Assembly: GCA_044229475.1 (NCBI GenBank) | Contig: JBGASW010000007.1 | Location: 62,054-126,053 of the forward strand | Length of the DNA: 64,000 nt | Reading direction: 5' to 3' | Source of the DNA: Thermoanaerobaculia bacterium | GTDB taxonomy: Bacteria; Acidobacteriota; Thermoanaerobaculia; UBA5066 | In this document: positions 1-64,000 of the stretch, in pieces | Numbering within the stretch: position 1 is the first letter of the stretch | How the letters are laid out: each line of letters begins with the position of its first letter | Notes under the pieces: model-generated | Seen by the model: the letters and a program-made list of their open reading frames with translations, nothing else | Databases searched by the model: none | What the model was told of the DNA's origin: nothing | Program-made: the position numbers and the translations under genes

Positions 1-949
1 GAAGATGGTCTCGCTCAAGGCGGGCCTGCCTCTCAAGGACGTGAGGACTCACTTCACGGACTTCAAGCTCACGAACGACCCGGGCGACACGTGCCCGAAG
101 ACGGGCCACGCGCTCAAGCTCCGGATGGGGAAGGCGGGCCTCTTCATCGCGTGCTCGGGCTACCCCGACTGCGACTTCACCCTGGACATCCCCGAGGTCG
201 AGGAAGACCCGATCGACGCGACCGAACTCGAGGGACAGACCTGCGAGGAGTGCGGCAGCGCGATGAAGCTCCGCACGGGACGCAGCGGCTCCGCGTTCCT
301 CGGCTGCACGGCCTACCCGGTCTGCCGCAACACGGTGCCCGTGAAGGTCGCGGGCGGGAAGGCCGAGGCGAAGCCGGACGTTCCGACCGGCGAAAAGTGC
401 CCGAACTGCGGCTCGGCCCTCGTGACGCGCCACGGCCGTTTCGGCGACTACGTCTCCTGCTCGAACTACCCGGCCTGCCGCTTCAAGCCGCCCAAGCCCG
501 TCACGCTCACGGGCGTCAAGTGCCCGGTGTGCACGACGGGCGACATCCTCGTGCGGCGCGGGCGCTTCGGCCCGTTCTACGGGTGCTCGAATTACCCGTC
601 GTGCGAGAAGAACTTCAAGGCGCGGCCCGTTCCGAAGGCGTGCCCGAACTGCAAGGCGCCGTACCTTCTCGTGCGCGACCGCAAGGCGGGCGCGTTCTAC
701 GTCTGCGAAACCGAGGGCTGCGGCCTCGACGTTCCCGCGAGCGACCTCGACCTCTTCGAGCCCACGACGCGCATCCCCGAGGGCGCGCTCGAGGCCGCGA
801 TCGCCGAGGCGCGCGTGCCCGCGCCCGTCAAGGGTGCGAAGAAGCGGGCGGCGAAGCCGAAGGCGAAAGCCGCGTCGCCGGATGGTCCTCCGCCGAGTAC
901 CGCACGTTCACCGAAGAAGCCCGCCCGTCCTCGCCGAGCGAAAAAGTAG
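1..949 (+). CDS. topA: DNA topoisomerase I, C-terminal part (gene begins upstream of window); repeated Cys4 zinc-ribbon modules and Lys-rich basic tail
   Basis: Repeated CxxC...CxxC zinc-ribbon units (GQTCEECGSAMKLR, GEKCPNCGSAL, GVKCPVCTTG, KACPNCKAP) typical of TopA C-terminal domain; basic KKRAAKPKAK tail; ORF open to window edge. Confidence 0.85.
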   Translation, partial: KMVSLKAGLPLKDVRTHFTDFKLTNDPGDTCPKTGHALKLRMGKAGLFIACSGYPDCDFTLDIPEVEEDPIDATELEGQTCEECGSAMKLRTGRSGSAFLGCTAYPVCRNTVPVKVAGGKAEAKPDVPTGEKCPNCGSALVTRHGRFGDYVSCSNYPACRFKPPKPVTLTGVKCPVCTTGDILVRRGRFGPFYGCSNYPSCEKNFKARPVPKACPNCKAPYLLVRDRKAGAFYVCETEGCGLDVPASDLDLFEPTTRIPEGALEAAIAEARVPAPVKGAKKRAAKPKAKAASPDGPPPSTARSPKKPARPRRAKK

Positions 950-2291
950 CCGTCCCGTCCCCGAGCGGGAAGTAGAAGCGCGTCGGGGAGAGCGGGATGA
1001 GTCCCGCCGTGTAACGTCCTTCGAGCGCGGCCGTGAGGAGTTCCTTCTCCTTCTTGACGGTCAGTTTCTTCCCGTCCGCCGTCGCGTAAACACCCTCGAG
1101 GCGCGCGTAGTCCGCGGGTGCGAGCGTCGCGACCGGACCCGAGACCGGCATGTCCCACGGCTCGCCGAGGACGATCGCCGTCACGTCGCGGACGACGGAC
1201 GAGAGGCGCGCGCGGTCGAGGTTGCAGAGGAAGACCAGCGTGAGGCCCTCGTCCGGGAACTTCACGAGGTCGGAGGTGTAGCCCGGCAGGCCTCCGTTGT
1301 GCCGGAACCGGCGGCGCTTCCAGCCCTCGCCGACGAACCAGCCGTAGCCGTAGTGCTCGAGGCCGGGCGTGAACACCTCGTCGGCCTCCGCCTTCGGCAC
1401 GAGCGCACTTCCGTCCATCGCACGGCTCCACGCGAGAAGGTCGTCGGCGGTCGCGTAGAGGCCGGCGTCGCCGGCGGGCGGCGTGAGCGGGAGGCGCGGC
1501 TGCGCCGCGAGGTGCCCGTCCGTGAGCGGCGCCCCCGCGAGGAGTTTCGCCCACCCGATCTCGGGGTGCGTGTAGCCGACGGCAAGGCCGTCGGGAACGG
1601 CCTTCCCGTCGAACAGCCCCGCGCGTGTCATGCCTGCCGGCTTCAGGAGCGTCTCCGCGACGAACTCGTTGAAGGGCCGGCCCGCCGCGTTTTCGACGAC
1701 CTGCGCGAGGACGAGGTAGCCCGTGTTGCTGTAACGGAACTTCGTGCCGGGCGGAAAGTCGAGCGGCCGCGTCTTCGCGTCCTCCACGAGGCGCCGGCTG
1801 GTGCCCTCCCGCGTCATGACGGAGAGGTATTTCTCGGAACCGAGCTCGAGCGGGCTCTCGTAGTCGGGGATGCCGGACGTGTGACGCATGAGCTGCTGCA
1901 CCGTGACGCGCTTCCAGGCCTCGGGACATCCCGCGAGGTGCGCGCAGATCGAATCCTCGAGCTTCAGAGTTCCGGCGTCGCGCAGCTTGAGCGCCGCCAT
2001 CGCCGTGAACATCTTCGTGATGGAGGCGACCGCATGCCGGGTCTCCGGCGTGTACGGCGTCCGGCGGGCCACGTCGGAGAACCCGTAGCCCTTGCGGAAG
2101 AGGACGCGGTCGCCCTTCGCGACGAGCACGGCGCCGCTGAACCGGCCGAGGGCCGTCCGGGCCGAGAGGTACCGGTCGAGGGACTCCGCGACGGAGCCGG
2201 GGGCTTCCGAGCGGGAGGAAAGCGCGAAGGAAAAGGGCAGAACGACGAGGAGCGCGAAGGCCGCGCCGAGACGGGAGCGGATCGGGTTCAT
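828..2291 (-). CDS. Serine hydrolase, class C beta-lactamase/penicillin-binding-protein-like, secreted
   Basis: N-terminal signal peptide; SxxK motif (SITK) followed by YSN; overall beta-lactamase-fold pattern. Confidence 0.75.
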   Translation of the reverse strand: MNPIRSRLGAAFALLVVLPFSFALSSRSEAPGSVAESLDRYLSARTALGRFSGAVLVAKGDRVLFRKGYGFSDVARRTPYTPETRHAVASITKMFTAMAALKLRDAGTLKLEDSICAHLAGCPEAWKRVTVQQLMRHTSGIPDYESPLELGSEKYLSVMTREGTSRRLVEDAKTRPLDFPPGTKFRYSNTGYLVLAQVVENAAGRPFNEFVAETLLKPAGMTRAGLFDGKAVPDGLAVGYTHPEIGWAKLLAGAPLTDGHLAAQPRLPLTPPAGDAGLYATADDLLAWSRAMDGSALVPKAEADEVFTPGLEHYGYGWFVGEGWKRRRFRHNGGLPGYTSDLVKFPDEGLTLVFLCNLDRARLSSVVRDVTAIVLGEPWDMPVSGPVATLAPADYARLEGVYATADGKKLTVKKEKELLTAALEGRYTAGLIPLSPTRFYFPLGDGTATFSLGEDGRASSVNVRYSAEDHPATRLSPSASPPASSHP

Positions 2292-2345
2292 CGTGACCGG
2301 GAGACGTTCCTCGCGGTCACGAGGTTACGGGGCCCGGGTCGGGCC

Positions 2346-2882
2346 TCAATTCGCGACGCCGTCGGAGACGAGTCGATCGGCGAGGCTCGCCGCCATCTTC
2401 GGGGTCCCCTTGACGAGAGGGGCGGCGTCGCGGTTCGTGACGACGCCCTTCCAGATCTCCCGGTCGTCGCCGAGGGATGTGAGGCTCGCGACGAGCCGCA
2501 TTCCGACCTGCAGGGAGTTGGTGACCGGGAAATTGCTGTTGTTGCCGAGCGAGGGGTACGTCTTGCTCGTCATGTCGGCGGGCCAGACGACGAGGAGCCC
2601 GTCGAAGCCGTCCCGGCGCGCGGCCTCGCGCAGGGCGCCCAGCGTGACGCCGGGCGCGAGGGGCACGTGCTCGTACGATGTCCGCGCGTGCAGGGACGCG
2701 AGGCGCGCCACGAGCGCGTCCTCGGCGGGGCGCCGCACGGCGTCCGGGAGGGCCACGACGACGAGCGTGCGCGAGAACGCGGGAGCGGGCGTCGAGTGGA
2801 CCTGGCTCTCGATCGAAACGGTGGAGCAGGCGAGGAGGGCGAGAGAGGACAACGAGAGGAGGATCGCGCGCGGGTCGTTCAT
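2346..2882 (-). CDS. Hypothetical lipoprotein
   Basis: Signal peptide with lipobox LLACS; no recognisable catalytic motifs. Confidence 0.5.
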   Translation of the reverse strand: MNDPRAILLSLSSLALLACSTVSIESQVHSTPAPAFSRTLVVVALPDAVRRPAEDALVARLASLHARTSYEHVPLAPGVTLGALREAARRDGFDGLLVVWPADMTSKTYPSLGNNSNFPVTNSLQVGMRLVASLTSLGDDREIWKGVVTNRDAAPLVKGTPKMAASLADRLVSDGVAN

Positions 2883-2962
2883 CAGCGCCTTCTTTTTCCG
2901 GGTCGTCTCAGAATAGAGACTACTCCCGCAGGGGCAGCATTTCCTGTGCCGCGGAGGCGGGT

Positions 2963-3892
2963 TCAGACGTCGAGCTCTCCCCTCATCACCAGGACCGCTC
3001 CGCCCTCGACGCGCACGCCGGTTGGCCGGCCGCCGTCGACGAGGACCGTCACGTCCAGCTCGGACGGGCGGCCCATCTCGACGCCCTGGTCGATGAGGAA
3101 ACGGCCGCGCCCGCCCGCGACGCCGCCCGGCACCGCGCCGTGGAGCGCGAGGTAGACGCCCACGGGCCCGGCCGCCGAGCCCGTCGCGGGGTCCTCCGGC
3201 ACGCCCGCGCCCGGCGCGAACATGCGGGCCCTGAGGCGCGTTCCGCCGGGCGCCGCGTCGAACGCGAAGAAGAGGAGACCGAGGACGCCGAGCTCCCGTT
3301 CGACGTGATTGAGCATCCGCGTGTCGGCGAGCGCCGAGGACACCGCTTCGACCGACGCGAGAGGCACCATGAGAAACGTGTTACCGGTCCCGACGGCCTG
3401 GGGAGGGAGTGCCGGGTGGAGCGCGTCGAACGGGACGCCGAGCGCCGCCGCGATCTGGCCCTTCACGTCGTCGCCCGTCACGGGCGCCTTCCACTCGGGC
3501 TTTCCCTGCTCCATCCGCACGCGCGTGACGCGCCCGTCCTTCTTCAGGAGCTCGAGCTTGAGCGGCCCGAACCCGACCTCGATCGTCACCGGGTGAATGC
3601 CGTCCGGCGCGCCGGCGGCGGCCCTCCCGAGCGCCGCCATCACGACGGCCGTCCCGACCGTCGGATGGCCCGCGTACGGGATCTCCTTCACCGGCACGAA
3701 CGTCCGCTGCCAGTAGGCGTGCGCGGCGTCCTTCGCGGGCAGGACGAACGTGGACTCGGAGTAGTTGATCTCCCGCGCGATCGACTGCATCTGCGCCGTC
3801 GTGAGGCCGCGCGCGTCCGGCACGACGAGGAGCGGGTTGCCCGCGAAGGGGCGGTCCGTGAACACGTCGCAGGTGACGAAGGAGACTCTCAT
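2963..3892 (-). CDS. PhzF-family phenazine-biosynthesis-like isomerase
   Basis: 309-aa product with PhzF/DAP-epimerase-fold pattern (MRVSFVTCDVFTDRPFAGNPLLVV ...); start ATG overlaps stop of upstream methyltransferase (ATGA). Confidence 0.8.
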   Translation of the reverse strand: MRVSFVTCDVFTDRPFAGNPLLVVPDARGLTTAQMQSIAREINYSESTFVLPAKDAAHAYWQRTFVPVKEIPYAGHPTVGTAVVMAALGRAAAGAPDGIHPVTIEVGFGPLKLELLKKDGRVTRVRMEQGKPEWKAPVTGDDVKGQIAAALGVPFDALHPALPPQAVGTGNTFLMVPLASVEAVSSALADTRMLNHVERELGVLGLLFFAFDAAPGGTRLRARMFAPGAGVPEDPATGSAAGPVGVYLALHGAVPGGVAGGRGRFLIDQGVEMGRPSELDVTVLVDGGRPTGVRVEGGAVLVMRGELDV

Positions 3893-4605
3893 GGAGACGA
3901 CGTTACCGCCCGGAGGCACGTTCGGAAACGACAGAGGCCGACCATCGGGAGCGCCCGGTCCAGGGCGCCGAGGACGGGGTAGGGGCTCGCGGAGTAGAAG
4001 AGGTCCTCCACGCGGAAGCCCGCCTCTTCGACGAGGCTCACCACGCGCGTGGCGGGGCGCACGGCGATGTGGTCCTCCTGCTGCAGGCCCGGCACGGCGG
4101 CCTTGATCCGCTCGGCCCAGTGGTCCCGGTTCGGCGTGTAGATCGCGAGGGCGCCGCCGGAAACGAGCGACCGGCGCGCGCTCTCGAGGCACGGGACGAG
4201 CACGTCGTCGAGGACGTGCTCGACGAAGTCGGCGAGGAGAACGACGTCGAACGGGCCCCCGGGTGCCGCCGCGAGATCCCGCGCGTCGGCCCTCTCGAAG
4301 CGGACGTTCGAGAGGCCGCGGGCGGCCTGCCCGGCGCGGGCGGCGTCGACTGCGACGCCTGCCGCGTCGATCCCCACGACCTCCGCGACGCACGGGGCGA
4401 GGAAGAACGCCGTGTCGCCGCGCGCGGAGCCGACCTCGAGGACCCGGAGGGACGGAGAGGGGCGGACGATCCGGAGCAGCGCCGCGTCGCGCTCCTCGTA
4501 CTTTCGCCGGTTCCGCAGGAACCAGTGCGGGCGGTACATCCGGCCGTAGTAGGCCGGCCCGTAGACGTCGGCGTTCGGCGCGAACTTCCCGGGTGCATCC
4601 GTCAC
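3889..4605 (-). CDS. Class I SAM-dependent methyltransferase
   Basis: Rossmann-like SAM-binding motif VLEVGSARGDTAFFLA and acidic loop VVGID; 4-nt overlap with downstream PhzF gene. Confidence 0.75.
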   Translation of the reverse strand: MTDAPGKFAPNADVYGPAYYGRMYRPHWFLRNRRKYEERDAALLRIVRPSPSLRVLEVGSARGDTAFFLAPCVAEVVGIDAAGVAVDAARAGQAARGLSNVRFERADARDLAAAPGGPFDVVLLADFVEHVLDDVLVPCLESARRSLVSGGALAIYTPNRDHWAERIKAAVPGLQQEDHIAVRPATRVVSLVEEAGFRVEDLFYSASPYPVLGALDRALPMVGLCRFRTCLRAVTSSP

Positions 4606-4646
4606 GCGATGAGTCTACGCATCTGAAGAGAGAGCCGGCCCCTAGA

Positions 4647-6014
4647 ATGGACTCGATGGCGCGCGTCACGGTGATCGGGGGAGGCTTCGCGGGCGTGGAG
4701 TGCGCGCACCAGCTCCTCCGGCGCGGCCACGCCGTCACGCTCGTCGAGATGCGACCCGTGCGGACGACGGACGCGCACGCGACGGACCGCCTCGCCGAGA
4801 TGGTCTGTTCGAACTCGTTCCGGTCCGACAACCCCGCGAACGCCGTCGGCCTCCTGAAGCGCGAGATGGAGAGCGTCGGGTCCCTGATTCTCGAGGAGGC
4901 GCGCAGGGCCGCGGTCCCGGCCGGCGACGCGCTCGCCGTGGACCGGACGATCTTCGCGGAGGCCGTCACGCGGCGCCTCGCCGGCGAGCCGCTCCTCACG
5001 CTCGTCCGGGGAGAGGCCGAGGCGCTGCCCGACCCCGGCGACGGGTTCGTCGTCGTCGCAACCGGGCCGCTCACCTCGCCCGCGCTCGAGAAGGCGTTGC
5101 TGGGCCTGCTCGGCGAGAAGTACCTCTACTTCTACGATGCCATGGCGCCCATCGTCGAGGCGGCGTCGCTCGACATGGCGAAGCTCTACGCGCTCTCGCG
5201 CTACGGCAAGGGAGGGGGCGACGACTACCTGAACGTCCCGCTCTCCCGCGCCGAGTACGAGGCCTTCGTCGCCGCCCTCCTCGCGGGGGAAAAGGTCCCG
5301 TTCCACGACTTCGAGAAGGCCGTGTACTTCGAAGGATGTCTTCCGGCCGAGGCGATGGCCGAGCGCGGCGTCGAGACTCTGCGCCACGGCCCGATGAAGC
5401 CGTTCGGGCTGCCGGACCCGCGCACGGGCAGGGAGCCGTATGCCGTGGTCCAGCTCCGGCAGGACGACCTCGCGAAGACGCACTTCAACATGGTGGGCTT
5501 CCAGACGAAGCTCAAGGTCGGCGAGCAGCGGCGCGTCTTCCGGATGCTGCCGGGGCTCGAGAACGCGGAGTTCGTCCGGTACGGCATGCTCCACCGCAAC
5601 ACGTACATCAACGGCCCGGCGCACCTCGACCGTTTCTTCCGCTGGCGGAAGGACCCGCGCGTCTTCTTCGCGGGCCAGCTCACCGGCGTCGAGGGCTACC
5701 TCGAGTCCGCCGCGACGGGCCTCATGGTCGGCGCGGCGCTCGCGCAGCTCCTCGAGGGCCGGGAGCCCGCGCCGCTCGCCTTCTCGACGGCGCTCGGCTC
5801 GCTCGCCCGGCATGTCTCGACGCCCCGGGAGGGGGACTTCTCGCCGATGAACGTGACGTTCGGCCTCATCGACGACGCGGACGTCCCGCCGTCGAAGGAT
5901 CGGGCGAAACGCCGCGGGGAGATCGCGCGCCGCGCCCTGGAAGGAGTCGCGCGCTGGAAGACGGAGGCTCTTCCCGTGCCGTCCGTCACGGTCCCCGGCG
6001 CGGGCGCCGCCTAG
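4647..6014 (+). CDS. trmFO: Methylenetetrahydrofolate--tRNA-(uracil54-C5)-methyltransferase TrmFO (Gid)
   Basis: N-terminal FAD-binding VTVIGGGFAGVECA; conserved MVGFQTKL and GYLES motifs of TrmFO; alternative start at 4656. Confidence 0.85.
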   Translation: MDSMARVTVIGGGFAGVECAHQLLRRGHAVTLVEMRPVRTTDAHATDRLAEMVCSNSFRSDNPANAVGLLKREMESVGSLILEEARRAAVPAGDALAVDRTIFAEAVTRRLAGEPLLTLVRGEAEALPDPGDGFVVVATGPLTSPALEKALLGLLGEKYLYFYDAMAPIVEAASLDMAKLYALSRYGKGGGDDYLNVPLSRAEYEAFVAALLAGEKVPFHDFEKAVYFEGCLPAEAMAERGVETLRHGPMKPFGLPDPRTGREPYAVVQLRQDDLAKTHFNMVGFQTKLKVGEQRRVFRMLPGLENAEFVRYGMLHRNTYINGPAHLDRFFRWRKDPRVFFAGQLTGVEGYLESAATGLMVGAALAQLLEGREPAPLAFSTALGSLARHVSTPREGDFSPMNVTFGLIDDADVPPSKDRAKRRGEIARRALEGVARWKTEALPVPSVTVPGAGAA

Positions 6015-6035
6015 AATCGGCGCGGAGGAAGACTC

Positions 6036-6356
6036 GTGAAGAAGAACCTGACCGCAGCCCTGACCGCCGTTCTCTTCGCCGCCGCGCCGGCCGCCGTGGC
6101 CGACGGCCGCTCCGAGAACTTCCAGACGTACTGCTCGGTCTGCCACGGCGACGACGGAAAGGGACAGACCGAGGAAGGAAAGAAGAAGGGCGCCCGCGAC
6201 CTCACGAACGCCAAGTGGCAGGACAAGGTCGACGACGGCCGGCTGATCAAGTCCGTCACGAAGGGGCACGACAAGATGCCCGCCTTCGAGAAGAAGCTCT
6301 CGGCCGACGAGATCAAGGCGCTCGTCGCCGAGGTGCGGACGCTCGCGAAGAAGTAG
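6036..6356 (+). CDS. Class I c-type cytochrome, secreted monoheme
   Basis: Signal peptide, single CSVCHG heme-binding motif, distal Met (KMPAF); GTG start. Confidence 0.7.
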   Translation: MKKNLTAALTAVLFAAAPAAVADGRSENFQTYCSVCHGDDGKGQTEEGKKKGARDLTNAKWQDKVDDGRLIKSVTKGHDKMPAFEKKLSADEIKALVAEVRTLAKK

Positions 6357-7285
6357 TGCGCGGCCGCCTGCCCGGGGAGCTCGCCGCGTTCGACCGCCAT
6401 CTCGCGGACGAGCGCGGCGTCTCGCGGCACACGCGGGCGGCTTACGGGAAGGACCTCGGTCGGTTTGCGGCGTTTCTCTCGACGGTCTTCTGGAACAGGC
6501 CGCTCGAGAAGATCGCGGCCGCCGACGTCGACGCGCTCGCCGTGAGGTCCTACCTCGCGCACCTGCGGGCGGACGGCCTGACGAAGGCCTCGATCGGCCG
6601 CCACCTCTCGGCGCTCCGCACGTTCTTCGCGTTCCTGAAGCGCGAGGGTCACGTCGTGGCGAATCCCGCCAAGGCGATCGCGACGCCCCGGAAGGAGCGG
6701 TCCCTGCCCCGCACGCTCTCGGTCACGGAGGCGGGCGCCGTCGTCGAGGCGAAAGGGCGGGAAGGCGCGCTCGGCGCGCGCGACCGGGCGCTCCTCGAAG
6801 TCCTCTACGCGACGGGTCTGCGCGTCTCGGAGGTCGTCGGGCTGAAACTCGAGGACGTGGACCTCTCCGCGCGGCAGGTGCGGACGGTTGGCAAGGGGAG
6901 GAAGGAGCGGATCGTCCCGTTCGGGCGCGCGGCCTGCGACGCCGTGAAGACGTGGCTCCGCGCCCGGGCCGACATGCGCCCGGCCGCGAAGGACGCGGGG
7001 TTCCTGTTCCTGAACGCACGCGCGGGGCGCCTGACGGACCGCAGCGTGCGGCGCATCCTCGACCGGGCGATGCTGGGGGCCGACGTGACCCGTCACGCCT
7101 CGCCGCACGCGCTCCGGCACTCCTTCGCGACGCACCTCCTCGCGGCGGGCGCCGACCTGCGGTCGATCCAGGAGCTCCTCGGCCACGCGTCGCTCTCGAC
7201 GACGCAGCGGTACACCCATCTCGACGCCGAACGCCTCCTCGAGGTCTACCGCAAGAGCCACCCGAAGGCGGAGGACCGGGAGTGA
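6356..7285 (+). CDS. xerC: Tyrosine site-specific recombinase XerC/XerD family
   Basis: Catalytic signature R...HxLRHSFAT...LGH...Y (RHSFATHLL, LLGHASLSTTQRYTH); GTG start sharing last base of cytochrome c stop; position upstream of hslVU as in Bacillus codV. Confidence 0.85.
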   Translation: MRGRLPGELAAFDRHLADERGVSRHTRAAYGKDLGRFAAFLSTVFWNRPLEKIAAADVDALAVRSYLAHLRADGLTKASIGRHLSALRTFFAFLKREGHVVANPAKAIATPRKERSLPRTLSVTEAGAVVEAKGREGALGARDRALLEVLYATGLRVSEVVGLKLEDVDLSARQVRTVGKGRKERIVPFGRAACDAVKTWLRARADMRPAAKDAGFLFLNARAGRLTDRSVRRILDRAMLGADVTRHASPHALRHSFATHLLAAGADLRSIQELLGHASLSTTQRYTHLDAERLLEVYRKSHPKAEDRE

Positions 7286-7311
7286 GAGAGCCCCGGCGCT
7301 AGACTCCGCGC

Positions 7312-7854
7312 GTGGCCCCTCCCGTCTTCCACCACACGACGATCCTCTGCGTCAGGCGCGGATCCTCCGTCGCGCTCGGCGGCGACGGGCAGGTCACGAT
7401 GGGGACCACCGTCATGAAGCACGGCGCCTCCAAGGTGCGGCGACTCCTCGACGGCAGGGTCCTCGCGGGCTTCGCCGGGTCCACGGCCGACGCCGTGACG
7501 CTCTTCACGCGCTTCGAGAAGAAGCTCGAGGAGTTCCACGGCCAGCTCGAGCGCGCGGCCGTGGAACTCGCGACGGACTGGCGGACGGAGAAGACGCTCC
7601 GCCAGCTCGAGGCCCTGCTCGTCGTCGCGGACGCGAAGGTCTCGCTCCTGCTCTCGGGGACGGGCGACGTCATCGCCCCCGACGAGGGCGTCCTCGCGGT
7701 GGGGTCGGGCGGACCCTATGCCGCCGCGGCGGCGAAGGCCCTGCTGAGGCACTCCACGCTCGAGGCCGCGGCGATCGTCAGGGAGTCTCTCGCGATCGCG
7801 GCCACGATCGACATCTACACGAACGACACGATCAAGGTCGAGACGCTGCCGTGA
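7312..7854 (+). CDS. hslV: ATP-dependent protease subunit HslV (with unusual 8-residue N-terminal extension before catalytic Thr)
   Basis: [20 protein letters not shown] ... [15 protein letters not shown] matches HslV throughout; only in-frame start is GTG giving MAPPVFHH before TT. Confidence 0.85.
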
Positions 7855-9197
7855 CGCCGCTGACGCTGCGCGACCTGTCGCCGCGCAAGATCGTGGCCGA
7901 ACTGGATCGCCACGTCGTCGGCCAGGCGAAGGCGAAACGATCCGTCGCGATCGCGCTGCGCGACCGCTGGCGCCGCCAGCGCCTCCCGGCCGATCTCGCG
8001 CGCGACACGACGCCGAAGAACATCCTCATGATCGGGCCCACGGGCGTCGGCAAGACGGAGATCGCGCGGCGGCTCGCCCGCCTCGTGGACGCGCCGTTCG
8101 TGAAGGTCGAGGCCTCGAAGTTCACGGAGGTCGGGTACGTCGGGCGGGACGTCGACTCGATCGCCCGCGATCTCGTGGACGCCGCGATCCGGCTCGTCAA
8201 GGAGGAGCGCCGGGCGCGCGTCGCGGACCGCGCGGCGGCGGCGGCGGAGGAGCGGCTCGTCGACCTCCTCGTGGCCGCGCTCGCGACGGACCCCTCCGGC
8301 CGGGCGGTCGCGCAGGAGGGCCGCGACAAGGTGCGCCGTGAGCTCCACGAGGGCAGGCACGAGGCGAAGGAGATCGAGATCGAGGTCGCCGACGACCGAA
8401 CGCCGCAGATCTCCGTCATGGGCCCGCAGGGCATGGAGGAGATGGGGATCGACATCCCCGGCATGATTCCCGGCCTCTTCGGTGGCCCGAAGAAGAAGAA
8501 GGTCCGCCTGCCGGTGTCCGAGGCGCGGCCGCTCCTCCTCGAGCGCGAGGCGGACGCCCTCACGGACGAGGCGACGCTCCCTTCGGAAGCGATCCGCCGC
8601 GCCGAGGAGACGGGCATCGTCTTCCTCGACGAAATCGACAAGATCGCCGGGCGCGAGGGCGCGCGGGGCGGGCCCGACGTGTCGCGCGAGGGCGTCCAGC
8701 GTGACCTCCTCCCGCTCGTCGAAGGGACGACCGTCAAGACGAAGCACGGCATGTTCAAGACGGACCACGTCCTCTTCGTGGCGGCGGGCGCGTTCCACGT
8801 CGCGAAGCCCTCGGACCTGATCCCCGAGCTGCAGGGGCGCTTCCCGATCCGCGTCTCCCTCGACGCGCTCAGCGAGGAGGACTTCCTCCGGATCCTGACC
8901 GAGCCCGAGCACGCGCTGCCGAAGCAGTCCGCCGCGCTCCTCGGCGCGGACGGGATCACGCTCGAGTTCGCGGACGACGGCCTCAGGGAGATCGCCCGCG
9001 CTGCGGCGGAGGTGAACCGCAACCTCGAGAACATCGGCGCGCGCCGCCTCCACACGATCCTCGAAACCGTCCTCGAGGAGATCTCTTTCGCGGGCCCCGA
9101 CGCGGCGGGCGCCCGCGTCGTCGTCGACAAGGCGTACGTCGACCGCGCGCTCGCGAGCCTCGTGCGCGACCGCGACCTCTCGCGCTTCGTGCTGTGA
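7851..9197 (+). CDS. hslU: ATP-dependent protease ATPase subunit HslU
   Basis: Walker [16 protein letters not shown], HslU I-domain, C-terminal GARRL; 4-nt overlap with hslV. Confidence 0.9.
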
Positions 9198-10270
9198 GGC
9201 GCGCCCTCCTCCTCCTCGCGGTCGCGTTCTTCCCCGGCTGCGGGCGCAAGCTGGCGCCCGAGGCGCCGCTGCTCGTGCTGCCGGCCCGCGTCGAGCCCGT
9301 GCGCATCTCGCAGGAGGCGGGCGACGTCGTGCTGCGCTTCCCGTATCCGTCGGTGACGAACTCCGGGTCGACGCTCACGAACCTCACGAAGGTCACCGTC
9401 GCGCGCGAGATCCAGAGCATCCGCGAGGGGCAGCGCATCCCGCCGCCGCCGGCCGACGCCGCCCAGCGCGAGAGCGAGGAGCGGACCTTCCGCGCGCGCG
9501 CCGAGACGGTCGCGGAGCTCTCCGCACGCGACCTCGACGCGGCCACGGTCGGCGCGGACCTCGTTTTCCGCGACCCGCTCGTGCCGCTCTACCGCGAGAA
9601 GCGGCTCGGGCGCGTCCTGCTGCGGTACGCCGTCACGGCGACCCGCGACAAGAAGCGCGTTTCCGAGCTCTCGCCCATCGCGTCGATCGTGCCCCGCGTG
9701 CCGCCGGACCGGCCGCTCCGCGTGATCCCGGCGGTCGAGGAGAACCGCGTCTGCCTCGACTGGTGGCCGCCCCCCGCGATGCTCGACGGCTCGAAACCCG
9801 TCGTCATCGCCGGATACGCGATCTACCGGCGAGACGCCTCCGAGGAGGAGTTCGAGGATCAGCCGATCGGCGTCGCGATCGGCGCCACGACGTACGTCGA
9901 CGCGACGACCCGGCCGGACCGCGCGTACGTCTACACGGTCCGCGCCGCCCCGGTCGCGGACGTCCCGCTCATCCTCGGCCCGGCCGCGGACCCCGTTGCC
10001 GTCTCCACGAAGGACGTCTTTCCGCCGCCGGCACCCGAGGGACTCCTCGTGCTCGCCGAGTCGGGCGGAACGCGGCTCGTGTGGAACCCGTCGCTCGCTC
10101 CGGACCTCGCGTTCTACCGCGTCTACCGGACGGACGGCGGGGCGCCGGCGCGGCTCGCGGACGGACTCAAGGACCCGCTCTTCTTCGACGCGGGGGCCTC
10201 GGGACGAACCTACGGCGTGACCGCCGTCGACAAGTCCGGCAACGAGAGCGCGCCGGGGACGGTGAAATGA
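9194..10270 (+). CDS. Hypothetical lipoprotein with fibronectin-III-like repeats
   Basis: Signal peptide + lipobox FFPGCG; two beta-sandwich-like repeats (WWPPP, LVWNPS); translationally coupled to hslU and dapF. Confidence 0.55.
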   Translation: MRRALLLLAVAFFPGCGRKLAPEAPLLVLPARVEPVRISQEAGDVVLRFPYPSVTNSGSTLTNLTKVTVAREIQSIREGQRIPPPPADAAQRESEERTFRARAETVAELSARDLDAATVGADLVFRDPLVPLYREKRLGRVLLRYAVTATRDKKRVSELSPIASIVPRVPPDRPLRVIPAVEENRVCLDWWPPPAMLDGSKPVVIAGYAIYRRDASEEEFEDQPIGVAIGATTYVDATTRPDRAYVYTVRAAPVADVPLILGPAADPVAVSTKDVFPPPAPEGLLVLAESGGTRLVWNPSLAPDLAFYRVYRTDGGAPARLADGLKDPLFFDAGASGRTYGVTAVDKSGNESAPGTVK

Positions 10271-11124
10271 AGATCTCGCCGCTCGGCGGCCTTCCGATCC
10301 GCTTCACGAAGATGAGCGGCGCGGGAAACGACTTTCTCGTCTGGGGCGAGGCCGTGAGCGTGGGTGCGGCCGAGGTCGCCGCGATCCAGCGCCTCTGCCG
10401 GCGGGGAACCGGCGTCGGGGCCGACGGCGTCCTCTTCGTCTTCCCGGACGGGCCCGGCCGCGTCTCGGCGGACTACCGCAACGCCGACGGCTCGGTGGGC
10501 CGCTTCTGCGGCAACGGCACGCGCTGCGCCGCGCGCTTCGCGGTCCTGAAGGGGCTCGCGCCGGAGAACCTGATCGTGAGGACCGGATGGGGCGACGTTC
10601 CCTCCCGCGTCGACGGCACGCGCGTGACGCTCCGGCTGCCCGAGCCCGTCGCGGTGGGCCGCGCGGTGTCCTCGCTCGACGCGTCCGGGGCGCTGGAGCG
10701 CGAGGCGTACGCCCTCACGGTCGGCGTTCCGAACGTGGTCGCCTTCGTCGCCGGGGGGATGGACGTCGCGGCGCTCGATTTCGCGCGCATCGGTCCGGCC
10801 CTGAGATACCACCCGGAACTGCGCGAGGGCGCGAATGCGGATGTCGCGCAGGTGCTCGGGCCGTCGCGGCTCCGCGTGCGGACCTGGGAGCGCGGGGTCG
10901 AGGCCGAGACGCTCGCGTGCGGCTCGGGCAACGTCGCGACGGCGGTCACGGCCGCGGCGCTCGGGCGCGTCACGCCGCCCGTGTCCCTCGAAACGCGCTC
11001 CGGGCAGGTCCTGCGCGTGGACTTCCGATTCGAGGGCGAGGTCGCGCGAGACGTCACCCTCGCGGGCGACGCCCGCGTCGTCTACGAGGGGACGCTGGAC
11101 CCGGGGGAATGGGAGGACGCATGA
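10267..11124 (+). CDS. dapF: Diaminopimelate epimerase
   Basis: FTKMSGAGNDFLV motif and two catalytic Cys (GNGTRC, CGSGN). Confidence 0.85.
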   Translation: MKISPLGGLPIRFTKMSGAGNDFLVWGEAVSVGAAEVAAIQRLCRRGTGVGADGVLFVFPDGPGRVSADYRNADGSVGRFCGNGTRCAARFAVLKGLAPENLIVRTGWGDVPSRVDGTRVTLRLPEPVAVGRAVSSLDASGALEREAYALTVGVPNVVAFVAGGMDVAALDFARIGPALRYHPELREGANADVAQVLGPSRLRVRTWERGVEAETLACGSGNVATAVTAAALGRVTPPVSLETRSGQVLRVDFRFEGEVARDVTLAGDARVVYEGTLDPGEWEDA

Positions 11125-11891
11125 GGTTCGTGAGGCTCGTGAACGGCGGCGCGCCCGCGTGGGCGCTGGCCCAGGAGGAGACGCTCGTCCCGCTCGCGGG
11201 AGCGCCGTGGGAGACGGGCGGCGTGCCGAAACCGTCCGGAGACGCGGTCCCGCGCCGCGGGGCGCGCCTCCTGCCCGCCGCCTCGCCGACGAAGATCCTC
11301 TGCATCGGGCGGAACTACCGCGCCCACGCGGCGGAGCTCGGCCACGAGGTTCCGAAGGAGCCGCTCGTCTTCTTCAAGCCGCCGTCGTCCCTCCTTCCGC
11401 ACGGCGGGACGGTCCGCCTTCCGCGGGAGAGCGCGCGCGTCGACTACGAGGGTGAGCTCGCGCTCGTGATCGGCCGGCGGGCCCGCCGCGTTGCGAAGGA
11501 GGACTGGCGGGACGTCGTCTTCGGCGTCACGTGCGCCCTCGACGTGACGGCCCGCGACCTCCAGAAGACGGACGGCCAGTGGTGGCGCGCGAAGGGCTTC
11601 GACACGTTCTGTCCGCTCGGTCCCGCCGTCGAAACGGACGTCGACCCGTCGACGCTCACCCTCCAGACCTTCGTCGACGGCGCGCCCCGGCAGAACGGGA
11701 ACACCGCGGACTTCATCTTCGACGTCGGGACGCTGATCGCGTGGACGTCGGCCGCGATGACGCTCGAGCCGGGGGACGTGATCCTCACGGGCACCCCCGA
11801 GGGCGTCGGGCCGCTCGCGGCCGGACAGACGGTCGAGGTGCGGATCTCCGGCGTCGGAACTCTCTCGGTTTCCGTGGCCGCCGAGGACTAG
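11121..11891 (+). CDS. Fumarylacetoacetate hydrolase (FAH) family protein
   Basis: FAH-fold pattern (ILCIGRNYRAHAAE ... VDYEGELALVIG ... GDVILTGTPEGVG). Confidence 0.8.
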   Translation: MRFVRLVNGGAPAWALAQEETLVPLAGAPWETGGVPKPSGDAVPRRGARLLPAASPTKILCIGRNYRAHAAELGHEVPKEPLVFFKPPSSLLPHGGTVRLPRESARVDYEGELALVIGRRARRVAKEDWRDVVFGVTCALDVTARDLQKTDGQWWRAKGFDTFCPLGPAVETDVDPSTLTLQTFVDGAPRQNGNTADFIFDVGTLIAWTSAAMTLEPGDVILTGTPEGVGPLAAGQTVEVRISGVGTLSVSVAAED

Positions 11892-13324
11892 CGGGTCCGG
11901 AGCGCGTCCAGCAGCTTCCGCGGGAACCCACCGAAGGCGCCGGACGACATCGAAACGACGACGTCGCCTGCGCGGAGTTCCGCGAGCAGCGCCGAGAGAA
12001 GAGCCTCAGGCGTCGGCGCCGTGAGCGCGGGCTTTCCGGCGGCGCGGAGCCGCGCCACGAGGGCGGAGGCGTCGAGAACGCCGGGCCCGCCCGGCTGCGC
12101 GAGCCGGGCGGCGTGGAACGGAGCCGCGAGGGCGACGGCGTCCGCCGCGCCGAGAGCCGCCGCGTACGGATCGAAGAAGTCCGCCCGGCCCGCCGTCATC
12201 GAGCGCGGCTCGAACGCGGCCCAGACGCGGCGTCCCGGGAAGCGGTTCTTCGCGCCGGCGACGGTGGTCGCGACCGCGGTCGGATGGTGGGCGAAGTCGT
12301 CGACGACCGTCACGCCCGCCTCGGTCCCGACCACCTCGAGGCGGCGCTTGACGCCGCGGAAGGACGCGAGTCCGCCCGCGAGCTGCGCCGGATGGAGGCC
12401 GAAGCCGAGAGCGGCGCCGAAGGCGGCGAGCGCGTTCGAGACGTTGTGCCGGCCGGAGAGCGGCGAGAGGACGGAATACGGCTCCTGGCCGGAACGGTGC
12501 ACCGTGAAGCGGGTGCCGCCCTCGCTCTCGGCGACTTGCGTCGCGAGGAGGTCCACGTCGGGCGCGCCGGCGGGCCTGGGCGCGACGCCGTAGAGGCGGA
12601 CGCGGGTCCGCGCCGCCGCGAGCACCTCGCGCACGTTCGGGTCGTCGCCGTTCGCGACGATCGCGCCGTCCTCGGGGACGAGCGCGACGCCGGCGCGAAA
12701 AGCGGCCTTCACGGCGGCGAGGTCCGCGTAGAGATCCGCGTGGTCGAATTCGACCGACGTGAGGACGAACGTCCGCGGCGCGTAGTGGAGGAACTTCGGT
12801 CCCTTGTCGGCGTAGGAGGTCGAATACTCGTCGCCCTCGACCACGAACGGCGCGCCGCCCCCGAGCGCCGCGGGACCCGGGAAGTTCGCGGGTTCGCCGC
12901 CCACGAGATAGCCGGGGTCGCGGCCCGCAGCGGCGAGGAGCCAGGCCGCGAGGGCGGTCGTGGTCGTCTTGCCGTGCGTTCCCGCGACCACGACGGGGTG
13001 CCGGCCGACGAGGATCTCGTCGTGGAGCGTTTCGGGCATCGAACGGACGTTGAGCCCCCGGCGCAGGGCCTCGAGGATCTCGGGGTTGTCCCGGCGGGCG
13101 AGGTTGCCCGCGACGACCTCGGACACGTCGGCGCCGACGTTCTCCGCGCGGAAGGCGGGCAGGACGGTGATCCCGAGAGCCGCGAGGCGATCGGACATCG
13201 GCGGATAGACGGGGCCGTCGGAGCCGGTCACGCGTTCGCCCCGGGCGAGGAGGAGGGAGGCCAGCGGCGTCATTGCGGTCCCCCCGACGGCGACCAGGTG
13301 AAACGTACGAGGGGCTGCGGACAC
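11888..13324 (-). CDS. mpl: UDP-N-acetylmuramate:L-alanyl-gamma-D-glutamyl-meso-DAP ligase (murein peptide ligase)
   Basis: Colinear with Mpl/MurC family: VTGSD, AGTHGKTTTTA, GDEYSTSYADKGPKFLHYAPRT, EFDHADLY. Confidence 0.8.
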   Translation of the reverse strand: MSAAPRTFHLVAVGGTAMTPLASLLLARGERVTGSDGPVYPPMSDRLAALGITVLPAFRAENVGADVSEVVAGNLARRDNPEILEALRRGLNVRSMPETLHDEILVGRHPVVVAGTHGKTTTTALAAWLLAAAGRDPGYLVGGEPANFPGPAALGGGAPFVVEGDEYSTSYADKGPKFLHYAPRTFVLTSVEFDHADLYADLAAVKAAFRAGVALVPEDGAIVANGDDPNVREVLAAARTRVRLYGVAPRPAGAPDVDLLATQVAESEGGTRFTVHRSGQEPYSVLSPLSGRHNVSNALAAFGAALGFGLHPAQLAGGLASFRGVKRRLEVVGTEAGVTVVDDFAHHPTAVATTVAGAKNRFPGRRVWAAFEPRSMTAGRADFFDPYAAALGAADAVALAAPFHAARLAQPGGPGVLDASALVARLRAAGKPALTAPTPEALLSALLAELRAGDVVVSMSSGAFGGFPRKLLDALRTR

Positions 13325-13501
13325 CGGGCGCGGAGTTTGCTAGACGGGTCGGGCGCCGTCAAACGACGCCTCGCTGGCGTGTCCCGCCGGGAGGCCGAGA
13401 AGAGGCCCGGCGCACCCCACGTATACTCGTCAAGGCTCGAATCCAGAGTGTTTCAAGGGTCCCGGCGCGGCCGGGCCCGCTCCCGAAGGAGGCTCCCGGA
13501 C

Positions 13502-14557
13502 ATGACTCCCCCCCGCCATTCCCGACTCGCCGGCGCGATCGCGGCCGCCGCGCTCCTCGCGCTCGGCCTGCCGTCGCCCCTCGCCGCCCAGGCGAAGGCC
13601 GCGAAGGCCGCGGAGGCCGCCGGCCCGAAGCTCGTGATCGTCGAGGACAAGAAGGACGTCGGACAGGTCGCAAAGGGCGAACCGATCAAGCACGTGTTCG
13701 TCCTCAAGAACACGGGCACGGCCGACCTGCACATCACGGACGTGAAGCCGTCCTGCGGCTGCACGGTGCCGGAGTTCGACAAGGTCATCAAGCCGGGCGC
13801 CGAGGGGAGGGTCACCCTCACGGTCGACACGAAGGGCTTCTCGGGCCCGATCTCCAAGACGGCGCTCCTCATCACGGACGACCCGGCCGTGCCGCAGAAG
13901 ACGCTGTTCCTCTCGGCCGTCGTGAAGCCGTTCGTCGACGCCCTGCCGTACGCCTTCTTCCGGATCACGGCTCTTTCCGGCGAGGCCGCGTCCGCGGAGG
14001 TCATCCTCGTGTCGGACGAAGCCGACTTCAAGCCCACGAAGGCGGAAGCCCCGAACTCGTTCCTGCGCGTCGCGCTCACGCCCGTGCCCGAGAAGGAGCT
14101 CGTGAAGGACCGCGGTCCGAATCAGTGGAAAGTCACGGTCACGACGGCGCCGGACGCACCCGAAGGCCTCCTCGGCGGCGCCGTGAGGGTCATGACGGGC
14201 GCAAAGAAGCAGCCCGAGATCGAGCTCCAGGTGACCGGCTTCATCAAGCCGGCCGTGTCCGTGACGCCGCTCTCGATCAACTTCGGCAACTTCGACCCGA
14301 AGGGCGATCCCCAGAAGCGCAACGTCATGCTCGTGAACAACAACGCGGCCGTCGAGAACTTCTCGGTCACGAAGGCCGAGACGAACGTCCCGGGCATCTC
14401 GGCCGAGGTCGTTCCCGTCGACAAGTCGCGCGTCCAGGTCGTCCTCACGGTCGACCAGAAGATCAAGAAAGGCGTCTTCGAAGGCGACCTCACGATCAAG
14501 ACGACCGACAAGTCGCGCGCCGAGGTCAAGGTCCCGATCAAGGGCGTCATCCTCTGA
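13502..14557 (+). CDS. Secreted DUF1573-domain protein
   Basis: Signal peptide; KNTGTADLHITDVKPSCGCTVPEF motif characteristic of DUF1573; good SD (GAAGGAGG). Confidence 0.65.
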   Translation: MTPPRHSRLAGAIAAAALLALGLPSPLAAQAKAAKAAEAAGPKLVIVEDKKDVGQVAKGEPIKHVFVLKNTGTADLHITDVKPSCGCTVPEFDKVIKPGAEGRVTLTVDTKGFSGPISKTALLITDDPAVPQKTLFLSAVVKPFVDALPYAFFRITALSGEAASAEVILVSDEADFKPTKAEAPNSFLRVALTPVPEKELVKDRGPNQWKVTVTTAPDAPEGLLGGAVRVMTGAKKQPEIELQVTGFIKPAVSVTPLSINFGNFDPKGDPQKRNVMLVNNNAAVENFSVTKAETNVPGISAEVVPVDKSRVQVVLTVDQKIKKGVFEGDLTIKTTDKSRAEVKVPIKGVIL

Positions 14558-14629
14558 GGTAATCGGGAAACCCGTCACGCGGGTTTCCCGCAACCTTCCG
14601 CTCGGCCGCTGCGCGGCCTGCGCCTGCTC

Positions 14630-15304
14630 CTACTTTCGTTTCCGCGGCGTCGAGGACGGCTGCGGCGACGTCGGAACGTCGTGGAGCGGCGGATACGGGA
14701 GCGTCGCCGCGTGCTCGGCGATCGCCTTGAACATGCGGAGGGCCGAGAGGCGGCGGGCGCGGCGGGCCGGCATGTACGTGGGCGACAGGAGCGCCGAGAA
14801 CGGCGAATCCGCGTCGTAGTGCGAAACCCACGTCAGGTCCGTCGTGCCGTCGGGCCGGGCGTCGACGAAGAAGGACAGCGTGAGGCTCTCGACCTTCGCG
14901 TCGAGAAGGTCCGCGGCATCGGACTTCAGCAGGAAGGACAGGACTTCCCCGGGCTGGAGGGCGATCACGGCCAGGTCGATCCGCCGCGGCCCGTCGGCCG
15001 TCGTCGCGTCGATCGAAAGGACGTCGCCCTTGGACGCCGTGAGCCCCTTGCCGTAGCGCGCGCGGCGCGGCACCACGTTGGGAACCCCCGAGAGGAGCCA
15101 CGTGCTCACGGTCTCGGTGCCGACGAGGAGGCGCCAGACGACGGACTTCGGCGCGTCGATGGAAACGCACTCGGCTCCCTGGAAGGTCGCGATCGGGGTG
15201 TCCGTGAAAGTCCGGAGCCGCGTGCTGAGCGGGTCGGGCTGCTGCGCCGCCGCGGGGACCGCCGCGAGGGCGAGAACGCCGAGGACCCGGAGGGGGCGAT
15301 TCAT
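14630..15304 (-). CDS. Hypothetical secreted protein
   Basis: Signal peptide MNRPLRVLGVLALAAVPAAAQQ; coding-like codon bias; alternative start 15316. Confidence 0.45.
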   Translation of the reverse strand: MNRPLRVLGVLALAAVPAAAQQPDPLSTRLRTFTDTPIATFQGAECVSIDAPKSVVWRLLVGTETVSTWLLSGVPNVVPRRARYGKGLTASKGDVLSIDATTADGPRRIDLAVIALQPGEVLSFLLKSDAADLLDAKVESLTLSFFVDARPDGTTDLTWVSHYDADSPFSALLSPTYMPARRARRLSALRMFKAIAEHAATLPYPPLHDVPTSPQPSSTPRKRK

Positions 15305-15346
15305 CGCGTTCAGCATAACGGGAAACGCGGACTCTACAATTCTCCG

Positions 15347-15754
15347 ATGGCCTTCCGGGCGCTCGCCGCTCTTTTCCTCCTCGCGACCGTTCCGGCCGCC
15401 GGGGACGCGCCCACGCCGTTCCGCTGGGAGGGACTCGTCCGGCGTAACCCGGGAATCGTGATCTTCAGGAGCCGGTGGAATCCCGGCGTCCTCGAGCTGA
15501 AGGACGACCTCCTGCGCTGGACGGACCGCACGGACCCCGGGAAGAACCTCGTCCTGCCCGTGCGGCGCCTGACGCAACACACGCTCGTGTGCCGCGGCGG
15601 TCCGGCGGCGGCGTGCACGGAGTGGCGCGTCGCGACGAAGATCGAGACGTACGTGTTCCGGGAGGCGCCGCCCGAGGGCGGCGCCTCGCTCCGGCGCGCG
15701 TTCGACGCGCTGCGCGGCGCGTACGCGGACGTTCCGTCGTCCGAGGAGCGTTGA
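15347..15754 (+). CDS. Hypothetical small secreted protein
   Basis: Signal peptide MAFRALAALFLLATVPAAG; two Cys pairs. Confidence 0.4.
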   Translation: MAFRALAALFLLATVPAAGDAPTPFRWEGLVRRNPGIVIFRSRWNPGVLELKDDLLRWTDRTDPGKNLVLPVRRLTQHTLVCRGGPAAACTEWRVATKIETYVFREAPPEGGASLRRAFDALRGAYADVPSSEER

Positions 15755-15758
15755 GAGG

Positions 15759-16280
15759 CTATTTCTTCGGCCGCGAGGCGGGTGGGAGGATCTCGAGCCA
15801 GTCGAAGCCCGCCGCGAGCGTGCGCTCGTCGGTCGCGCCCGGAATCCGGTCCTTCGGGGACTCGGCGTACGTGAACGCGAAGGTCAGCTCGTTGGCGCCG
15901 CGCTTCCATGCGTCCTTCGACGTTGGAATCGTGTAGACCCTCGGCTCGCCGCCCAGGGTCACGCTCTGGATCTTCCGGCCGTTCACGGAAAACGTGAGGG
16001 TCTGCCCGGGGCCGCCCGGGAAGCCGAACGGCCAGCACCGGAAGCGCACGAGACGGTCGCCGTCGGCGCGGCTCTGGACGACGACGCGCGCCTCCTTGCC
16101 GTGGGCCCAGACGAACGTGTCGCCGGAGTCCGTCTTCTCGAAGCCGTCCCAGCCGGGGCCGAGGGCCCCGGCCGTCGTCTCGGGGTCGAAGTTCAGGGAA
16201 CGCGTCTCGTCGACGCGGCGGCAGGATGCGGTCAGGGCGAGCGCGGCGAGCGCCGCGGCGGCGAGGACGGGCTTCTTCAC
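15759..16280 (-). CDS. Hypothetical lipoprotein
   Basis: GTG start; signal + lipobox LTASC; last gene of a three-gene secreted-protein operon. Confidence 0.45.
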   Translation of the reverse strand: MKKPVLAAAALAALALTASCRRVDETRSLNFDPETTAGALGPGWDGFEKTDSGDTFVWAHGKEARVVVQSRADGDRLVRFRCWPFGFPGGPGQTLTFSVNGRKIQSVTLGGEPRVYTIPTSKDAWKRGANELTFAFTYAESPKDRIPGATDERTLAAGFDWLEILPPASRPKK

Positions 16281-16289
16281 CGGGCGAGT

Positions 16290-16646
16290 CTAGCGCCGGA
16301 CTTCGACACCGGCGGCCACGAACACGGCGCGCCCCTCGCGAACCTGGGCCTTGCCCTCGGCCGCGAGCGTTCCGCCCGCGAGGCCTTCGGGCAGCGTCCA
16401 CGAGCCGTCGGAGACGATCGGAAGGACGGCCTCACCCTCCTTCAGGACGGGCCGGCCGGCGGTCCCTTCGTTCTTCCCCTCGACGCGCACGGCCTTCACG
16501 GCGTACTTCTCCGGAGCCGCGACGACGGCCGCGACGTGCACCGCCGTCAGGCCGCGCAGCGGCTTGCCGTAGAGGTCCGCCGCGCGTGCGGGAGCGGACA
16601 GGGCGAGAGTCGCGGCGGCGAGGACCGCGGCGTGGGCGGCTCTCAC
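16290..16646 (-). CDS. Hypothetical small secreted protein
   Basis: GTG start overlapping stop of upstream gene (GTGA); signal peptide AAATLALSAPARA. Confidence 0.35.
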   Translation of the reverse strand: MRAAHAAVLAAATLALSAPARAADLYGKPLRGLTAVHVAAVVAAPEKYAVKAVRVEGKNEGTAGRPVLKEGEAVLPIVSDGSWTLPEGLAGGTLAAEGKAQVREGRAVFVAAGVEVRR

Positions 16647-17845
16647 GGGAGCTTGAAGACCTTCGCGCCCTGGTAGGCGTACGCCGCGGTCGCCCCGCCG
16701 CACGGGGCGCCGGCCGAGCCGGCGGCGCGCGTGTACGTGATCGTGCCCTGGATGGACCCGTCGTATCGGGAGAGGATCGTGCCGCTGAACGTGCTGTTGG
16801 GGTCCGCTCCCGAGAACGAGATCGTCCCGTCCGTGGGGTTCCTTACGAAGCTCGTGTTCTGGAGCGAGGGCCCGAACGACGGGCCGAACGCCTGGAAGCT
16901 GAACCCGACCGGCCCCCCCGCACAGTTTTCGACGACCATCGTCGTGTAGACGAAGTCGCCGTTGCCGTCGACGATGTCGAGGCGGCCGCCGGCGCCGTAG
17001 GCGTCGTTGAGCGCGATGCCGAAGGCGCCGTTGTTCGCGATCGCGACCTTCACGGGCGGCGAGTAGCTGATGGACGCGATCGCGTTGTCGATCACGGAAG
17101 CGCCCGTCGCGACGGGGCCGCCGCTCTTGACCTTGACGGTCGCGGTGAGGTTCGTGTCGTCGGCGGTGTAACCGAAAGACGCCGCGATGCCGTTGATCTG
17201 CGTCTGGGCGTATTTCGCGAGCGTGACGTCGCGCGTTCCGAGGACCGTGCCGTCGCCCTTGAGGAGCGTGACGGTGACGACGGTCGAGCCGGTGCCGCTG
17301 GCCGAGAGGAGGAAGAGGTTCGTCCGGTAGCCGCTGGACCCGCTGCTGGAGGACGAGACGTACGGTACGTAGGCGGTCTCGCCGAGCGCGACGAGCTGCT
17401 CCGTGTTCTGGGCGGGAATCGCGAAGCCGTTCGTGCCCGGGACGCCCGTCGAGCTCCTCGCGTTGACGACGAGCGTCTGCGAGAGGACCCACACGGGCTG
17501 CTTCGTCGAGCCGGTGGACTCGACGCGGATGCCGCCGGCCCCGACCGTGCCGAACTTCGTGGACAGAACGTCGTCGATCGCGAGCGTCGCGTTCGCCGGC
17601 ACCGTGACGGCGACCTTTCCCGCGCCGCTGTTGTCGCCGGATCCGTCGCTCGCGGGGAGGAGGTACAGGTCGACCGTCGCGGCGGCCGCGTTCGGGTTCA
17701 CGATCCGGAGGCCCGTGACGTAGTCGTTTCCGCCGCCGGAGGCGTGCGCGGACGTCACCACCCACTGCGTCGTGGCCGGCGTGTCTGCCCGGAGGGCGGC
17801 GGGGATCAGAAGGGCGAGGACGGCGAAACGAAGGGTCAGGCGCAT
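16643..17845 (-). CDS. Hypothetical secreted Gly/Ser/Thr-rich beta-rich protein (400 aa)
   Basis: Signal peptide MRLTLRFAVLALLIPAALRA; strong third-position GC bias; no recognisable catalytic motif. Confidence 0.5.
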   Translation of the reverse strand: MRLTLRFAVLALLIPAALRADTPATTQWVVTSAHASGGGNDYVTGLRIVNPNAAAATVDLYLLPASDGSGDNSGAGKVAVTVPANATLAIDDVLSTKFGTVGAGGIRVESTGSTKQPVWVLSQTLVVNARSSTGVPGTNGFAIPAQNTEQLVALGETAYVPYVSSSSSGSSGYRTNLFLLSASGTGSTVVTVTLLKGDGTVLGTRDVTLAKYAQTQINGIAASFGYTADDTNLTATVKVKSGGPVATGASVIDNAIASISYSPPVKVAIANNGAFGIALNDAYGAGGRLDIVDGNGDFVYTTMVVENCAGGPVGFSFQAFGPSFGPSLQNTSFVRNPTDGTISFSGADPNSTFSGTILSRYDGSIQGTITYTRAAGSAGAPCGGATAAYAYQGAKVFKLP

Positions 17846-17948
17846 GCGGTCGGCTTCCTCTCGGAGAGATTTTGACCCGGATTGGACGCGGAGCGGCCGC
17901 CAAAGTTGCGACCCCGTCTCCCGGAGTGTCGCCGGTGTCTCCGGTCTT

Positions 17949-18782
17949 TCAAAACAGGGCGCCAGGGGCGCCCGCGATCCGCCGGAAGTCGCCGCGCCGG
18001 CGGAGCGCGAGAAAGGGGATCGCCTCCTCGGCCGCGAGCCCCATGCGCCGCGCCGCTTCGAGCAGCGCGGCCGCCTCGGCGGGGAGCCGCACGACGAGGC
18101 GGGACGCTCCGGAAGCTCCCGCACGGGCCGCGAGGGCGACGAGAAGCTGTGCGGCGGCTTCGGGACTCCGGCCCGCGGCCGGACCGATCCACGCGCGCGT
18201 CCCGGAGCGGCGGAGGGCTCCGACGGCCTCGGGCCGCCCGCGCCGGCGCAGCGCGAGCACCTGTCCCTGCGCGACGGCGCGCTCCCATTCGGGCACGCGG
18301 GCGAAACCGCGCGTTTCGCGGTCGAGGTCGGCCACCCACCCCGAGAGCGCGGCGCCGAACCCCACGGGCTCGAGCGCGCCCACTCCGGCCGCGGTCCCGG
18401 GCGGCGCTCCGCCGAACGTGAGGACGAGCGTGCGGAGCGAGAGGCCGGCCCTGAGGAGGAACGCGACGCCCTCCGCTCCGGAAGGCGCGAGCGCCTCGAG
18501 GGCGCGCGCGCGCCGCGCGGCGCCATAGGCGCGCACGGCCTCGAGGAGCGCGCGGCCCACGCCGCCTCCCCGCGCCGCGGGGTCGACCTCGAGGCGCGCG
18601 AGAAGGAGCGCGTCCTCGCGCACAGCGGCCGCGGCCCGCCCGAAGATCCGCCCGTCGTCGTCGGCGGCCACGAGAGCGCCGTCGGGGTCCGTCGCGAGGA
18701 GCGCGGCGTCCGCCGCGGTTTTCGGCCACTCGCCCGGGCGCGGGGGCCGGACCCGGAACGGAAGGTCTTCTTTCGCGCTCAC
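17949..18782 (-). CDS. GNAT-family N-acetyltransferase (two degenerate GNAT repeats)
   Basis: Acetyl-CoA binding-like RGGGVGRALL motif; GTG start; divergent from TetR gene. Confidence 0.6.
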   Translation of the reverse strand: MSAKEDLPFRVRPPRPGEWPKTAADAALLATDPDGALVAADDDGRIFGRAAAAVREDALLLARLEVDPAARGGGVGRALLEAVRAYGAARRARALEALAPSGAEGVAFLLRAGLSLRTLVLTFGGAPPGTAAGVGALEPVGFGAALSGWVADLDRETRGFARVPEWERAVAQGQVLALRRRGRPEAVGALRRSGTRAWIGPAAGRSPEAAAQLLVALAARAGASGASRLVVRLPAEAAALLEAARRMGLAAEEAIPFLALRRRGDFRRIAGAPGALF

Positions 18783-18810
18783 CCTTGACTGACGCTAACA
18801 CGGGTCCTAT

Positions 18811-18827
18811 ACTTAACATTGTTAAGT
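18811..18827. promoter_or_regulatory. Perfect 17-bp palindrome ACTTAACATTGTTAAGT, candidate TetR operator
   Basis: 8-1-8 perfect inverted repeat in AT-richer divergent intergenic region, ~20 nt upstream of TetR start codon. Confidence 0.45.
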
Positions 18828-18846
18828 AAATGAGGGAGATTCAGGC

Positions 18847-19467
18847 ATGGGCATCGTCCAGCGGCGGGAGCGGGAAAAACTGGAGGTCAGGACCAAGATC
18901 CTCGACGCAGCGCGCGAGCTCTTCGCCCGCGAGGGATACGACGCCGTCACGATGCGCCGCATCGCCGACGCGATCGAATACTCGCCGACGGCCATCTACC
19001 TGCATTTCAAGGACAAGGAGACGCTCATCCGCGACCTCTGCGAGGAGGACTTCGCCTCGCTCGCGAAGGCGTTCCAGAGGATCGCGCGGGAGCCGGACCC
19101 CCTCGAGCGCATCCGCAAGGCCGGGATGGCGTACGTGGACTTCGGCAGCGACAGGCCGAACCACTACCGGCTCATGTTCATGACGCCGCGGGCGCACGAG
19201 GAGATGCGGAACCTCGAGAAGGGAAATCCCGAAGAGGACGCGTACGCGTTTCTCGAGCGCGCCGTCGCCGAGGCGATCGCGAAGGGCCTTCTGAGACCCG
19301 AGCTGAAGGACCCCCACCTCGTCGCGCAGGCGGCCTGGGCCGGCGTCCACGGCGTGATCTCCCTCCACCTCGCCAAGAAGGACGATCCGTGGGTCGAGTG
19401 GAGGCCCCTGAAGAAGACCGCGGCGCTCGTCGTCGATTCGATGATCGAAGGCTTCCGGAAAGGCTGA
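18847..19467 (+). CDS. TetR/AcrR-family transcriptional regulator
   Basis: N-terminal HTH (TMRRIADAIEYSPTAIYLHFKDKETL). Confidence 0.85.
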   Translation: MGIVQRREREKLEVRTKILDAARELFAREGYDAVTMRRIADAIEYSPTAIYLHFKDKETLIRDLCEEDFASLAKAFQRIAREPDPLERIRKAGMAYVDFGSDRPNHYRLMFMTPRAHEEMRNLEKGNPEEDAYAFLERAVAEAIAKGLLRPELKDPHLVAQAAWAGVHGVISLHLAKKDDPWVEWRPLKKTAALVVDSMIEGFRKG

Positions 19468-19470
19468 GCC

Positions 19471-20598
19471 GTGGTCTCCCTCGCGCGGAAGAACCTCCTC
19501 CATGACAGGCTGCGCTTCGTGATCACGATCTCGGGCGTCGCGTTCGCGGTCACGCTCGTCTTCGTCCAGGTCGGCCTCTTCCTGGGCCTCCTCGACAACG
19601 CGTCCGTCACGATCGAGAAGATGTCGGCGGACCTCTGGGTCACGTCGAAGAACACGCCGAACGTGGACTTCGCCCACACGTTCCCGGAGACGGCGGTCCA
19701 GCGCGTGCGCTCGGTGCCGGGCGTCGCGCGGGCGGACAACCTGATCGTCTGGTTCATGCAGATGTCGCTCCCCTCGGGAGCGCAGGAGGGGACTCTCGTT
19801 TACGCGCTCGAGGACTTCACGGCCTGGAACATTCCGTGGAACGTCGCCGAGGGCGACCTCTCGGATCTCAAGCGCGGCAATTACTTCTTTCTCGATTCGT
19901 CGGCGCTCCGCCGTTTCGGGCCGTTTGCGGTCGGCGAGTACCGGGAGGTTCTCGACCGGCGCCTCAAGATCATCGGGCGGACGGAGAACGCACGCTCGTT
20001 CACGACGACGCCGATCTCGTTCATGGACCTCCGCCTCGCGCAGGAGCTCTCGTACCAGACGATGCACGACAAGACGACGTACGTCGTCGTGAAACTTGCG
20101 CCGGGGGCGGATCTCGAGTCCGTGCGCGCCGAAATCCGGCGCCGGCTCCCGTTCAACGACGTTTTCACAAGGGCGGAGTGGGCGAAGCGCTCGCGCGCCT
20201 ACTGGGTCGCGAACACGGGCATCGGCCTGAACATGTACCTGACGGTCTTCCTCGGCGTCCTCGTGGGCATCGTCGTCGTCGCGCAGACGCTCTACACGGC
20301 GACGATGGAACACATCAAGGAGTTCGGGACCGTCAAGGCGATCGGCGGCGGGAACCGCGACATCTACGCCATCCTCGCCGAACAGGCCGCGATCTCGGCC
20401 GTCGTCGGCTTCGTCTGCGGGCTCTTGCCCGCCTTCGCGCTCAAGCCGCTTCTCGCGAAAGCCGACCTCAAGATCATCGTGACGCCCGAGTTCGCGGTGA
20501 TCGTGTTCGTCGGGACGCTCGCGATGTGCCTGCTCTCGGCGATGGTCTCGTTCCGGAAAGTCGCCGCGATCGATCCGGCGCTCGTCTTCCGCGGTTAG
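19471..20598 (+). CDS. ABC transporter permease, FtsX/MacB/DevC-like
   Basis: N-terminal TM, large periplasmic domain, C-terminal 3-TM FtsX-like region; GTG start. Confidence 0.8.
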   Translation: MVSLARKNLLHDRLRFVITISGVAFAVTLVFVQVGLFLGLLDNASVTIEKMSADLWVTSKNTPNVDFAHTFPETAVQRVRSVPGVARADNLIVWFMQMSLPSGAQEGTLVYALEDFTAWNIPWNVAEGDLSDLKRGNYFFLDSSALRRFGPFAVGEYREVLDRRLKIIGRTENARSFTTTPISFMDLRLAQELSYQTMHDKTTYVVVKLAPGADLESVRAEIRRRLPFNDVFTRAEWAKRSRAYWVANTGIGLNMYLTVFLGVLVGIVVVAQTLYTATMEHIKEFGTVKAIGGGNRDIYAILAEQAAISAVVGFVCGLLPAFALKPLLAKADLKIIVTPEFAVIVFVGTLAMCLLSAMVSFRKVAAIDPALVFRG

Positions 20599-20606
20599 GA
20601 GTCCTC

Positions 20607-21281
20607 ATGTCCGTTCTCGTGTCCGAAAACGTCGTCAAGCGCTTCACCGAAGGCAGGGAGTCCGTCGAGGTCCTGAAGGGCGTCTCGCTCTCCGTGGGGC
20701 GCGGAGAGGTCGTGTCGCTGGAGGGTCCGTCCGGCTCGGGGAAGACGACGTTCCTCTCGATTCTCGGGTGCATCCTGACGCCGACCGAAGGCCGCGTCGC
20801 GATCGACGGAGAGGCCGTGGACCCGAAGCGGCCCGCGCGCCTCCCGGAGATCCGGAAGAAGTCGATCGGTTTCGTCTTCCAGCAGTTCAACCTCTTCCCG
20901 GCGCTCACCGCTCTCGAAAACGTGGAGTACGCGCTCAACGTGAAGGGCCTGAAGGGCGGCGAGGCCGCGCGCGAGGCGCACCGCGTCCTCGACGCCGTCG
21001 GCCTCTCGGACCGGAAGCGCTTCCTCCCGCGCGACCTCTCGGGCGGCCAGAAACAGCGCGTCGCGATCGCGCGCGCCCTCGCGGGCTCGCCGTCGGTCCT
21101 CCTCGCCGACGAGCCGACCGCGAACCTCGACTCGCACGTGGGGCTCCAGATCCTCGAGCTCTTCCGCGATCTCGCGAAGAAGGAGAACAAGGCCCTCGTC
21201 GTCGTGACGCACGACCCGAAGGTCCGTTCGATCGCCGACCGCGTCGTCACGATCCGCGACGGCGTGCTCGCCGCCGCCTGA
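20607..21281 (+). CDS. ABC transporter ATP-binding protein (MacB/LolD-like)
   Basis: Walker A GPSGSGKTT, signature LSGGQKQRVAIARAL, Walker B LLLADEPT. Confidence 0.9.
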   Translation: MSVLVSENVVKRFTEGRESVEVLKGVSLSVGRGEVVSLEGPSGSGKTTFLSILGCILTPTEGRVAIDGEAVDPKRPARLPEIRKKSIGFVFQQFNLFPALTALENVEYALNVKGLKGGEAAREAHRVLDAVGLSDRKRFLPRDLSGGQKQRVAIARALAGSPSVLLADEPTANLDSHVGLQILELFRDLAKKENKALVVVTHDPKVRSIADRVVTIRDGVLAAA

Positions 21282-21306
21282 CCCACCGGGGACAAAGGAC
21301 CACGAC

Positions 21307-22251
21307 ATGTCGAACCAGGAGAAAGATCTCCACGTCGTCTTCGGGACCGGCCCGCTGGGCCGCGCGGTCGCCGCGGCTCTCGTCGCCAGGGGACGGGCGG
21401 TCCGCGCCGTCGGCCGCTCGGCGCGAGCCGACGTTCCGGCAGGGACCGCGTACGTCTCTGCCGATGCTTCCGAACCGGCCGCGGCGCGCGCCGTCACCCT
21501 CGGGGCTGCCGCCGTCTACCAGTGCGCCCAGCCCGCCTACCACCGCTGGCCGGAGGAGTTTCCCCGGCTGCAGTCCTCCATTCTCGAAGCGGCCGCGGCC
21601 GCCGGGGCTCGCCTCGTCCTCGCCGACAACCTGTACGCCTTGGGCGACGCGGGGCGGCCGCTGACGGAGGATCTGCCCGCCGCGGCGACGACGCGCAAGG
21701 GGAGGACACGGGGGGCGATGGCCGAGGCTGCGCTCGCGGCCCACCGCGCCGGCCGGGTCCGGGTCGCCATCGGACGCGCTTCCGACTTCTACGGGCCCGG
21801 CGTCAGGCTGTCGGCCCTCGGCGAGCGCGTCTTCGCGCCGCTGCTCGCGGGCAAGAAGGCGGGAGTTCTCGGCAACCCCGACCTGCCGCACACCTACACG
21901 TACATCGACGACTTCGCCCGAGCCCTCGTGACTCTCGGGGAGCGCGACGAGGCGTCCGGTGGGATCTGGAACGTGCCGAGCGCGCCGACACTGACGACGC
22001 GCGAGATCGTCGCGATCGCGGCGGAAGAGGCGGGGGTCGAGCCGCGCCTCGCGGCGGCCGGACGGGCACTCCTCTCACTCGCCGGTCTCTTCAATCCGGG
22101 CGCGCGGGAGATGCTGGAAATGTTCTACGAGTTCGAGAAGCCGTTCGTCGTGGATCACTCGAAATTCGGCCGTGCCTTTGGCGGCGCGGCGACACCGCAC
22201 CGCGACGCGCTCCAGGCCACTCTGGCCTGGTACCGCGCGCGCAAAGCCTGA
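21307..22251 (+). CDS. NAD-dependent epimerase/dehydratase family protein
   Basis: N-terminal Rossmann VVFGTGPLG; SDR-extended-like. Confidence 0.75.
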   Translation: MSNQEKDLHVVFGTGPLGRAVAAALVARGRAVRAVGRSARADVPAGTAYVSADASEPAAARAVTLGAAAVYQCAQPAYHRWPEEFPRLQSSILEAAAAAGARLVLADNLYALGDAGRPLTEDLPAAATTRKGRTRGAMAEAALAAHRAGRVRVAIGRASDFYGPGVRLSALGERVFAPLLAGKKAGVLGNPDLPHTYTYIDDFARALVTLGERDEASGGIWNVPSAPTLTTREIVAIAAEEAGVEPRLAAAGRALLSLAGLFNPGAREMLEMFYEFEKPFVVDHSKFGRAFGGAATPHRDALQATLAWYRARKA

Positions 22252-22271
22252 ATTCCGCCGGAGGACTGCCG

Positions 22272-23177
22272 ATGAAACGCCCGCCGCTCGCCCTTTCGAT
22301 CGCCGTCGCCGCCTCGGGAACGGCGGTTCTGCTCCTCTGCCGGTCCGCCGCGCAGGGGGGCGGCGCCGCGACGCCCGCCCCGAAGCCGCTCGCCGTCGCG
22401 TCCGCCCCCGCCGCGCGCGTTGCCGCCGAGGGGCGAGTCGTCGCGTACCCGGGCGCCGAGGTCGTCGTCGGGACCGACTTCGCCGGCACGGTCCGGCGCC
22501 TGCTCGTGAAGGAGCGGGACGCCGTCCGGAAGGGCGACCTCCTCGCGGAGATCGGCGCCGACGAACAGAAGGCCGCCCTCGCCGAGGCCGAGGCGAGGAT
22601 CGCGGAGGCTGCCGCGGACGTGAAGCTCTTCGAGTTCGAGCTCGCCCGCGCCGAACAACTCCTCGCGTCGAAGGTAGGCGCCCGACAGGCCGTCGACAAA
22701 GCCTCCCGCGACCTCGAGGCGGCACGCGCGCGCCGCGCGACGGCCGGTGCTGAGGCCGAGCGGCTGAAGGCGACGATCGCCAAGTCCCGGATCCTCGCGC
22801 CGATCTCCGGCGCCGTGATCACCCGCCACGTCGAGGCGGGCGAGACGATCGACCGCGGAGCACGCATCGCGACGGTCGCGGACCTCTCGCGCCTGCGCGT
22901 GGAGGCGGAGGTCGACGAAGCCGACGCCGCGCGCGTTTCGGTCGGAGCTCGTGTGGCGATTCGCGCCGAGGGGGAGTCTGGCGCGGGGCTGGAAGGCCGC
23001 GTCGAAGAGATCCCGGACGCCGTCACGGGCCGCCGGACGAAGCCTCTCGATCCGGGAAAGCCCTCGGATACGCGCGTCCTCCTCGTGAAGATCGCTTTTG
23101 CCGACGCGAGCCGGGGAACGGCCCTCAAGCTGGGCCGTCGGGTCGAGGTGGAGATCCAGGGCGGCTCGCCCCGCTGA
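22272..23177 (+). CDS. Efflux transporter periplasmic adaptor (HlyD/membrane fusion protein family)
   Basis: Signal/anchor, coiled-coil (AALAEAEARIAEAAADVKLFEFELARAEQL), beta-barrel domain pattern. Confidence 0.8.
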   Translation: MKRPPLALSIAVAASGTAVLLLCRSAAQGGGAATPAPKPLAVASAPAARVAAEGRVVAYPGAEVVVGTDFAGTVRRLLVKERDAVRKGDLLAEIGADEQKAALAEAEARIAEAAADVKLFEFELARAEQLLASKVGARQAVDKASRDLEAARARRATAGAEAERLKATIAKSRILAPISGAVITRHVEAGETIDRGARIATVADLSRLRVEAEVDEADAARVSVGARVAIRAEGESGAGLEGRVEEIPDAVTGRRTKPLDPGKPSDTRVLLVKIAFADASRGTALKLGRRVEVEIQGGSPR

Positions 23178-23232
23178 CCAATCACCCGGTTTGTTTAGAA
23201 TCCAAATTCACCACGGGGACGGATTGATCGGG

Positions 23233-23829
23233 ATGAAGAAGCGCACCGTGGGCCGTCCACGCGACGGCGATCCCGCCAAGACGCGCCGCGAGATCCTCGA
23301 AGCGGCCGAGGAAAGTTTTGCAGCGTCTGGATTTGTCGGCGCGACGACCCGGCAGGTGGCCGCGCGCGCCGGCGTCAACGTGGCGACCCTCCACTATCAC
23401 TTCGGGAACAAGGAGCGTCTCTATCGCGCCGTCCTCGAGGCCGCGGTTGCCGGCGATGTTCCCGACGGTCCGACGGCGGGCTCGCCCGCGGAGCGCCTGA
23501 CCGGCGTCGTCGAAGCGCTCTGGAGCTTCGGCCTGAAGCGCTCCGCGCTGTCCCGCCTCAGCCTCCTCCACCGCCTGGCCGGACCCGCGCGCACCGCGGG
23601 ACGCGCGCCCGAACCGGACGACCCGCGCGAGACGCTCCTCGCGAAGACGATCGCGGACGTCGCCGAGAAGGGGTCTCTCCCGCCCGAGGAGGCTGCGCGT
23701 CTCGTACTCGTCCTGATGGATGGCGCGCTCGTGGCGGTGCGCAACGGGCACGGCCCGGACGCCGCCGTTCCCGAGGCCCCCCGTCGCGCCGTCGTCGCGG
23801 CGGCGCTCCGCATCACCGGGCTGGCCTAG
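23233..23829 (+). CDS. TetR-family transcriptional regulator
   Basis: HTH TTRQVAARAGVNVATLHYHFGNKERL. Confidence 0.75.
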   Translation: MKKRTVGRPRDGDPAKTRREILEAAEESFAASGFVGATTRQVAARAGVNVATLHYHFGNKERLYRAVLEAAVAGDVPDGPTAGSPAERLTGVVEALWSFGLKRSALSRLSLLHRLAGPARTAGRAPEPDDPRETLLAKTIADVAEKGSLPPEEAARLVLVLMDGALVAVRNGHGPDAAVPEAPRRAVVAAALRITGLA

Positions 23830-25151
23830 GGACTTCGGCGCACGCCGCACGCGAGGACGATCGCGTTGACGCCGGTTCCCGCGAGGACCGGGTCCACGCC
23901 GGCGACGTGAAGGAAACGCTCGAGCATCGCCGCGGCCCCGCCGAGGAGCATGGCGGAACCGGCGAAGCGCCGGTCGACGCGGACGCCGGGGACGAACGCC
24001 GCGAGCGTCGGGAGGATGAGGCCCGACGCGAAGAGCGTGTAGCCGAGCCGGAACGTCTCGACGAGGTCCTGGAGGACGAGCGCGACGGCGAGCCCGGCCG
24101 CGCCGTAGACGACGACGGCGGCCCGCGCGAAGCGCACGCCGGCGCCGGGGACAAGGTCGTGCGCCGTCGCCGCGGCGGCCGAGAGGAGTACCGAGTCCGC
24201 CGAGGACTGCATCGTGGCGACGAGCGCGACGAGGAGGAGCGGAGCGAGCGCGGGGCCCGCGAGCGCGAAGACCGTGCGCGGGAAGAGCTGGGCCGGCGGG
24301 CCCGGGACGGCGAGCGAGACGCCTGCGAGAGCGATCGCGCACGTCGAGAGGCCGAACGCGAGCTTGGCGACGGCCGCGCCATACGCGGCGCGCCGCGCCG
24401 CGGAGGCGTCGCGCGCGGAGAGGAGCTTGGACCATACGTCGCTGCCGACCGCGTGCGGCAGCCCGACGAGAACGAGGAACGCGAGGACGTCGGCCCACGA
24501 GAACGCAGGCCCGGTGGGGAATGCGAGAAGCCGTCCGGGCGGCGGCGTCCGGAGGAGCGCGGCGAACGCGAGCGGAAGCGCGACGAAGAGGAGGCCGCAG
24601 ACCATGAGCGCGAACTGGAGGAGGTCCGTCCCGACGACGGCGCGCTGGCCCCCGAGCGCCGTGTAGGCGACGAAGAGCGCGGCCGTCAGGATGAGGACGC
24701 GCCGCGGATCCCAGGGCGTCGTCGCGACGATCACGGTCTGCGTCGCCTGCGCGAGGAGCGCGAACCAGACGATCTCGGCCGAGACGACGAGGCACGCCGC
24801 GATGCGCCTCACGCCGCCTCCGTACGTCCTCCCGATGACCTCCGCGATCGTCGTCGCGCCGGTCGCCCGGAGGCGCGGGGCGAGAAACGCGCCGAGCGCG
24901 AGGAGGCCGAGCGCGCCCGCGAGGTCGAGCCAGAGCGCGGGGAGACCCTTCGACGCCACGAGCGCGGCGAGGACGAGCGTCGTCGAGCCGCCGATCACCG
25001 TCGAGGAGAGCGCGACGCCCGCCCGGAGCCCGCCGAGCCCGCGGTCCGCGACGAGGAACGCGTCCGTGGAGCGCGAGGCCTTCCGGGCCGAGACGACGCC
25101 GACGAGCAGGACCGCGGCGCCGTAGACGACGAGCGCGAGCGCGAGATTCAC
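23826..25151 (-). CDS. Sodium:solute symporter (SSS) family transporter
   Basis: ~13 TM helices; SSS-family pattern; GTG start; 4-nt overlap with upstream amidohydrolase gene. Confidence 0.75.
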   Translation of the reverse strand: MNLALALVVYGAAVLLVGVVSARKASRSTDAFLVADRGLGGLRAGVALSSTVIGGSTTLVLAALVASKGLPALWLDLAGALGLLALGAFLAPRLRATGATTIAEVIGRTYGGGVRRIAACLVVSAEIVWFALLAQATQTVIVATTPWDPRRVLILTAALFVAYTALGGQRAVVGTDLLQFALMVCGLLFVALPLAFAALLRTPPPGRLLAFPTGPAFSWADVLAFLVLVGLPHAVGSDVWSKLLSARDASAARRAAYGAAVAKLAFGLSTCAIALAGVSLAVPGPPAQLFPRTVFALAGPALAPLLLVALVATMQSSADSVLLSAAAATAHDLVPGAGVRFARAAVVVYGAAGLAVALVLQDLVETFRLGYTLFASGLILPTLAAFVPGVRVDRRFAGSAMLLGGAAAMLERFLHVAGVDPVLAGTGVNAIVLACGVRRSP

Positions 25152-26323
25152 GCGGGCGGGGCCGTGAGGACGTCGCGGGCGTACGCGGCGAGGAGGCGGG
25201 CCGCGTGCGGGAGGGCGCGTTCGTCGAAGTCGAAATCCGGCGCATGGTGCGGCCCGCGGGGGCCGTCCGTGCGCGCGGCGCCGACGAACGCGAAGGCGCC
25301 GGGGACGCGCTGGAGGAACTCGGAGAAGTCCTCCCCGCCCATCGTCCGGCACTCGGCCGAGGCGCGGCCCGCGCCGAGGACGGCGTCCGCGGCGCGGCGT
25401 GCGCGCGCGGCTTCGGCGGGGTGGTTCACGACGGCCCCGCTCCGCCGCTCGTAGACGGTCTTCGCCGCGCAGCCCGCAGCCGAGGCGGCGTGGGCGGCGA
25501 TCTCCGGGACGAGCACCGCGAGGCGCTCGCTCGCGTCGCGATCGAACGAGCGGCAGGTGCCCGTCAGCGTCACGGATTCCGGGAGGACGTTGAACGCGGA
25601 GCCGCCGTGCACGGACGTGACGGACACGACGGCGGGCTGGAGGGGCGACAGACGCCGCGCGACGACGGTCTGGAGCGCCGTGACGACGAGCGCCGCCGCG
25701 ACGACGGCGTCGCGCGTCTCGTGCGGCGAGGCCGCATGCCCGCCGGGGCTCGTGACGTCGATCCGGAACTCGTCGACGGCGGCCATCATCGCCCCGGAGG
25801 CGACGCCCGCCGCGCCGAGCGGGAGCGACGTCCAGAGGTGGACGCCGAAGACGGCGTCGGGGCGCGGGTCGTCGAGGACGCCGTCGGCGATCATCGCGGC
25901 CGCGCCGCCCGCGCCCTCCTCCGCCGGCTGGAACGCGAAGACGACGCGGCCGCCCGCGGGCGGGTCGAGGAGCAGAAGGTCGGCCGCCGCGTCGAGAGCG
26001 GCGACGTGCCCGTCGTGCCCGCAGGCGTGCATCCGGCCGTTCGCCGACGCGAACGGCAGCCCGGTCTTCTCGGCGACCGGGAGCGCGTCGAGGTCGGCGC
26101 GAAGAAGGACCGTCCGGCCCGGCCGGCCGGTGTCGAGGACCGCCGCGACGCCGGTCTTCCCGAGGCCGGTTCGCACCGCGAGTCCGCGCGCGCGCATGCG
26201 GGCCTCGACGAGGCGCGCGGTCTCGACTTCCTCGAACGCGGTCTCCGGGCGGGCGTGGAGCTGGCGCCGGAACGTGACGGCGGAGGCGTCCGCGGCGGCC
26301 GCGTCCTTCGCGAGCGGATTCAC
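25148..26323 (-). CDS. M20-family amidohydrolase (N-acyl-L-amino acid amidohydrolase / hippurate hydrolase-like)
   Basis: M20D pattern (HACGHDGH, metal-binding HxD, E), GTG start. Confidence 0.8.
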   Translation of the reverse strand: MNPLAKDAAAADASAVTFRRQLHARPETAFEEVETARLVEARMRARGLAVRTGLGKTGVAAVLDTGRPGRTVLLRADLDALPVAEKTGLPFASANGRMHACGHDGHVAALDAAADLLLLDPPAGGRVVFAFQPAEEGAGGAAAMIADGVLDDPRPDAVFGVHLWTSLPLGAAGVASGAMMAAVDEFRIDVTSPGGHAASPHETRDAVVAAALVVTALQTVVARRLSPLQPAVVSVTSVHGGSAFNVLPESVTLTGTCRSFDRDASERLAVLVPEIAAHAASAAGCAAKTVYERRSGAVVNHPAEAARARRAADAVLGAGRASAECRTMGGEDFSEFLQRVPGAFAFVGAARTDGPRGPHHAPDFDFDERALPHAARLLAAYARDVLTAPPA

Positions 26324-26362
26324 GCCGGGATCATAGGCCGGGGACCGCGCTATCCTCGGGCC

Positions 26363-26704
26363 GTGACCGAGCCCCTCCGGAAGACGTTCACGTTCGACGA
26401 GGCCCGTGCGCTTCTCCCGGCCGTGCGCGAGAAGACGCGGCGCGCCCTCGAGGCGCTGGACGGCCTCGCGGCCGTCGCCGACGACGACGCCGAGTCGTCC
26501 CGGCGGCGGACGGAGCGCGCCGTCGAGGGGATCCTGAACGCGTGGCGCGAGGAGCTCGAGGCCCTCGGGATCGAGGTGAAGGGTCCGTGGCTCGTGGACT
26601 TCGACTCGGGCGCCGGCTATTACTGCTGGAAGTGGCCCGAGGAGTCCCTCGAGTTCTTCCACGGGTACGAAGAGGGCTTCGCCGGCCGCGTGCCCCTGCA
26701 GTAG
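26363..26704 (+). CDS. Hypothetical protein (DUF2203-like)
   Basis: 113-aa product, GTG start, coding codon bias; conserved-hypothetical pattern. Confidence 0.5.
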   Translation: MTEPLRKTFTFDEARALLPAVREKTRRALEALDGLAAVADDDAESSRRRTERAVEGILNAWREELEALGIEVKGPWLVDFDSGAGYYCWKWPEESLEFFHGYEEGFAGRVPLQ

Positions 26705-26708
26705 CGGG

Positions 26709-27263
26709 TCAGGCGATCCCGAGGATCCGCTTTCCCTCGGGCGTCATCATCTCCGCGCTCCAGGGCGGGTCCCACACGAGCTGGACTTCGGCTTCCTTCA
26801 CGCCCGGCACCCGCGCGACGCGGGACTGCGCGTCCGACGCGATCGCCGGACCCATCCCGCAGCCCGGAGCCGTGAGCGTCATCTTCACCTCGACCCGCGT
26901 GCCGCCCTTTTCCGCGGGGAGGACGCGCAGGTCGTAAACGAGGCCGAGATCCACGATGTTCACGGGAATCTCGGGGTCGTACACGGTCCGGAGCTGCTCC
27001 CACACCGCGTCCTCGCTGACCGGGCCCGCCGCGGCGGCCGGGGAGTCTTCGGAACCGGCCGAGAGGCCGAGGGCGTCGCCGTCCGCTCCCGAAATCCGGA
27101 ACAGGCCGCCGAGAGCGGGCGCCTGCACGGTGAGCGTTCCGCCGAGCGACTGCGTGAGGAAGACGTCGGTTCCGGCCTTGAGCGTGATGGGCTCGCCCGA
27201 CGGGATCCGGATGGCGGGGCAGTCGCGCGAGAGCTGGTGCGCCGTGGGAACCTGGGGCGTCAT
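26709..27263 (-). CDS. DUF59 (MIP18/PaaD-like) Fe-S cluster assembly domain protein
   Basis: C-terminal DUF59 motif (LRTVYDPEIPVNIVDLGLVY, TAPGCGMG). Confidence 0.6.
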   Translation of the reverse strand: MTPQVPTAHQLSRDCPAIRIPSGEPITLKAGTDVFLTQSLGGTLTVQAPALGGLFRISGADGDALGLSAGSEDSPAAAAGPVSEDAVWEQLRTVYDPEIPVNIVDLGLVYDLRVLPAEKGGTRVEVKMTLTAPGCGMGPAIASDAQSRVARVPGVKEAEVQLVWDPPWSAEMMTPEGKRILGIA

Positions 27264-28459
27264 CGGGGGGACTCCTCTGCGCGCGAGGGCGCGGCGGCAT
27301 TCTCTCTCAGGAGACCGGCGGCGGAAAGGACGAGGGCGCCGCCCTGTAGCGCGGCGGCGGCCCAGTGCGGCGCGTCCGGCCCCACGCGCAGGTACAGGTT
27401 CTCGCCCGCGAACGGGCCGAAGACCCGCCCGAGGGAGGCCATGGACTGGTACGCCCCGAGGACCTCGCCCTGCTCGGTCGCCGCCGTGCGCCTCGAAACG
27501 AGGGACGACAGCGTCGGCGTCGTGATCCCGATGCCGAGCGCGATCACGGCGATGGCCGCGAGGAGCCGCGGCGGGGTCGTCCCGAGCCGGAGAAGGAGGA
27601 AACCCGCGATCAGGAAGACGCAGCCCGCCATCACGAGGCGGGCCTCGCCGACCCGCGGCGCGAGGCGCCGCACGAGGCCGCCCTGGACGACGACCGAGCA
27701 GACGCCGACGAAGACGAAGAACCAGGCGACCGTCGACGGCCCCGCCCCGAGCCGGAGCGAGAGGAACTGCGCGAACGTGGACTCGAAGTTCGCGAAGGCC
27801 GTCGTCGTGACGAAGGAAAGGAGCATGAGCGCGCCGATCTCGGGCCGGCGGAACGCCGCGAGGAGCGGGCCCGCCGAGAAGAGCGGGCCGGAGGGCGCGA
27901 CCTTCCCCGCGGGGCGCGTCTCGGGCAGCTTGAAGAAGGCCCACACGCACGCGACGAGAGAGAGGCCAGCGGCGAACAGCCCCGGCGCCGCCTCTCCGAG
28001 GTGCACGGCGAAGCCGCCGATCGCGGGCCCGAAGATGAAGCCGAGGCCGAACGCGATCCCGACCATCGCCATGCCGCGCGCGCGCTCCGTGGGCGCCGTC
28101 GAATCTGCGATGACGGCCTGCGCGGTCCCGATGTTTCCGCCCGTCGCGCCGGGGAGGAGGCGCGCGACGAAGAGCATCGGAAGCGAGCGCGCGAACGCGA
28201 AGAGGACGTAGCCGACCACCGTGCCCGCGAGCGAGAAGATGATGACGGGCCGCCGCCCGTAACGGTCCGAGAGTCGGCCGAGGAGGGGGCCGAACAGGAA
28301 CTGCATCGCGGAATAGCTCGACATGAGGAGGCCGAAGACGAGCGGCGACGGGTGGTACTTCTCGGCGTAGAGCGGCAGAAGCGGGATCACGATCCCGAAG
28401 CCGAGAAGGTCGATGAAGACCGTCAGGAAGACGATCTTCAGGATCGAGGGGTTCTTCAC
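27260..28459 (-). CDS. MFS transporter (Tet/TCR-like 12-TM)
   Basis: 12 predicted TM helices; MFS motif A-like GRLSDRYGRRP. Confidence 0.8.
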   Translation of the reverse strand: MKNPSILKIVFLTVFIDLLGFGIVIPLLPLYAEKYHPSPLVFGLLMSSYSAMQFLFGPLLGRLSDRYGRRPVIIFSLAGTVVGYVLFAFARSLPMLFVARLLPGATGGNIGTAQAVIADSTAPTERARGMAMVGIAFGLGFIFGPAIGGFAVHLGEAAPGLFAAGLSLVACVWAFFKLPETRPAGKVAPSGPLFSAGPLLAAFRRPEIGALMLLSFVTTTAFANFESTFAQFLSLRLGAGPSTVAWFFVFVGVCSVVVQGGLVRRLAPRVGEARLVMAGCVFLIAGFLLLRLGTTPPRLLAAIAVIALGIGITTPTLSSLVSRRTAATEQGEVLGAYQSMASLGRVFGPFAGENLYLRVGPDAPHWAAAALQGGALVLSAAGLLRENAAAPSRAEESPR

Positions 28460-28535
28460 AAGCCTGCGCAGGACGCGAAGCGTCCGAGCGGAAGGGTGAG
28501 GGAAACCCGCATGACGGGTTTCCCGTTCACGATCG

Positions 28536-28907
28536 TCAGCTGAAGGATTTTCCGCAGCCGCAGCCGGACGTCGCGTTCGGATTCTCGACCGCGAAGCCCG
28601 CCCCGCGCATGTCCTCGACGAAGTCCACGGTGGAGCCGTGGAGCTTGAGCGCGCTCGCCGGGTCCACGACGACCTCGATGTCCTTCACGGCGAGGACGTG
28701 GTCCGTCGGCCGCTTGTCGTCGAACGTGAAGCCGTACTGGAAGCCGGAGCAGCCGCCGCCCTGGATGAAGACGCGCAGGGGCTTGTTTGCGGCCTCGGGC
28801 ATCTTGGCGGCGAACTCTTTCACCTTCGCGACGGCGCGATCCGTCACGCTGAGGAGGAAGACGGACGGGGAAGCAACCTGCGTGGCGGTCTCGGGAGCGC
28901 TGGACAT
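28536..28907 (-). CDS. Iron-sulfur cluster insertion protein, HesB/IscA/ErpA family
   Basis: Conserved Cys in ...GGGCSGFQYG... and C-terminal GCGCGKSF motif. Confidence 0.8.
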   Translation of the reverse strand: MSSAPETATQVASPSVFLLSVTDRAVAKVKEFAAKMPEAANKPLRVFIQGGGCSGFQYGFTFDDKRPTDHVLAVKDIEVVVDPASALKLHGSTVDFVEDMRGAGFAVENPNATSGCGCGKSFS

Positions 28908-29241
28908 GAAAGAAACCTCCGACGGCGCGCGCGCCGCCTGTGGAATATGGCCGCGAACGCCCGTGGAAGTCAAACGAGTCAGAGGGTTTGCGTATTCCCC
29001 ACAGGCGGTTGAAAACCCCACCATCTAGTGGCTCCCCGAAAGAAAAACACTATCCCTTGCGTTTTCCCCTTGAAAAGCGATCTCAGCGGCACTACCTTGT
29101 CCGACAGACCTGACAACGAACCGGCGATCGCGAACAGTCGTCTTTCCCGGTCAGACGAAGGGCCCGAGGTGCCGCCGGGTGGCGGCAAAAACAGGACAAA
29201 CCACTCACGTGATCCGAAGTGAGAGGGAGGCTTTCCCGGCA

Positions 29242-32172
29242 ATGAGCAACATGAATGCGCGCGAGACGAAGGCCGGAACGAGGACGGAGAAGGCGAACGG
29301 CGCGGCCCCCCGATCGGGCGCCCGCGGGCTCACGTTCCGACGCGTCTACACGGACGGCGTGACGCACCCCTACGACGCGATCGAGTGGGAGCTGCGCACG
29401 GCCGCGATCACGAACGAGAAGGGCGAGGTGTTCTTCGAGCAGAAGGACGTCGAGGTCCCGAAGGCGTGGTCGATGACGGCGACGAACATCGTCGCCCAGA
29501 AGTACTTCTCCGGGAAGCCGGGGACGCCGCAGCGCGAGCGGTCGGTCCGCCAGCTCATCGGCCGGGTCGTCGAGACGATCACGGGCTTCGGCGCGAAGGG
29601 CGGCTACTTCCGCACCGCCGCCGACCGCGACGCGTTCTCGGACGAGCTCACGCACATCCTCGTGAACCAGGCGGCGAGCTTCAACTCGCCCGTGTGGTTC
29701 AACGTCGGCGTCGAGCCGAAGCCGCAGGCCTCCGCGTGCTTCATCAACTCGGTCGGCGATTCGATGTCCTCGATCCTGGACCTCGCCAAGACCGAGGGCA
29801 TGCTCTTCAAGTTCGGCTCGGGCACGGGCTCGAACCTCTCCAGCCTGCGCTCGTCGACCGAGTCGCTCTCGTCGGGCGGCATTGCCTCCGGCCCGGTCTC
29901 CTTCATGAAGGGCTTCGACAGCTTTGCGGGCGCGATCAAGTCGGGCGGCAAGACGCGCCGGGCGGCGAAGATGGTCATCCTCAACGTCGACCACCCCGAC
30001 ATCGAGGAGTTCATCCTCTGCAAGGAGAAGGAAGAGAAGAAGGCCTGGGACCTCATCGACGCCGGATGGGACGGCTCGTTCAACGGCGAGGTCTACAGCA
30101 ACATCGCCTTCCAGAACGCGAATCACTCCGTGCGCGTCACGGACGAGTTCATGAAGGCCGTCGAGTCCGGCGGCACGCACACGACGAAGGCCGTCACGAC
30201 CGGCGAGCCCATGGGGACGTTCGACGCGAAAGAGCTCCTCGTGAAGATGGCCGAGTCGGCCTGGGTCTGCGGCGACCCCGGCATGCAGTACGACACGCTC
30301 ATCAACAAGTGGAATCCGTGCAAGGCGACGCACCGGATCAACGCGTCGAACCCGTGTTCGGAGTACATGTTCATCGACGACTCGGCCTGCAACCTCGCGT
30401 CGCTGAACCTCATGAAGTTCGCGCGGGAGGACGGCGGGTTCGAGATCGAGAAGTTCCAGCACGCCGTGGACGTCGTCTTCGCGGCCCAGGAGATGCTCGT
30501 CTCGGAGGCCTCGTATCCGACGCCGGCGATCGAGAAGAACTCGCACGACTTCCGGCCGATCGGTCTCGGCTACGCGAACCTCGGCGCGCTCCTCATGTAC
30601 AACGGCCTCCCGTACGACAGCGACGAGGGCCGCCACTACGCCGCCGCGGTCACGAGCCTCATGCACGGGCAGGCCTACCTCACGTCCTCGAAGATCGCCT
30701 CGGAGATGGGGCCCTTCGCGGGCTATCCGCCGAACCGCGATGCGTTTCTCGAGGTCATCTCGATGCACCGCGACGCGGCGTACGAGGTCGCGAGGCCGGG
30801 CGTCCCGAAGGACCTCTGGGAGGCCCAGCGCGCCGTGTGGGACCTCACCCTCGAGTCCGGGCGGCAGCACGGGTACCGCAACGCGCAGGCGACCGTCCTC
30901 GCGCCCACGGGCACGATCGGTTTCATGATGGATTGCGACACGACGGGAGTGGAGCCGGACCTCGCGCTCGTGAAATACAAGAAACTCGTCGGCGGGGGCA
31001 CGATCAAGATCGTCAACCAGACGGTCCCCCACGCGCTCACGCGCCTCGGCTACTCGGACGCCGAGATGCACGCGATCGTCCGCCACATCGACGAGAAGGG
31101 CACGATCGAGGGGGCGCCGGGCCTGAAGAGCGAGCACCTCCCCGTCTTCGACTGCGCGTTCAAGGCCCTCGGCGGCACGCGCTCGATCGCCCCGATGGGC
31201 CACGTGAGGATGATGTCGGCGGTCCAGCCGTTCCTCTCGGGCGCCATCAGCAAGACCGTGAACATGCCGAACGACGCGACCGTCGAGGAGATCGCGGACG
31301 TCTACATGCAGGGCTGGAAGCTCGGCCTCAAGGCGATCGCGATCTACCGCGACGGCTGCAAGAGGACGCAGCCGCTCAACACGTCGGCGTCCAAGAACGA
31401 CGACGGGGTGAAGGGCACGCGCGACGCGCGCGGCAACACGATCGCCGCCGCCGCGCCCGTTGCGATCGCCCCCGCCCTGCGCCGGCACAAGCTGCCGGAC
31501 GAGCGCCGCGCGATCACGCACAAGTTCTCCGTCGCGGGCCACGAGGGCTACGTGACGGTCGGCCTCTACGAGGACGGGATGCCCGGCGAGATCTTCCTCA
31601 CGATGGCGAAGGAAGGCTCGACGATCTCCGGCCTCATGGACGCGTTCGCGACCGCGATCTCCCTGACGCTCCAGTACGGCGTGCCTCTCGAGGCGCTCGT
31701 GGAGAAGTTCAGCCACATGCGCTTCGAACCCGCGGGCTACACGAAGAACCCCGAGATCCCGATCGCGAAGAGCCTCGTCGACTACATATTCCGCTGGCTC
31801 GCGTCGAAGTTCCTGACCGCGGACCTCAAGGAGAAGGTCGGGATCATCTCGCGCGAGGAGCCCGGCCCGGCGACGTCGGCGTCCGGCTACAAGGCGACGG
31901 CGTCGGTCACGACGCTCGCGCCCGTCGCCGAGGCGGCGATGGCGCCGATCACGGCGGCGTTCCAGGCGATCGCCGGCATCCGGTCGGAGACGCCGGCCGA
32001 GGCCGCGGAGCCGCGCGCGATCGGTTTCGCGGTGCCCCTGGCCCCGGCCTCGAAACTGACGTTCGAGAACAGCGCGGACGCCCCGAGCTGCCACGAGTGC
32101 GGGAGCCTGATGGTGCGCGGCGGCGCCTGCTACAAGTGCCTGAACTGCGGAGCGACGAGCGGCTGTAGCTGA
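29242..32172 (+). CDS. nrdJ: Adenosylcobalamin-dependent (class II) ribonucleoside-diphosphate reductase
   Basis: 976 aa; class II RNR pattern; active-site Cys (ACNLASLNL region), C-terminal redox Cys pair (CYKCLNCG); strong SD GAGAGGGAGG. Confidence 0.9.
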   Translation: MSNMNARETKAGTRTEKANGAAPRSGARGLTFRRVYTDGVTHPYDAIEWELRTAAITNEKGEVFFEQKDVEVPKAWSMTATNIVAQKYFSGKPGTPQRERSVRQLIGRVVETITGFGAKGGYFRTAADRDAFSDELTHILVNQAASFNSPVWFNVGVEPKPQASACFINSVGDSMSSILDLAKTEGMLFKFGSGTGSNLSSLRSSTESLSSGGIASGPVSFMKGFDSFAGAIKSGGKTRRAAKMVILNVDHPDIEEFILCKEKEEKKAWDLIDAGWDGSFNGEVYSNIAFQNANHSVRVTDEFMKAVESGGTHTTKAVTTGEPMGTFDAKELLVKMAESAWVCGDPGMQYDTLINKWNPCKATHRINASNPCSEYMFIDDSACNLASLNLMKFAREDGGFEIEKFQHAVDVVFAAQEMLVSEASYPTPAIEKNSHDFRPIGLGYANLGALLMYNGLPYDSDEGRHYAAAVTSLMHGQAYLTSSKIASEMGPFAGYPPNRDAFLEVISMHRDAAYEVARPGVPKDLWEAQRAVWDLTLESGRQHGYRNAQATVLAPTGTIGFMMDCDTTGVEPDLALVKYKKLVGGGTIKIVNQTVPHALTRLGYSDAEMHAIVRHIDEKGTIEGAPGLKSEHLPVFDCAFKALGGTRSIAPMGHVRMMSAVQPFLSGAISKTVNMPNDATVEEIADVYMQGWKLGLKAIAIYRDGCKRTQPLNTSASKNDDGVKGTRDARGNTIAAAAPVAIAPALRRHKLPDERRAITHKFSVAGHEGYVTVGLYEDGMPGEIFLTMAKEGSTISGLMDAFATAISLTLQYGVPLEALVEKFSHMRFEPAGYTKNPEIPIAKSLVDYIFRWLASKFLTADLKEKVGIISREEPGPATSASGYKATASVTTLAPVAEAAMAPITAAFQAIAGIRSETPAEAAEPRAIGFAVPLAPASKLTFENSADAPSCHECGSLMVRGGACYKCLNCGATSGCS

Positions 32173-32173
32173 G

Positions 32174-33952
32174 GTGAGACGGGCGTTCAGCGCCTTCGTC
32201 GCGGTCGAGACGTTCGTCTTCCTCGCGCGCGAGGACCGCTGGGCGGTGCTCTTCTTCTTCACGAGGGAGACGTGGCTCCTCGTCACGCTGCTCTGGCTCA
32301 AGAACGTCGCGCTCGCGCTCCTGGCCGGCGTGCTCTTCGCGGCGCTCGTCCGCGCGACGGAGCGCCTCGAGCGCGCGACGGACCTCCGTGCGATGCGGGC
32401 GACGCGCGGCGTCGTCGCGATCGCGCTCCTCGCCGCCGGGATCGGCATCGCCTCGCGCTTCGCCTTTCCGGAGTGGATCCCGCCGGGGCTCTGGTTCGAC
32501 CCGCCTTTCGAGGCCCGCGCGCTCCTCGAGCGTCCCGACGGCCTGCCGTGGATCGGCGGCGCGCCGCTCCACGCCGACCCCGCCGCGGCGGGCAACCGCG
32601 AGCTCGTCTCGTTCGTGTACCTCCACTTCTACGACCTCGTGTTCCGCGTCTTCGGGCGCGGCGAAGCGGGTTTCGGCGCCCTGTCCGCGGTCCCGGGAGT
32701 CCTCGCGATCCCGGCGGCCGCGTGGCTCGCGTGGGAGGTCTCGGGCGGCCTCGCCGCGTCCCTCGCGACCGTGGCCGTCGCGCTCGGTCTCTGGCCGCTC
32801 GTCTTCTCGCGCTGGGGCTACACGGCCGCCGCGCTCATCCCGCTCGCGCTCGTCGCGGGCGCCGCGACGCTCGCGGCGCTCCGGACGCGGCGGGTCGCGT
32901 TCGCCCTCCTCGCGGGCGCAGCGCTCGGCCTCTCGCTCCATACGCATTCCTCGTCGTGGGCCGTGGCGGCGGGACTCGGCGTCTTCTCGCTTTCGCTCCT
33001 CCGCGCGAGGGAGAACCGCGCGCTCGTTCTCGCGGCGTGGCTCACGGCAGGCGTCGCGTTCCTGCCGTTCGGGATCGGATACCTGCAGAACCCCGCGAAC
33101 CTCGGGGGACGCATCCGCGACGTGCCCGCCGGCTCGCGCGTGTCGGGCGCGTACGGCGCTCCCGTGACCGGCCCGCTCCGCGTGCCCGCGACGCTGCTCA
33201 CGAACGCGCTCGACTACGCGGGCGTCCTCGTCTGGACGCCGGACCCGAACGCGCGCGACGGGCTGCCGGAGCGGCCGGCCCTGCACCCGCTCCTCGGGAT
33301 CGCCGCGCTGGCCGGTTTCGCGCGCGCGGCCTCCCGCCGGACGCGCGCCGACCTCGCGCTCCTCGCGCTCGCGGGCGGGAGCCTCGCCGCCGGCGTCCTC
33401 TCGAATCCGGGCGGGGCGCCGAACACGATCCGGACGTGCGTGTTCGTTCCGGCCGCGCTCGTGGCGGCGGCGGGCGTCCTCGCGACGTGGTCCGCGGCGC
33501 TCGCGCGGCGGCTCGCCGTGCGTCCCGCGGCGGCGGCCGGCGCCGTCGCCGCGGCGGTCCTCGTCTTCGAGACGCGGCCGTTCCTCGCGACCTGGCCGGA
33601 ACACCCCGCCGTCCTCGCGCACTTCTGCGTCACGGAGACGTCCGCCGCGCGCCTCGTGCGGACGCTCGCGCCCGGACGGCTCGTCCTCGAGCCCTCGGCG
33701 CTGCGCTTCGCGTTCGTCTTCGACGCGCTGCACGGGCCGACGGGCGCGCGTGTTCCCATGGCCACCGCCGAGCGCCGGAGTGCGGCCGATCTCGTCGCGG
33801 CACCTCCCGCGCGGGCGTTCACGTTCGTCACGCGGCGCGACGCGCTCGAACCCCTTGCCCGCGCCGGCTTCCGCGTCGGTCGGGGCGTCGCACCGAACAC
33901 GTTCGACCCGCAGCTCGTCGTCGCGCGCGTCGTGCCGCCCGCGCCCCGTTAG
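32174..33952 (+). CDS. Polytopic integral membrane protein, GT-C fold/ArnT-PMT (GT39)-like (hypothetical)
   Basis: 592 aa, >10 TM helices; GTG start 1 nt after nrdJ stop. Confidence 0.5.
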   Translation: MRRAFSAFVAVETFVFLAREDRWAVLFFFTRETWLLVTLLWLKNVALALLAGVLFAALVRATERLERATDLRAMRATRGVVAIALLAAGIGIASRFAFPEWIPPGLWFDPPFEARALLERPDGLPWIGGAPLHADPAAAGNRELVSFVYLHFYDLVFRVFGRGEAGFGALSAVPGVLAIPAAAWLAWEVSGGLAASLATVAVALGLWPLVFSRWGYTAAALIPLALVAGAATLAALRTRRVAFALLAGAALGLSLHTHSSSWAVAAGLGVFSLSLLRARENRALVLAAWLTAGVAFLPFGIGYLQNPANLGGRIRDVPAGSRVSGAYGAPVTGPLRVPATLLTNALDYAGVLVWTPDPNARDGLPERPALHPLLGIAALAGFARAASRRTRADLALLALAGGSLAAGVLSNPGGAPNTIRTCVFVPAALVAAAGVLATWSAALARRLAVRPAAAAGAVAAAVLVFETRPFLATWPEHPAVLAHFCVTETSAARLVRTLAPGRLVLEPSALRFAFVFDALHGPTGARVPMATAERRSAADLVAAPPARAFTFVTRRDALEPLARAGFRVGRGVAPNTFDPQLVVARVVPPAPR

Positions 33953-33962
33953 GGCGCTTCGG

Positions 33963-35579
33963 TCAGCGGCGGATCTCGTTCCAGAGGCGCCGGATGTTCC
34001 CCGGCTCGGGCGGCGGCGCGCCGGGGGCCGGGGGTGGAAGGCGGACTTCGAGGAACAGGCCGCCGCTTCCCGTGGCGCCGAGCGTCGCGGCGGCGGCGCG
34101 GAACGCGTCGGCGCGCTCGACGAGCGCGACACCGGGCGAGAAGCGCCGGATCGCGTCCGCCACCGCCCCTGCGGCAGGCTCGGCGCCCTCCACGGGAGGC
34201 GCGCCCTCGACGAGCCAGACCCGTTCGATGTGGCGGTAGTTGTAGAACTTGACGACGTCGCGGCCCTTGCGCGTCACGACGAGGACGCGCAGGGTCGGGT
34301 CGCGGTCGAGGAGGTCGCGCGCGCGCGCGCCCATTGCGTTCGCCGGAGCAAGGTACTCGCTCTGGGCGTCCGCGGACGGCCCGAAGAGCGTCGCGTACTC
34401 GGCGAACCCGAGGGCGCCGGGCGCGAGAAGCGCGGCCGCGAGGGCGAGACGCGCGCGCGGCCACCTCCGCCACGCCCGGCCGACCGCGAGGGCGGCGAGG
34501 AGGACGATCGCGGGCTGCAGCATGAGGAGCCGCGTGAGGCTCGGTCCCGAGACGCCGAGGAGGAGCGTCCCCGCCCCGAGCACCCAGAGAAGATAGGAAA
34601 GCCCGGCGGGCCGAGGCCCGCGCGCCGCGAGGACGAGGCCGCACGCGAACGCGACCGCCGTGACGGGGTCGACGGGGTGCACGCCGGCGCTCGTGACGGA
34701 GACGGCCGTCGCGTCGAAATTGTGGCCGGGCCCGAGCCACACCGTGTAGAAGCGCGGAAGGTGGAAAGGCAGGAGCGCCGTCCAGAAGACGTTCACGACC
34801 TTCCACGTCCAGCCGCCGCGGTACACGTAGTAGCCGCGGAAGAGGAACTCGCCGGGCTCCCGCAGGAAGAAGAGGACGTTCGGAATCGACGCGACGGCGA
34901 TCCCGGCGAGCGCCGGGCCGAGCGCCGCGCGCCACGCGCGTTCCGCCCGCGGCTTCTTCAGCTCGCCCGCGGCCGCCCAGAGCAGCCAGGCCGGGGCGAG
35001 GACGCGGCACGAGCTGTAGGCGTAGACGGACAGGCCGAGGACGAAGCCCGCCGCGAACCGGACCCGCCACGTCGCTCCGGCCGCTGCTCCCGCGTGAACC
35101 AGGAGGACGGCGAGCAGGAAGAAGAGAGGGGCGGAGATCGCGCGCAGGCCGACCTGCCCGTAGTGGAAGAGCCAGACGGAACCCGCCGACAGGAGAAACG
35201 GGATCGCGGGGGGCGTGTCCGGGTCGAGCCGGCGCGCCGCGAGGACGGTGAGAAAGACGACCGTGGCCGAGGCAAGGACGGACGGAAAGACGACGGAGCC
35301 CCAGCGCGGACCGAAGAGCTCGACGGACCCGCCCATCACGTAGAGCCAGAGCGTCTCCGCGGAAGGCCCGATCGCGAACGAGAGGACGTCGAAGCGCCGC
35401 CGCACGACGAGGTGCACGCCGCGCAGCGCTTCGACGGCGGGTCCGCCCTCGAGGCCGGACGGGATGCGGCCGAACGACAGCGCGTGGACGGCGAGGAGAG
35501 CCGGAAGCCCCAGGGCGAGCGTCCACGCGAACGCGGGGAAGGAGCGGCCCGTCCCGGCGGCCGCGCCGCGCGTCGTCAT
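33963..35579 (-). CDS. Polytopic integral membrane protein, ArnT/PMT (GT39)-like glycosyltransferase family (hypothetical)
   Basis: 538 aa, many TM helices, large periplasmic C-terminal domain; convergent with preceding paralog-like gene. Confidence 0.5.
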   Translation of the reverse strand: MTTRGAAAGTGRSFPAFAWTLALGLPALLAVHALSFGRIPSGLEGGPAVEALRGVHLVVRRRFDVLSFAIGPSAETLWLYVMGGSVELFGPRWGSVVFPSVLASATVVFLTVLAARRLDPDTPPAIPFLLSAGSVWLFHYGQVGLRAISAPLFFLLAVLLVHAGAAAGATWRVRFAAGFVLGLSVYAYSSCRVLAPAWLLWAAAGELKKPRAERAWRAALGPALAGIAVASIPNVLFFLREPGEFLFRGYYVYRGGWTWKVVNVFWTALLPFHLPRFYTVWLGPGHNFDATAVSVTSAGVHPVDPVTAVAFACGLVLAARGPRPAGLSYLLWVLGAGTLLLGVSGPSLTRLLMLQPAIVLLAALAVGRAWRRWPRARLALAAALLAPGALGFAEYATLFGPSADAQSEYLAPANAMGARARDLLDRDPTLRVLVVTRKGRDVVKFYNYRHIERVWLVEGAPPVEGAEPAAGAVADAIRRFSPGVALVERADAFRAAAATLGATGSGGLFLEVRLPPPAPGAPPPEPGNIRRLWNEIRR

Positions 35580-35631
35580 CGCGGCATTCTAGAAGCGGAG
35601 CGGGCCCCGCGGCCCGCTCCGCCGGTATGCC

Positions 35632-36207
35632 TCAGCGGATCGGGACGAGCGTGGGCGTGGGCGCGGGCGGCGCGGCGCGGCCGGGCGCGGGCTTCGCGGG
35701 TTTGAGGCAGGCCTCGGGGGCGCCGACGTTGATGACCTTCATGCCGTTCCAGGTCGCGGGCCCCGGCCCGTCGTTGTTCGCGAAATTGGATTCGGCGATC
35801 TTGTGGTCGCGGTTCACCGTCGCGTGGAAGGGGTGCGGGGCTCCCGCCTTGATGTGGGCGGGATCGGCGTCGTAGTACGTGATCGGAACCGACACCTGCC
35901 GGGTTTCGCCGGGCGCGAGCGGCGGGTCGATCGCGACGCCGGTGCCGAACGAGTCGGGATTCGGCAGGTGCATGTCCGCCACGACGACGACCGGTCGGTT
36001 GGGGCCGCTCCAGCTGGCGGTCCCCTGGTTCTTCACGCCGACCGAGAACGTGAAGAGGGTCTGACCCTTCACGCACGAGGTCCCCCACGAAGCCAGTCCG
36101 AAGCTCGTGATCACGAGATCGGGCATCGGGGCGGGCGTGGTGTTCTGTGCGGCCGCGGAACCCGCGGCCATGGCGAATACGGCGGCGAAAACGAGAGCTC
36201 TTTTCAC
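35632..36207 (-). CDS. Hypothetical secreted protein (CARDB/Ig-like)
   Basis: GTG start with AGGAGG SD; signal peptide VKRALVFAAVFAMAAGSAAAQ. Confidence 0.5.
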   Translation of the reverse strand: MKRALVFAAVFAMAAGSAAAQNTTPAPMPDLVITSFGLASWGTSCVKGQTLFTFSVGVKNQGTASWSGPNRPVVVVADMHLPNPDSFGTGVAIDPPLAPGETRQVSVPITYYDADPAHIKAGAPHPFHATVNRDHKIAESNFANNDGPGPATWNGMKVINVGAPEACLKPAKPAPGRAAPPAPTPTLVPIR

Positions 36208-36389
36208 GAGACCTCCTGATGCCGCCGAATGTAAGGCCTGGCGGGCCCGGCGCAAGGCCCGGCCGTGGCTCCCGGACGCCAGAACCGGGTTTCGGGGCGT
36301 CACGGCGCCCCGAAACGGCCCTCCGGCGCGGCCGAATGGTTCAAATGAGGGATGGACGGCCCTCGGCCGCCCCCCGACATTGACCTTGG

Positions 36390-38027
36390 ATGACTCTGTC
36401 CCGGATTCCCTTCCACCGCCGGCTCGGCTTCAAGATCACGGCCACTGCGGCGGCGGCGATCCTCGTGCCCGTCGCGATCGTGGCGGCCGTCACGATCCGC
36501 GCCCAGCACGACGAGCTCGTGGCGCGCGCGCAGGGCAGCGCCGCGATCCTCTCGGAGACCGTCCGGAGCGCGACGCACGACTTCATGCTGAAGGACCAGC
36601 GCGAGGACGCGTACCGGATCGTCGAGATCGTCGGGCACGAGAGCCTCCGCGAGGGCAGCTCGATCGAGAGCGTCCGGATCTTCAACAAGCAGGGCGCCAC
36701 CGTGTACTCGACCGACCGCGCCGAGATCGGGCGGATCGCGGACAAGAGCGCCGGGGCCTGCGCGCCGTGCCACGGCGGGGCGGGCGCGCCGATCGCGAAC
36801 CCCGACCCCGCGACGCGCAGCCGGATCTCGGCGGTCGGCGACCGGCGCGTCCTCTCGTTCGTGACGCCGATCTACAACGAGGCCGCGTGCGCGGCGGCCG
36901 GCTGCCACGCGGCGCCGAAGGAGCAGCGCGTTCTCGGGCTCCTCGACGTCGCGCTCTCGCTGCGCGACGTGGACGACCGGCGCGCCGCCGCGACGTGGCG
37001 GATCGTCGGGCTGTCGCTTCTCGCGCTCGTCGCCCTGACGGCGCTCGTCTCGGCGATCGTCCGCGTCCTCGTGTTCCGTCCGGTCTCGGACATGCTCGCG
37101 GCGACGAAAGACCTCGCGCACGGCGGCACGCCGGCGCCCCTCCCGATCCGGTCGGACGACGAGCTCGGGATGCTCGGCCGCTCGTTCAACGAGATGAGCG
37201 ACTCGCTGCGCAAGGCCCGCGCGGAGCTCGAGCGTGCCGCGGACGGCCTCGAGCGCCAGGTGGAGGAGCGGACGGCCGCGCTCCAGCGGGCGCAGGAGGC
37301 GCTCGTGCAGTCCGAGAAGCTCGTCTCGCTCGGGACGCTCTCCGCGTCGATCGCCCACGAGATCAACAACCCGCTCGCGGGCATCCTGACGTTCGCGCGC
37401 CTCATGACGCGCACGCTCGAGTCGGGCGAGGTCGACGACGCGGCGCGCGCGGCCTGCCTGAAGAACCTCGGGCTGATTCAGCGCGAGACCGAGCGCTGCA
37501 CGCGAATCGTGCGGAGCCTCCTCGATTTCGCGCGGGCGCGCCCGATCGAGCTCCACGCGGTCGACGCCGTCGCCGCTCTCGACGAGGCCGTGTCGCTCAC
37601 GCAGCACAAGCTCCAGCTCGAGCAGGTCGCCGTGACGAAGGATCTCGACGGCGCGGCGGTCGTCCAGGGCGACTTCGGCCAGCTGCGGCAGGTCTTCGTG
37701 AACCTCATCCTGAACGCCTGCGACGCGATGCCGGGCGGCGGGACGCTCACCGTGACCGCGCGGAAGGTGGACGACGGGCGCACCGTGGAGATCGCCCTCT
37801 CGGACACGGGCGCGGGCATCGCGCCCGAGCACCTCTCGCGGATCTTCGACCCGTTCTTCACGACGAAGCAGATGGGCACGGGCCTCGGCCTCTCCGTCGC
37901 GTACGGCGTCGTCGAGAAGCACGGCGGCTCGATGAAGGCGGTCAGCCGCGTCGGCGCGGGGACGACGATGACGATCCGGCTCCCGCTCGCCGGGGAGACG
38001 GCGGCGCCGGCGGGCGCCGCCGCGTGA
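36390..38027 (+). CDS. Sensor histidine kinase with periplasmic c-type heme-binding sensor domain
   Basis: TM-periplasmic domain-TM-HAMP-HisKA (SIAHEINNPL)-HATPase_c (GTGLGLS); periplasmic domain has CAPCH (CxxCH) and CAAAGCH (Cx4CH) motifs. Confidence 0.8.
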   Translation: MTLSRIPFHRRLGFKITATAAAAILVPVAIVAAVTIRAQHDELVARAQGSAAILSETVRSATHDFMLKDQREDAYRIVEIVGHESLREGSSIESVRIFNKQGATVYSTDRAEIGRIADKSAGACAPCHGGAGAPIANPDPATRSRISAVGDRRVLSFVTPIYNEAACAAAGCHAAPKEQRVLGLLDVALSLRDVDDRRAAATWRIVGLSLLALVALTALVSAIVRVLVFRPVSDMLAATKDLAHGGTPAPLPIRSDDELGMLGRSFNEMSDSLRKARAELERAADGLERQVEERTAALQRAQEALVQSEKLVSLGTLSASIAHEINNPLAGILTFARLMTRTLESGEVDDAARAACLKNLGLIQRETERCTRIVRSLLDFARARPIELHAVDAVAALDEAVSLTQHKLQLEQVAVTKDLDGAAVVQGDFGQLRQVFVNLILNACDAMPGGGTLTVTARKVDDGRTVEIALSDTGAGIAPEHLSRIFDPFFTTKQMGTGLGLSVAYGVVEKHGGSMKAVSRVGAGTTMTIRLPLAGETAAPAGAAA

Positions 38028-38605
38028 GCGAGGTCCTCCTCCTGTGGATCGGAGTTCGGGACCCGGCCGCGGATCTCCTCGAAGGCGTTCGCCGGAGCGT
38101 GGCGCGCGAGTTCGAGATCGACGCCCGCGTGAGCGTCTCGGCCGAGCGCCCCGAGGACGCGTTCGACGCGCGCCGGGGTCAGCACTCGTCCACGCGGATC
38201 CTCGCGTGGCTGCAGGAGCGCCGGGAGGGGGCGCACCGGGTCCTCGGCGTGACGGACGCCGACCTCTTCATCCCGATCCTGACCTTCGTCTTCGGCGAGG
38301 CGCAGCTCGGCGGCCGCGCCGCGGTCGTCTCGACGGCCCGCCTCGGCGACACCCCGCTGATCCCCGGCGAGCCGGCGCGCATCGCCCTGCGCCTCCAGAA
38401 GGAGGCCGTGCACGAGCTCGGGCACACGTTCGGCCTCCTGCACTGCGCCGACGCGCGCTGCGCCATGGCGCGTTCGCCGAGCCTGAGACACGTCGACGAG
38501 AAATCCCCCGTCCTTTGCCGCGCCTGCCGCGCCCGCACCCGCGAACTCTCGGAGAACGGAGACGTCCATGAGCAAGAAGAACACGCGAATCCTGATCGTC
38601 GATGA
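38024..38605 (+). CDS. Archaemetzincin-like zinc metalloprotease (peptidase M54 family)
   Basis: HELGHTFGLLHC zinc motif plus CX4C...CX2C zinc-ribbon; GTG start overlapping HK stop (GTGA); 3' end overlaps RR start by ~38 nt. Confidence 0.65.
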   Translation: MSEVLLLWIGVRDPAADLLEGVRRSVAREFEIDARVSVSAERPEDAFDARRGQHSSTRILAWLQERREGAHRVLGVTDADLFIPILTFVFGEAQLGGRAAVVSTARLGDTPLIPGEPARIALRLQKEAVHELGHTFGLLHCADARCAMARSPSLRHVDEKSPVLCRACRARTRELSENGDVHEQEEHANPDRR

Positions 38606-39959
38606 CGAGGAGATCGTCCGGGAGTCCCTCTCGGGCTGGCTCGGCAAGGACGGCTACACGATCGGGACCGCGCCCGACGGGCTGACGGCCCTGAAGCTCA
38701 TGGAGGAGCACCCGTGGACGATCCTCCTCGTGGATCTCAAGATGCCCGGCATCGACGGGCTCGAGGTCCTGAGGCGCGTCAAGGAGCGCTGGAGCGACAC
38801 GGCCGTCCTCATCATGACGGCCTACGCCACCGTCGACACGGCCGTCAACGCGATGAAGGCCGGCGCGTTCGACTACGTCGTCAAGCCGTTCGACCCCGAG
38901 GAGGTGAGCCTCGTCGTCGAGAAGATCGTCGCGCAGCAGGCGCTCGTGCGCGAGAACGTGATCCTCCGGAAGGCCCTGAAGAAGGAGTACCGGTTCCACG
39001 ACCTCGTCACGAAGAGCCCGGCGCTTCTCGCGACGCTCGAGCTCGCGAAGACGGCCGCGCGCAGCCCGTCCACGGTCCTCGTCCTCGGGGAGAGCGGAAC
39101 CGGCAAGGAGCTCCTCGCCCGCGCGATCCACGCCGAGAGCCCGCGCAGCGGCAAGCCGTTCGTCGCGATGTCCTGCGCGGCCCTGACGGAGACGCTCCTC
39201 GAGTCCGAGCTCTTCGGGTACGAGAAGGGCGCGTTCACGGGCGCGAACGGCCGGCGGGAAGGGAAGTTCGAAGCGGCGAGCGGCGGCACGCTTTTCCTCG
39301 ACGAGATCGGCGACATCAGCCCGAAACTCCAGCTCGACCTCCTGCGCGTCCTCGAGGAGCGCCGGGTCACGCGGGTGGGCGGCACGGATTCGCTGCCCGT
39401 CGACGTCCGGATCATCGCCGCGACGAACCGGGACCTCCGGCGGGCGGTCGAGGAGGGCCGATTCCGGCAGGATCTCTTCTACCGCCTGAACGTCATCACG
39501 ATCACGCTCCTCCCGCTGCGCGAGAGGAAGGAGGACATTCCCCTGCTCGTCGACCGGCTTCTCGAACAGCTCTCGTCGGAGCTCAAGCGCCCCGCGGAGC
39601 GCGTCTCGCCCGAGGCGATGGCGATCCTCCTCGCCCACTCGTGGCCCGGGAACGTCCGCGAGCTGCGCAACGTCCTCGAGCGCGCGATCGTGGTCTCCGA
39701 GGGCCCCGTCCTCGAGGCCCGGCACCTCGGTCTCGTCCTCCAGGACGGCGCCGCGGCGCCCGTTCCCGAGCACCCGGCCTCGCTCGAGGAGATCGAGCGC
39801 CAGTACATCGGAAGCGTCCTCAAGCAGAGCGGCGGCAACGTGACGCAGGCCGCCCGCATCCTCGACATCGACCGCGTGACTCTCTACGCCAAAATTCGGA
39901 AGTACGGGCTGAAACGCGCGGAAGACGGGGAGTTCGAACCCGCAACGCCCGCCCGCTGA
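38568..39959 (+). CDS. Sigma-54-dependent Fis-family response regulator (NtrC-like)
   Basis: REC domain (ILIVDDE ... DLKMPG), AAA+ sigma-54 activator domain (GESGTGKE, GAFTGA, ESELFGYEKGAFTG), C-terminal Fis HTH. Confidence 0.9.
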   Translation: MSKKNTRILIVDDEEIVRESLSGWLGKDGYTIGTAPDGLTALKLMEEHPWTILLVDLKMPGIDGLEVLRRVKERWSDTAVLIMTAYATVDTAVNAMKAGAFDYVVKPFDPEEVSLVVEKIVAQQALVRENVILRKALKKEYRFHDLVTKSPALLATLELAKTAARSPSTVLVLGESGTGKELLARAIHAESPRSGKPFVAMSCAALTETLLESELFGYEKGAFTGANGRREGKFEAASGGTLFLDEIGDISPKLQLDLLRVLEERRVTRVGGTDSLPVDVRIIAATNRDLRRAVEEGRFRQDLFYRLNVITITLLPLRERKEDIPLLVDRLLEQLSSELKRPAERVSPEAMAILLAHSWPGNVRELRNVLERAIVVSEGPVLEARHLGLVLQDGAAAPVPEHPASLEEIERQYIGSVLKQSGGNVTQAARILDIDRVTLYAKIRKYGLKRAEDGEFEPATPAR

Positions 39960-39983
39960 GAATCACAACCCTCCGTTGAGAAA

Positions 39984-40020
39984 ACGAACGCGCGGGCCTC
40001 CCGCGCGTTCTTTCGTTCTT
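39984..40020 (+). terminator. Rho-independent terminator after the sigma-54 regulator gene
   Basis: Perfect hairpin GAACGCGCGGG-CCTC-CCGCGCGTTC followed by TTTCGTTCTT. Confidence 0.6.
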
Positions 40021-40079
40021 CAAGGGCAAGACGCTGCGCCCGTGCGTGTTGCAGGCGCGACGAGCCGCCGCGCGAAGCG

Positions 40080-40095
40080 TGGCCCGGTCCGTGCA
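40080..40095 (+). promoter_or_regulatory. Candidate sigma-54 (-24/-12) promoter TGGCCC-N5-GTGCA
   Basis: GG and GC dinucleotides at correct 12-nt spacing, ~15 nt upstream of first operon ORF; downstream of an NtrC-type activator gene. Confidence 0.35.
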
Positions 40096-40109
40096 ATCCC
40101 TCCGTCGCC

Positions 40110-40361
40110 ATGATGAACGACACCACGACCGCCTGCCCCTGGCTGAAGCAAGTCGTGATGCTCTATTGCGACGCCTGCCCGACGAAAAAGATGGTCCCGC
40201 GCGACCAGCTCGTGTCCATGGGTCCGTGCCTCGCCGGCTCCTTCTCGGAGTGCGCGATGTACCGCGAGATGGTCCAGAGGCTCGAGGCCGGCGCCGCCCG
40301 CAACGACGATGAAACGGAAGCGAGCCTCGCGGCCGCTTCCGGGAGGGAGGTCCCGTCATGA
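40110..40361 (+). CDS. Hypothetical Cys-rich small protein (83 aa)
   Basis: 5 Cys (C-x10-C-x2-C-x16-C-x7-C), coding codon bias, stop overlaps next start (ATGA). Confidence 0.4.
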   Translation: MMNDTTTACPWLKQVVMLYCDACPTKKMVPRDQLVSMGPCLAGSFSECAMYREMVQRLEAGAARNDDETEASLAAASGREVPS

Positions 40362-40441
40362 TCGCCACCGTTCCGCTCGCCGTTCTCGCCCTCCTGACGC
40401 TCCTCGCGATGGCCCGCCAGAGCCGGGTCCACGCCGCGTGA
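40358..40441 (+). CDS. Putative 27-aa hydrophobic membrane peptide (MIATVPLAVLALLTLLAMARQSRVHAA)
   Basis: Strong SD GGGAGGGAGG 7 nt upstream; single TM; followed by SD+start of Fe-S subunit gene. Confidence 0.3.
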   Translation: MIATVPLAVLALLTLLAMARQSRVHAA

Positions 40442-40457
40442 GAAGGAGAAAGACGCG

Positions 40458-41366
40458 ATGAACCTGAACCGCCGCAACCTTCTCAAGATCGCCGGCGCCG
40501 CCGGTGCGGGAGCCGCCCTCACCGGCGGTGCCCTCGCGTCGGCCACGACGCGAGGGGCCGCGAAGGACGCCGTCGGCGTTCTCGTCGACACGACGCGCTG
40601 CGTCGGCTGCCGCGGCTGCGAGGCCGCGTGCTCCGAAGCGAACGCGCTCGCCGCTCCCGACATGCCGGGCGACGACGCCGTGTTCGCCGCGCGCCGCCGG
40701 ACGGGACCCACGAGCTTCACGGTCGTGAACAAGTCGACCGCGAAGAGCCCCGCGGGCGAGGACCGCTACGCGAAGACGCAGTGCATGCACTGCGTGACGC
40801 CCGCCTGCGCGTCGGGCTGCGTCGTGAAGGCGCTCGAGAAGACGGCCTCGGGGCCGGTCGTGTACCACGAGGACCGCTGCCTCGGGTGCCGCTACTGCAT
40901 GATCGCGTGCCCCTTCAGCGTGCCGAAGTACGAGTACACGAAGGCGGCGCCCCTCGTGAAGAAGTGCACGTTCTGCGCGGCGCGCCAGGAGAAGGGCCTT
41001 CCGCCGGCCTGCACGGACGCGTGCCCCTCGGGCGCGCTCACGTTCGGCAAGCGGGCCGACCTCCTCGAAGAGGCCAAGACCCGCATCTACCAGAACCCGA
41101 CGAAGTACGTCCACGAGATCTACGGGGAGGACGAGGCCGGCGGCACGAGCTGGCTCTACATCTCCGACGTCTCCTCGGCGAGCCTCTCGCTCCCGCAGGA
41201 CATCGTGAAGAAGTCCTACCCCGAGATGGCCGACGGCGCGCTCTCGGCCGTCCCGTTCGTCGTGACCCTGTGGCCGCCGCTCCTCATGGGTCTCTACACC
41301 TTCAGCAAGCGGGTGGGCGACGTCGCCGGCCGCGAGAGCGCGCACAAGGGAGACGGCCATGAGTGA
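40458..41366 (+). CDS. Tat-exported 4x[4Fe-4S] ferredoxin-type subunit with C-terminal membrane anchor (HybA/PsrB/NrfC-like)
   Basis: Twin-arginine signal NRRNLLK; four Cys clusters (CVGCRGCEAAC, CMHCVTPACASGC, CLGCRYCMIACP, CTFC...CTDACP); C-terminal TM helix. Confidence 0.85.
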   Translation: MNLNRRNLLKIAGAAGAGAALTGGALASATTRGAAKDAVGVLVDTTRCVGCRGCEAACSEANALAAPDMPGDDAVFAARRRTGPTSFTVVNKSTAKSPAGEDRYAKTQCMHCVTPACASGCVVKALEKTASGPVVYHEDRCLGCRYCMIACPFSVPKYEYTKAAPLVKKCTFCAARQEKGLPPACTDACPSGALTFGKRADLLEEAKTRIYQNPTKYVHEIYGEDEAGGTSWLYISDVSSASLSLPQDIVKKSYPEMADGALSAVPFVVTLWPPLLMGLYTFSKRVGDVAGRESAHKGDGHE

Positions 41367-42582
41367 GACCTTCGACCGTGTGGCGGCTTCGGCCTTCCTC
41401 CGCGAAAAAGTCTTTCTCGGCATGGAGCCGAAGACGTACGCGAAGAGCCTCTTCACGAAGACGAACGCGATCTTCGCGGCGATCCTCGCCGTCGGCCTGC
41501 CCACGATGGCCTACAGGTTCTGGCACGGCATGGGCGCGGTGAGCAACCTCTCGCAGACGAACCCCTGGGGCATCTGGGTGGCGTTCGATATCGTGTGCGG
41601 CGTCGCGCTCGCCGCCGGCGGCTACACCGTGGCCGCGGCGGTCTACCTGTTCGGACAGAAGCAGTTCGCCCCGGTCCTCCGCCCCGCGATCCTCACGGGC
41701 TTCCTCGGCTACGCCTTCGTCCTCGTCGGCCTGCTCGTCGATCTCGGGCAGCCGTGGCGGCTCCCGTACCAGTTCTTCCTCACGCCCGGCACGACCGCCG
41801 TCATGTACGAGGTCGGCTGGTGCGTCTTCCTGTACCTGATGGTCCTCGCGCTCGAGTTCCTTCCGGCGGCGCTCGAGTGGCTCGGGATGACGAAAGTTCG
41901 CCGATTCATGAGCGCGATCTCGATCGGGATCATCGTCCTCGGCGTCACGCTCTCGACGCTCCACCAGTCCTCGCTCGGCGCCTTCTTCCTCATGTCGCCC
42001 GGCAAGCTCCACCCCCTGTGGTACTCGCCGTTCCTCCCGATCTTCTTCTTCGTGTCCTCGATCGCAGCGGGCATCGGGATGGTGATCTTCGAGAGCTCGG
42101 TCTCGCACCGGGCCTTCCAGGACCGGCTCGACCCCGAGGCGCACGTCGACATGGACGCGCTGCAGCTCGGGCTCGCCAAGGGCGGCGCGGTCGTCCTCTT
42201 CGCGTACTTCTTCATCCGCCTGCAGGGCCTCGTCGCGTCCGGCCGGTTCGACCTCCTCCTGACCGGGTGGGGCGCCTGGTTCGCGCTCGAGATGGTCGGC
42301 TTCGTCCTCCTGCCGTCGCTCCTCTTCGCCTTCGCCGTGAGGACCCAGAATGCGAAGCTCGCGCGCGCCGCCGGCGTCATGACGGTGCTCGGCGTCGTCC
42401 TCAACCGCTTCAACGTGTCTCTGATCGCGTTCAACTGGAACGTGCCGGACCGGTACGTTCCCGCGCTCGGAGAGATCGTCATCTCGATCACGATCGTCAC
42501 GCTCGGCGTCCTCGTGTTCCGCTGGATCGTCAACCGCATGCCCGTGCTCCGCGAGCATCCGGACTGGCGCGGCGCCCACTGA
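41359..42582 (+). CDS. NrfD/PsrC/HybB-family polytopic quinone-interacting membrane subunit
   Basis: 407 aa, ~10 TM helices, NrfD-family pattern; 8-nt overlap with Fe-S subunit gene. Confidence 0.85.
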   Translation: MSETFDRVAASAFLREKVFLGMEPKTYAKSLFTKTNAIFAAILAVGLPTMAYRFWHGMGAVSNLSQTNPWGIWVAFDIVCGVALAAGGYTVAAAVYLFGQKQFAPVLRPAILTGFLGYAFVLVGLLVDLGQPWRLPYQFFLTPGTTAVMYEVGWCVFLYLMVLALEFLPAALEWLGMTKVRRFMSAISIGIIVLGVTLSTLHQSSLGAFFLMSPGKLHPLWYSPFLPIFFFVSSIAAGIGMVIFESSVSHRAFQDRLDPEAHVDMDALQLGLAKGGAVVLFAYFFIRLQGLVASGRFDLLLTGWGAWFALEMVGFVLLPSLLFAFAVRTQNAKLARAAGVMTVLGVVLNRFNVSLIAFNWNVPDRYVPALGEIVISITIVTLGVLVFRWIVNRMPVLREHPDWRGAH

Positions 42583-42599
42583 AAGAGCGGAGAAGAAAC

Positions 42600-43265
42600 A
42601 TGAACGAAAGCAGCCTCCTCAGCCCGCACGCCACGAAGGCCCTCGAGTACCTGCTCGCGGTCTCGTACCTCCTGCTCTTCATCCCCTTCTGGCGCTTCGT
42701 GAACGGCGCGACGATCGCGCAATCCTTCGCGCTCGGATGGTTTCAGGTCCCCGAGAACGTCCACCTGCACCGCGGGCACTCGTGGGCCAAGACGTTCGGC
42801 GGCGCCGTCGCGGTCGGCCTGGACGACTTCGCCCACAAGCTGATCGGCCCGCTGGACGAGGTGCGGTTCCCCGCGGTCGGCACGCCGCTCCGGCAGGGCC
42901 AGAAGGCCTTCACGGTCGTCGCGGACGGCAAGCCCTTCGACGTCGTCTCGCCCGTGGACGGCAACGTCGTCGCGGTCAACGAGGTCGTGCACGCGCACCC
43001 GGCCGACGCCGTCCGCGATCCGTACGGAACGGGCTGGCTCCTGAAGGTCGAGCCGCGCTGGCTGACCGCGAACCTCAAGAACCTCGTCTCCGGCGACTCC
43101 GCCCGCCGCTTCCTGGATGCGGCCGCCCAGGCGCTCTCGGGCCGCATGAGCCCGGAGCTCGGCGTCGTCCTCCAGGACGGCGGCGCCCCGGTCCACGGCA
43201 TCGCCCGCGAAATCGACCCCGAGCACTGGGACGAGGTCGTGCGCCACCACCTGAAGGGCGAGTGA
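42600..43265 (+). CDS. Membrane-anchored glycine-cleavage-H (GcvH)-fold protein, lipoyl-Lys position conserved
   Basis: N-terminal TM helix then region colinear with GcvH (HRGHSWAK ... AVGLDDFAHKLIGPLDEV ... VVADGKPFDVVSPVDGNVVAVNE ... DPYGTGWLLKV). Confidence 0.65.
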   Translation: MNESSLLSPHATKALEYLLAVSYLLLFIPFWRFVNGATIAQSFALGWFQVPENVHLHRGHSWAKTFGGAVAVGLDDFAHKLIGPLDEVRFPAVGTPLRQGQKAFTVVADGKPFDVVSPVDGNVVAVNEVVHAHPADAVRDPYGTGWLLKVEPRWLTANLKNLVSGDSARRFLDAAAQALSGRMSPELGVVLQDGGAPVHGIAREIDPEHWDEVVRHHLKGE

Positions 43266-43275
43266 GGAGGACGCG

Positions 43276-43626
43276 ATGAAAGCCCGCATCCATTTCCTCG
43301 CGGCGACCCTCCTTCTCGCCCTTCTCTCGGCGACCCTCCTCGCGGGCGCGCTGCCGAACCTCCCGAAGGAGAAGGCGCTCCCGCAGGGCGACGGCAGCCC
43401 CGGCGTCGTCACCTTCCGCCACGACTCCCACGTCGACGCCTCGCGCCCCGACTGCACGACGTGTCACCCGACGCTCTTCCCCATCGTCAAACGCACCGCC
43501 TCTTCGGCCGCCCCCGCCGCGATCCGCCACGCCGACATGGAAAAAGGCAAGAGCTGCGGCTCCTGCCACGACGGCAAGAGCGCCCACGGCCTCGACGACT
43601 GCGGGACGTGCCACAAGGCCAAGTGA
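43276..43626 (+). CDS. Triheme c-type cytochrome, cytochrome c7/c3-like
   Basis: Signal peptide; three CxxCH (CTTCH, CGSCH, CGTCH); VTFRHDSH motif as in Geobacter PpcA. Confidence 0.8.
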   Translation: MKARIHFLAATLLLALLSATLLAGALPNLPKEKALPQGDGSPGVVTFRHDSHVDASRPDCTTCHPTLFPIVKRTASSAAPAAIRHADMEKGKSCGSCHDGKSAHGLDDCGTCHKAK

Positions 43627-43634
43627 GGTGACCC

Positions 43635-44333
43635 ATGACGCCTCTTGAGTTCCTCCAGCTCGCCGGCATCTTCCTCGCGGGTCTCGTCGTCCGCGCCCTC
43701 GCCTTCACGCTCGTCCTCGCGGTCTGCGCGCTCCCGATCCTCGCGGCCTGGGCGCTCTGGCGCGCCTGGCAGAAGCTGCGGGACCGCAGCATCGGCCTCG
43801 TGGACGTGGGCGGGCTCGAGCTCGCCGAGGCGCACCACTACGCCCCCGGCCACACGTGGCTCCAGCGGCGGGCGCGCGGCTCGGTCCGCGTCGGGCTCGA
43901 CGAGATCGCGGGCCGGCTCCTGCACGGGCCCACGAGCGTCACGCTCCCGAGGCCGGGCACCGTCCTGGCCGCCGGCCTCCCCGCCGCCACCGTGAGCTGC
44001 CACGGGCGCGCCGCCGCGATTCCGGCGCCCATCTCGGGCACGGTCGTCGCGACCAACCCGGCCGTCGTCCGCGACCCCTCGCTCCTCGAGGAGTCGCGCT
44101 ACCGGGACGGCTGGCTCTTCGCGATGAAGCCCGCGACGGCCGCGTTCCTGACGCTCCCGACCGGCGAGACCGCGCGCTCCTGGTTCAAGGACGAGACGGC
44201 GCGCTTCTCGCGCGCGCTCGAGACCGAGCTCGGCCTCCTCGCCGCGGACGGCGGCGAGCTCGTGGTCGAGGCGCCCGCGCTTCTCTCGGAGGAGAAGTGG
44301 CAGCGCCTCGTCTCGGAGTTCCTGAAGGGCTGA
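43635..44333 (+). CDS. Membrane-anchored GcvH-fold protein lacking the lipoyl lysine (Cys-His at equivalent site)
   Basis: Two N-terminal TM helices then GcvH-like region (YAPGHTWLQ ... VGLDEIAGRLLHGP ... SGTVVATNPAVVRDPSLL ... DGWLFAMKP); K replaced (VSCHGRAA). Confidence 0.6.
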   Translation: MTPLEFLQLAGIFLAGLVVRALAFTLVLAVCALPILAAWALWRAWQKLRDRSIGLVDVGGLELAEAHHYAPGHTWLQRRARGSVRVGLDEIAGRLLHGPTSVTLPRPGTVLAAGLPAATVSCHGRAAAIPAPISGTVVATNPAVVRDPSLLEESRYRDGWLFAMKPATAAFLTLPTGETARSWFKDETARFSRALETELGLLAADGGELVVEAPALLSEEKWQRLVSEFLKG

Positions 44334-44336
44334 CGC

Positions 44337-44792
44337 TCAGCGCTTGCCGAAGAGGCTGTCGAAGGCCGACCGCGCGCCGTCGGGCGTGTCGGCGGCCTTC
44401 GTGCCCGTGAGGTCCATGCTCACGACGGGCGCGTAGAACGTGCAGTCGTTCGCCCGCGACTTCGCCGGGATCGCGACCGGGACCGGCTGGCGGCACTGCG
44501 CGGGAGCTGCCCCGTCGAAGTGGCGGCACTGGCTGCATGCGTGGAGCGCGGCCCCGCACTTCCGGCAGACCGAGGCTTTCGTCACCTCGGCGTCGTTCTT
44601 CTCGCCGCAGGCCTTGCAGCGAAAGACTTCGTCGCGGTGGCGGTCCGCGCCGCGCCCGCGGGGCGCGCCTTCCAGCCGGGCGGGGCGGTCGGAGGAGAAC
44701 CCGCCGCCCCCGCCGGTGCCGCCAGAGCCACCCGTGCGCGCGCCGTCCTGATAGCCCTTCGAGCGGTACTTGCGATCACCCATCCGCATCAT
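44337..44792 (-). CDS. Hypothetical zinc-ribbon protein
   Basis: Gly-rich basic N-terminus, then CKACG...CRKCG...CSQCRHFD Cys pairs. Confidence 0.4.
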   Translation of the reverse strand: MMRMGDRKYRSKGYQDGARTGGSGGTGGGGGFSSDRPARLEGAPRGRGADRHRDEVFRCKACGEKNDAEVTKASVCRKCGAALHACSQCRHFDGAAPAQCRQPVPVAIPAKSRANDCTFYAPVVSMDLTGTKAADTPDGARSAFDSLFGKR

Positions 44793-44839
44793 TCTACGGT
44801 CCGGCGCGCGGGCCGTAGAATCCTCCGCCGAGGGACTCC

Positions 44840-45202
44840 ATGAGACTCCTCCTTCGCATCCTCATCAACGCGGCGGCCCTGTGGGTCGCGGCGTCGGTCG
44901 TGGACGGCATCCACGCCGGCGGGGCGGGCTCCATCCTCGCGGTCGCGGTCGTCTTCGGCGTCGTGAACGCGCTCGTGCGCCCGATCCTCAAGCTCCTGAG
45001 CTGCCCGATCATCTTCCTGACGCTCGGGCTCTTCACCCTCGTCCTCAACGCGCTCATGCTCATGCTCACGGCGTGGGCCTCCAGGCAGCTCGGGATCGAC
45101 TTCACGGTCGCCGGCTTCTGGCCCTCCGCCTTCCTGGGCGCGCTCATCGTCTCCATCGTCTCGACGGTCCTGTCCTGGTTCATCCCGGACAAGGCCGCGT
45201 GA
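44840..45202 (+). CDS. Small 4-TM membrane protein (phage-holin-4/DUF360-like)
   Basis: 120 aa, four TM helices, pattern of the YqgE/holin-IV family. Confidence 0.55.
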   Translation: MRLLLRILINAAALWVAASVVDGIHAGGAGSILAVAVVFGVVNALVRPILKLLSCPIIFLTLGLFTLVLNALMLMLTAWASRQLGIDFTVAGFWPSAFLGALIVSIVSTVLSWFIPDKAA

Positions 45203-45231
45203 TCCAACACCCGAAAAGGAGCTCTTTCCCC

Positions 45232-46083
45232 ATGCGCGTTCCGGTCACCCTGATGGCTCTCGTTCTCCTCGCCGGCTGCGGCAAGCAGCAGCCCGCGCTC
45301 GACGTGAAGACCGCGGCGCCCGCAAAGGCTCCCGCGGCGTCCGCGTCCGCCCCCGCGTCCGGCGTCATGCCCGCCGCGCCCGAAGCGGCGCTCGTCACCG
45401 TCTCCGGCACCGTCCTCGAGACGATGGACGCGGCCGAGTACACCTACATGCGCCTGAAGACCGCGACCGGCGAGACTTGGGCCGCGATCAACAAGACGAA
45501 GGTCGCGAAGGGCGACGCCGTCACGGTCACGAACGCGATGGTCATGGACGGCTTCCAGAGCAAGACGCTCAATCGCACGTTCGACCACATCCTCTTCGGC
45601 GTGCTCGCGACGCCCGGCGCCCCTGCGGCCGCGGCTCCCGCCGCACCCGCCGCGCCGATGGCGTCCGGCCACCAGCCGGCGGTCGCCCCCGCGCCCGCGA
45701 CGCAGGAGCAGATGGCCGCCCAGCACGGGCAGGCCGCGGGCGGCCCCGCGGACGCGCCGGACGTGAAGGTCCCGAAGGCCGAAGGGCAGAACGCGAAGAC
45801 GGTCGCGGAGCTCTGGGCGCAGCGCGCCTCGCTCAAGGGCAAGGAAGTGGCCGTGAAGGCCAAGATCGTGAAGGTCACGAACAGCGTCATGGGGAAGAAC
45901 TGGCTCCACGTGCGCGACGGCTCGGGCTCGAAGGCCGCGAAGGACAACGACCTCACGGTCACGACCGACGTGGTCGCGAAGGTGGGCGACGTCGTGACCG
46001 TGACCGGCACGGTCTCCGTCGACAAGGACTTCGGGGCCGGGTACGCGTACCCCGTCATCATCGAAAACGCGAAGCTGAAGTAG
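45232..46083 (+). CDS. Hypothetical lipoprotein with two tandem beta-domains
   Basis: Signal + lipobox LLAGCG; internal duplication (GDAVTVTNAMV / GDVVTVTGTVSV); SD AAAAGGAG. Confidence 0.5.
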   Translation: MRVPVTLMALVLLAGCGKQQPALDVKTAAPAKAPAASASAPASGVMPAAPEAALVTVSGTVLETMDAAEYTYMRLKTATGETWAAINKTKVAKGDAVTVTNAMVMDGFQSKTLNRTFDHILFGVLATPGAPAAAAPAAPAAPMASGHQPAVAPAPATQEQMAAQHGQAAGGPADAPDVKVPKAEGQNAKTVAELWAQRASLKGKEVAVKAKIVKVTNSVMGKNWLHVRDGSGSKAAKDNDLTVTTDVVAKVGDVVTVTGTVSVDKDFGAGYAYPVIIENAKLK

Positions 46084-46093
46084 TACTCTTCCG

Positions 46094-46183
46094 ATGCCGA
46101 TGCACGCGACCTTCGCCGCCGCCTTCGTCCCCACAGCCGGGTATTTCTATACGCCGGACAGGAGGGGCGCGGCCGACTGAGTC
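46094..46183 (+). CDS. Putative attenuator leader peptide MPMHATFAAAFVPTAGYFYTPDRRGAAD (Phe/Tyr-rich)
   Basis: 29-codon ORF with 3 Phe + 2 Tyr codons (GYFY cluster) immediately upstream of an intrinsic terminator and of an aromatic-amino-acid biosynthesis gene. Confidence 0.4.
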
Positions 46184-46209
46184 GCGTATCGACCCCGGGT
46201 GATTCCCGA

Positions 46210-46250
46210 GGCCCCCCTCCGAAGCGACGGAGGGGGGCCTTTTCATTTTG
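46210..46250 (+). terminator. Intrinsic terminator/attenuator hairpin GGCCCCCCTCCG-AAGCGA-CGGAGGGGGGCC + TTTTCATTTTG
   Basis: 12-bp perfect GC stem with U-tract, 20 nt upstream of the PDT-DAHPS-CM start; alternative pairing of leader segment AGGAGGGGCGCGGCC with left arm possible. Confidence 0.55.
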
Positions 46251-46269
46251 ACTTCGCGAGGAGGCTCCC

Positions 46270-48159
46270 ATGGACGGATCGACCCCCGAAGGCTCCACCC
46301 CAAACGTCCCGACGCCGCGCGCGGGCTACCAGGGCGAGCCCGGCTCGTTCTCGGCGCGCGCGGCCGCGCGCGCAGGCCGGCCCGTCGCGCATGCGACGTT
46401 CGACCGGGTCCTCAAGGCGCTGCTCGGAGGAGAAGTCGACGTCGCCGTGCTCCCCGCGGCCACGCACGGCGCGGGCCCGGTCGTCGAGCCTCTCGAGGCG
46501 CTCGCGCGCGTCCTCGAGGGCGGCGGCGTCGCGCTCGAGGTCCGCGGCGAGATCGCGATCCCGGTCCGCCTCGTCCTCGCGGCGCCGCCGGGCGTCGCCG
46601 AGGAGGACGTCCGGGAGATCCACTCCCAGCCGCCCGTCCTCCGGCAGTGCGCGCGCCTCCTCGCGCGGCGCGACGCCGTGCCCGTCGAGACGCACGACAC
46701 GGCGTTCGCGGCCCGGCGCGTCGCCGAGCTCGGCGGGCCGCGCGCGGCCGTGTGCTCGGAGGAGGCCGCGCTCGAAGCGGGCCTCGTGGTCCTCGAAGAG
46801 GACGTGTCGGACATGAAGCCGAACGCGACGCGCTTCTGGACGGTCGCGCTCCGCTCGGAGGCCGAGCCCACGGTGCGCGCGCTCTTCTTCTCCGGCGCGC
46901 GCCTCGCCGCGGCCCTGCACGACTCGGGGGCCGAGATCCTCATGCTCGCGGGCCGGCCCGGCGCGGCCGTGGGCGGCTTCGCGACCGTCCCGGCTTCCGC
47001 GCTCGCGAAGGCGGCGGGCCTCGCGCCGAAGGCGGGCGAGACGCTCGTGTGGCTCGGGCCCGCGCCCGATCACGTCCCGCCGCCGCGCCTCCGGGAAGCG
47101 CCGCGCGCGACCGAGGTGAAAGGGCCGACCGTCGTCGCGGCCGGCGTCTTCGCCGTCGGCGGCGGGCTCCGCGCAGTGATCGCGGGCCCGTGCGCCGTCG
47201 AGTCGCCCGAGCAGGTGATGCGCCTCGCCCGGGCGGTCGCGCGCGCCGGGGCGACGGCGCTCCGGGGCGGCGTCTTCAAGCCACGCACGTCTCCGGCCGC
47301 GTTCCAGGGACACGGCCTCGAGGCGCTGCGCTGGCTGCGCGACGCGGGCGACGCCGTCGACCTGCCGATCGTCACGGAAGTCATGGCGCCGGCGCAGGTC
47401 GAACCCGTCGCCCGGCTCGCGGACGTCCTCCAGATCGGTGCGCGCAACTGCCAGAACTACGACCTCCTGAAGGAAGCCGGCGCCGCGGGGCGGCCCGTGA
47501 TGCTCAAGCGCGGCTTCGGGACGACGGTGGAGGAGTGGCTCTCGGCGGCCGAGTACATCCTCGCGGCGGGGTGCAGGGACGTCCTCCTCTGCGAGCGCGG
47601 GATCCGGACGTTCGAGCGCGCGACGCGCGGCACGCTGGACCTCGGGGGCCTCCTCGCGGCGCGTTCGCTCACGCACCTGCCGCTCCTCGCGGACCCGTCG
47701 CATGCGGCGGGGAGGAAGGAGCTCGTGCCGGGCCTCGCGCGCGCGGCGTGGGGCGCGGGTGTGGACGGCCTCATGATCGAGGTCCACGACGCGCCCGAGT
47801 CGGCTCTCTGCGACGGGCCGCAGGCGCTCCTGCCCGACGACCTCGAGATGCTCCTCGACGAGTTCGGCCTCCTTCCAGGGCGGACGGGCTCGGTCGAGCG
47901 CGTGAGGCGCGCCATCGACTCCGTGGACGCCTCGATCGCCGCGCTCGCGGCGCGCCGCCTCGAGCTCTGCCGCCGCGTCGCGGAGGTGAAGAAGGCGACC
48001 GGGCGGCCGATCCGCGACGAGGCGCGCGAGGCCACCGTGCGCGCGCGCTTCGCGGAGAGCCTCGGAAAGGACGCGACGAAGGCGGCGGGCCTCGCGGACG
48101 CGCTCATCGCGCTCGGCCTCGAGGCCGAGGGCTGGGAGGGCGACGCTACTCGCCGATGA
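46270..48159 (+). CDS. Tri-domain fusion: prephenate dehydratase (catalytic domain) - DAHP synthase (type I-beta) - chorismate mutase (AroQ)
   Basis: N-term colinear with PheA PDT domain ([11 protein letters not shown] ... TRFWTV); middle colinear with Thermotoga-type DAHPS ([11 protein letters not shown] ... KPRTSP ... QIGARNCQN ... LKRGF ... [10 protein letters not shown] ... DPSH); C-term AroQ CM helix ([26 protein letters not shown]). Confidence 0.75.
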
Positions 48160-48565
48160 TCTTGATCAGGACGCGCTTCGGGCGGCAGCCGTCCCACTCG
48201 CCGTAGAAGATCCGCTCCCAGGTGCCGAAGTCGAGGCGGCCGTTCGTGATCGCGACGACCGCCTCACGCCCCATGAGCTGCCGCTTGACGTGCGCGTCCG
48301 CGTTGTCCTCGCCCGTGTCGTTGTGCCGCCATTGCCTCACGGGATCGTGCGGGACGAGCGTCTCGAAGAAGCGCTCGTAGTCCGCGTGCAATCCGCTCTC
48401 GTCGTCGTTCACGAAGACCGACGCCGTGATGTGCATCGGGTTCACGAGGCAGAGTCCCTCCTTCACGCCGCTCTCCTTCACGGCGGCCTCGACCTCGGGC
48501 GTGATGTTCACGAACCCGATCCGGGCCGGGACGTTCAACGTGAGGACCTTGCGATGGGACTTCAC
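48146..48565 (-). CDS. YjbQ/UPF0047-family protein (secondary thiamine-phosphate synthase-like)
   Basis: 139 aa; GTG start; pattern [14 protein letters not shown] ... [10 protein letters not shown]; overlaps kinase gene stop. Confidence 0.7.
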
Positions 48566-50715
48566 GGGCTCTGTTCGCCTCTCTCCGGCGCGGACGCGTC
48601 GAGCTCGCGCAGGGCCGTCTCGGCGTTCCTCGCGGCGTCGCCTCCCGCGGGCGCGAAGCGCAGGATCTCCTCGTAGAGGCGGTGCGCGTCGCGCACGCGG
48701 CCGGAAGCACGGTAGAGCCCCGCGAGGCCCACGCGCGACGGGAGCGCCTCGGCGGAGGCGGGCGCGGAACGGAGGATCTCCTCGTAGAGCGTCTGCGCGC
48801 GGAGCGCATCCTGGCGCCTCTCGGCGGCCTGGGCGAGGCGCAGGGTCGCCGTCCGCGCGGCCTCGGCGTCGGTGCCGGAGCGAGCCTGCTCGTAGGCATG
48901 CAGGGCGTCCTCGTCCCGCCGCACGCTCTCGAGGTACTCGCCGCGCGTCAGGAGCGCCTCTCCCCGCAGGGAGGGAATCGCGGCGAGAAGATCGAGAGCC
49001 TTGAGGACGCGGCCGTCGTCGCCGGCCTTGCGGGCGAGCTCCGTCATCGTCCGGTAGAGCGCGGCGCGCGTCTCGGCGCGCGGGGTTCTCGCCGCGGCCT
49101 CCGCGTAGAGGTCGAAGGCCTTGGCCGGGCCGCTCTCCTTCTCGGCCGCCGAGCCGCGTTCGAGGATTCGCGCGAGCGTCTCGTCCGCGGCGGACGGGAC
49201 GCCCGGGCCGGGCGCGGCTCCGGGAGACGGAGCGGACGCCGGGGCCGCGCCTGCGCCGGGAAGCCGCGGCGCGCGGCGGGCCCACCACGCCCCGAAAAGA
49301 GCGACCGCGAGAGCCGCCGCGGCGAGAAGAGCGGCGGAGGCGCGCGGACCCGTCCGCGCGGGCGGCGCGGCGGGAACCGTGCGCGGGCTGGCGGGAACCG
49401 ACGCCGGCAGCGCTCGCGCGGACCCCGCGTCCGACGAGAGCAGCGAGGCGATCTGCCCCTGCGTGTACGGGTCGGGCGGCGCGAGCGCCTGGAGCTTGCG
49501 GAAGAACCGCATGAGGTTGACGAAGTCGTGCTCGAGGCGGTAGAGCTTCGCGAGCTGCAGAAGGAGCGCGAGATTGTCGGGCTCCTTCTTGAGCGCCTCC
49601 TCGAGGGAGCGGATCTTCGCGTTGTCGAGCGGCTTCTCGCGCTGCCCGGCGCGGATCGCGGCGGTCCGGAAGAGCTCCTGCGCCTTCGGGTCGTGCGGGA
49701 GGCACGCCACCGTTCGGTAGGCGGCCCAGAGGGCCTCCTCGGGCCGCGCCGAGGAATCCTTCAGGAGCGTCTCGGCCGCTGCCGCGGACTCCGCGGCGAG
49801 GCGCCGGTTGCGCGCGGCGACGAAGGCGCCCGGGTCGTCGAGAAAGGAGCGGAAGAGAACGGCGGGGCGCTCGACGTTTTCCTTCTCGAAGACCGCCCGC
49901 AGGGCCCGCGAGGCCGTCGCCGCGTCGGGGAAGCGGGCCGAGCGGTCCTTGGCGTGGAGCTTCCGGAGGAACGTGTCGACGCCGGGCGGGATCGTCGGGT
50001 CGAGCAGCGAGGGAAGCTCGGGCTCGGTCTCCGCGACGCGGCGGAGCGTCACGGCGATCGAATCGGCCGTGAACGGGTTGAACCCGCAGAGGAGCTCGTA
50101 GAGCACGGTGCCCATCGAAAAGAGGTCGGTGCGTGCGTCCAGCTCGTCGCCGCGCGCCTGCTCGGGCGACATGTGCGCCGGCGTCCCGACGACGGTCCCG
50201 GTCATCGTGAGGCGCGTGAGGTGTTCGGCGTGGCTGATGCCGAAATCGCCGATCTTCACGGAGCCGTCTTTCGTCCACATGATGTTCTGCGGCTTGATGT
50301 CGCGGTGGACGACGCCCTTCGCGTGCGCGGCCGCGAGGCCGTTCAGGGCCTCGTCGACGGCGTAGAGCGCGACCTCCCACGGGAAGCGCCCCGACTCCTG
50401 GCGCAGGGCGTAGAGCTCGCCTCCGTCGACGTACTCCATGACGATGTACGCGTTCGACGGCGTCGGGCTGCAGTCGACGAGCTCGACGATGTTCGGGTGC
50501 TTGAGCCCGATCTGGATCCGGATCTCGTGGAAGAAACGGTCGAGGAAGTCGGGGTCCGTGAGCAGGTGCGGGAGGATCTTCTTGATCGCGACCTTGCGGC
50601 CGGTCTTCGCGTCGACGGCGAGGAAGATCTCCGCCATCCCGCCGAGTGCGAGCCGGCGGACGATCGTGTAGTGGTCGATCCTCTCCGGAACCGGAGGGCC
50701 GCCGCCGTCGGGCAT
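48562..50715 (-). CDS. Serine/threonine protein kinase with TM segment and C-terminal TPR repeats
   Basis: Hanks kinase motifs ([25 protein letters not shown]), central TM helix, TPR-like C-terminus. Confidence 0.85.
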
Positions 50716-50741
50716 CGTGCGGGAATCTTACGCGGGCCCGC

Positions 50742-51653
50742 TCAGGGAGGCGGGCCGGCCTCCATCGGCAGGTCCTCGCGCGCGGACCATTCCCAGAGCG
50801 AACCGTCGTAGTTCGCGGCGACGACTCCGAGGCGGGCCTCGAGGAGAAACGCGAGGAGCGCCGAGCGAACGCCGCCCGTGCAGTAGGTGACCACGGGCCG
50901 ATCCTCGGGCAGGGGTCCGGCGGCCGCGGCGAGCGCTTCGGCAGAGGCGTACCGCCCGTCCGGCGCCCGGAGCGCGGCGAGCGGAACGAGGCGCGCACCC
51001 GGCAGACGGCCGCCGCGCGCCTGGCCCGTGAGCGTCTTTCCCGTGAACTCCTCGGGCGTGCGCGCGTCGAGGAGGACGGCCCCCGAGCCGAGCAGGTCGC
51101 GCAACGCGTCCGCACCGATTCGGCGCCCGGGCTGCGGCGACGGCTCGAAGTCGCCGGGACGCTCCACTGCGCCGTCCGGGGGGCCGCGCTCGACGCGTGC
51201 GCCCGCGAGCTTCTCCCACGCCGGGAAACCTCCGTCGAGAAGCGCGACGTCGCGCGCGCCGAGGGCGAGCAGCATCCAGCCGATCCGCCCCTCTTCGCCC
51301 CAGCCGTCCGCGCCTCCGACGACGACGACGGGCCGCGACGCGGTGAGGCCGAGGGCGCGCAGCTTCGGGGCGAGTTTCGAGTCGTCCGCGAGGAGCCCCC
51401 AGCGCGACGAACCGCGAAGCAGGTAGGCGAATCCGCCCGGCCTGACGGCGCTGAAGTCCCTCCAGTCCGCGTTCCGGCTGCCCGGGACGCGGCCGGCCTC
51501 GAACGCGCGACGGTCGCGCGCGTCGAGGACGACGGGCGCCGAGCGTCCGTCGAGCGCGGCGAGGAGCGCCGCGGCGTCGACGAGCCGGGCGCGGCCCGGG
51601 GCGGCCGCGAGAACGGGCGTCGCCAGCGCGAGAAGGAGAGCGGCGGCGCGCAC
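50742..51653 (-). CDS. Secreted tandem-rhodanese sulfurtransferase (thiosulfate/3-mercaptopyruvate sulfurtransferase-like)
   Basis: Signal peptide; two rhodanese repeats; active-site CTGGVRS. Confidence 0.75.
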
Positions 51654-51656
51654 GCG

Positions 51657-52337
51657 TCAATTCTCGCGCAGCCGGGCGCGCAAGCCGTCGAGGAGGCGGA
51701 CCGGGCCCTTCGCGCGGCCGGCGCCGCGCATCCACGCGGGCAGGCTTTCGCCGAAGACGTCGCTTTCCGTGTACACGAGCGTCGCGCCGCCCGGCGCGGG
51801 CCCCGGCGACACCGCGAAGCACCCGCTCACGGGAGCCACGCGGACGCGGCCGGAAGCCGGCGGCGCGAGGCGCATCGAGGCGTCCTCCCAGAACACGACG
51901 GCCCCGTCGCGGTCGCGGGCGACGGCGGGTGCGAGGGCGTACTCGCGCTCCTTCAGCGGCCAGGGGGCCGCGAACACCGCCGCGTAGGCCGGAGGGTTGC
52001 CGGAGAGAAGCTCGAAGGAACGCAGGCGCCTGATCCACGTAGGCCAGCGTGCGACGTCTTCGAGGATCGCGGTGACCCGGTCCGCCGGGGCGTCGAGAGG
52101 GGCGCGCGCGCGCAGGACCACGGGGCCGCCCGGCAGGCGCGCGAGGCCGACGGTCACGCCATGCTCCTCGTTCAGCGGCGAGAAGAGCGCGTCCGGGAGA
52201 CGGCAGGGGTGCGCCGGAGGGAGCTCCCGCTTCGGCGGCGTCGAGGCCCGCGGACCGTCCGCGGCCACGGAGGCGGGGAGAGAAGCCGCGAGAAGAACGG
52301 CAAGAAGAAAAGACACTGCGCCCCCGCGCGGGATCAC
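51657..52337 (-). CDS. Secreted SRPBCC (START/Bet v1/CoxG-like) superfamily protein
   Basis: GTG start overlapping radical SAM stop (GTGA); signal peptide; fold-level pattern only. Confidence 0.5.
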
Positions 52338-53638
52338 GAGGCGCGCGCCGCGGGGAGGGACGGCAGCGCGAGCGCGCCCGTCTTCGGGTCCCAGACCCCG
52401 GCGCCGCCCGCGGACGGGAGGGCGAGCGGCTTCAGGATGTAGTCGTCGCGCCGCGCGTTGTGCGCGCACATCGAGACGGGGCCGTCGTCCGTCATAACCA
52501 TGAACGAGCAGTGTGCGAGGCGCTCCTCGTCGAGCGCGTCCGCGTCCATGAAGTTCTGGATGAAGAACGTGATCTTGCCGGTCTTCCTCCGCGCGAGAAG
52601 CTCGCGCCTCACCCGCCAGAGGCGCGAGAGGACGAACGCGCCCCCGCGCAGGACCCACCAGGGCCTGCGGGCGAGCGCGAGGAGGACCTGCCGCGCCGTG
52701 CCCGGGACGTCGCGGCGGTCGAACGGCACATGCTTCATTTCCTCGAGGAAGCTCTCGTAGAGGGTCTGGTCGGCGAGGACGTCCACGGCGCGGCCGCCGA
52801 ACGTCGCGAGCATCGTGGCCTCGTGGCAGTCCGGGTGCCCGAGGAGCGCGGCATTCCACGCGAGGCCCCCTTCCCCGACCGCCGCGGTGACGCGCTCGCG
52901 GATCGCCCGCATCGTGACCTCGGGTGCGCGCGCGCGCCACTCGCCGCGGCCCGTCGCCGCCTGCACCTGGAACGAGGCCATCCCGACGACGTCGGAGTGG
53001 GCGAGGAAGAAGCGGACGAGCCCCGGGATCTCGTCGAGGTTCCCGCCGTGGACGGACGTGTTGAAGATCACGGCGATGCCGAGGCCGCGGGCGCGTTCGA
53101 TGTACTCGCGGCGGATCGCGTGGAGCGACTCCTCGGTGGGAAAGCGCCTGCGCCGCTGCGTCGTGTCCACGTGGAACGCGACGTCGTAGAGGCCGGCCGC
53201 CGCGAGCTCCTCGAGGAGGTCCCGCGTGGCCTTGATGCCGTTCGTGAACAGCGAGGGGCGGAGGTCGCGCTCGGCGACGCGCCTCACGATCGCGACGAGC
53301 TCCGCGCGGTCGCGCAGCGTCGGGTCCCCGCCCGTGACCTGCACGCTCACGCCCGCCCCGTATTGCGCGCGGATGCGGTCGATGCGCTCGAAGAGGATCT
53401 CGAGCGGCGTGTCTTTCACGGATTCGGAGGATTCCGAGAGATAGCAGAGCGTACAGTCGAGGTTGCAGCGCTGCGTGATCTCGAGGGCGACGCACCCGAC
53501 CGTCGAGCGCCGCCCGAGCACCTGGTTCGGGAGGCGGAAACGCGGGTCGAGCCTCTCCCACGCCTCGGCAAGCGCGCGCTCGCGGAGGGCGGCGTCGGGA
53601 AAAACGGGCAGACGGCTCACCGGATGGAATATTCGCAA
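52334..53638 (-). CDS. Radical SAM domain protein
   Basis: CNLDCTLCY (CxxxCxxC) cluster motif, GGDPTL SAM-binding motif. Confidence 0.75.
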   Translation of the reverse strand: MRIFHPVSRLPVFPDAALRERALAEAWERLDPRFRLPNQVLGRRSTVGCVALEITQRCNLDCTLCYLSESSESVKDTPLEILFERIDRIRAQYGAGVSVQVTGGDPTLRDRAELVAIVRRVAERDLRPSLFTNGIKATRDLLEELAAAGLYDVAFHVDTTQRRRRFPTEESLHAIRREYIERARGLGIAVIFNTSVHGGNLDEIPGLVRFFLAHSDVVGMASFQVQAATGRGEWRARAPEVTMRAIRERVTAAVGEGGLAWNAALLGHPDCHEATMLATFGGRAVDVLADQTLYESFLEEMKHVPFDRRDVPGTARQVLLALARRPWWVLRGGAFVLSRLWRVRRELLARRKTGKITFFIQNFMDADALDEERLAHCSFMVMTDDGPVSMCAHNARRDDYILKPLALPSAGGAGVWDPKTGALALPSLPAARAS

Positions 53639-53700
53639 GGGGATGGAAGATATTCCCTCGGACGGGAGTACGAGCGACGGGTAAGGGGGGATTTCTTCGA

Positions 53701-54537
53701 ATGAGAAAGAGCGGGCATCGGGGCGCCGCAGGCATGCTGCCGGCTTTCCTCCGGCTGACGTCAGCTTTCGTGATCTTGAGCGGCCTTGCGCTCGATGCTT
53801 CGCCCGCGCCAGCGCCCGATGCCCCGTTCTCCTATGCAGACTGGAATCTCGTGCTTTCGGCCTTCGTCGACGACCGTGGCACGGTCGACTACGCGGCGCT
53901 GGCCCGCGCCCCTCAGGCCCTCGACCGGTTTCTCGCGGCGGTGGAGCGGACGAGCCCGGACGTGGAGCCGGCGCTCTTTCCGACCCGGAACGACCAGCTT
54001 GCCTATTACCTCAACGCCTACAACGCGTGGGTCTTTCGCGGGGTCCTCGCCCGCGGGCCGGAGAGAGAAAGCGTCTGGAAGGGGGGGCTCGTCTCCGGCT
54101 ACTCGTTCTTCGTCGGGATGGACATCGTCCTCGGAGGCGTGAAGACGAACCTCAAGAAGCTCGAGGACAAGACGGTGCGCGCCCGCTTCGAGGACCCGCG
54201 CATCCACGCCGCGCTGAACTGCGCGAGCCGGGGGTGCCCGCGCCTGCCGCGAAAGGCCTTCGAGCCCGCCACGCTCGACGCCGAGTTGGATGCCGCGATG
54301 AGGGAGTTCGTCTCCGAGGAACGGAACGTCTCGGTCGACACGGCCGCTCGCCGCCTGACGCTCTCGAAGATCTTCGACTGGTTCGAGGGCGACTTCCTCG
54401 CCTTCGAGAGGAAGCAGGGCAACGCGAGCCCGAAACTCGCCGACTACGTGAACCGGTACCGCGCCGCGGACGCGACGGTGCCCCGGGACTTCCGGGTCCG
54501 GTTCGCGGAATACGACAAGGGGCTCAACGGGCGCTGA
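53701..54537 (+). CDS. DUF547-domain protein (secreted?)
   Basis: Pattern YLNAYNAWVF ... HAALNCASRGCP characteristic of DUF547; alternative start 53734. Confidence 0.55.
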   Translation: MRKSGHRGAAGMLPAFLRLTSAFVILSGLALDASPAPAPDAPFSYADWNLVLSAFVDDRGTVDYAALARAPQALDRFLAAVERTSPDVEPALFPTRNDQLAYYLNAYNAWVFRGVLARGPERESVWKGGLVSGYSFFVGMDIVLGGVKTNLKKLEDKTVRARFEDPRIHAALNCASRGCPRLPRKAFEPATLDAELDAAMREFVSEERNVSVDTAARRLTLSKIFDWFEGDFLAFERKQGNASPKLADYVNRYRAADATVPRDFRVRFAEYDKGLNGR

Positions 54538-54565
54538 AGGGTCGCAGCCCGTACACTCCGCGGCC

Positions 54566-55387
54566 GTGCCGCCGCGAGCGCTTTCCTCTCCTGTCCTCGC
54601 CGTCCTCGACGTCGGCTTCTTCCGCCACCCGGACCTGACCTCGCGTCGCGTCCTCGCGTGCGTCGACGCGACGGGCCGGCGCGTCGTCCCGTTTCACTAC
54701 GGGGCGCCGGGCACCGGGGCCGAGCACGGCACGCGGACGATGCTCCTCGCGGCGGGCAGCGGCCGCGCGAGCGGGCTCGTCTCGGCCGCCCCGCGTTCGA
54801 AGGTCGTCCTCGTGAAAGTCGGCGAGGGAGGCCGGGTGCCGCGCGCCGCGATCGTGCGCGCGTTTCGCTGGCTCCTCGCGCACGGAGGACGATGGGGCAT
54901 CCGCGTCGTCCTCTGTCCCTTCGGCGACGATCCCGAGATCCGGGGCGAGAAGAGCGAGGTGCCGGCGCTCGTCGCGGCTCTCGCCGCCCGCGGCCTCGTC
55001 GTCGTCGCCGCCGCGGGCTGGGATCCGGCGAACGAAGTCATCTCGCCGGCGCGCTCGCCGCACGCGATCGCGGTCGGCGGCTGGGACCTCGCGGACAACC
55101 GTCCCGCGCGCGGGCCGCGGGTCGGCCTCGTCGAGGGCGTGCTGAAGCCGGATCTCCTCGCGCCGGCGGTCCCGCTCGAGGTGCCGTGCCTGCAGGGCAG
55201 CCGGACACACGAGCGGGCCGGGGGAACGTCGTTCGCGGCCTCCCTCGTGGCGGGGGCCGCGCTCCGCATTCTCGGAAAGGAGCCGGACCTCGGGAAAGAC
55301 GGTGTCCTCGCGCGTCTCGCGGCCCTCGGGCGCCCCGTCCCCGGACACCCCCCGTTCCTGCCCCTCCGGGTGTTCCGGCGGACCTGA
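54566..55387 (+). CDS. Subtilisin-like (S8) serine peptidase-like protein, short
   Basis: HGT and GTSFAA motifs (His and Ser of catalytic triad); N-terminal part/Asp region atypical. Confidence 0.5.
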   Translation: MPPRALSSPVLAVLDVGFFRHPDLTSRRVLACVDATGRRVVPFHYGAPGTGAEHGTRTMLLAAGSGRASGLVSAAPRSKVVLVKVGEGGRVPRAAIVRAFRWLLAHGGRWGIRVVLCPFGDDPEIRGEKSEVPALVAALAARGLVVVAAAGWDPANEVISPARSPHAIAVGGWDLADNRPARGPRVGLVEGVLKPDLLAPAVPLEVPCLQGSRTHERAGGTSFAASLVAGAALRILGKEPDLGKDGVLARLAALGRPVPGHPPFLPLRVFRRT

Positions 55388-55486
55388 CCCCCCCGGATTT
55401 CTTGAGGTTTTCGGGGTTCCGCGTCTGGACTCAGATGCAACTGCACCATTCCTTTCCGTTTTCCGGAGGGGCATCGTCCCCTCACC

Positions 55487-55966
55487 ATGAGCGGAAACAC
55501 CGACGAACGCCGCGTCTTCGACGAATTCCTCAAGCGCAAGGGACTCAAGGTCACGCGCGAGAGAACGGCCGTGTTCGACGAGATCTTCTCGACGCACCGG
55601 CACTTCGACGCCGACGACCTCGTGAGCCGCATGCGCGAGCGGGGCACCAAGATCAGCCGGGCGACGATCTACCGCACGCTCGAGCTGCTCTACGGGTGCG
55701 GCCTCGTGGGTCGCGTCCGCCTGAACGAGGAGAAGTACCGCTACGAGCGGCTCCGCAAGGGCGAGCACCACGACCACCTCGTCTGCACGAACTGCGGCAA
55801 GGTCGTGGAGTTCGTCGACGGCGCCATCGAGAAGCGGCAGGACGCGGTCTGCAAGGAGCACGACTTCGTCGCGACGTCGCACTCACACCAGATCTGGGGT
55901 CTCTGCGGCGCCTGCCGGAAGGTCGCCATGAAGGCTCCGGGCCGGGCTCCTTCGACCTCCGCGTAG
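55487..55966 (+). CDS. fur: Ferric uptake regulator family transcriptional regulator
   Basis: Fur pattern: winged helix, HHDHLVCTNCG metal site, second CxxC. Confidence 0.8.
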   Translation: MSGNTDERRVFDEFLKRKGLKVTRERTAVFDEIFSTHRHFDADDLVSRMRERGTKISRATIYRTLELLYGCGLVGRVRLNEEKYRYERLRKGEHHDHLVCTNCGKVVEFVDGAIEKRQDAVCKEHDFVATSHSHQIWGLCGACRKVAMKAPGRAPSTSA

Positions 55967-55976
55967 ACTCGGGCGC

Positions 55977-57398
55977 GTGCCCGTCGCCGTCGTCTGGCTG
56001 CGGCGGAACCTCCGCCTCGACGACAACCGCGTCCTCGACGCGGCCCTCCGGGCCGCGGACGCGGTTGTCCCGGTCTTCGTCCTCGACGACCACTACCTCG
56101 AAGACGACTACTCGCCGCCTCGCCTCGCCTTCCTCGCCGCGTCTCTGAGCGAGCTCGCGGCCGCCCTGCAGGCGAAGGGGGGCCGCCTCGTCGTCCGCAA
56201 CGGTCCGGCGGGCGACGCGCTCGCGGCGCTCTGCCGCGAGACCGGCGCGGACGCGGTCTTCACGCACGCGGACCACGAGCCGCATGGAAAGGCTCTTCAC
56301 GACGAAGCGCGCCACACCCTCGCGGCGCAGGGGACCTCGTTTCATGCCGTCGAGGACCTCCTCCTCCTGCCGCCGGGGCGGCTCGCGACGCAGGAAGGCA
56401 AGCCTTTCACGGTGTACACGCCGTTCTCGCGCCGCTGGCTCGAGGCGGACAAACCTTCCCCCGTTCCCGAGCCCGTCCGCGTTCCGGCGCCGGACGCGGT
56501 TCTCTCCGCCGCGTTCCCGTCCATCCCGCTCGAGAAGCCGCGCGGCTTCCGCGAGACGGGCGCGCCCGCGAACCCCGAGGCCGGCGCGGCTGCGGCGCGC
56601 CGGACGTGGGACGCGTTCCGCGCGTCGGCGCTCTTCCGGTACGCCGCGGAGCGCGACCGGCCGGACCTCGAAGGAACGTCGCGACTCTCTCCGCATCTCC
56701 GCTTCGGGACGATCGGGATCCGCCGCGTCCTCGCCGAGGCGCGCGCCGCGTGGAAGGATGCGCCGGCCGAAGGCCGGAAGGGGATCGAGACGTTCGTGAA
56801 GGAGCTCGCCTGGCGCGAGTTCTACGCCGGGATCCTCCACGCGTTCCCGCGCGTCCTCACGGAGAACTTCCGGAAGGACTTCGACGCGTTCCCTTGGGTT
56901 TCCGGCGAGGAGGAAGCGCGGCGCTTCGCGGCCTGGGCGGAGGGGCGCACGGGGTATCCGATCGTCGACGCGGGGATGCGGCAGCTTCTCGCCGAAGGCT
57001 GGATGCACAACCGCGTGCGCATGATCGTGGCGTCTTTCCTCACGAAGGACCTCCTCATCGACTGGCGGCGGGGCGAGGCGTTTTTCCGCCGTCATCTCGC
57101 CGACGGCGACCCCGCGTCGAACAACGGGGGCTGGCAGTGGGCCGCCGGGTGCGGGACCGACGCGCAGCCGTTCTTCCGGATCTTCAACCCCGTCCTGCAG
57201 GGGACGAAGTTCGATCCCGCCGCCGCGTACGTGACGCGGTGGATCCCCGAGCTCGCACGCGTCGCGGCCAAACCCGCCGAGCTCCACGCGCCGTGGACCC
57301 TGGGAACTCCGCCGGCCGGCTACCCCGCCCGCGTCGTCGACCACGCCGCGGCGCGGGCCGCCGCGCTCGCCGCATTCGCGACGCTGAAGAAAGGCTGA
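55977..57398 (+). CDS. phrB: Deoxyribodipyrimidine photolyase / cryptochrome family FAD protein
   Basis: Photolyase N-terminal alpha/beta domain and FAD-binding domain (TSRLSPHLRFG, GWMHNRVRM, NNGGWQW). Confidence 0.85.
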   Translation: MPVAVVWLRRNLRLDDNRVLDAALRAADAVVPVFVLDDHYLEDDYSPPRLAFLAASLSELAAALQAKGGRLVVRNGPAGDALAALCRETGADAVFTHADHEPHGKALHDEARHTLAAQGTSFHAVEDLLLLPPGRLATQEGKPFTVYTPFSRRWLEADKPSPVPEPVRVPAPDAVLSAAFPSIPLEKPRGFRETGAPANPEAGAAAARRTWDAFRASALFRYAAERDRPDLEGTSRLSPHLRFGTIGIRRVLAEARAAWKDAPAEGRKGIETFVKELAWREFYAGILHAFPRVLTENFRKDFDAFPWVSGEEEARRFAAWAEGRTGYPIVDAGMRQLLAEGWMHNRVRMIVASFLTKDLLIDWRRGEAFFRRHLADGDPASNNGGWQWAAGCGTDAQPFFRIFNPVLQGTKFDPAAAYVTRWIPELARVAAKPAELHAPWTLGTPPAGYPARVVDHAAARAAALAAFATLKKG

Positions 57399-57424
57399 AG
57401 AAAGGCTGAAGAAAGGCTGAAGAA
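57384..57424. repeat. 11-bp tandem repeat CTGAAGAAAGG x3.7 spanning the phrB stop codon
   Basis: Direct observation of three perfect units plus a partial fourth. Confidence 0.6.
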
Positions 57425-57432
57425 CCTCCCGC

Positions 57433-59559
57433 TTACGGAGCCGCGGGTGCGGGGGCCTCGAGGCGCGGCACGGGCGCGTCGAGCGGCAGCCCGTAGAGCG
57501 CGGCGTACGCGCTCTGGAAGTAGAGGACGCGCTTGACGTAGACGCGCGTCTCCGTGATCGGGATCCCTTCGAGGAACTCGTCCATCGGCGCGCCGCCCGC
57601 GGCCCTCTTCCACGACCTCACGCGTCCCGGCCCCGCGTTGTACGCGGCGACGGCGGCGGCCGTGTCTCCCTGGAACTCCGCGAGCAGGTCGCGCAGATAC
57701 GCGGCGCCGAGGTGCACGTTCTCGGCGGGGTCCCGGAGGTCCGGCCGGCCCTTCGAACCGTTCTCGCGCCGGTTCATCGACTTCCCGGTCGCGGGCATGA
57801 CCTGCATGAGGCCGAGCGCACCGGCCTTCGAGCGGATGTCCGCGGTGAAGACGCTCTCCTGCCGGATGACGCCGTAGAGGAGCGAGGCGGGAAGGCCGAC
57901 GCGCTGCGCTTCACGCTCGACGATGCCGGCGTGCGCGAGCGGGTAGTACGCGCGCCTCGCCTCGGCGGGAACCGCACCTTCCTCCGGCGTTCCGAGCTCC
58001 GGGTACTGCCGCTTGAGGAGCCCCGCGGCGCGGCGGTAGTCACCCGTGCCCGCGGCGACCCGCGCCGCGAACACGGGATCGAGCGTTCCCTCGAGCTCGG
58101 CGGCGTCGCCCGCGAGGTCCGGGAAGCCGCAGAGCAGGAGCTCGCGCGACGGGGCGAGCGGGGTCTCGCTCTGCGCGGAGGCGTCGTCGGCGAAGGCGGG
58201 AACGGGGACGGCGAGGCCTATGCCGAGCGCCGACGCCGCCCAGCGCGCGTAGAGATCGGGGGCGGCGCTGGAGACGAGGTTTGCGTAGCGCGCCTGGGCG
58301 CCTGCCGCGTCGCCGAGCCGCTCCTTCGACCGCGCGGCCCAGTACGTCGCGCGCCTCTTGACGCCGACCTCACGCCAGAGCGCGCTCTGCTCCTCGAAGG
58401 CGCGCGCGGCCTCGGCGTACCGTCCCGCCGTGTAGAGGTCGAACGCGTCGCGGAACGCCTCGGAGGCGCCGGCATCGTTCACGGGATCGATCTCGAGGAG
58501 GCGCAGCAGGAGCGTGCGCGCGTCGTCGTTCCGGCCCGCGCGGCGGGCGAGGCGCACGCCGTTCTCGAGAAGGCGGCGTCGGCCGTCGTCCGCGAGCGGC
58601 TGCGCGAGAAGCGTCGAGAGGCCGGCGAGGAGGCGCTCCGCCTCGGCCCGCTGGGCGGGCGTGAGCGCGGGCGGCGCCTTCGCCGGCGCCGGTTTCTTCC
58701 CCCGCGCGCGGCGCGCGGTGCGCGGCACGGGCGCGAGACCGCGCGCGTCGGCGAGCCAGGAGAGGACGGCGCGAAGCCGCGCCTCCGCTTCGTCGAGGCC
58801 GTCGGGCGGCGGAAGGGCGAGGAGGCGCCGCGCGTCCTTCGGACTGCCCGCGAGAAGCCACGCCTCGGCGGCCGCGGTCCGGACGGAAGCGGGTGGAGCG
58901 GGGCCGAGCGACTTCAGGAGCGCCGCGGCCTGCTTCGGGTCGCGCCCGGCGACGGCGCGCGCGCGCGCGGCGCGAACGGCGGACGGAGCGGTCTTCATCG
59001 CCGCGTCGAACGCGGCGCGGTCGGTTTCGTCGAACAGGTCCGCGGCGCGCTCCGGAGCGTCCGGCCACGCGCCGCCGGCGGCCGCGAGCACGCGGCGGCT
59101 CTCCTCGCGGGAGGGAGCGACGCGGGACAGCGCCAGCGCGCGCGCGATCCCTGCGCGCGCGTGGCGCGGGTCGGGCTCCGTCCGCGCGGCCAGCGCCTCG
59201 CGGACGGCGCGCTTGTCGGCCGGGGTCACCGCGAGTCGCGCGGCCTCTCCGAGCGCTTCGCGGGCGAGGACCTCGTCCTGCCCGGACGCGTACGCGAGGA
59301 GCGCGGAGGCCGTGGTCTTCCTCGCAGGAATACCCGACGAGAGGCTCACCCAGGGCGCGAGGCCCGGAAGGCCCAGCGGCGTTCCGTCGAGGCCGGACAC
59401 GAGCGCGGGCGTCGACGCATCGCCGCGCGAAAGAGCCGCCGCGGCGGCCGCGAATCGGCGCCGCAGGGCCGGGCGGTCTTGCGCTCCCCCAGCCGCCGCG
59501 TCCGGCGAAAGCCCGGGAGCGGCGAATGCCGCGAGGAGCGCGAGGACGGCGGGGTTCAG
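57433..59559 (-). CDS. Soluble lytic murein transglycosylase (Slt70-like; superhelical N-domain + SLT domain)
   Basis: C-terminal SLT motifs (ESVFTADIRSKAGALGLMQVMPATG, AYNAGPGRV); no in-frame ATG/GTG/TTG precedes the signal-peptide-like segment, start assigned to CTG (LNPAVLALLAAFAAPG) with low confidence. Confidence 0.7.
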   Translation of the reverse strand: MNPAVLALLAAFAAPGLSPDAAAGGAQDRPALRRRFAAAAAALSRGDASTPALVSGLDGTPLGLPGLAPWVSLSSGIPARKTTASALLAYASGQDEVLAREALGEAARLAVTPADKRAVREALAARTEPDPRHARAGIARALALSRVAPSREESRRVLAAAGGAWPDAPERAADLFDETDRAAFDAAMKTAPSAVRAARARAVAGRDPKQAAALLKSLGPAPPASVRTAAAEAWLLAGSPKDARRLLALPPPDGLDEAEARLRAVLSWLADARGLAPVPRTARRARGKKPAPAKAPPALTPAQRAEAERLLAGLSTLLAQPLADDGRRRLLENGVRLARRAGRNDDARTLLLRLLEIDPVNDAGASEAFRDAFDLYTAGRYAEAARAFEEQSALWREVGVKRRATYWAARSKERLGDAAGAQARYANLVSSAAPDLYARWAASALGIGLAVPVPAFADDASAQSETPLAPSRELLLCGFPDLAGDAAELEGTLDPVFAARVAAGTGDYRRAAGLLKRQYPELGTPEEGAVPAEARRAYYPLAHAGIVEREAQRVGLPASLLYGVIRQESVFTADIRSKAGALGLMQVMPATGKSMNRRENGSKGRPDLRDPAENVHLGAAYLRDLLAEFQGDTAAAVAAYNAGPGRVRSWKRAAGGAPMDEFLEGIPITETRVYVKRVLYFQSAYAALYGLPLDAPVPRLEAPAPAAP

Positions 59560-59569
59560 AGAGTCCCGC

Positions 59570-61258
59570 TCAGCCCATCGGCCCGAGCGACTCGGCGCGC
59601 CCGTCCGCGAGGATGCGGACGAGCTCGTCCCGGAAGAAGTCGTGCTCGCGGCGGATGTGCTCCGGCGTGCGCTCGTCGTAGACCTGCCGGCTCCGCTCGA
59701 TGTCGTCCTTGAGGCGTTCGTAGAGGTCGGACGAGGCGCGGCCCTCGTCGACCTTCTTCTCGTTGTAGAGCTTGATCTCCGAGATGAGGAGGCGCGCGAG
59801 CCGGCGCGCGTCGTCGAGGGAGCGCTGCGGCCCTTCCGTCTGGCCCGCGCGGCCGCGCGGCACGAAGCCGGAGATCGGGCGGACGCCGCCGGCATCCTTG
59901 GGAGGCAGCACGGCCGACGAGCCCGTGCGCGGGCCGGGCTTCTGGACCGTCACGTCCGCGCCGCCGGGAGCGGGCGCCTGGGGCGCGGGGCGCATGGCCG
60001 CGCTCGACGCGCGAAGCGCCTCGAACGCGCCGGTGAAATCGCCGGTGGAGGCGCCGGAGAGAGGCGACGGGATGCCGGCCGGAGGAGGCGGCGCGGTGAC
60101 GCTGGGCGGCGGCGTCAGCGACGGGTACGAGATCGAGCTCGAGGCCGGACCGGACGTGGCCACCGTCGACCCCGCCGGCGCCGGCATCGGCGGAGGCGCG
60201 GACGGCGTGGTCATCGACGGGATCTGGCTCGTGAGGCCGGGGTCCGAGAACGTGTGCTTCAGGCTCGGAACGGGGCGCTTGCCCGACTCCTCGATGGCGC
60301 GCAGGGCCTCGCGCGCGTCGGTCGGCCGCGGCCGGGCCGGAGAGGGCGGCGGTGCCGGCGCCGCGATCGTCGCGGCGGGGGGCGCCATCGAGAGCGCGTC
60401 GAGATCGGGCGCGGGCATCTGCACCGTGGCTGCGGGCGATGCGGCGGGCGCGACCTCGAAGCGCGCGATCTTCTCGCCCGTGGGCGTGAGCGTCGGAGAC
60501 GGGATCTTCTTGCGGGCCGCGAGGAGGTCCACGGCGAGGCCCGTGACGAACGTGAGGACCTCGACGGCCGCCTCGTTCAGTCGGCCCTCCTCACCGGGCA
60601 GCTCGTCGGCGCAGACGAGGCCGGCCAGGCGGTCGCGGATGACCATCGGGACGAGGAGCGTCCGCGCGGGGGCGGGGCCGGAGAGCGCTCGGCGAAGCGG
60701 CGAGCCCTCGTCGGGCGGCTCGGCGAGCATCGAGCGCTGCCCTTTCAGGACGGCCGCGACGAACGGGTCGTCCTCGGCTCCGAGGTCCACGGCGCGGACG
60801 GTCTCGTCGCGGCCGCCCGTCGCGTCGTAACCGGCCGATTTCCAGCCCGTGAGGCGGTCGTTGCGCAGGACGAGGAGCGCGACGCGGGAGGCGTGCGCCT
60901 GCGCCTGCGAAAGGAACCGGGACAGGACGTCCACCTGCGTGCGCGCGGACTCCACGGCAGCGAGAGACCCGCGGACGACGGTCCAGTCGGCCTGCGCGGG
61001 CGCCGCGGGGGCGGCGGCGCGCGCCGCGGCGGCCGGCGCCGGAGCGGGAGGTGCGGCGTCCTCGAGCATGAGGGCGACGACGTCCTCGGGAAACAGGGGC
61101 TTGGCCTGCGCCGGGATCTTGTCGGAAAGGGCCGCGAGCAGGGACTCGATGTCCCGGCGGGCGTCCACGAGCGACGACTTCCACGTCGCGAGGTGATCCT
61201 CGAGGTGCGTGGAAAGCGATTCGATCAACCGGCGTGTCGCGGCGGGATCCACCGACAT
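59570..61258 (-). CDS. Hypothetical protein: N-terminal GAF-like domain, long Pro/Ala/Ser-rich linker, conserved C-terminal helical domain
   Basis: 562 aa; coding codon bias; C-terminal LARLLISEIKLYNEKKVDEGR ... segment looks conserved-domain-like. Confidence 0.5.
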   Translation of the reverse strand: MSVDPAATRRLIESLSTHLEDHLATWKSSLVDARRDIESLLAALSDKIPAQAKPLFPEDVVALMLEDAAPPAPAPAAAARAAAPAAPAQADWTVVRGSLAAVESARTQVDVLSRFLSQAQAHASRVALLVLRNDRLTGWKSAGYDATGGRDETVRAVDLGAEDDPFVAAVLKGQRSMLAEPPDEGSPLRRALSGPAPARTLLVPMVIRDRLAGLVCADELPGEEGRLNEAAVEVLTFVTGLAVDLLAARKKIPSPTLTPTGEKIARFEVAPAASPAATVQMPAPDLDALSMAPPAATIAAPAPPPSPARPRPTDAREALRAIEESGKRPVPSLKHTFSDPGLTSQIPSMTTPSAPPPMPAPAGSTVATSGPASSSISYPSLTPPPSVTAPPPPAGIPSPLSGASTGDFTGAFEALRASSAAMRPAPQAPAPGGADVTVQKPGPRTGSSAVLPPKDAGGVRPISGFVPRGRAGQTEGPQRSLDDARRLARLLISEIKLYNEKKVDEGRASSDLYERLKDDIERSRQVYDERTPEHIRREHDFFRDELVRILADGRAESLGPMG

Positions 61259-61353
61259 ACGTCTCCTGACGGCGCCAATCCGGGGCCCGTGTGGCGTCGT
61301 GTCCCGGCATTATATTCAGACAACACGACTTGTGCCTGCCCCCGGCTCCCTGT

Positions 61354-61382
61354 TTGACGGGAGCGCCCCGGCCCCTTAGCAT
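61354..61382 (+). promoter_or_regulatory. Candidate sigma-70 promoter TTGACG-N17-TAGCAT for rpsU-mutS2
   Basis: -35/-10-like hexamers with 17-nt spacer ~70 nt upstream of rpsU start. Confidence 0.35.
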
Positions 61383-61450
61383 GTGGGGTTTGCCCGCGTC
61401 CGGAGACCGCCGTCCGGACCAGTCGGGGCGCGGAAGGAGGGATTCCAAAA

Positions 61451-61657
61451 GTGCCGCTGATCCACGTCAAAGAGGACGAGTCGTTCGAGAACGCCCTGCG
61501 CCGTTTCAAGCGCAAGTGCGAAAAGTCCGGCATCCTCTCGGAACTCAAGAAGCGTCAGCACTACGAGAAGCCCTCGGCCAAGCGGAAACGCAAGGCCATC
61601 GCCGCCCGCAAGAAGATGCTCCGCAAACTCGCCGAAGAGCGCCGTACCGGGATGTAG
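61451..61657 (+). CDS. rpsU: 30S ribosomal protein S21
   Basis: [48 protein letters not shown] matches S21; GTG start with SD GGAAGGAGGG. Confidence 0.9.
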
Positions 61658-61668
61658 ATTCCCGGTTG

Positions 61669-64000
61669 GTGTCACCCCTTCCGGCTCACTCCGAACTCGA
61701 CTGGCCCGGCGTGCTGCGGCTCGCCGGGCGTTTTTGTTCCTCGGAGCGGGGCCGGATGCGCCTGCTCGCGTCCGAGCCGTCGGCCGATCCCTTCGAGGTC
61801 GCCCGGCGCCTCGGGGTGACGCGCGACCTCCTCGCGCGCCGCGCGTGGAGGCCCGCGATCGCCCTCGCGGGAATCGACGAAGGCGCGCCGCTCGTCGCGC
61901 GCCTCGGCCCCGCGAACCGCGCCCTCGACCCCGAAGACCTCCTCGACCTCTTCCTCCTCGTCGAACGCGCCGAGGGCGCCCGCGCCGCGGTGCCCGTCGA
62001 GGGTGCGGAGCTCCCCGCGCTCACGGAGCTCCTCCGCCCGCTCGCGGACTTCGAGGACCTCCTCTCCGAGCGCGACCCGACGTTCGAGCCCGACGGCCGG
62101 ATCAAGGACACGGCTTCGGCGCGGCTCTACGCGCTGCGTGCGGCGATCCAGCGCCTGCGCCGCGACCTCGTGAGGAAGCTCGACGAGCTCGCGCGCGTCC
62201 AGGGCGACGCCCTCTCCGGCGGCTACGTGACGGAGAAGGGCGGGCGCTACTGCCTCCCCGTGCGCTCGGACCGTCGCGAGGCCGTGCAGGGTCTCGTGCA
62301 CGAGAAGTCGGGCTCGGGGCAGACGCTGTTCGTCGAGCCGCTCGCGGTCGTCGAGGACAACAACGCGCTCGCCGAGGCCCTCGAAGAGGAGCGCGAGGAA
62401 GTCCACCGCATCCTCGTCGCGCTCACGGCGCGGTTCTCACAGCGCCGCCCCGAGCTCACCCTCGCCGTGGAGATCCTGACGGAGCTCGACGCCGCGCAGG
62501 CGCGCGCGGAGTTTTCGTCGGCCTCGGGCGGCGTGTTCCCCGAGTTCGGGGACCGCCTCGTCCTGAAGGGCGCCCGCCACCCGCTCCTCGACAGGCGGCT
62601 CGCCGAGCTGCGCGCCGAGGTGTTCGGCGAGGACGAGGGGCGCCACGCGGACGCGGTGCCCCTGGACCTCGAGCTGCCGGAGGGCGCACGGACGCTCCTC
62701 CTGTCGGGGCCCAATGCGGGCGGCAAGAGCGTCGCGATGAAGACGGCCGGGCTCTTCTCGCTCCTCGCCCAGTCGGGCTTCGCGATTCCGGCGGGCGCCG
62801 GCTCGGCGCTTCCGGTCTTCGACCGCGTGCTCGTCGTCGCCGGAGACGCCCAGGACCTGCTCGGCGACCTCTCGTCCTTCGCCGCCGCCATGACGCGCAC
62901 CGCGCGCGTCCTCGCCGAGGCGACGCCGAGGAGTCTCGTCCTCCTCGACGAGCTCGGGAGCGGCACCGACCCCGACGAGGGCGCCGCGATCGCGATCGCG
63001 GTTCTCGCCGAGGACCTCGCGCGCGGCGGATTCACGATCGCCACGACGCACCTCTCCGCCGTCAAGGAATGGGCGCAGGACCGCCCGGGCGTCCTCTCGG
63101 CCGCGATGGAGTTCGACGAAAAGGCGGGCCGTCCGACGTTTCACGTCCGGCCCGGCACGTTCGGCCGCTCGCGCGCGCTCGCCGTCGCCGAGCGCGCCGG
63201 TCTGCCGGCGCGCGTCCTCAAGGCGGCGAAGGCGCGGCTCGGAAACGCGTGGGAAGCCGCCGACGCGGCTCTCACGCGGCTCGAGGCGGAGACCCGCCGC
63301 GCCCGGGAGGCGGCCGACGCCGCGAAGGCGGCGGCGCTCAAGGCGGAAGCGCGGCTTGCCGAGCTCGACCGGGATCGCACCGCGCTCACCCTCGAGCGCG
63401 CAAAGGTCAAGGAGAAGGCGAAAGAGCAGATCGAGCGGGCGCTCCTGACGCTGCGCGAGAAGACGCGCCAGGAGCTCGAGCGGATGCGCGAGGACCTCAA
63501 AGCGGGACGGAGCGTCTCGAAGGGCGCGCTCATGACGGTGACGCAGAGCGCGCGCGAGGCGGCGCTCGGCCTCTTCGGCGAAGACGAGCCCGAAACACCG
63601 GCCGGGCCGGTCGCTCCGGGAATGGACGTCCGGGTCGCGCCGTTCGGAGCGGTGGGAAGGCTGCTCGCGCTCGGGGCGCGAGGCGAGGCCGAGGTCGAGG
63701 TCAAGGGCAAACGGATGCGCGTCGACGTGAGGTCGCTCTCTCCTGCGTCCACGGCCGCAATCGGTCGGCCGAACCCCGCAGGCGCAGGCCGCGCCGCTTC
63801 CGGGGTCCCCTTTTCTAAGAACTCTTCTTCGGCTTCCTCTTCTTCCGACCTCTCAGGCGCCTCCCCCGCCGTCGTCGCGACGGCCGAGCTCGTCCTCGTC
63901 GGCCAGCGCGTCGACGCGGCTCTCCCGCTCGTCGAGCGCGCGATCAACGACGCGCTGCTGTCGGGCAAGGGCGCCTTGCGCCTCGTCCACGGCCACGGCA
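61669..64000 (+). CDS. mutS2: Endonuclease MutS2 (5' part; continues beyond window; not in ORF track because no stop in window)
   Basis: Manual translation of frame 1: Walker A LLSGPNAGGKSVAMKTAGL, VLLDELGSGTDPDEGAA, ATTH; coiled-coil; Smr start LRLVHGHG at window end; start GTG/TTG ~12 nt after rpsU stop. Confidence 0.8.
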   Translation, partial: MSPLPAHSELDWPGVLRLAGRFCSSERGRMRLLASEPSADPFEVARRLGVTRDLLARRAWRPAIALAGIDEGAPLVARLGPANRALDPEDLLDLFLLVERAEGARAAVPVEGAELPALTELLRPLADFEDLLSERDPTFEPDGRIKDTASARLYALRAAIQRLRRDLVRKLDELARVQGDALSGGYVTEKGGRYCLPVRSDRREAVQGLVHEKSGSGQTLFVEPLAVVEDNNALAEALEEEREEVHRILVALTARFSQRRPELTLAVEILTELDAAQARAEFSSASGGVFPEFGDRLVLKGARHPLLDRRLAELRAEVFGEDEGRHADAVPLDLELPEGARTLLLSGPNAGGKSVAMKTAGLFSLLAQSGFAIPAGAGSALPVFDRVLVVAGDAQDLLGDLSSFAAAMTRTARVLAEATPRSLVLLDELGSGTDPDEGAAIAIAVLAEDLARGGFTIATTHLSAVKEWAQDRPGVLSAAMEFDEKAGRPTFHVRPGTFGRSRALAVAERAGLPARVLKAAKARLGNAWEAADAALTRLEAETRRAREAADAAKAAALKAEARLAELDRDRTALTLERAKVKEKAKEQIERALLTLREKTRQELERMREDLKAGRSVSKGALMTVTQSAREAALGLFGEDEPETPAGPVAPGMDVRVAPFGAVGRLLALGARGEAEVEVKGKRMRVDVRSLSPASTAAIGRPNPAGAGRAASGVPFSKNSSSASSSSDLSGASPAVVATAELVLVGQRVDAALPLVERAINDALLSGKGALRLVHGHG

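Follow-up and report, generated by a model that had tools for sequence, protein, structure and literature searches.

In Escherichia coli, the operon for QseE-QseG-QseF (GlrK-YfhG-GlrR) has the gene order kinase, accessory protein and sigma-54 response regulator, the product of the middle gene, the outer-membrane lipoprotein QseG, working from the periplasmic side and being required for signalling. The locus reported here has a similar three-gene order, although its middle gene codes for an archaemetzincin, whereas QseG is unrelated to it in sequence and is no metallopeptidase. The only characterised bacterial archaemetzincin homologue is CarG from Myxococcus xanthus, a non-proteolytic protein in tight complex with CarD; its gene is translationally coupled to that of this transcription factor, and CarD and CarG form one regulatory unit (PMC8156234). 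Standard assays detect no activity of the archaeal AmzA (PMC3427221), whereas AMZ-tk degraded casein (PMC4681839). On the sensor side, the closest described proteins are the Geobacter haem-c sensors GSU0582 and GSU0935 (PF21563; "sCache_heme" in PMC12889525), and variants with two haem motifs are already known from the literature (GSU0591, GSU0599, Adeh_2011 and Adeh_3383; PMC3831638). Finally, BccR (GSU0598) from Geobacter sulfurreducens is a sigma-54-dependent regulator that, when the redox potential is low, induces cbcBA from a -24/-12 promoter (10.1101/2021.04.15.440034).

The window, that is, the whole stretch of 64,000 nucleotides that was analysed, had been described in the initial annotation as carrying a kinase, archaemetzincin and NtrC-type activator operon upstream of a redox operon. 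The open reading frames and domain assignments agree with this description, being the following features identified:

36390-38027, plus strand: sensor histidine kinase, 545 aa, with a first transmembrane helix (TM1), a periplasmic single-Cache domain with two haem motifs, a second helix (TM2), HAMP, HisKA (H323) and HATPase_c
36498-36983, plus strand: periplasmic sensor domain, about aa 37-198, a relative of the GSU0935/GSU0582 haem-c sensors with a single-Cache/PDC fold
36759-36773, plus strand: CAPCH, aa 124-128, an extra CxxCH haem-c motif, located in a helix that lies between beta strands
36888-36908, plus strand: CAAAGCH, aa 167-173, a Cx4CH motif aligned with the CxxCH of GSU0935/GSU0582
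38024-38605, plus strand: archaemetzincin (Peptidase M54), 193 aa, cytoplasmic, from Pfam, NCBIfam, a PDB match and an AF2 model
38411-38527, plus strand: zinc sites HELGHTFGLLH (aa 130-140), C141, C146, Met-turn M148, C165 and C168, from an 81-sequence alignment
38568-39959, plus strand: NtrC-family sigma-54-dependent response regulator, 463 aa, with REC, AAA+ and HTH_8 domains, from Pfam and NCBIfam
39986-40010, plus strand: terminator-like hairpin with an 11-bp stem, nine GC pairs and a T-rich tail, closing the regulatory operon
40080-40095, plus strand: sigma-54-type -24/-12 element TGGCCCGGTCCGTGCA, likely the promoter on which the regulator acts
40110-40361, plus strand: small 4-Cys protein of 83 aa, encoded at the head of the presumed regulated operon
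40458-44333, plus strand: presumed regulon, comprising an HmcB-like TAT Fe-S protein, an HmcC/NrfD-like membrane protein, a GcvH-like protein, a trihaem c7 cytochrome and a second GcvH-like protein, from Pfam, NCBIfam, gene calls and synteny

The archaemetzincin gene (amz) begins at a GTG whose GTGA is shared with the stop codon of the kinase gene, and its last 38 nt run into the start of the regulator gene; both overlaps, as well as the Cys4 site of the product, had been noticed at the outset. Alternate-frame and antisense open reading frames over the three-gene region gave no Pfam match. The domains proposed for the check (HAMP, HisKA, HATPase_c, Sigma54_activat and Peptidase_M54) were all found above cut-offs or with significant scores. 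On balance, it is probable that the locus encodes a three-gene signalling cassette, formed by a kinase with haem motifs, a sigma-54 activator of the redox operon and an archaemetzincin acting on or with the regulator.

The product of the middle gene is an archaemetzincin whose predicted active site is intact. It reaches 68.6 bits against PF07998 (Peptidase_M54; cut-off 24.4) and 147.2 against NF033823, only marginally above the cut-off of 145, with nine relatives scoring 148-168. A sequence search matches it to PDB entry 2x7m with an E-value of 3.4e-29, and its AF2 model (pLDDT 85.6) has the same fold as this structure by Foldseek (E 1.6e-17, TM 0.81/0.86, rmsd 2.1 Å, 38% identity). The sequence carries HELGHTFGLLHC together with C146, M148, C165 and C168, so that the HEXXHXXGXXH motif with its catalytic Glu, the four Cys and the Met-turn are all present. 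In the 81 aligned sequences, HExxHxxxxxHC, including H130, E131, H134 and H140, is invariant, whereas C146, C165 and C168 are found in 80 and M148 in 79.

A comparison with AmzA from Methanopyrus kandleri (2X7M) and Archaeoglobus fulgidus (3ZVS/4AXQ) shows the His/Glu zinc motif, the Met-turn and the Cys4 site in common. However, the window protein is bacterial, is embedded in a two-component operon and has 16 residues between the Met-turn and CxxC instead of the 17 of AmzA and of the family pattern CX4CXMX17CXXC. The spacing Cx4CxMx16CxxC is that of CarG, likewise a bacterial homologue of the archaemetzincins, small and with two zinc sites (PMC8156234), and in both cases the gene overlaps or is coupled to that of a transcription factor, here an activator. 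Nonetheless, CarG has HQxxH, with Gln in place of Glu, and lacks protease activity, whereas the window protein and all 81 aligned sequences keep HExxH; moreover, a sigma-54 AAA+ response regulator takes the place of an HMGA/CarD_CdnL-type CarD as the partner. Assignment of the window protein to the CarG type (NF033824) was rejected, with 112.1 bits against an equivalog cut-off of 250 and the Glu retained, as was a CarD-linked arrangement, being its neighbours a histidine kinase and a sigma-54 response regulator.

The regulator, identified from the beginning as an NtrC-type activator, matches Response_reg (7e-31), Sigma54_activat (1e-70) and HTH_8 (7e-15) in Pfam and presents D56 within LLVDLKMP, a Walker A motif GESGTGKE at aa 174 and GAFTGA at aa 221. 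By these motifs it is a canonical sigma-54 activator of the bacterial enhancer-binding protein type. Downstream of its gene follow the terminator hairpin, the -24/-12 promoter and the HmcB/HmcC/c7/GcvH-like redox operon, in this order. The -24/-12 element (TGGC-N8-TTGC) lies at the same position upstream of the next operon in relatives: counting the window, 27 of 35 sequences reach a score of 9 of 11 or more, as do 1.1% of random windows. The promoter at 40080 is a likely target of the regulator, although its -12 part in the window reads GTGCA as against TTGC. The first gene of the operon codes for the small 4-Cys protein, which has no family match in Pfam or NCBIfam, although C9, C20, C40 and C48 are invariant among its 46 homologues. 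BccR is alike by description, being a sigma-54 response regulator of an inner-membrane quinone-linked electron-transfer module (10.1101/2021.04.15.440034), and its locus-tag neighbour GSU0599 is a kinase with two haem motifs (PMC3831638). However, BccR regulates the b/c-type cytochrome CbcBA instead of an HmcB/HmcC/c7/GcvH-like module, and an archaemetzincin goes unmentioned in the BccR paper (10.1101/2021.04.15.440034).

The presence of an archaemetzincin in a two-component operon had been regarded as unusual, but a comparison across genomes shows that it is rather the rule for this clade. In 79 of 80 amz-anchored loci, amz directly adjoins a sigma-54 regulator gene in either gene order: 43 loci are arranged as kinase-amz-regulator, the order of the window, 32 as kinase-regulator-amz, and four are regulator-amz pairs at contig ends. 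These loci span at least eight phyla (Acidobacteriota, Anaeromyxobacter, Bacteroidota, Ignavibacteria, Gemmatimonadota, Methylomirabilis, Desulfobacterota and Eisenbacteria). Also, distant amz homologues (36-42% identity) have an adjacent sigma-54 regulator in seven of eight informative contexts, one with an [FeFe]-hydrogenase-like kinase and one without an adjacent kinase, and the adjacency persists with other sensors or other regulated enzymes. If the search is anchored on the kinase in metagenome loci, amz accompanies a sigma-54 regulator in 20 of about 24-25 cases, whereas it is found in none of seven loci with hybrid-kinase and REC-only partners. It is the gene of the sigma-54 regulator, and not that of the haem kinase, that stays constant beside amz. 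The peptidase gene is missing from about four close systems that have a sigma-54 regulator (L115, L155, L166 and L142), so its product would be dispensable for signalling. We found no description in the literature of the linkage between amz and sigma-54 regulators, nor of a three-gene signalling cassette of this kind. Gene adjacency fits a partner, a substrate or a co-expressed helper alike.

In the proposed mechanism, the periplasmic single-Cache domain with its two c-type haem motifs would most likely report periplasmic redox or a small haem ligand such as NO, and the kinase would then phosphorylate D56 of the co-transcribed activator. This, in turn, would switch on the promoter at 40080 and drive the expression of the small 4-Cys protein and of the HmcB/HmcC/c7/GcvH-like quinone-linked redox module. 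The cytoplasmic archaemetzincin would be a dedicated third component with cytoplasmic signalling proteins as its target, the sigma-54 regulator being the most probable one. It would work as a cofactor in tight association, following the example of CarG with CarD, or as a highly selective peptidase, or in both ways. Since AmzA is inactive in standard assays (PMC3427221) and CarG is non-proteolytic (PMC8156234), binding would be as likely as cleavage, the mode tentatively suggested at the outset as proteolytic control. Moreover, we put forward tentatively that cassettes of kinase, archaemetzincin and sigma-54 regulator could form a widespread and undescribed three-component class, where the archaemetzincin would be a dedicated enhancer-binding-protein partner (bound as a cofactor, cutting at a specific site to activate or inactivate, or both) in the control of anaerobic redox and hydrogen modules. 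If this were true, CarG of the myxobacteria would represent a branch of the same scheme that has lost catalysis and prokaryotic archaemetzincins would gain their first physiological role; the amz-regulator linkage offers the first testable clue to the function of bacterial archaemetzincins.

The hydrogenase endopeptidases HybD and HycI are encoded together with their own substrates and provide the model for another explanation, namely that the archaemetzincin matures or processes one of the products of the regulated operon, its substrate being the small 4-Cys protein or one of the GcvH-like proteins. This is consistent with the position of amz, always inside or beside a redox-enzyme cluster, and with one locus (L081) where it directly precedes the small 4-Cys and GcvH-like genes without an adjoining regulator. 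Also, the small 4-Cys gene accompanies the kinase-amz-regulator order even in distant loci with other downstream enzymes (L167 and L169). However, amz in the window belongs to the transcription unit of the regulator, upstream of the terminator and the sigma-54 promoter, and the neighbouring enzymes vary among HmcBC/c7, NuoE/F-like proteins and NiFe hydrogenase, with none within 5 kb in L178. Moreover, tblastn finds the small 4-Cys gene in none of the 32 kinase-regulator-amz loci, and a maturation role is thus unlikely.

It is more doubtful still that the archaemetzincin serves as a second, cytoplasmic input, in which oxidation of the Cys4 site or loss of its zinc would shift the conformation and modulate the kinase or the regulator, so that the thiol-redox or zinc status of the cytoplasm would be integrated with the haem signal from the periplasm. 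The near-complete retention of the Cys4 site (80 of 81 sequences) and the redox modules under the control of the cassette would fit this idea, and Graef et al. considered Cys4-Zn oxidation as a possible regulatory switch, although from a Cys-to-Ala mutant the site was judged mainly structural (PMC3427221). On the other hand, invariance extends to the catalytic Glu and to the three His that bind zinc, which argues that catalysis matters.

With regard to the sensor, the kinase belongs to the class I transmembrane histidine kinases, with two transmembrane helices, H323 of HisKA in the sequence HEINNP, and HAMP, HisKA and HATPase_c all exceeding their Pfam cut-offs. The two helices of the initial annotation are found as hydrophobic segments at about aa 12-40 and 199-233, but the periplasmic domain between them has about 160 residues and not about 170. 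Its AF2 model (pLDDT 84.4) shows an extracytoplasmic Cache/PDC fold, being WalK, CitA, DcuS and TlpB the top Foldseek matches and 3b42 the eleventh. The profile of the sensor family matches 3b42 at an E-value of 1.8e-6 and 3b47 at 3e-5, in line with the early comparison to Geobacter c-haem sensor domains, to which this domain is, at the sequence level, homologous. In common with GSU0582 and GSU0935 are the periplasmic Cache fold, a Met in the N-terminal helix, where the invariant M66 aligns, and a haem motif in a helix inserted before the last strands. At this site the window has CAAAGCH, aligned with the CQSCH of 3b42/3b47 through a two-residue insertion, so that Cx4CH stands in place of their CxxCH; it is retained in 66 of 66 orthologues, two of these with Cx3CH. 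The additional CAPCH, a CxxCH shared by 62 of 66 orthologous kinases, sits in an insertion absent from the solved GSU0935/GSU0582 structures. Both motifs, read at the outset in this domain, are conserved, and the lack of conservation that was to speak against the haem reading is not seen. The presence of a second haem motif is a likeness to GSU0591, GSU0599, Adeh_2011 and Adeh_3383, for GSU0599 by description (PMC3831638).

Attachment of haem by this domain is a prediction, and the signal of the kinase would be periplasmic redox or a haem ligand. That the Cys and His motifs bind a metal or form disulfides, and not c-type haem, seems very improbable. The Cx4CH motif is non-canonical, the window sensor stays below the PF21563 cut-off (18.4 full-length and 22.6 for the domain alone, against 27), which 39 orthologous sensors approach differently, 35 of them matching the family at E < 0.1 with 1.5e-7 as the best value, and it lacks H152 and H175, near-invariant elsewhere and in this respect a difference from the haem-c single-Cache sensors. 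Nonetheless, Cx4CH and the conserved Met align with the haem-binding CxxCH and the Met in two haem sensors of solved structure, and no orthologue departs from the C...CH pattern, with the His always after the second Cys. Two-motif haem variants are also precedented, as cited above, and the organism matures c-type cytochromes, as shown by the c7 cytochrome of the adjoining operon.

Finally, it is hardly credible that the linkage of amz is functionally meaningless, a housekeeping peptidase gene captured by an ancestral operon and carried along, as its loss from some close systems without replacement and a single context outside two-component systems (L176/177, where a distant homologue adjoins a NUDIX gene) might suggest, because the adjacency to the regulator survives at least two gene orders, at least eight phyla and differing sensors and regulons, the start/stop overlaps with the neighbouring genes are kept in relatives, and amz is under purifying selection, with a dN/dS of 0.19-0.48 that also bears out its coding signal and conservation.

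The region 36390-39959 of the window, whose G+C content is ~72%, contains three co-directional genes with the identities proposed in the initial annotation, the ORFs being found there and their families matched by domain search. Public databases list identical proteins under Thermoanaerobaculia (Acidobacteriota). The features of this cassette and of the operon that follows it are:

36390-38027, + strand: histidine kinase of 545 aa with HAMP, HisKA and HATPase_c domains (H-box H323)
38024-38605, + strand: archaemetzincin (amz) of 193 aa, Peptidase_M54
38568-39959, + strand: response regulator of 463 aa with a receiver domain, a sigma-54 AAA+ domain and HTH_8
39986-40010: strong hairpin with a T-rich tail, 3' of the regulator gene
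40080-40095: -24/-12-type element TGGCCCGGTCCGTGCA, just upstream of a small ORF
40110-40361: 83-aa 4-Cys protein, first gene behind the sigma-54-type promoter
Downstream operon: HmcB/HybA-like TAT Fe-S protein and HmcC/NrfD-like membrane protein
Downstream operon: GcvH-like protein, trihaem c7 and second GcvH-like protein

The start codon of amz is a GTG, with GTGA common to the kinase stop, and its end reaches 38 nt into the regulator gene, whose product carries D56, Walker A and GAFTGA. Over the same region, long ORFs in the antisense direction or in another frame showed no family match and were rejected as genes, being considered GC artefacts, and an Rfam scan of the region matched no family.

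The amz product scores 68.6 bits with Pfam Peptidase_M54 and 147.2 bits with NCBIfam NF033823 (cut-off 145), matches AmzA from M. kandleri with an E value of 3.4e-29 and bears the NCBI name 'archaemetzincin family Zn-dependent metalloprotease'. Its sequence contains HELGHTFGLLHC, C146, M148 of the Met-turn and C165/C168, and neither a signal peptide nor a TM segment was seen in it. When the predicted structure (pLDDT 85.6) is superposed on 2x7m, the TM score is 0.81 and the rmsd 2.1 Å, and disorder is predicted for residues 180-193; the conserved tail HEQEEHxxPDRR corresponds to the regulator start MSKKNTRILIVDD read in another frame (window 38568-38605). A comparison with seven orthologues gives dN/dS values of 0.19-0.48, and H130, E131, H134, H140 and C141 are invariant in 81/81 aligned sequences, with C146, C165 and C168 kept in 80/81 and M148 in 79/81. 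These values and the invariant active-site residues indicate that amz is a real gene under selection with a predicted intact catalytic site, and the ORF is thus coding and conserved, the opposite of which the initial annotation had named as a ground for refutation. Structures of archaemetzincins have been solved and homologues are found from archaea to humans; to our knowledge, no physiological substrate or role is known, with the exception of the degenerate CarG, and the function has been open since their discovery.

The gene order around amz was read by tblastn with the proteins of the window at the best 80 loci of >597 amz relatives, in a scan anchored on amz with one genome per species. 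Among these best 80 of >597 loci, 43 have the order kinase-amz-regulator, which is the arrangement that was to be checked in related genomes, 32 have kinase-regulator-amz, and 4 show regulator-amz at a contig end. The single exception is the locus L081, where amz is followed by the small 4-Cys gene, a GcvH-like gene and HmcB/HmcC. The taxa represented in this best 80 of >597 are Acidobacteriota (several classes), Anaeromyxobacter (including the cultured strain PSR-1), Bacteroidota, Ignavibacteria, Gemmatimonadota, Methylomirabilis, Desulfobacterota/Geobacteraceae and Eisenbacteria. The initial annotation is supported in part as an interpretation of the whole cassette: the gene identities and their arrangement stand, whereas the view that a protease in a two-component operon is unusual does not, amz lying beside a sigma-54 regulator across the best 80 of >597 loci, L081 excepted. 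The 38-nt overlap of amz and regulator is found in 13 loci, and overlaps of 1-8 nt in most of the other kinase-amz-regulator loci.

Metagenome loci were anchored on the sensor with a narrower alignment (A4), a sample that is skewed to closer relatives; where the sequence extends far enough downstream, amz lies beside a sigma-54 regulator in 20 loci, ~4 have the regulator without amz, and no amz is present in 7 hybrid-kinase variants with REC-only partners. The hybrid haem-sensor kinase relatives (L122, L133, L145, L150, L159, L163 and L164) lie beside GcvH-like and HmcB/HmcC genes.

For the distant amz proteins (36-42% identity), the sigma-54 regulator adjoins in 7/8 informative contexts. For example, the kinase at L169:2939-6886 joins an [FeFe]-hydrogenase-like input module (Fer4, Fe_hyd_lg_C, FeS) to HisKA/HATPase_c in one protein, and the order there is HydE/G/F-like genes, hydrogenase-like kinase, amz, sigma-54 regulator and then NuoE/F-like genes. 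Also, L167 has amz and the regulator with no adjacent kinase and a NiFe hydrogenase alongside, and in L178 the same pair occurs with redox genes absent within 5 kb. The counter-example is L176/177, where the gene for an archaemetzincin of 40% identity overlaps one for a NUDIX hydrolase (L176:5001-5959) downstream of a LysR-type regulator, with no two-component system, and therefore the family has at least one other genomic context. Since 7/8 distant contexts keep the regulator while the rest changes, the constant neighbour of amz is the sigma-54 regulator, and sensor and regulon vary.

In the databases, the ORFs P0384, P0260, P0052 and P0279 have the C-terminus of a kinase (HATPase_c) or of a regulator (AAA_lid_14) fused to M54, in parallel with both gene orders. 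Such ORFs may reflect genuine fusions or else frameshift errors where stop and start overlap; because all of them are partial and a single-base error at this overlap would suffice to produce them, they were not counted as evidence.

Sigma-54 consensus matches in the window number 15 against 30 expected by chance, and a match in a single genome is not significant alone, so only the positional conservation of the element counts as evidence. At 25-40 nt before the homologous small ORF, the element scores ≥9 of 11 in 27/35 sequences (window included), against 1.1% for windows drawn at random from these loci, and most loci outside the 27/35 have a TGGC-N8-TTGA variant. A scan of the region for sigma-70 promoters found none. 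We infer that the downstream redox operon would be the target of the regulator. Its 83-aa ORF has no match in Pfam or NCBIfam and is conserved in 46 loci with C9, P10, C20, K27, P30, C40 and C48 invariant. An identity of the operon with CbcMNOPQR or CbcBA from Geobacter was rejected because those have 10-, 5- and 7-haem and b-type cytochromes, whereas the operon of the window instead has HmcB/HmcC-like, c7 and GcvH-like proteins. Two membrane-anchored GcvH-like proteins (42600-43265 and 43635-44333) are encoded among the HmcB/HmcC/c7 genes. When aligned to solved H-proteins, both have Gly at the lipoyl-lysine position, followed by Lys in one protein and immediately preceded by Cys-His in the other, and both are probably not lipoylated.

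Kinase and regulator would follow the established two-component scheme. From the synteny pattern, the archaemetzincin would act on the cytoplasmic signalling proteins, the regulator being the most likely of them. The best precedent for its role is CarG of Myxococcus xanthus, an archaemetzincin-like two-zinc protein that has lost the catalytic Glu, does not bind DNA and associates tightly with the transcription factor CarD, carG being translationally coupled to carD (PMC8156234). The Cx4CxMx16CxxC spacing of CarG is identical to that of the archaemetzincin of the window; however, the Glu lost in CarG is kept in every cassette-linked archaemetzincin. Because of this retention, we think that a role as a specific or activated peptidase on the regulator would be at least as likely as pure binding. 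The archaeal AmzA has a closed cleft and is inactive in standard assays, which was interpreted as a requirement for some trigger or for a highly specific substrate (PMC3427221). Membership of amz in the CarG equivalog was rejected, the score being too low and the Glu retained, and the Anaeromyxobacter amz proteins are not nearer to CarG than other amz proteins.

Alternatively, the archaemetzincin could be a maturation factor for a product of the operon, such as the small 4-Cys protein: the 4-Cys gene also lies 3' of the regulator in distant cassettes with other enzymes (L167, L169) and follows amz directly in L081, and on the other side stands L178, with the regulator as neighbour of amz and the 5 kb around it free of redox genes. 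The nearly invariant Cys4 site could also be a redox or zinc input, a reading against which the invariant catalytic Glu and zinc-binding His stand. Hitch-hiking of amz without function would agree with the ~4 loci that lack it and with the NUDIX context; the linkage persists although gene order, phylum, type of sensor and regulon all differ, and points to one specific molecular partner.

An action on the regulator is preferred here. Each gene of the cassette belongs to a known family, and in the literature on archaemetzincin, M54 or COG1913 with sigma-54 or histidine kinase, of which few subscription-journal papers were covered, the pairing was not found. In our reading, the cassette is a two-component system in which a metzincin-type protein would serve as a dedicated third component, and the linkage gives a concrete and easily tested hypothesis for archaemetzincin function. 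Known accessory controls of bacterial enhancer-binding proteins include NifL, PspA and HrpV; if the proposal is true, the archaemetzincin would be a new kind of such control, and the cassette a module that regulates gene clusters for low-potential respiration and hydrogen metabolism in bacteria of soils and sediments (Acidobacteriota, Anaeromyxobacter, Geobacteraceae and others).

The periplasmic domain of the kinase (~160 residues) lies between hydrophobic segments at ~aa 12-40 and ~aa 199-233 and contains CAPCH (aa 124-128) and CAAAGCH (aa 167-173). In 66 kinases adjoining amz homologues in other genomes, CxxCH is retained in 62/66 and the second motif in 66/66 (Cx4CH in 64, Cx3CH in the other 2), so the haem motifs reported initially are conserved in orthologues; M66 and R96 are invariant. 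The sensor profile matches two Geobacter haem-c sensors of solved structure, GSU0935 (3b42, E 1.8e-6) and GSU0582 (3b47, E 3e-5), with Cx4CH aligned to their CxxCH through a two-residue insertion and M66 to the Met pair of their N-terminal helix, whereas the first CxxCH falls in a segment missing from both. PF21563 is matched by 35/39 orthologous sensors, the window sensor scoring under the Pfam cut-off. With the sensor domain as the sole query, a word-index search of proteins gave only 4 matches, and the full-length kinase was used instead. The AlphaFold model (pLDDT 84) has a single-Cache/PDC fold with WalK, CitA, DcuS and TlpB as best matches, 3b42 being also present. That the Cys motifs are non-haem would fit the divergent Cx4CH spacing and sits poorly with its alignment to the haem site of both solved sensors.

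An additional haem motif in this sensor type was reported for the kinases GSU0591, GSU0599, Adeh_2011 and Adeh_3383 (PMC3831638), and a 2026 preprint, which reclassifies the family as 'sCache_heme', found that members fused to signalling modules resemble NO sensors in their properties (PMC12889525). Since two-motif sensors and sCache_heme are already covered there, the kinase is a further member of a described haem-sensor type. Its signal would probably be the periplasmic redox state or a haem ligand, as the Geobacter sensors and BccR suggest by analogy. BccR, a sigma-54 regulator that neighbours the two-haem-motif kinase GSU0599, induces an inner-membrane electron-transfer module at low potential (10.1101/2021.04.15.440034; PMC3831638).

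At positions 152 (36843-36845) and 175 (36912-36914), the kinase of the window has Arg and Ala, where 49/53 and 48/53 relatives, respectively, have His as a possible distal haem ligand. H175 is also missing from the closest clade of the window kinase, and H152 from the window protein only. The predicted dihaem Cache sensor with its Cx4CH site is of further, smaller interest for haem-sensor biochemistry. Divergently upstream of the kinase, on the - strand, lie genes for a secreted CARDB-domain protein (35632-36303) and for a large membrane protein that weakly matches the PMT_2 glycosyltransferases (33963-35579); the CARDB gene also adjoins the kinase in L005, another of the loci compared.

Follow-up and report, generated by a model that had tools for sequence, protein, structure and literature searches.

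A conserved candidate sigma-54 promoter set almost against the start codon of an Hmc-like redox operon in Thermoanaerobaculia

At NtrC-activated promoters of the glnAp2 type, enhancer sites lie about 100-150 bp upstream of the promoter and activation proceeds by DNA looping. In Escherichia coli, AtoC recognizes two copies of a 20-bp repeat ahead of atoDAEB. The Hmc genes of Desulfovibrio are controlled differently: their regulation involves rrf1 and rrf2 and is not known to involve a sigma-54 activator.

The published consensus of the sigma-54 promoter is mrNrYTGGCACG-N4-TTGCWNNw (Barrios et al., as quoted in PMC2725144). For Geobacter sulfurreducens, the RpoN consensus is given as TTGGCACGGTTTTTGCT (PMC2725144). 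Sigma-54 in Acidobacteria or Thermoanaerobaculia is represented, in the literature that was found, by a single survey table, in which RpoN is listed for three of three Acidobacteria genomes (a 2011 survey, PMC3372290).

Leaderless mRNAs are defined as having a leader of ≤5 nt (PMC12754779) or <10 nt (PMC5243855). They arise from a sigma-70 −10 box placed next to the open reading frame in Deinococcus-Thermus (PMC12340547), and from a −10 box in the same position in mycobacteria (work cited within PMC5243855). A search of the literature found no description of sigma-54-dependent leaderless mRNAs, and a genome-wide study of sigma-54 in E. coli stresses unusually long leaders (PMC4591121).

The locus described here lies in a 64-kb stretch of Thermoanaerobaculia DNA with a G + C content of 72%, analysed as a whole and termed the window. 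All genes and elements discussed are on its forward strand. A short motif at 40080-40095, which precedes an Hmc-like gene cluster, is very probably the −24/−12 promoter of an operon of about 6 kb, and the two-component activator encoded next to it would activate this promoter. In these respects the locus would be a conventional sigma-54/activator/enhancer switch. What is unusual, and conserved, is the distance from promoter to ATG, which by prediction leaves essentially no leader.

Regulator genes and target operon

The regulator gene set opens with a sensor histidine kinase (36390-38027). Pfam recognizes HAMP, HisKA and HATPase_c domains in this protein, and finds no match in the N-terminal region of about 230 amino acids that precedes them. 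The best NCBIfam matches of the kinase are AtoS (212 bits, cut-off 646) and ZraS (176 bits, cut-off 479), both below the cut-offs. Between the kinase and activator genes is an open reading frame for an archaemetzincin-like protein (38003-38605, the start being approximate) that matches Peptidase_M54 in Pfam with E = 1e-18.

The third gene (38568-39959) encodes a sigma-54 enhancer-binding response regulator. The first-pass annotation had assigned an adjacent activator of the sigma-54 type, and the domain analysis bears this out: the protein consists of a receiver, a Sigma54_activat AAA+ domain (E = 1.1e-70) with its AAA lid, and an HTH_8 domain (Pfam). Its loop, ESELFGYEKGAFTGA, carries an intact GAFTGA that starts at 39228. 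NCBIfam scores are 502 bits for AtoC (cut-off 714), 416 for ZraR (cut-off 760) and 409 for NtrC (cut-off 558.6).

The first gene of the target operon, ORF1 (40110-40361), encodes 83 amino acids with five conserved cysteines. It belongs to no Pfam or NCBIfam family; 58 homologues were found and aligned from Met1. ORF2 (40358-40441), a 27-amino-acid hydrophobic peptide, has a start that overlaps the ORF1 stop, and GGGAGGGAGG stands before it as one example of the Shine-Dalgarno sites found ahead of the downstream genes. Two core genes follow. One encodes a Tat-exported 4Fe-4S protein (40458-41366) assigned by Pfam and similar to HmcB (NCBIfam, 353 bits against a cut-off of 420, E = 9.5e-106), and the other a membrane subunit of HmcC/NrfD type (41359-42582), likewise assigned by Pfam and similar to HmcC (519 bits against a cut-off of 550, E = 6e-156). 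This pair is syntenic in nearly every locus whose sequence extends that far. Genes for a 180-amino-acid protein, a triheme cytochrome c7-type protein, a GcvH-like protein and a 437-amino-acid protein complete the series (42737-46083). Neither the 16-haem HmcA nor HmcE or HmcF was recognized among the operon proteins scanned. Judged by its gene content, the operon is Hmc-like and not a canonical Hmc complex.

Related loci were collected by a genome scan in which each species was represented by one genome. The 36 loci obtained belong to Thermoanaerobaculia, Holophagales and unclassified Acidobacteriota; ORF1 identities among them are 47-84%, and the window brings the set to 37. In 32 of the 36, the genes follow one another as in the window: kinase, Peptidase_M54, activator, ORF1, HmcB-like, HmcC-like. 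In these 32 loci, the activator is 69-98% identical, lies directly upstream on the same strand and has an intact GAFTGA or GSFTGA loop. The other four loci are without adjacent regulators, and all four still keep the promoter motif. Two loci, L032 and L036, are ORF1 copies of a single metagenome-assembled genome. L036 alone adjoins an activator gene, and both copies have the same promoter and the same upstream repeat unit, GTAGAGAAGCTCAAC. This arrangement looks like what would be expected of one activator with two targets.

The promoter motif, its conservation and the upstream repeats

In the window, the motif reads TGGCCCGGTCCGTGCA (40080-40095). GG is at 40081-40082 and GC at 40093-40094, with 10 nt between them, so the sigma-54 spacing reported in the first-pass annotation is present in the sequence. 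That annotation had also put the first open reading frame some 15 nt downstream; the distance from the end of the motif to the ATG at 40110 is 14 nt. The C of the GC pair lies 16 nt before the A of this ATG, which is the earliest possible start past an in-frame stop at 39978 in the list of open reading frames.

Considered in the window alone, the motif does not stand out from chance, since the counts of such patterns are about those expected. GG-N10-GC occurs 1608 times and is uninformative by itself. TGGC-N8-TGCW is observed twice, where 1.19 occurrences are expected, and matches to the published consensus with up to two mismatches number three, where 3.89 are expected. The motif differs from the consensus in having C for A at position 5 and G for T at position 12. 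It was also scored with an RpoN matrix made from 90 predicted G. sulfurreducens sites, some of which are confirmed by primer extension (Additional file 3, PMC2725144). With this matrix, which is foreign to the host, the motif reaches 7.7 bits and ranks eighth among 127,968 window positions. This score is lower than that of 98% of the Geobacter training sites, and mononucleotide shuffles of the window give about 28 equal or better matches. Taken by itself, this matrix score is borderline with respect to the refuting condition named in the first-pass annotation, a motif that scores below threshold.

Comparison across loci gives a different picture. TGG[CT]-N8-[TC]GC stands just before the ATG in all 37 genome loci, without exception in the form TGGC and TGC. 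Five of these bases are fixed by the search pattern; at positions it leaves free, C at position 4 and T at position 13 are found in 37 of 37 loci, C at position 6 in 34 and G at position 7 in 32. The columns that flank the motif mostly hold less than 0.4 bits in the 37 loci. Relative to the ATG, the match starts at −30 in 18 loci, at −31 in seven and at −33 in twelve, which accounts for all 37. As background, the surrounding 1.2 kb of these loci, both strands taken together (about 88,000 positions), contain ten other matches, or about 1e-4 per position. In a pattern-free MAFFT alignment of 16 diverse loci, TGGC and TGC again come out as invariant columns. The family consensus, TGGCnCG-N4-(T/G)TGC(G/A), agrees with TGGCACG-N4-TTGCW of the literature (PMC2725144), as would be expected of a sigma-54 site.

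The motif was then used as a prediction for metagenome sequences. A further 59 loci were fetched, of which 51 were informative and not duplicates. The motif begins 29-34 nt before the ATG in 41 of the 51 and 27-28 nt before it in eight, that is, within 27-34 nt in 49 of 51, and it is present somewhere upstream in 50 of 51. Five of the eight loci with the 27-28 nt distance read near-canonical TGGCAC(G/C)-N4-ATGC, and one sublineage reads TGGCACG-N4-ATGCA. The orthologous sites score low on the Geobacter matrix, with a median of 7.8 bits. The −24/−12 motif proposed from the window thus proves to be strictly conserved as a phylogenetic footprint, and its place ahead of the first operon gene is fixed. 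A site too weak to be called from one sequence is, as a predicted promoter, established by footprinting over about 90 loci.

With a matrix derived from the 37 orthologous sites, neither the window nor the loci showed a second comparable site; an 18-mer that recurs, at 44759, is without the GG. A metagenome scan detected no relatives of the 178-amino-acid protein encoded downstream of a second candidate promoter.

About 30 nt upstream of the −24 element is a conserved TTG (40049-40051 in the window), which in the family forms part of the pattern AA-N4-TTG. T occupies column −31 in 27 and column −30 in 31 of the 37 loci. One may guess at a bend site of the IHF type or a third activator half-site.

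Farther upstream are two tandem 15-bp repeat units in register, with a period of 20 bp. They span 39955-39989 and are of the kind proposed as activator sites in the first-pass annotation. Candidate unit 1, GCTGAGAATCACAAC (39955-39969), overlaps the TGA stop codon of the activator gene (39957-39959). Candidate unit 2, GTTGAGAAAACGAAC (39975-39989), ends in four nucleotides that are common to the stem of the terminator described below, the 5′ arm of which shares GAAC with it. The family consensus is G(T)TGAGAAnnnCAAC, a gap of 5 nt, and then GTTGAGnAnnnGAAC, and each unit forms an imperfect dyad, GTTG-N7-CAAC. The repeat unit occurs nowhere else in the window.

The search for units was anchored by the regular expression GT[ATG]GAG, by which six bases are fixed by construction. 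Unit 2 was matched in 35 of the 37 loci. At positions not forced by the expression, AAC occupies unit positions 13-15 in 33 of the 35 and CC stands just before the unit in 32-34 of the 35. The units are kept also beyond the activator stop codon, so that coding constraint does not explain them. In 30 of the 35 loci, the proximal unit starts 102-106 nt upstream of TGGC, and in the other five it starts at 94 or at 113-115 nt; the sequence between the proximal unit and TGGC is not conserved. Distances in the metagenome loci are mostly 102-106 nt as well, and otherwise 91-94, 113 or 124 nt. Offsets of about one or two helical turns are the signature that would be expected for looping from one face of the helix. 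By their conservation, the repeats are a candidate enhancer to which the activator may bind.

Start codon, leader and other readings of the site

The GC element of a sigma-54 promoter lies around −12 relative to the transcription start, according to the rule quoted in PMC2725144. Counting 10-13 nt past the C of GC places the predicted start of transcription at 40104-40107. Of the 37 loci, 29 have G at motif position 28 (40107) and 36 have C as the last base ahead of the ATG. Motif and ATG are separated by 14, 15 or 17 nt in all 37 genome loci and by 11-18 nt in 49 of the 51 metagenome loci. With the promoter so close to the ATG, the mRNA should have almost no leader: about 4 nt in the window (3-6 nt for the start positions considered), 0-8 nt across the family, and 0-1 nt in the sublineage with 11-nt spacers. 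The near-leaderless transcript suggested in the first-pass annotation is matched by a short promoter-ATG geometry that is conserved across the family, the leader itself being a prediction.

No Shine-Dalgarno-like tetramer is present in the predicted leader of any of the 37 loci. Two metagenome loci have long spacers, one of 33 nt and the other, in which the motif reads GGGC-N8-TGCA, of 39 nt; both have a Shine-Dalgarno sequence (AAGGA and GAGG, respectively) at the proper distance. Their presence fits with the short-spacer majority doing without one. On balance we lean towards the view that these loci form a class of sigma-54-dependent leaderless transcripts, in which activation of the promoter delivers an mRNA that is translated without a Shine-Dalgarno sequence. 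The spacing would then be under selection, as the two loci that lost it gained a Shine-Dalgarno sequence.

A different reading accepts the promoter and has ORF1 translated from an internal Met17. The leader would then be about 50 nt long, with purine-rich AAGGAAG/GAAGCAAG as the Shine-Dalgarno sequence. Met17 is invariant, one database entry (P0055) begins there, and AAGGAAGTCGTGATG, found in many loci, resembles a Shine-Dalgarno sequence at a spacing of 7 nt. The nine codons before Met17, however, have per-codon-position entropies of 0.31/0.24/0.80, as against 0.28/0.22/0.85 in the remainder of the gene, and ≥90% of the sequences conserve Cys9 and Pro10. The start of ORF1 is ATG in 37 of 37 loci; this in-frame ATG keeps its fixed distance from the promoter in every one of them despite a variable N-terminal length. 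The N-terminal segment is thus coding, which makes an internal start at Met17 unlikely.

The next alternative is that the block is not a sigma-54 site, and represents the operator of another DNA-binding protein or a promoter of the sigma-70 family or ECF type. In its favour, a six-frame search of the 64-kb window and of the 36 genome loci turned up no RpoN box and no rpoN gene, so that the presence of rpoN is presumed from the activator's intact loop for contact with sigma-54 and from the phylum-level survey (PMC3372290); the A of the consensus at position 5 is absent from most loci; and in loci L010-L029 a TTGACA hexamer is present about 31 nt upstream of TGGC. Yet direct reading of L010-L029 finds no −10-like hexamer 16-18 nt past TTGACA, and a simple consensus scan of 38500-41500 in the window gives no sigma-70 promoter. 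The invariant bases are GG and GC, spaced as in sigma-54 promoters, together with the T that precedes each pair and the C that follows GG, and the motif co-occurs with a GAFTGA activator and with repeats at enhancer distance. A site of another kind is accordingly quite improbable, and the sigma-54 promoter is retained as the reading of the block.

The block might also be an RNA element in a transcript that reads through from the activator gene, with ORF1 lacking a promoter of its own. What lies between the two genes bears on this. In the window, a hairpin like that of an intrinsic terminator (39986-40010) starts 27 nt past the activator stop codon. Its stem, GAACGCGCGGG/CCCGCGCGTTC, has 11 pairs, nine of them G-C, and a 3-nt loop, and is followed by the T-rich tail TTTCGTTCTT (40011-40020), with seven T in 10 nt. 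The minimum free energy of the hairpin is −24.6 kcal/mol (z = −3.55 against shuffles). It is kept in the window and its nine closest relatives (10 of 10), with one compensatory change, from G-C to U-A. No comparable hairpin with a T-tract was found in the more distant loci, where the region folds weakly. The terminator is therefore a feature of close relatives and not of the whole family. The first-pass annotation had a hairpin with a U-tract end the regulator operon; this stands for the window but is confined to its closest relatives.

The distant relatives without a clear terminator between activator gene and ORF1 are what a read-through transcript would call for, and TGGC is complementary to GCCA at the start codon. 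But RNAalifold finds just those four pairs, at −2.4 kcal/mol, with variable spacing, and no Rfam match is present in 39500-40600 at E values up to 1. In the window, a strong terminator lies upstream of the block; the pattern of conservation is that of a two-block DNA site; and the motif is kept in loci without an upstream activator gene. The RNA element is rejected because the consensus fold gave four invariant pairs and no covariation, and we consider it very unlikely.

That the motif is a chance match without function in a genome of 72% G + C, as the window counts at expectation and the low score with a foreign matrix might suggest, is excluded for practical purposes by its conservation across loci: all 37 genome loci have it in invariant form and at one offset from the ATG that is fixed to within a few nucleotides, 50 of 51 metagenome loci have it, and the columns around it have mostly drifted to below 0.4 bits.

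Proposed switch and comparison with known systems

Taken together with the sigma-54 promoter reading, the arrangement of genes and sites suggests the following sequence of events. RNA polymerase with sigma-54 would form a closed complex on the motif. The activator (38568-39959), phosphorylated by the membrane histidine kinase (36390-38027), would assemble on the two tandem 15-bp sites, whose centres lie about 125 and 145 bp ahead of the predicted start, and would contact the polymerase through a DNA loop. That proximal unit and motif keep a distance of about 104 bp, or this distance plus or minus one helical turn, points to a need for the correct face of the helix. Through its GAFTGA loop, and using ATP, the activator would then remodel sigma-54. 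Transcription would start at about 40104-40107 and leave the AUG some 3-6 nt from the 5′ end of the mRNA. ORF1 would be translated in a leaderless manner and the downstream genes from Shine-Dalgarno sites of the usual kind. The hairpin and its tail (39986-40020), in this genome and the nine relatives closest to it, would insulate the operon from read-through of the regulator genes.

The scheme provides a testable wiring for an uncultured group, in which an Hmc-like redox module linked to quinones would answer to a membrane sensor kinase and a sigma-54 activator. For Thermoanaerobaculia and Holophagales, the scheme places candidate binding repeats, promoter and probable transcription start with single-base precision. 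Should the predicted start hold, sigma-54 promoters would join the routes by which leaderless mRNAs are made, a route not described in the literature searched.

In overall design, the locus resembles NtrC-activated promoters of the glnAp2 type. Common to both are a −24/−12 promoter with GG and GC 10 nt apart, a helical phase kept by spacing, an adjacent kinase and a receiver/AAA+/HTH_8 activator with GAFTGA, and two tandem candidate sites about 125 and 145 bp upstream. The genes differ, being respiratory here and not nitrogen genes, and the activator falls below the NtrC cut-off. The promoter also differs in lying 11-18 nt from the ATG, so that there is no room for a leader with a Shine-Dalgarno sequence.

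AtoS/AtoC and ZraS/ZraR of E. coli include the best NCBIfam matches of the kinase and the activator, and in these systems too the target operon adjoins the regulators. All scores are below the equivalog cut-offs, and the proteins are therefore not orthologues. The repeat sequence, the target genes and the phylum are different, and a Peptidase_M54 gene is inserted between kinase and activator in the present locus.

The RpoN promoters of G. sulfurreducens, for example those of fdnG and dcuB, place respiratory and electron-transfer operons under sigma-54 control, as is proposed here (PMC2725144). They differ in that ribosome-binding sites are marked between start site and start codon in the figures of that paper, and the sites found here are G + C-rich in the spacer.

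With respect to the operon itself, the two core genes are most similar to HmcB and HmcC of the Desulfovibrio Hmc complex (HmcABCDEF), although both are below the curated cut-offs. In place of HmcA, HmcE and HmcF, the present operon has ORF1, the triheme c7-type cytochrome and the GcvH-like protein.

Leaderless mRNAs made from sigma-70 promoters resemble the present case at the start codon: a promoter element abuts it, the codon is ATG and a Shine-Dalgarno sequence is absent. Here, however, the abutting element would be the −12 box of a sigma-54 promoter, expression would depend on an activator, and the predicted leader is 0-8 nt and not strictly zero.

Candidate second sigma-54 promoter and leader lengths

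A matrix built from 90 Geobacter sulfurreducens RpoN sites has its top match of the entire window at 2936-2952 on the minus strand. The matched sequence, GCGGCACAGGAAATGCT, scores 12.5 bits. The match is intergenic and lies 11 nt past the stop codon of a PhzF-like gene (2963-5074, minus strand). Approximately 55 nt after it is the ATG of a gene encoding a 178-amino-acid protein with a lipoprotein-like N-terminus (2346-2882, minus strand), and this gene has a purine-rich Shine-Dalgarno sequence. The site at 2936-2952 may represent a second sigma-54 promoter, with a normal leader unlike the one predicted for the ORF1 promoter.

Among the loci with ORF1 homologues, long promoter-to-ATG spacers are found solely in L086 (∼170-240) and L095 (∼1940-2000), where they measure 33 and 39 nt, respectively. 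Both loci display a Shine-Dalgarno-like AAGGA or GAGG, and in L095 the TGGC of the promoter is replaced by GGGC.

ORF1 and the regulator genes

ORF1 (40110-40361, plus strand), the first gene of the Hmc-like operon, encodes an 83-amino-acid protein with five conserved cysteines in the pattern CPWLK...MLYCDACP...PCL...C. No family match was found in Pfam or NCBIfam. The conserved C-terminus, SGREVPS, coincides with the ORF2 Shine-Dalgarno sequence (GGGAGG) and with the start of ORF2, a 27-amino-acid reading frame that overlaps the end of ORF1.

Between the histidine kinase and sigma-54 activator genes is a Peptidase_M54 (archaemetzincin-like) gene (38003-38605, plus strand), whose end overlaps the activator gene start by ∼38 nt. 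The order kinase, peptidase, activator is kept in 32 of the 36 loci from genomes.

ORF1 paralogues are present on two contigs of one metagenome-assembled genome, CAWDEX01 (L032:5953-5983 and L036:5953-5983). Both share the repeat unit GTAGAGAAGCTCAAC and each has a -24/-12 motif; the kinase, peptidase and activator genes adjoin the paralogue only in L036, not in L032.

Other recurrent sequences

An 18-mer, TCGAGCGGTACTTGCGAT (44759-44776, plus strand), is located in the start region of a 437-amino-acid open reading frame (TTG at 44770). It is unchanged in L003-L008 and differs by a single base in L002.

The -24 element TGGC (40080-40083) is the reverse complement of the start-codon GCCA (40107-40110). 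Each is invariant across the ORF1 family, the distance between them varies, and comparison within the family reveals no covariation. The complementarity is probably a coincidence.

A conserved AA-N4-TTG element is situated between the candidate enhancer and the promoter (TTG at 40049-40051). In L010-L029 it takes the form ACAAGCAGTTGACACC, ∼31-37 nt upstream of TGGC, which includes a perfect TTGACA; no -10 partner for this hexamer was found in these loci. The element could be a third activator half-site or a site resembling that of IHF.

What the first reader, a model, noticed from the sequence alone, without database searches (positions are those of the whole stretch)
40110..44333. Seven-gene membrane oxidoreductase operon combining HybA/NrfD-type subunits, a cytochrome c7 and two membrane-anchored GcvH-fold proteins
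Seven co-directional ORFs are tightly packed with overlaps or gaps of 17 nt or less. They encode a Cys-rich small protein, a 27-aa TM peptide, a Tat-exported 4x[4Fe-4S] subunit with C-terminal anchor, an NrfD/PsrC-type membrane subunit, a TM-anchored GcvH-like protein, a triheme cytochrome c7-like protein and a second TM-anchored GcvH-like protein. Fe-S plus NrfD pairs are the quinone-coupling module of Psr/Nrf/Hyb/Qrc/ACIII-type complexes. No molybdopterin catalytic subunit is present, so the likely electron partner is the periplasmic triheme cytochrome, giving a cytochrome c7:quinone oxidoreductase. I do not recognise the inclusion of two membrane-tethered lipoyl-domain/H-protein-fold proteins in such a module as part of any described complex. 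The module could carry a swinging-arm cofactor or substrate between the periplasmic redox module and something else.
Basis: partly seen in the sequence, partly recalled or inferred. Interest (0 to 1): 0.85.

Follow-up and report, generated by a model that had tools for sequence, protein, structure and literature searches.

The report
Hmc-like quinone module with H-protein-fold subunits
This is a real, widely conserved but undescribed operon for a membrane electron-transfer complex (small cytochrome, iron-sulfur protein, quinone-binding membrane protein) that carries two membrane-tethered, cofactor-less copies of the glycine-cleavage H-protein fold, predicted to face the cell interior; their job is unknown.

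Summary
The seven ORFs are real, at the stated coordinates, with gaps or overlaps of -8 to +17 nt. All domain calls hold. The Fe-S and NrfD proteins score best against HmcB and HmcC of the Desulfovibrio Hmc complex, just under NCBI's equivalog cut-offs. The set recurs in at least 342 species genomes across about ten phyla. It comes with a haem-motif sensor kinase, an archaemetzincin-like gene, a sigma-54 response regulator and a conserved sigma-54 promoter in front of o1.

The "lipoyl swinging arm" idea fails. The lipoyl-lysine is present in 6 of 153 paralogues. Charge distribution and fusions to signal-less Cys modules, a receiver domain and an acyl-CoA synthetase place the H-fold domains in the cytoplasm, opposite the Fe-S protein and cytochrome.

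The o1 Cys-rich module occurs alone or fused to this H-fold subfamily (all ten longer proteins tested). The o5 anchor helix is nearly invariant, sits where HmcD sits, and gives one weak hit to the HmcD Pfam family.

Best reading: a sigma-54-controlled, Nhc/Hmc-type cytochrome c:menaquinone oxidoreductase with a new, non-redox cytoplasmic cap of H-fold and 4-Cys proteins. I found no paper describing this. It is a new variant of a known kind; the role of the cap is open.

The parts
36390..38027 (+). Sensor histidine kinase (HAMP, HisKA, HATPase_c) with two haem-c-type motifs (CAPCH, CAAAGCH) in the segment before the HAMP domain, which is presumably periplasmic. It is the first gene of the regulatory unit.
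   Evidence: Pfam. Both motifs are kept in 43 of 46 orthologues. Co-located with the operon in most loci.
38024..38605 (+). Archaemetzincin-like metallopeptidase gene (Peptidase_M54). It overlaps the kinase stop codon and the regulator start codon.
   Evidence: Pfam 9.2e-19. Present in 47 of 52 core loci. Annotated Peptidase_M54 in L001.
38568..39959 (+). Sigma-54-dependent response regulator (REC, Sigma54_activat, HTH_8).
   Evidence: Pfam 1.1e-70. Present in 49 of 52 core loci.
39986..40010 (+). Intrinsic terminator-like hairpin (11-bp stem, 9 GC pairs, T-rich tail) that ends the regulatory unit.
40080..40094 (+). Sigma-54 -24/-12 promoter element TGGCCC-N5-GTGCA, 16 nt upstream of the o1 start codon. 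This implies a leader of only about 5 nt.
   Evidence: TGGC-N8-TGC is found upstream of o1 in 41 of 49 loci, usually 28-31 nt before the ATG.
40110..40361 (+). o1: 83-aa cytoplasmic Cys-rich protein. Four Cys are conserved family-wide (C9, C20, C40, C48). No signal peptide, no Pfam or NCBIfam family.
   Evidence: 100% identical to a 'hypothetical protein' of a Thermoanaerobaculia MAG. 171 representative clusters. All 10 longer members tested are fusions to GCV_H domains.
40358..40441 (+). o2: 27-aa single-helix hydrophobic peptide. Its start overlaps the o1 stop codon.
   Evidence: A 22-30-aa hydrophobic ORF sits in the same position in 40 of 44 loci.
40458..41366 (+). o3: Tat-exported, C-tail-anchored four-cluster [4Fe-4S] ferredoxin, HmcB/HybA-like.
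   Evidence: TAT_signal and Fer4_11. HmcB 353 bits against a cut-off of 420; HybA 233 bits. Nearest solved structure is FdnH, 1kqf_B, 9e-33. C-terminal TM at residues 261-279.
41359..42582 (+). o4: cofactor-less NrfD-family membrane subunit with about 10 TM segments, HmcC/HybB-like. Presumed menaquinone site.
   Evidence: NrfD 6e-21. HmcC 519 bits against a cut-off of 550; HybB 281; QrcD 91. All 15 diverse orthologues match HmcC, with the best E-value among the matched families. No solved sequence relative.
42600..43265 (+). o5: nearly invariant N-terminal TM helix (K13, E16, Y17, F27, P29, W31, R32), a flexible linker, an H-protein-fold domain without the lipoyl-lysine, and a helical C-terminal extension with an invariant DGG...W motif. 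Predicted N-out, domain-in.
43276..43626 (+). o6: secreted triheme cytochrome c7 with an N-terminal signal or anchor sequence.
   Evidence: Cytochrome_C7 1.5e-14. TIGR04257 67.8 bits, above the cut-off of 40. Three CxxCH motifs. Present in 37 of 52 core loci.
43635..44333 (+). o7: paralogue of o5 (32% identity, including the C-terminal extension). Anchored by a two-helix hairpin followed by a strongly basic stretch (RAWQKLRDRS). The H-fold domain lacks the lipoyl-lysine.
   Evidence: GCV_H 2e-17. BLASTP 8e-24 against o5. Family alignment A4. K/R count 0-1 before and 3-7 after the helices across the family.

Best explanation
The locus encodes a sigma-54-controlled membrane complex of the Hmc/Nhc type.

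Periplasmic side and membrane: a small triheme cytochrome c7 (o6) exchanges electrons with a Tat-exported, tail-anchored four-cluster ferredoxin (o3). That ferredoxin wires them to a menaquinone site in a cofactor-less, 10-helix NrfD-family subunit (o4). The homology is to HmcB and HmcC. By analogy with QrcD, HybB and HmcC, quinone reduction would take its protons from the cytoplasm and so be electrogenic.

Extra subunits: at least three small proteins add membrane helices (o2, o5, o7). The o5 helix occupies the gene position of the Hmc 'hydrophobic peptide' HmcD and probably shares its ancestry. In o5 and o7 the helices tether H-protein-fold domains to the cytoplasmic face. These domains have lost the lipoyl-lysine, so they are not cofactor carriers. 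Together with the 4-Cys protein o1 they form a cytoplasmic cap.

Role of the cap: none of the small anchor proteins o2, o5 or o7 has a histidine in its membrane helices (o4 was not examined), no cytochrome b or CCG protein is encoded, and NrfD-family subunits are described as cofactor-less. The cap is therefore most likely not on the electron path. I infer that it is a structural or regulatory module at the cytoplasmic mouth of the NrfD subunit, possibly Cys- or metal-dependent through o1.

Status of each step:
- Shown: gene content, domain identities, loss of the lysine, co-conservation, the conserved promoter, and the o1/H-fold fusions.
- Predicted: topology.
- Inferred by homology: the electron path and the quinone coupling.
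- Hypothesis: the role of the cap.
For: - ORFs and junctions.
- Domain assignments.
- o3 and o4 score best against HmcB (353 bits, cut-off 420) and HmcC (519 bits, cut-off 550). The next best matches are HybA and HybB. All 15 divergent orthologues of o4 match HmcC.
- The four-cluster, tail-anchored relative FdnH scores 9e-33.
- At least 342 species genomes encode o5-type proteins.
- Of 58 loci with enough flanking sequence, 52 have o3 and o4. Of those 52: 49 have two or more H-fold genes, 49 have the sigma-54 regulator, 47 have M54, 40 have o1 and 37 have c7.
- The sigma-54 promoter is conserved in 41 of 49 loci.
- The lipoyl-lysine is absent: 6 of 153 paralogues keep it.
- Cytoplasmic orientation: K/R 0-1 before and 3-7 after the helices. 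There are TM-less, signal-less fusions of the same H-fold subfamily to o1 modules, a receiver domain and an acetyl-CoA-synthetase-like enzyme.
- The o5 helix is conserved at 13 positions between residues 13 and 32 (at 89% or more; nine of them at 90% or more).
- A weak PF28260 (DVU_0533, the HmcD family) hit occurs in an o5-type protein encoded directly after the HmcC-like gene.
- Literature: HmcD is 'a hydrophobic peptide' of the Hmc complex (10.1101/2023.11.02.564894). Nhc is a simplified Hmc without hmcE/F (PMC4215793). Ohc-type complexes that lack a cytoplasmic CCG protein are proposed to deliver periplasmic electrons to quinone (PMC4287179). QrcD, HybB and HmcC probably take protons from the cytoplasm (PMC6303296).
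Against: - No physical evidence that o1, o2, o5 or o7 are subunits of the complex. A co-fold could not be run.
- Topology rests on the positive-inside rule and on fusions. For the window's own o5 the charge bias is small (K13 against R32).
- HmcB and HmcC score below NCBI's equivalog cut-offs.
- The HmcD link rests on one weak precomputed Pfam hit among about 240 listed proteins. It could not be retested because the local Pfam copy lacks PF28260.
- The direction of electron flow and the physiological donor or acceptor are unknown.
- The c7 is missing from 15 of 52 core loci.
- The o1 model was unusable (pLDDT 47.6), so metal binding by o1 is only inferred from four conserved Cys.
- The proposed role of the cap has no direct support.
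Confidence: 0.6

Rival explanations
1. A transmembrane signalling device rather than, or in addition to, a respiratory enzyme. The Fe-S/NrfD module would report the redox state of the periplasm or the quinone pool. The cytoplasmic H-fold and 4-Cys modules would relay this to the two-component system encoded next door, for example by docking to the kinase or being cut by the M54 peptidase. Lipoyl domains dock to GHKL-type PDH kinases in a comparable way.
For: - The operon is almost always linked to the HK-M54-RR unit (49 and 47 of 52 loci).
- A receiver domain is fused to o1 plus the H-fold domain in P0365.
- o1 is the first gene under the sigma-54 promoter.
Against: - The kinase has its own conserved haem-motif sensor domain.
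- A 16-Cys four-cluster ferredoxin plus a 10-helix, HmcC-like quinone subunit is the standard make-up of catalytic quinone modules.
- The REC fusion is a single case among the 150 listed representatives.
- There is no evidence of contact with the kinase.
Confidence: 0.15
2. The H-fold proteins are membrane-tethered carriers, lipoylated or otherwise acylated, that swing a cofactor or substrate between the redox module and another enzyme.
For: - The fold is a genuine H-protein fold.
- o5-type proteins have a flexible linker of variable length, often Ala/Pro/Arg-rich, between helix and domain. This recalls the linkers of lipoyl domains.
- One operon encodes an AMP-forming acetyl-CoA-synthetase-like enzyme fused to the same H-fold subfamily (L059).
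- A basic residue, often Lys in the o5 type, lies one position after the canonical lysine.
Against: - The canonical lysine is present in 6 of 153 paralogues.
- The +1 position is Arg in 46 of 60 o7/C-type proteins and Gln, Gly or Tyr in others, so no modifiable residue is conserved.
- The domains are predicted to be cytoplasmic while the redox centres are periplasmic.
- No lipoyl ligase, gcvT, gcvP or E3 gene was seen in the loci inspected.
- The H-fold domain of the Acs fusion also lacks the lysine.
Confidence: 0.07
3. The cytoplasmic proteins are assembly or Tat-proofreading factors for the exported Fe-S subunit, not permanent subunits. FdhE, HybE and NapD-type chaperones play this role for other Tat-exported redox enzymes.
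For: - o3 is a Tat substrate, and its closest solved relative is FdnH. From my own knowledge, assembly of the FdnH-containing enzyme needs the Cys-rich cytoplasmic protein FdhE.
- o1 is a small cytoplasmic 4-Cys protein encoded first in the operon.
Against: - o5 and o7 are themselves membrane proteins with extremely conserved helices. That points to stable packing against a membrane partner.
- Up to four H-fold paralogues occur per operon.
- There is no sequence similarity to known chaperone families.
Confidence: 0.1
4. Coincidental neighbours. The H-protein genes would be ordinary glycine-cleavage genes that merely lie beside an Hmc-like module.
For: Public annotations call them 'glycine cleavage system protein H'.
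Against: - TM anchors and the missing lipoyl-lysine.
- Scores far below the GcvH equivalog cut-offs (54 and 50 bits against 115.85).
- Translational coupling.
- Co-occurrence with the Fe-S and NrfD genes in 52 of 58 loci across phyla, with permuted gene order.
- No gcvT or gcvP in the operon.
Confidence: 0.01

Closest known systems
Hmc and Nhc (also Ohc) cytochrome complexes of Desulfovibrio (HmcABCDEF; the Nhc operon lacks hmcE/F)
   Same: - A periplasmic multihaem cytochrome c, a Tat-exported tail-anchored four-cluster ferredoxin and a cofactor-less NrfD-type subunit.
- HmcB and HmcC are the best-scoring curated families for o3 and o4.
- A single-helix gene follows the NrfD gene, as hmcD follows hmcC. 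One weak PF28260 hit supports this.
- Like Nhc and Ohc, there is no cytochrome b and no CCG/HdrD-type cytoplasmic subunit (PMC4215793, PMC4287179).
   Different: - Scores are below the equivalog cut-offs (353 against 420; 519 against 550).
- The cytochrome is a 3-haem c7, not a 16-, 9- or 8-haem protein, and is absent from 15 of 52 loci.
- The helix after the NrfD gene carries a cytoplasmic H-protein-fold domain.
- There is a second (up to fourth) H-fold paralogue, a 4-Cys protein and a 27-aa peptide.
- The hosts are mostly not sulfate reducers.
- The system has its own sigma-54 two-component control.
HybA/HybB of E. coli hydrogenase-2, and QrcCD of the Desulfovibrio Qrc complex
   Same: The same dimeric Fe-S/NrfD quinone module of the 10-helix clade. 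HybA scores 233 bits, HybB 281 bits and QrcD 91 bits. This clade is proposed to reduce menaquinone at the periplasmic side with protons drawn from the cytoplasm (PMC6303296).
   Different: - No hydrogenase genes and no QrcB-type molybdopterin-like subunit.
- All scores are below the family cut-offs.
- No H-fold or Cys-rich partners are described for Hyb or Qrc.
Tail-anchored ferredoxin plus HybB-like quinol oxidase plus cytochrome c modules (bioRxiv 10.1101/2023.11.02.564894)
   Same: The same two-gene pairing with neighbouring periplasmic c-type cytochromes, recognised there as a recurrent stand-alone module.
   Different: That survey reports octahaem cytochromes and no conserved flanking genes. 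It does not mention H-protein-fold genes, the Cys-rich gene or the conserved regulators.
Glycine cleavage H-protein (GcvH) and lipoate-binding GcvH-like proteins (for example LbpA of sHdr systems, GcvH-L)
   Different: - No lipoyl-lysine.
- Membrane-anchored.
- An extra ~45-residue helical extension with an invariant DGG...W motif.
- Fusion partners are 4-Cys modules.
- Not linked to gcvT/gcvP or to lipoate ligases.
- The comparison with LbpA rests on my own knowledge, not on a test here.
Cofactor-less barrel-sandwich domains of NqrA and RnfC
   Different: The similarity is only distant and fold-level. The complexes are unrelated and there is no H-protein-specific similarity.

Membership tests
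Hmc/Nhc complex | HmcB-type ferredoxin reaching the NCBIfam equivalog score (NF045715, 420 bits) | tested here: not met
   353.3 bits over the full length (4-295 against 1-294/307). It is the best family but below the cut-off.
Hmc/Nhc complex | HmcC-type NrfD subunit reaching the NCBIfam equivalog score (NF045714, 550 bits) | tested here: not met
   519.4 bits over the full length, the best family and just below the cut-off. 15 of 15 divergent orthologues match HmcC, which gives the best E-value of the matched families.
Hmc/Nhc complex | High-molecular-weight multihaem cytochrome c (16 haems in HmcA, 9 in NhcA) | tested here: not met
   o6 has three CxxCH motifs and is a c7-type protein.
Hmc/Nhc complex | Small hydrophobic subunit (HmcD) encoded after the NrfD-type gene | tested here: inconclusive
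   o5 starts 17 nt after o4 and has one highly conserved helix. Relative P0100 has a weak precomputed hit to PF28260 'DVU_0533'. The local Pfam copy lacks that model. That DVU_0533 is HmcD rests on my own knowledge.
Hmc complex (full form) | NarI-like cytochrome b (HmcE) and a CCG/HdrD-like cytoplasmic Fe-S protein (HmcF) | tested here: not met
   No such ORFs in 36-49 kb of the window or in L001. This matches the Nhc and Ohc situation.
NrfD/PsrC family | Pfam PF03916 above the gathering score; polytopic; no haem-binding motifs | tested here: met
   75.8 bits against 25.8. About 10 TM segments. No CxxCH motif is visible in the o4 sequence.
Four-cluster tail-anchored Tat ferredoxin (HybA/FdnH type) | Twin-arginine signal, 16 Cys in four [4Fe-4S] motifs, and a C-terminal TM helix | tested here: met
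   TAT_signal 24.3 bits against 22.7; Fer4_11 68.8 bits. Cys motifs read from the sequence. TM at 261-279. FdnH 9e-33.
Glycine cleavage H-protein (functional GcvH) | H-protein fold / GCV_H domain | tested here: met
Glycine cleavage H-protein (functional GcvH) | Lipoyl-lysine at the hairpin tip (ESVK) | tested here: not met
   The position aligns to Gly in o5 and o7. Lys occurs in 1 of 79, 4 of 60, 0 of 11 and 1 of 3 of the four paralogue types.
Glycine cleavage H-protein (functional GcvH) | NCBIfam equivalog score (TIGR00527, 115.85 bits); soluble; encoded with gcvT/gcvP | tested here: not met
   54.3 and 50.5 bits. TM-anchored. No gcvT or gcvP in the operon.
Cytochrome c7 | Three CxxCH motifs in about 70 residues; Pfam PF14522 and TIGR04257 above their cut-offs | tested here: met
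   54.0 bits against 24.8. 67.8 bits against 40.
Qrc complex | QrcC and QrcD equivalogs plus the QrcB molybdopterin-like subunit | tested here: not met
   QrcC 65 bits against 400; QrcD 90.8 against 570; no QrcB-like ORF.
Hydrogenase-2 HybAB | HybA and HybB equivalog scores and adjacent hydrogenase structural genes | tested here: not met
   HybA 232.7 bits against 263; HybB 281.4 against 450. No hydrogenase genes in the operon or in the syntenic loci.
Sigma-54-dependent operon | A -24 GG / -12 GC element upstream, and an enhancer-binding protein nearby | tested here: met
   TGGCCC-N5-GTGCA at 40080-40094. Conserved in 41 of 49 loci. Sigma54_activat regulator 1.1e-70. Transcription itself was not tested.

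The most novel reading that the evidence does not exclude
The membrane-tethered, lysine-less H-protein-fold domains, their invariant DGG...W extension and the dedicated 4-Cys modules form a previously unrecognised kind of cytoplasmic module for NrfD-type quinone complexes. It could be a Cys- or metal-dependent gate on the cytoplasmic proton path of the quinone site. It could also be a transmembrane relay that couples quinone or periplasmic redox state to the adjacent sigma-54 two-component system and M54 peptidase. Either way, this would be a new function for the H-protein fold, and a new answer to how cofactor-less NrfD subunits communicate with the cytoplasm.
Probability: 0.3. Interest if true: 0.8.

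Novelty: new variant of a known kind. Interest (0 to 1): 0.66.

Why it matters
Fe-S/NrfD pairs are the most widespread quinone-coupling module of anaerobic respiration. How these cofactor-less membrane subunits conserve energy, and what happens on their cytoplasmic face, is still debated.

This variant occurs in at least 342 species: Acidobacteriota, Anaeromyxobacter, Syntrophus relatives, Methylomirabilis, Nitrospinota, Rokubacteria, Gemmatimonadota and Bacteroidota. In it the NrfD subunit has acquired a dedicated set of cytoplasmic partners built from an H-protein fold that has lost its cofactor.

Three consequences follow:
- It gives a testable handle on the cytoplasmic side of NrfD-type complexes.
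- It shows that hundreds of genes annotated "glycine cleavage system protein H" are something else.
- It defines a ten-gene regulon (haem-motif sensor kinase, archaemetzincin, sigma-54 activator, seven-gene operon) in abundant soil and sediment anaerobes. Cultured Anaeromyxobacter strains carry it, so experiments are possible.

Tried and rejected
- Retesting the HmcD (PF28260) link by hmmscan failed because the local Pfam copy lacks the model. The original hmc paper and the 2011 sulfate-reducer review are not held.
- Structure prediction of o1 from 26 close relatives gave pLDDT 47.6. I did not use it for fold search.
- Sequence search of o4 against the PDB found nothing at E <= 0.001.
- The Cys-rich modules (the o1 type and the 'C.WM...C......C..C' type) match no Pfam family. 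NCBIfam scans of the full-length fusion proteins matched only the H-fold part, or the receiver domain in P0365.
- NCBIfam's 'GcvH-related protein' of Desulfovibrio (NF045810) matches only weakly, at 24-39 bits against a cut-off of 150. These proteins are not that family.
- The kinase's sensor segment gave only insignificant PDB hits: cytochrome c-L at 0.04 and a Geobacter haem-containing chemoreceptor sensor at 0.28.
- Seven literature searches combining GcvH or glycine cleavage with NrfD, HybA, Hmc, polysulfide reductase, Anaeromyxobacter or Syntrophus found no description of the association.
- I considered transmembrane electron transfer to the cytoplasmic cap and rejected it. No His lies in the helices of o2, o5 or o7, and there is no cytochrome b and no CCG protein.
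- I considered ordinary glycine-cleavage genes and rejected that too (see the rival explanations).

Full report
**1. The observation**

The seven + strand ORFs are present exactly as reported:
- o1, 40110-40361
- o2, 40358-40441
- o3, 40458-41366
- o4, 41359-42582
- o5, 42600-43265
- o6, 43276-43626
- o7, 43635-44333

The junctions are -4, +16, -8, +17, +10 and +8 nt. Profile searches confirm every domain call:
- o3 has a twin-arginine signal, Fer4_11, 16 Cys in four [4Fe-4S] motifs and one C-terminal helix.
- o4 is NrfD family, with about 10 helices.
- o5 and o7 each carry a GCV_H domain above Pfam's gathering score.
- o6 is a three-haem cytochrome c7.

The window has 72% G+C. o1 is identical to a hypothetical protein of a Thermoanaerobaculia (Acidobacteriota) MAG.

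**2. What the redox core is**

The best curated families are HmcB for o3 (353 bits, cut-off 420) and HmcC for o4 (519 bits, cut-off 550). These are the Fe-S and NrfD-type subunits of the Desulfovibrio Hmc complex. HybA/HybB come next and QrcC/QrcD are far behind. Fifteen orthologues of o4 from the most divergent loci all match HmcC, which gives the best E-value of the matched families.

The nearest solved relative of o3 is FdnH (9e-33). o4 has no solved sequence relative.

No cytochrome b, no CCG/HdrD-like protein and no molybdopterin or hydrogenase subunit is encoded. The core therefore resembles the "simplified Hmc" complexes Nhc and Ohc. These lack the cytoplasmic subunits and are proposed to connect periplasmic cytochromes to the quinone pool (PMC4215793; PMC4287179). 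For the QrcD/HybB/HmcC clade, menaquinone reduction with protons taken from the cytoplasm has been shown for QrcD and proposed for the other two (PMC6303296).

**3. Conservation and regulation**

A profile of o5-type proteins found relatives in at least 342 species-representative genomes. They include Thermoanaerobaculia, Holophagales, Vicinamibacterales, Anaeromyxobacter (with cultured strains), Syntrophus/Syntrophaceae, Syntrophorhabdus, Methylomirabilis, Nitrospinota, Rokubacteria, Gemmatimonadota, Bacteroidota and Schekmanbacteria.

Of 58 loci with enough flanking DNA, 52 have the Fe-S and NrfD genes adjacent. The six exceptions are extra stand-alone o5-type copies in Anaeromyxobacteraceae. 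Among those 52:
- 49 have two or more H-fold genes.
- 49 have the sigma-54 response regulator.
- 47 have a Peptidase_M54 (archaemetzincin-like) gene between kinase and regulator.
- 40 have o1.
- 37 have the c7.

Gene order is permuted in some lineages, for example o1-o7-o3-o4-o5-o6. That argues for functional rather than merely inherited linkage. A hydrophobic mini-ORF of 22-30 aa occupies the o2 position in 40 of 44 loci.

In the window, a terminator-like hairpin (39986-40010) follows the regulator gene. A sigma-54 -24/-12 element (TGGCCC-N5-GTGCA, 40080-40094) lies 16 nt before the o1 start codon. The same element is found upstream of o1 in 41 of 49 loci, usually 28-31 nt before the ATG. The kinase orthologues keep a CxxCH and a Cx4CH motif in 43 of 46 cases.

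The conserved unit is thus ten genes: HK, M54 and RR, then the sigma-54 promoter, then o1 to o7.

**4. The H-protein-fold proteins**

o5 and o7 are paralogues: 32% identity, E = 8e-24, including a shared C-terminal extension.

The AlphaFold2 model of o5 (pLDDT 86.6) has four parts:
- a 28-residue helix (9-36)
- a disordered linker
- a helical extension (155-218) with no structural match

Both families keep the H-protein core motifs and an invariant DGG...W motif in the extension.

The lipoyl-lysine is gone. In the HMMER alignment to T. thermophilus GcvH, the lysine of ESVK aligns to Gly. Across 153 paralogues from 80 loci the column is Lys in only 6. The next position is Lys, Arg or Gln in the o5 type and Arg in 46 of 60 proteins of the o7 and C types. 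Scores against the GcvH equivalog models are less than half the cut-off. These are not lipoyl carriers.

**5. Which side of the membrane**

Across the families, the 15 residues before the helix or helices hold 0-1 Lys/Arg. The 15 residues after them hold 1-4 in the o5 type, with more in the linker, and 3-7 in the o7 type; the window's o7 has RAWQKLRDRS. A third paralogue type is Met, then the helix, then RRKxxxR.

The same H-fold subfamily, with its DGG extension, also occurs without any helix or signal peptide. In those cases it is fused to one or two o1-type modules (L060, L074, L083), to a different 4-Cys module (C.WM...C......C..C; 11 loci), to a receiver domain (P0365), or to an AMP-forming acetyl-CoA-synthetase-like enzyme (L059).

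All of this points to a cytoplasmic location. That is the opposite side from the Tat-exported ferredoxin and the secreted cytochrome. It is a prediction, not a measurement. For the window's own o5 the charge bias is small.

**6. The o1 link and the anchor helix**

o1 has no Pfam or NCBIfam family. A search of 1.84 billion representative proteins found 171 clusters. Most are stand-alone proteins of 60-110 aa. All ten of the longer ones tested are fusions to GCV_H domains. In this sample the o1 module therefore occurs only with this H-fold subfamily, which is classical fusion evidence for interaction. Four Cys are conserved family-wide. Metal or redox chemistry is inferred only, because the model of o1 was unusable.

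The o5 helix is one of the most conserved parts of the whole system. Y17, F27 and P29 are invariant in 54 sequences. K13, E16, L24, L26, W31 and R32 are conserved at 90% or more, and A14, A20 and F30 at 89%. For a helix with no cofactor ligands, that degree of conservation suggests tight packing against a membrane partner.

The o5 gene directly follows the HmcC-like gene, as hmcD follows hmcC. HmcD is "a hydrophobic peptide" of the Hmc complex (10.1101/2023.11.02.564894). One o5-type protein (P0100) carries a weak precomputed hit to Pfam PF28260 'DVU_0533'. From my own knowledge, DVU_0533 is HmcD. A chance weak hit falling on exactly that family among some 25,000 is unlikely. I could not retest it, so I rate it as inconclusive.

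**7. How it most likely works**

Steps inferred by homology: c7 (or, where c7 is absent, another periplasmic partner) exchanges electrons with the four-cluster ferredoxin o3. That ferredoxin connects to a menaquinone site in o4, with proton exchange toward the cytoplasm.

Steps I propose: o2, o5 and o7 pack their helices against o4. The H-fold domains of o5 (on a flexible linker of variable length) and o7 (on a short linker of constant length), together with o1, form a cytoplasmic cap.

No electron carrier is predicted to cross the membrane. The helices of o2, o5 and o7 contain no His, and there is no cytochrome b and no CCG protein. The cap is therefore unlikely to be redox-wired to the periplasmic chain. 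The most economical role is structural or regulatory at the cytoplasmic face of o4.

**8. Comparison with what is known, and novelty**

The redox core is a member of the known HmcBC/HybAB/QrcCD kind, but it fails the equivalog thresholds and the cytochrome criterion for Hmc or Nhc proper. A recent survey of tail-anchored Tat ferredoxins recognised ferredoxin/HybB-like/cytochrome modules and Hmc, but it did not report H-fold, Cys-rich or regulatory partners. No paper reachable here links GcvH-like proteins to NrfD-type complexes. Public annotations call o5 and o7 "glycine cleavage system protein H" and o1 "hypothetical protein".

I therefore classify the finding as a new variant of a known kind. 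The core is ordinary. The accessory module is widespread, conserved and undescribed, and its function is open.

**9. Verdict**

The quinone module and the novelty of the association hold. The swinging-arm carrier does not.
- Interest 0.66. A bioenergetics specialist would be surprised by cofactor-less H-protein-fold subunits on an NrfD complex and by their breadth of distribution. However, the mechanism of the novel part remains hypothetical.

Noticed in passing
window 36390-38027 (+): The sensor kinase has a CxxCH motif (CAPCH, residue 124) and a Cx4CH motif (CAAAGCH, residue 167) before its HAMP domain. Both are kept in 43 of 46 orthologues, which suggests a haem-c-containing periplasmic sensor. 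Only insignificant PDB similarities were found (cytochrome c-L at E 0.04; Geobacter chemoreceptor haem sensor 3b47 at E 0.28).
   Followed up: partly
window 38024-38605 (+): An archaemetzincin-like metallopeptidase gene (Peptidase_M54, 9e-19) is wedged between the kinase and the sigma-54 regulator and overlaps both. It is co-conserved in 47 of 52 loci across phyla. A protease inside a two-component operon is unusual, and I cannot explain it.
   Followed up: partly
window 39986-40110: A strong terminator-like hairpin (39986-40010) is followed by the sigma-54 promoter (40080-40094), which lies only 16 nt before the o1 ATG. The o1 mRNA would be nearly leaderless, with no Shine-Dalgarno sequence. 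This spacing is conserved in other loci.
   Followed up: partly
window 40340-40361 / 40358-40441: The C-terminal GREVPS of o1 is almost invariant among close relatives. The likely reason is that this DNA also carries the ribosome-binding site and start codon of the overlapping 27-aa o2 gene. o2-like hydrophobic mini-ORFs are found in 40 of 44 loci.
   Followed up: yes
L059 about 9581-12058 (+): Inside one Deltaproteobacteria-MAG version of the operon, an 825-aa AMP-forming acetyl-CoA-synthetase-like protein is fused at its C-terminus to the same lysine-less H-fold plus DGG domain. This was seen in only one of the 80 loci. The synthetase identity was read from the sequence by eye and was not scanned against Pfam.
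   Followed up: no
P0365, P0354 (representative library): P0365 is a receiver domain plus an o1 module plus an H-fold domain. P0354 is an o1 module plus two 'C.WM...C......C..C' modules plus an H-fold domain. No genomic context is available for either.
   Followed up: partly
L034 8001-8726; L055 4369-5082 and 8001-8717; L063, L066, L068, L071, L080: Anaeromyxobacteraceae genomes carry extra stand-alone o5-type genes, with the same conserved helix and long Ala/Pro/Arg-rich linkers, far from any Fe-S or NrfD gene. A. oryzae Red232 has two copies 3 kb apart.
   Followed up: partly
L002 3204-7278; L055 5280-5753: In a JGI metagenome contig the operon has no c7. It is followed instead by two paralogous 151- and 155-aa membrane proteins, a 363-aa multihaem cytochrome c, a Ni_hydr_CYTB cytochrome b and a BlaR1-like M56 peptidase. 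By eye, a 157-aa protein that loosely resembles the 151/155-aa pair lies next to an orphan o5-type gene in A. oryzae.
   Followed up: no
L038, L043, L048, L059, L064, L065, L067, L077, L078, L079, L084: Syntrophaceae-, Syntrophorhabdus- and Gemmatimonadota-type operons have three to four H-fold paralogues and no c7 gene inside the operon (two have cytochrome-like hits upstream on the opposite strand). Most place the kinase and regulator downstream of the operon, some of them on the opposite strand. One paralogue has a TM-less N-terminus with the motif KC.WM..G...YKLC.....CE.CP, which matches no Pfam family.
   Followed up: partly
window 44337-46083: Downstream neighbours: a convergent 151-aa zinc-ribbon-like protein (-), a Phage_holin_4_2 family membrane protein (44840-45202, 9e-32), and a 293-aa putative lipoprotein with no Pfam family. 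The last two also occur near the operon in L001, but in a different arrangement. No redox partner is encoded nearby.
   Followed up: partly
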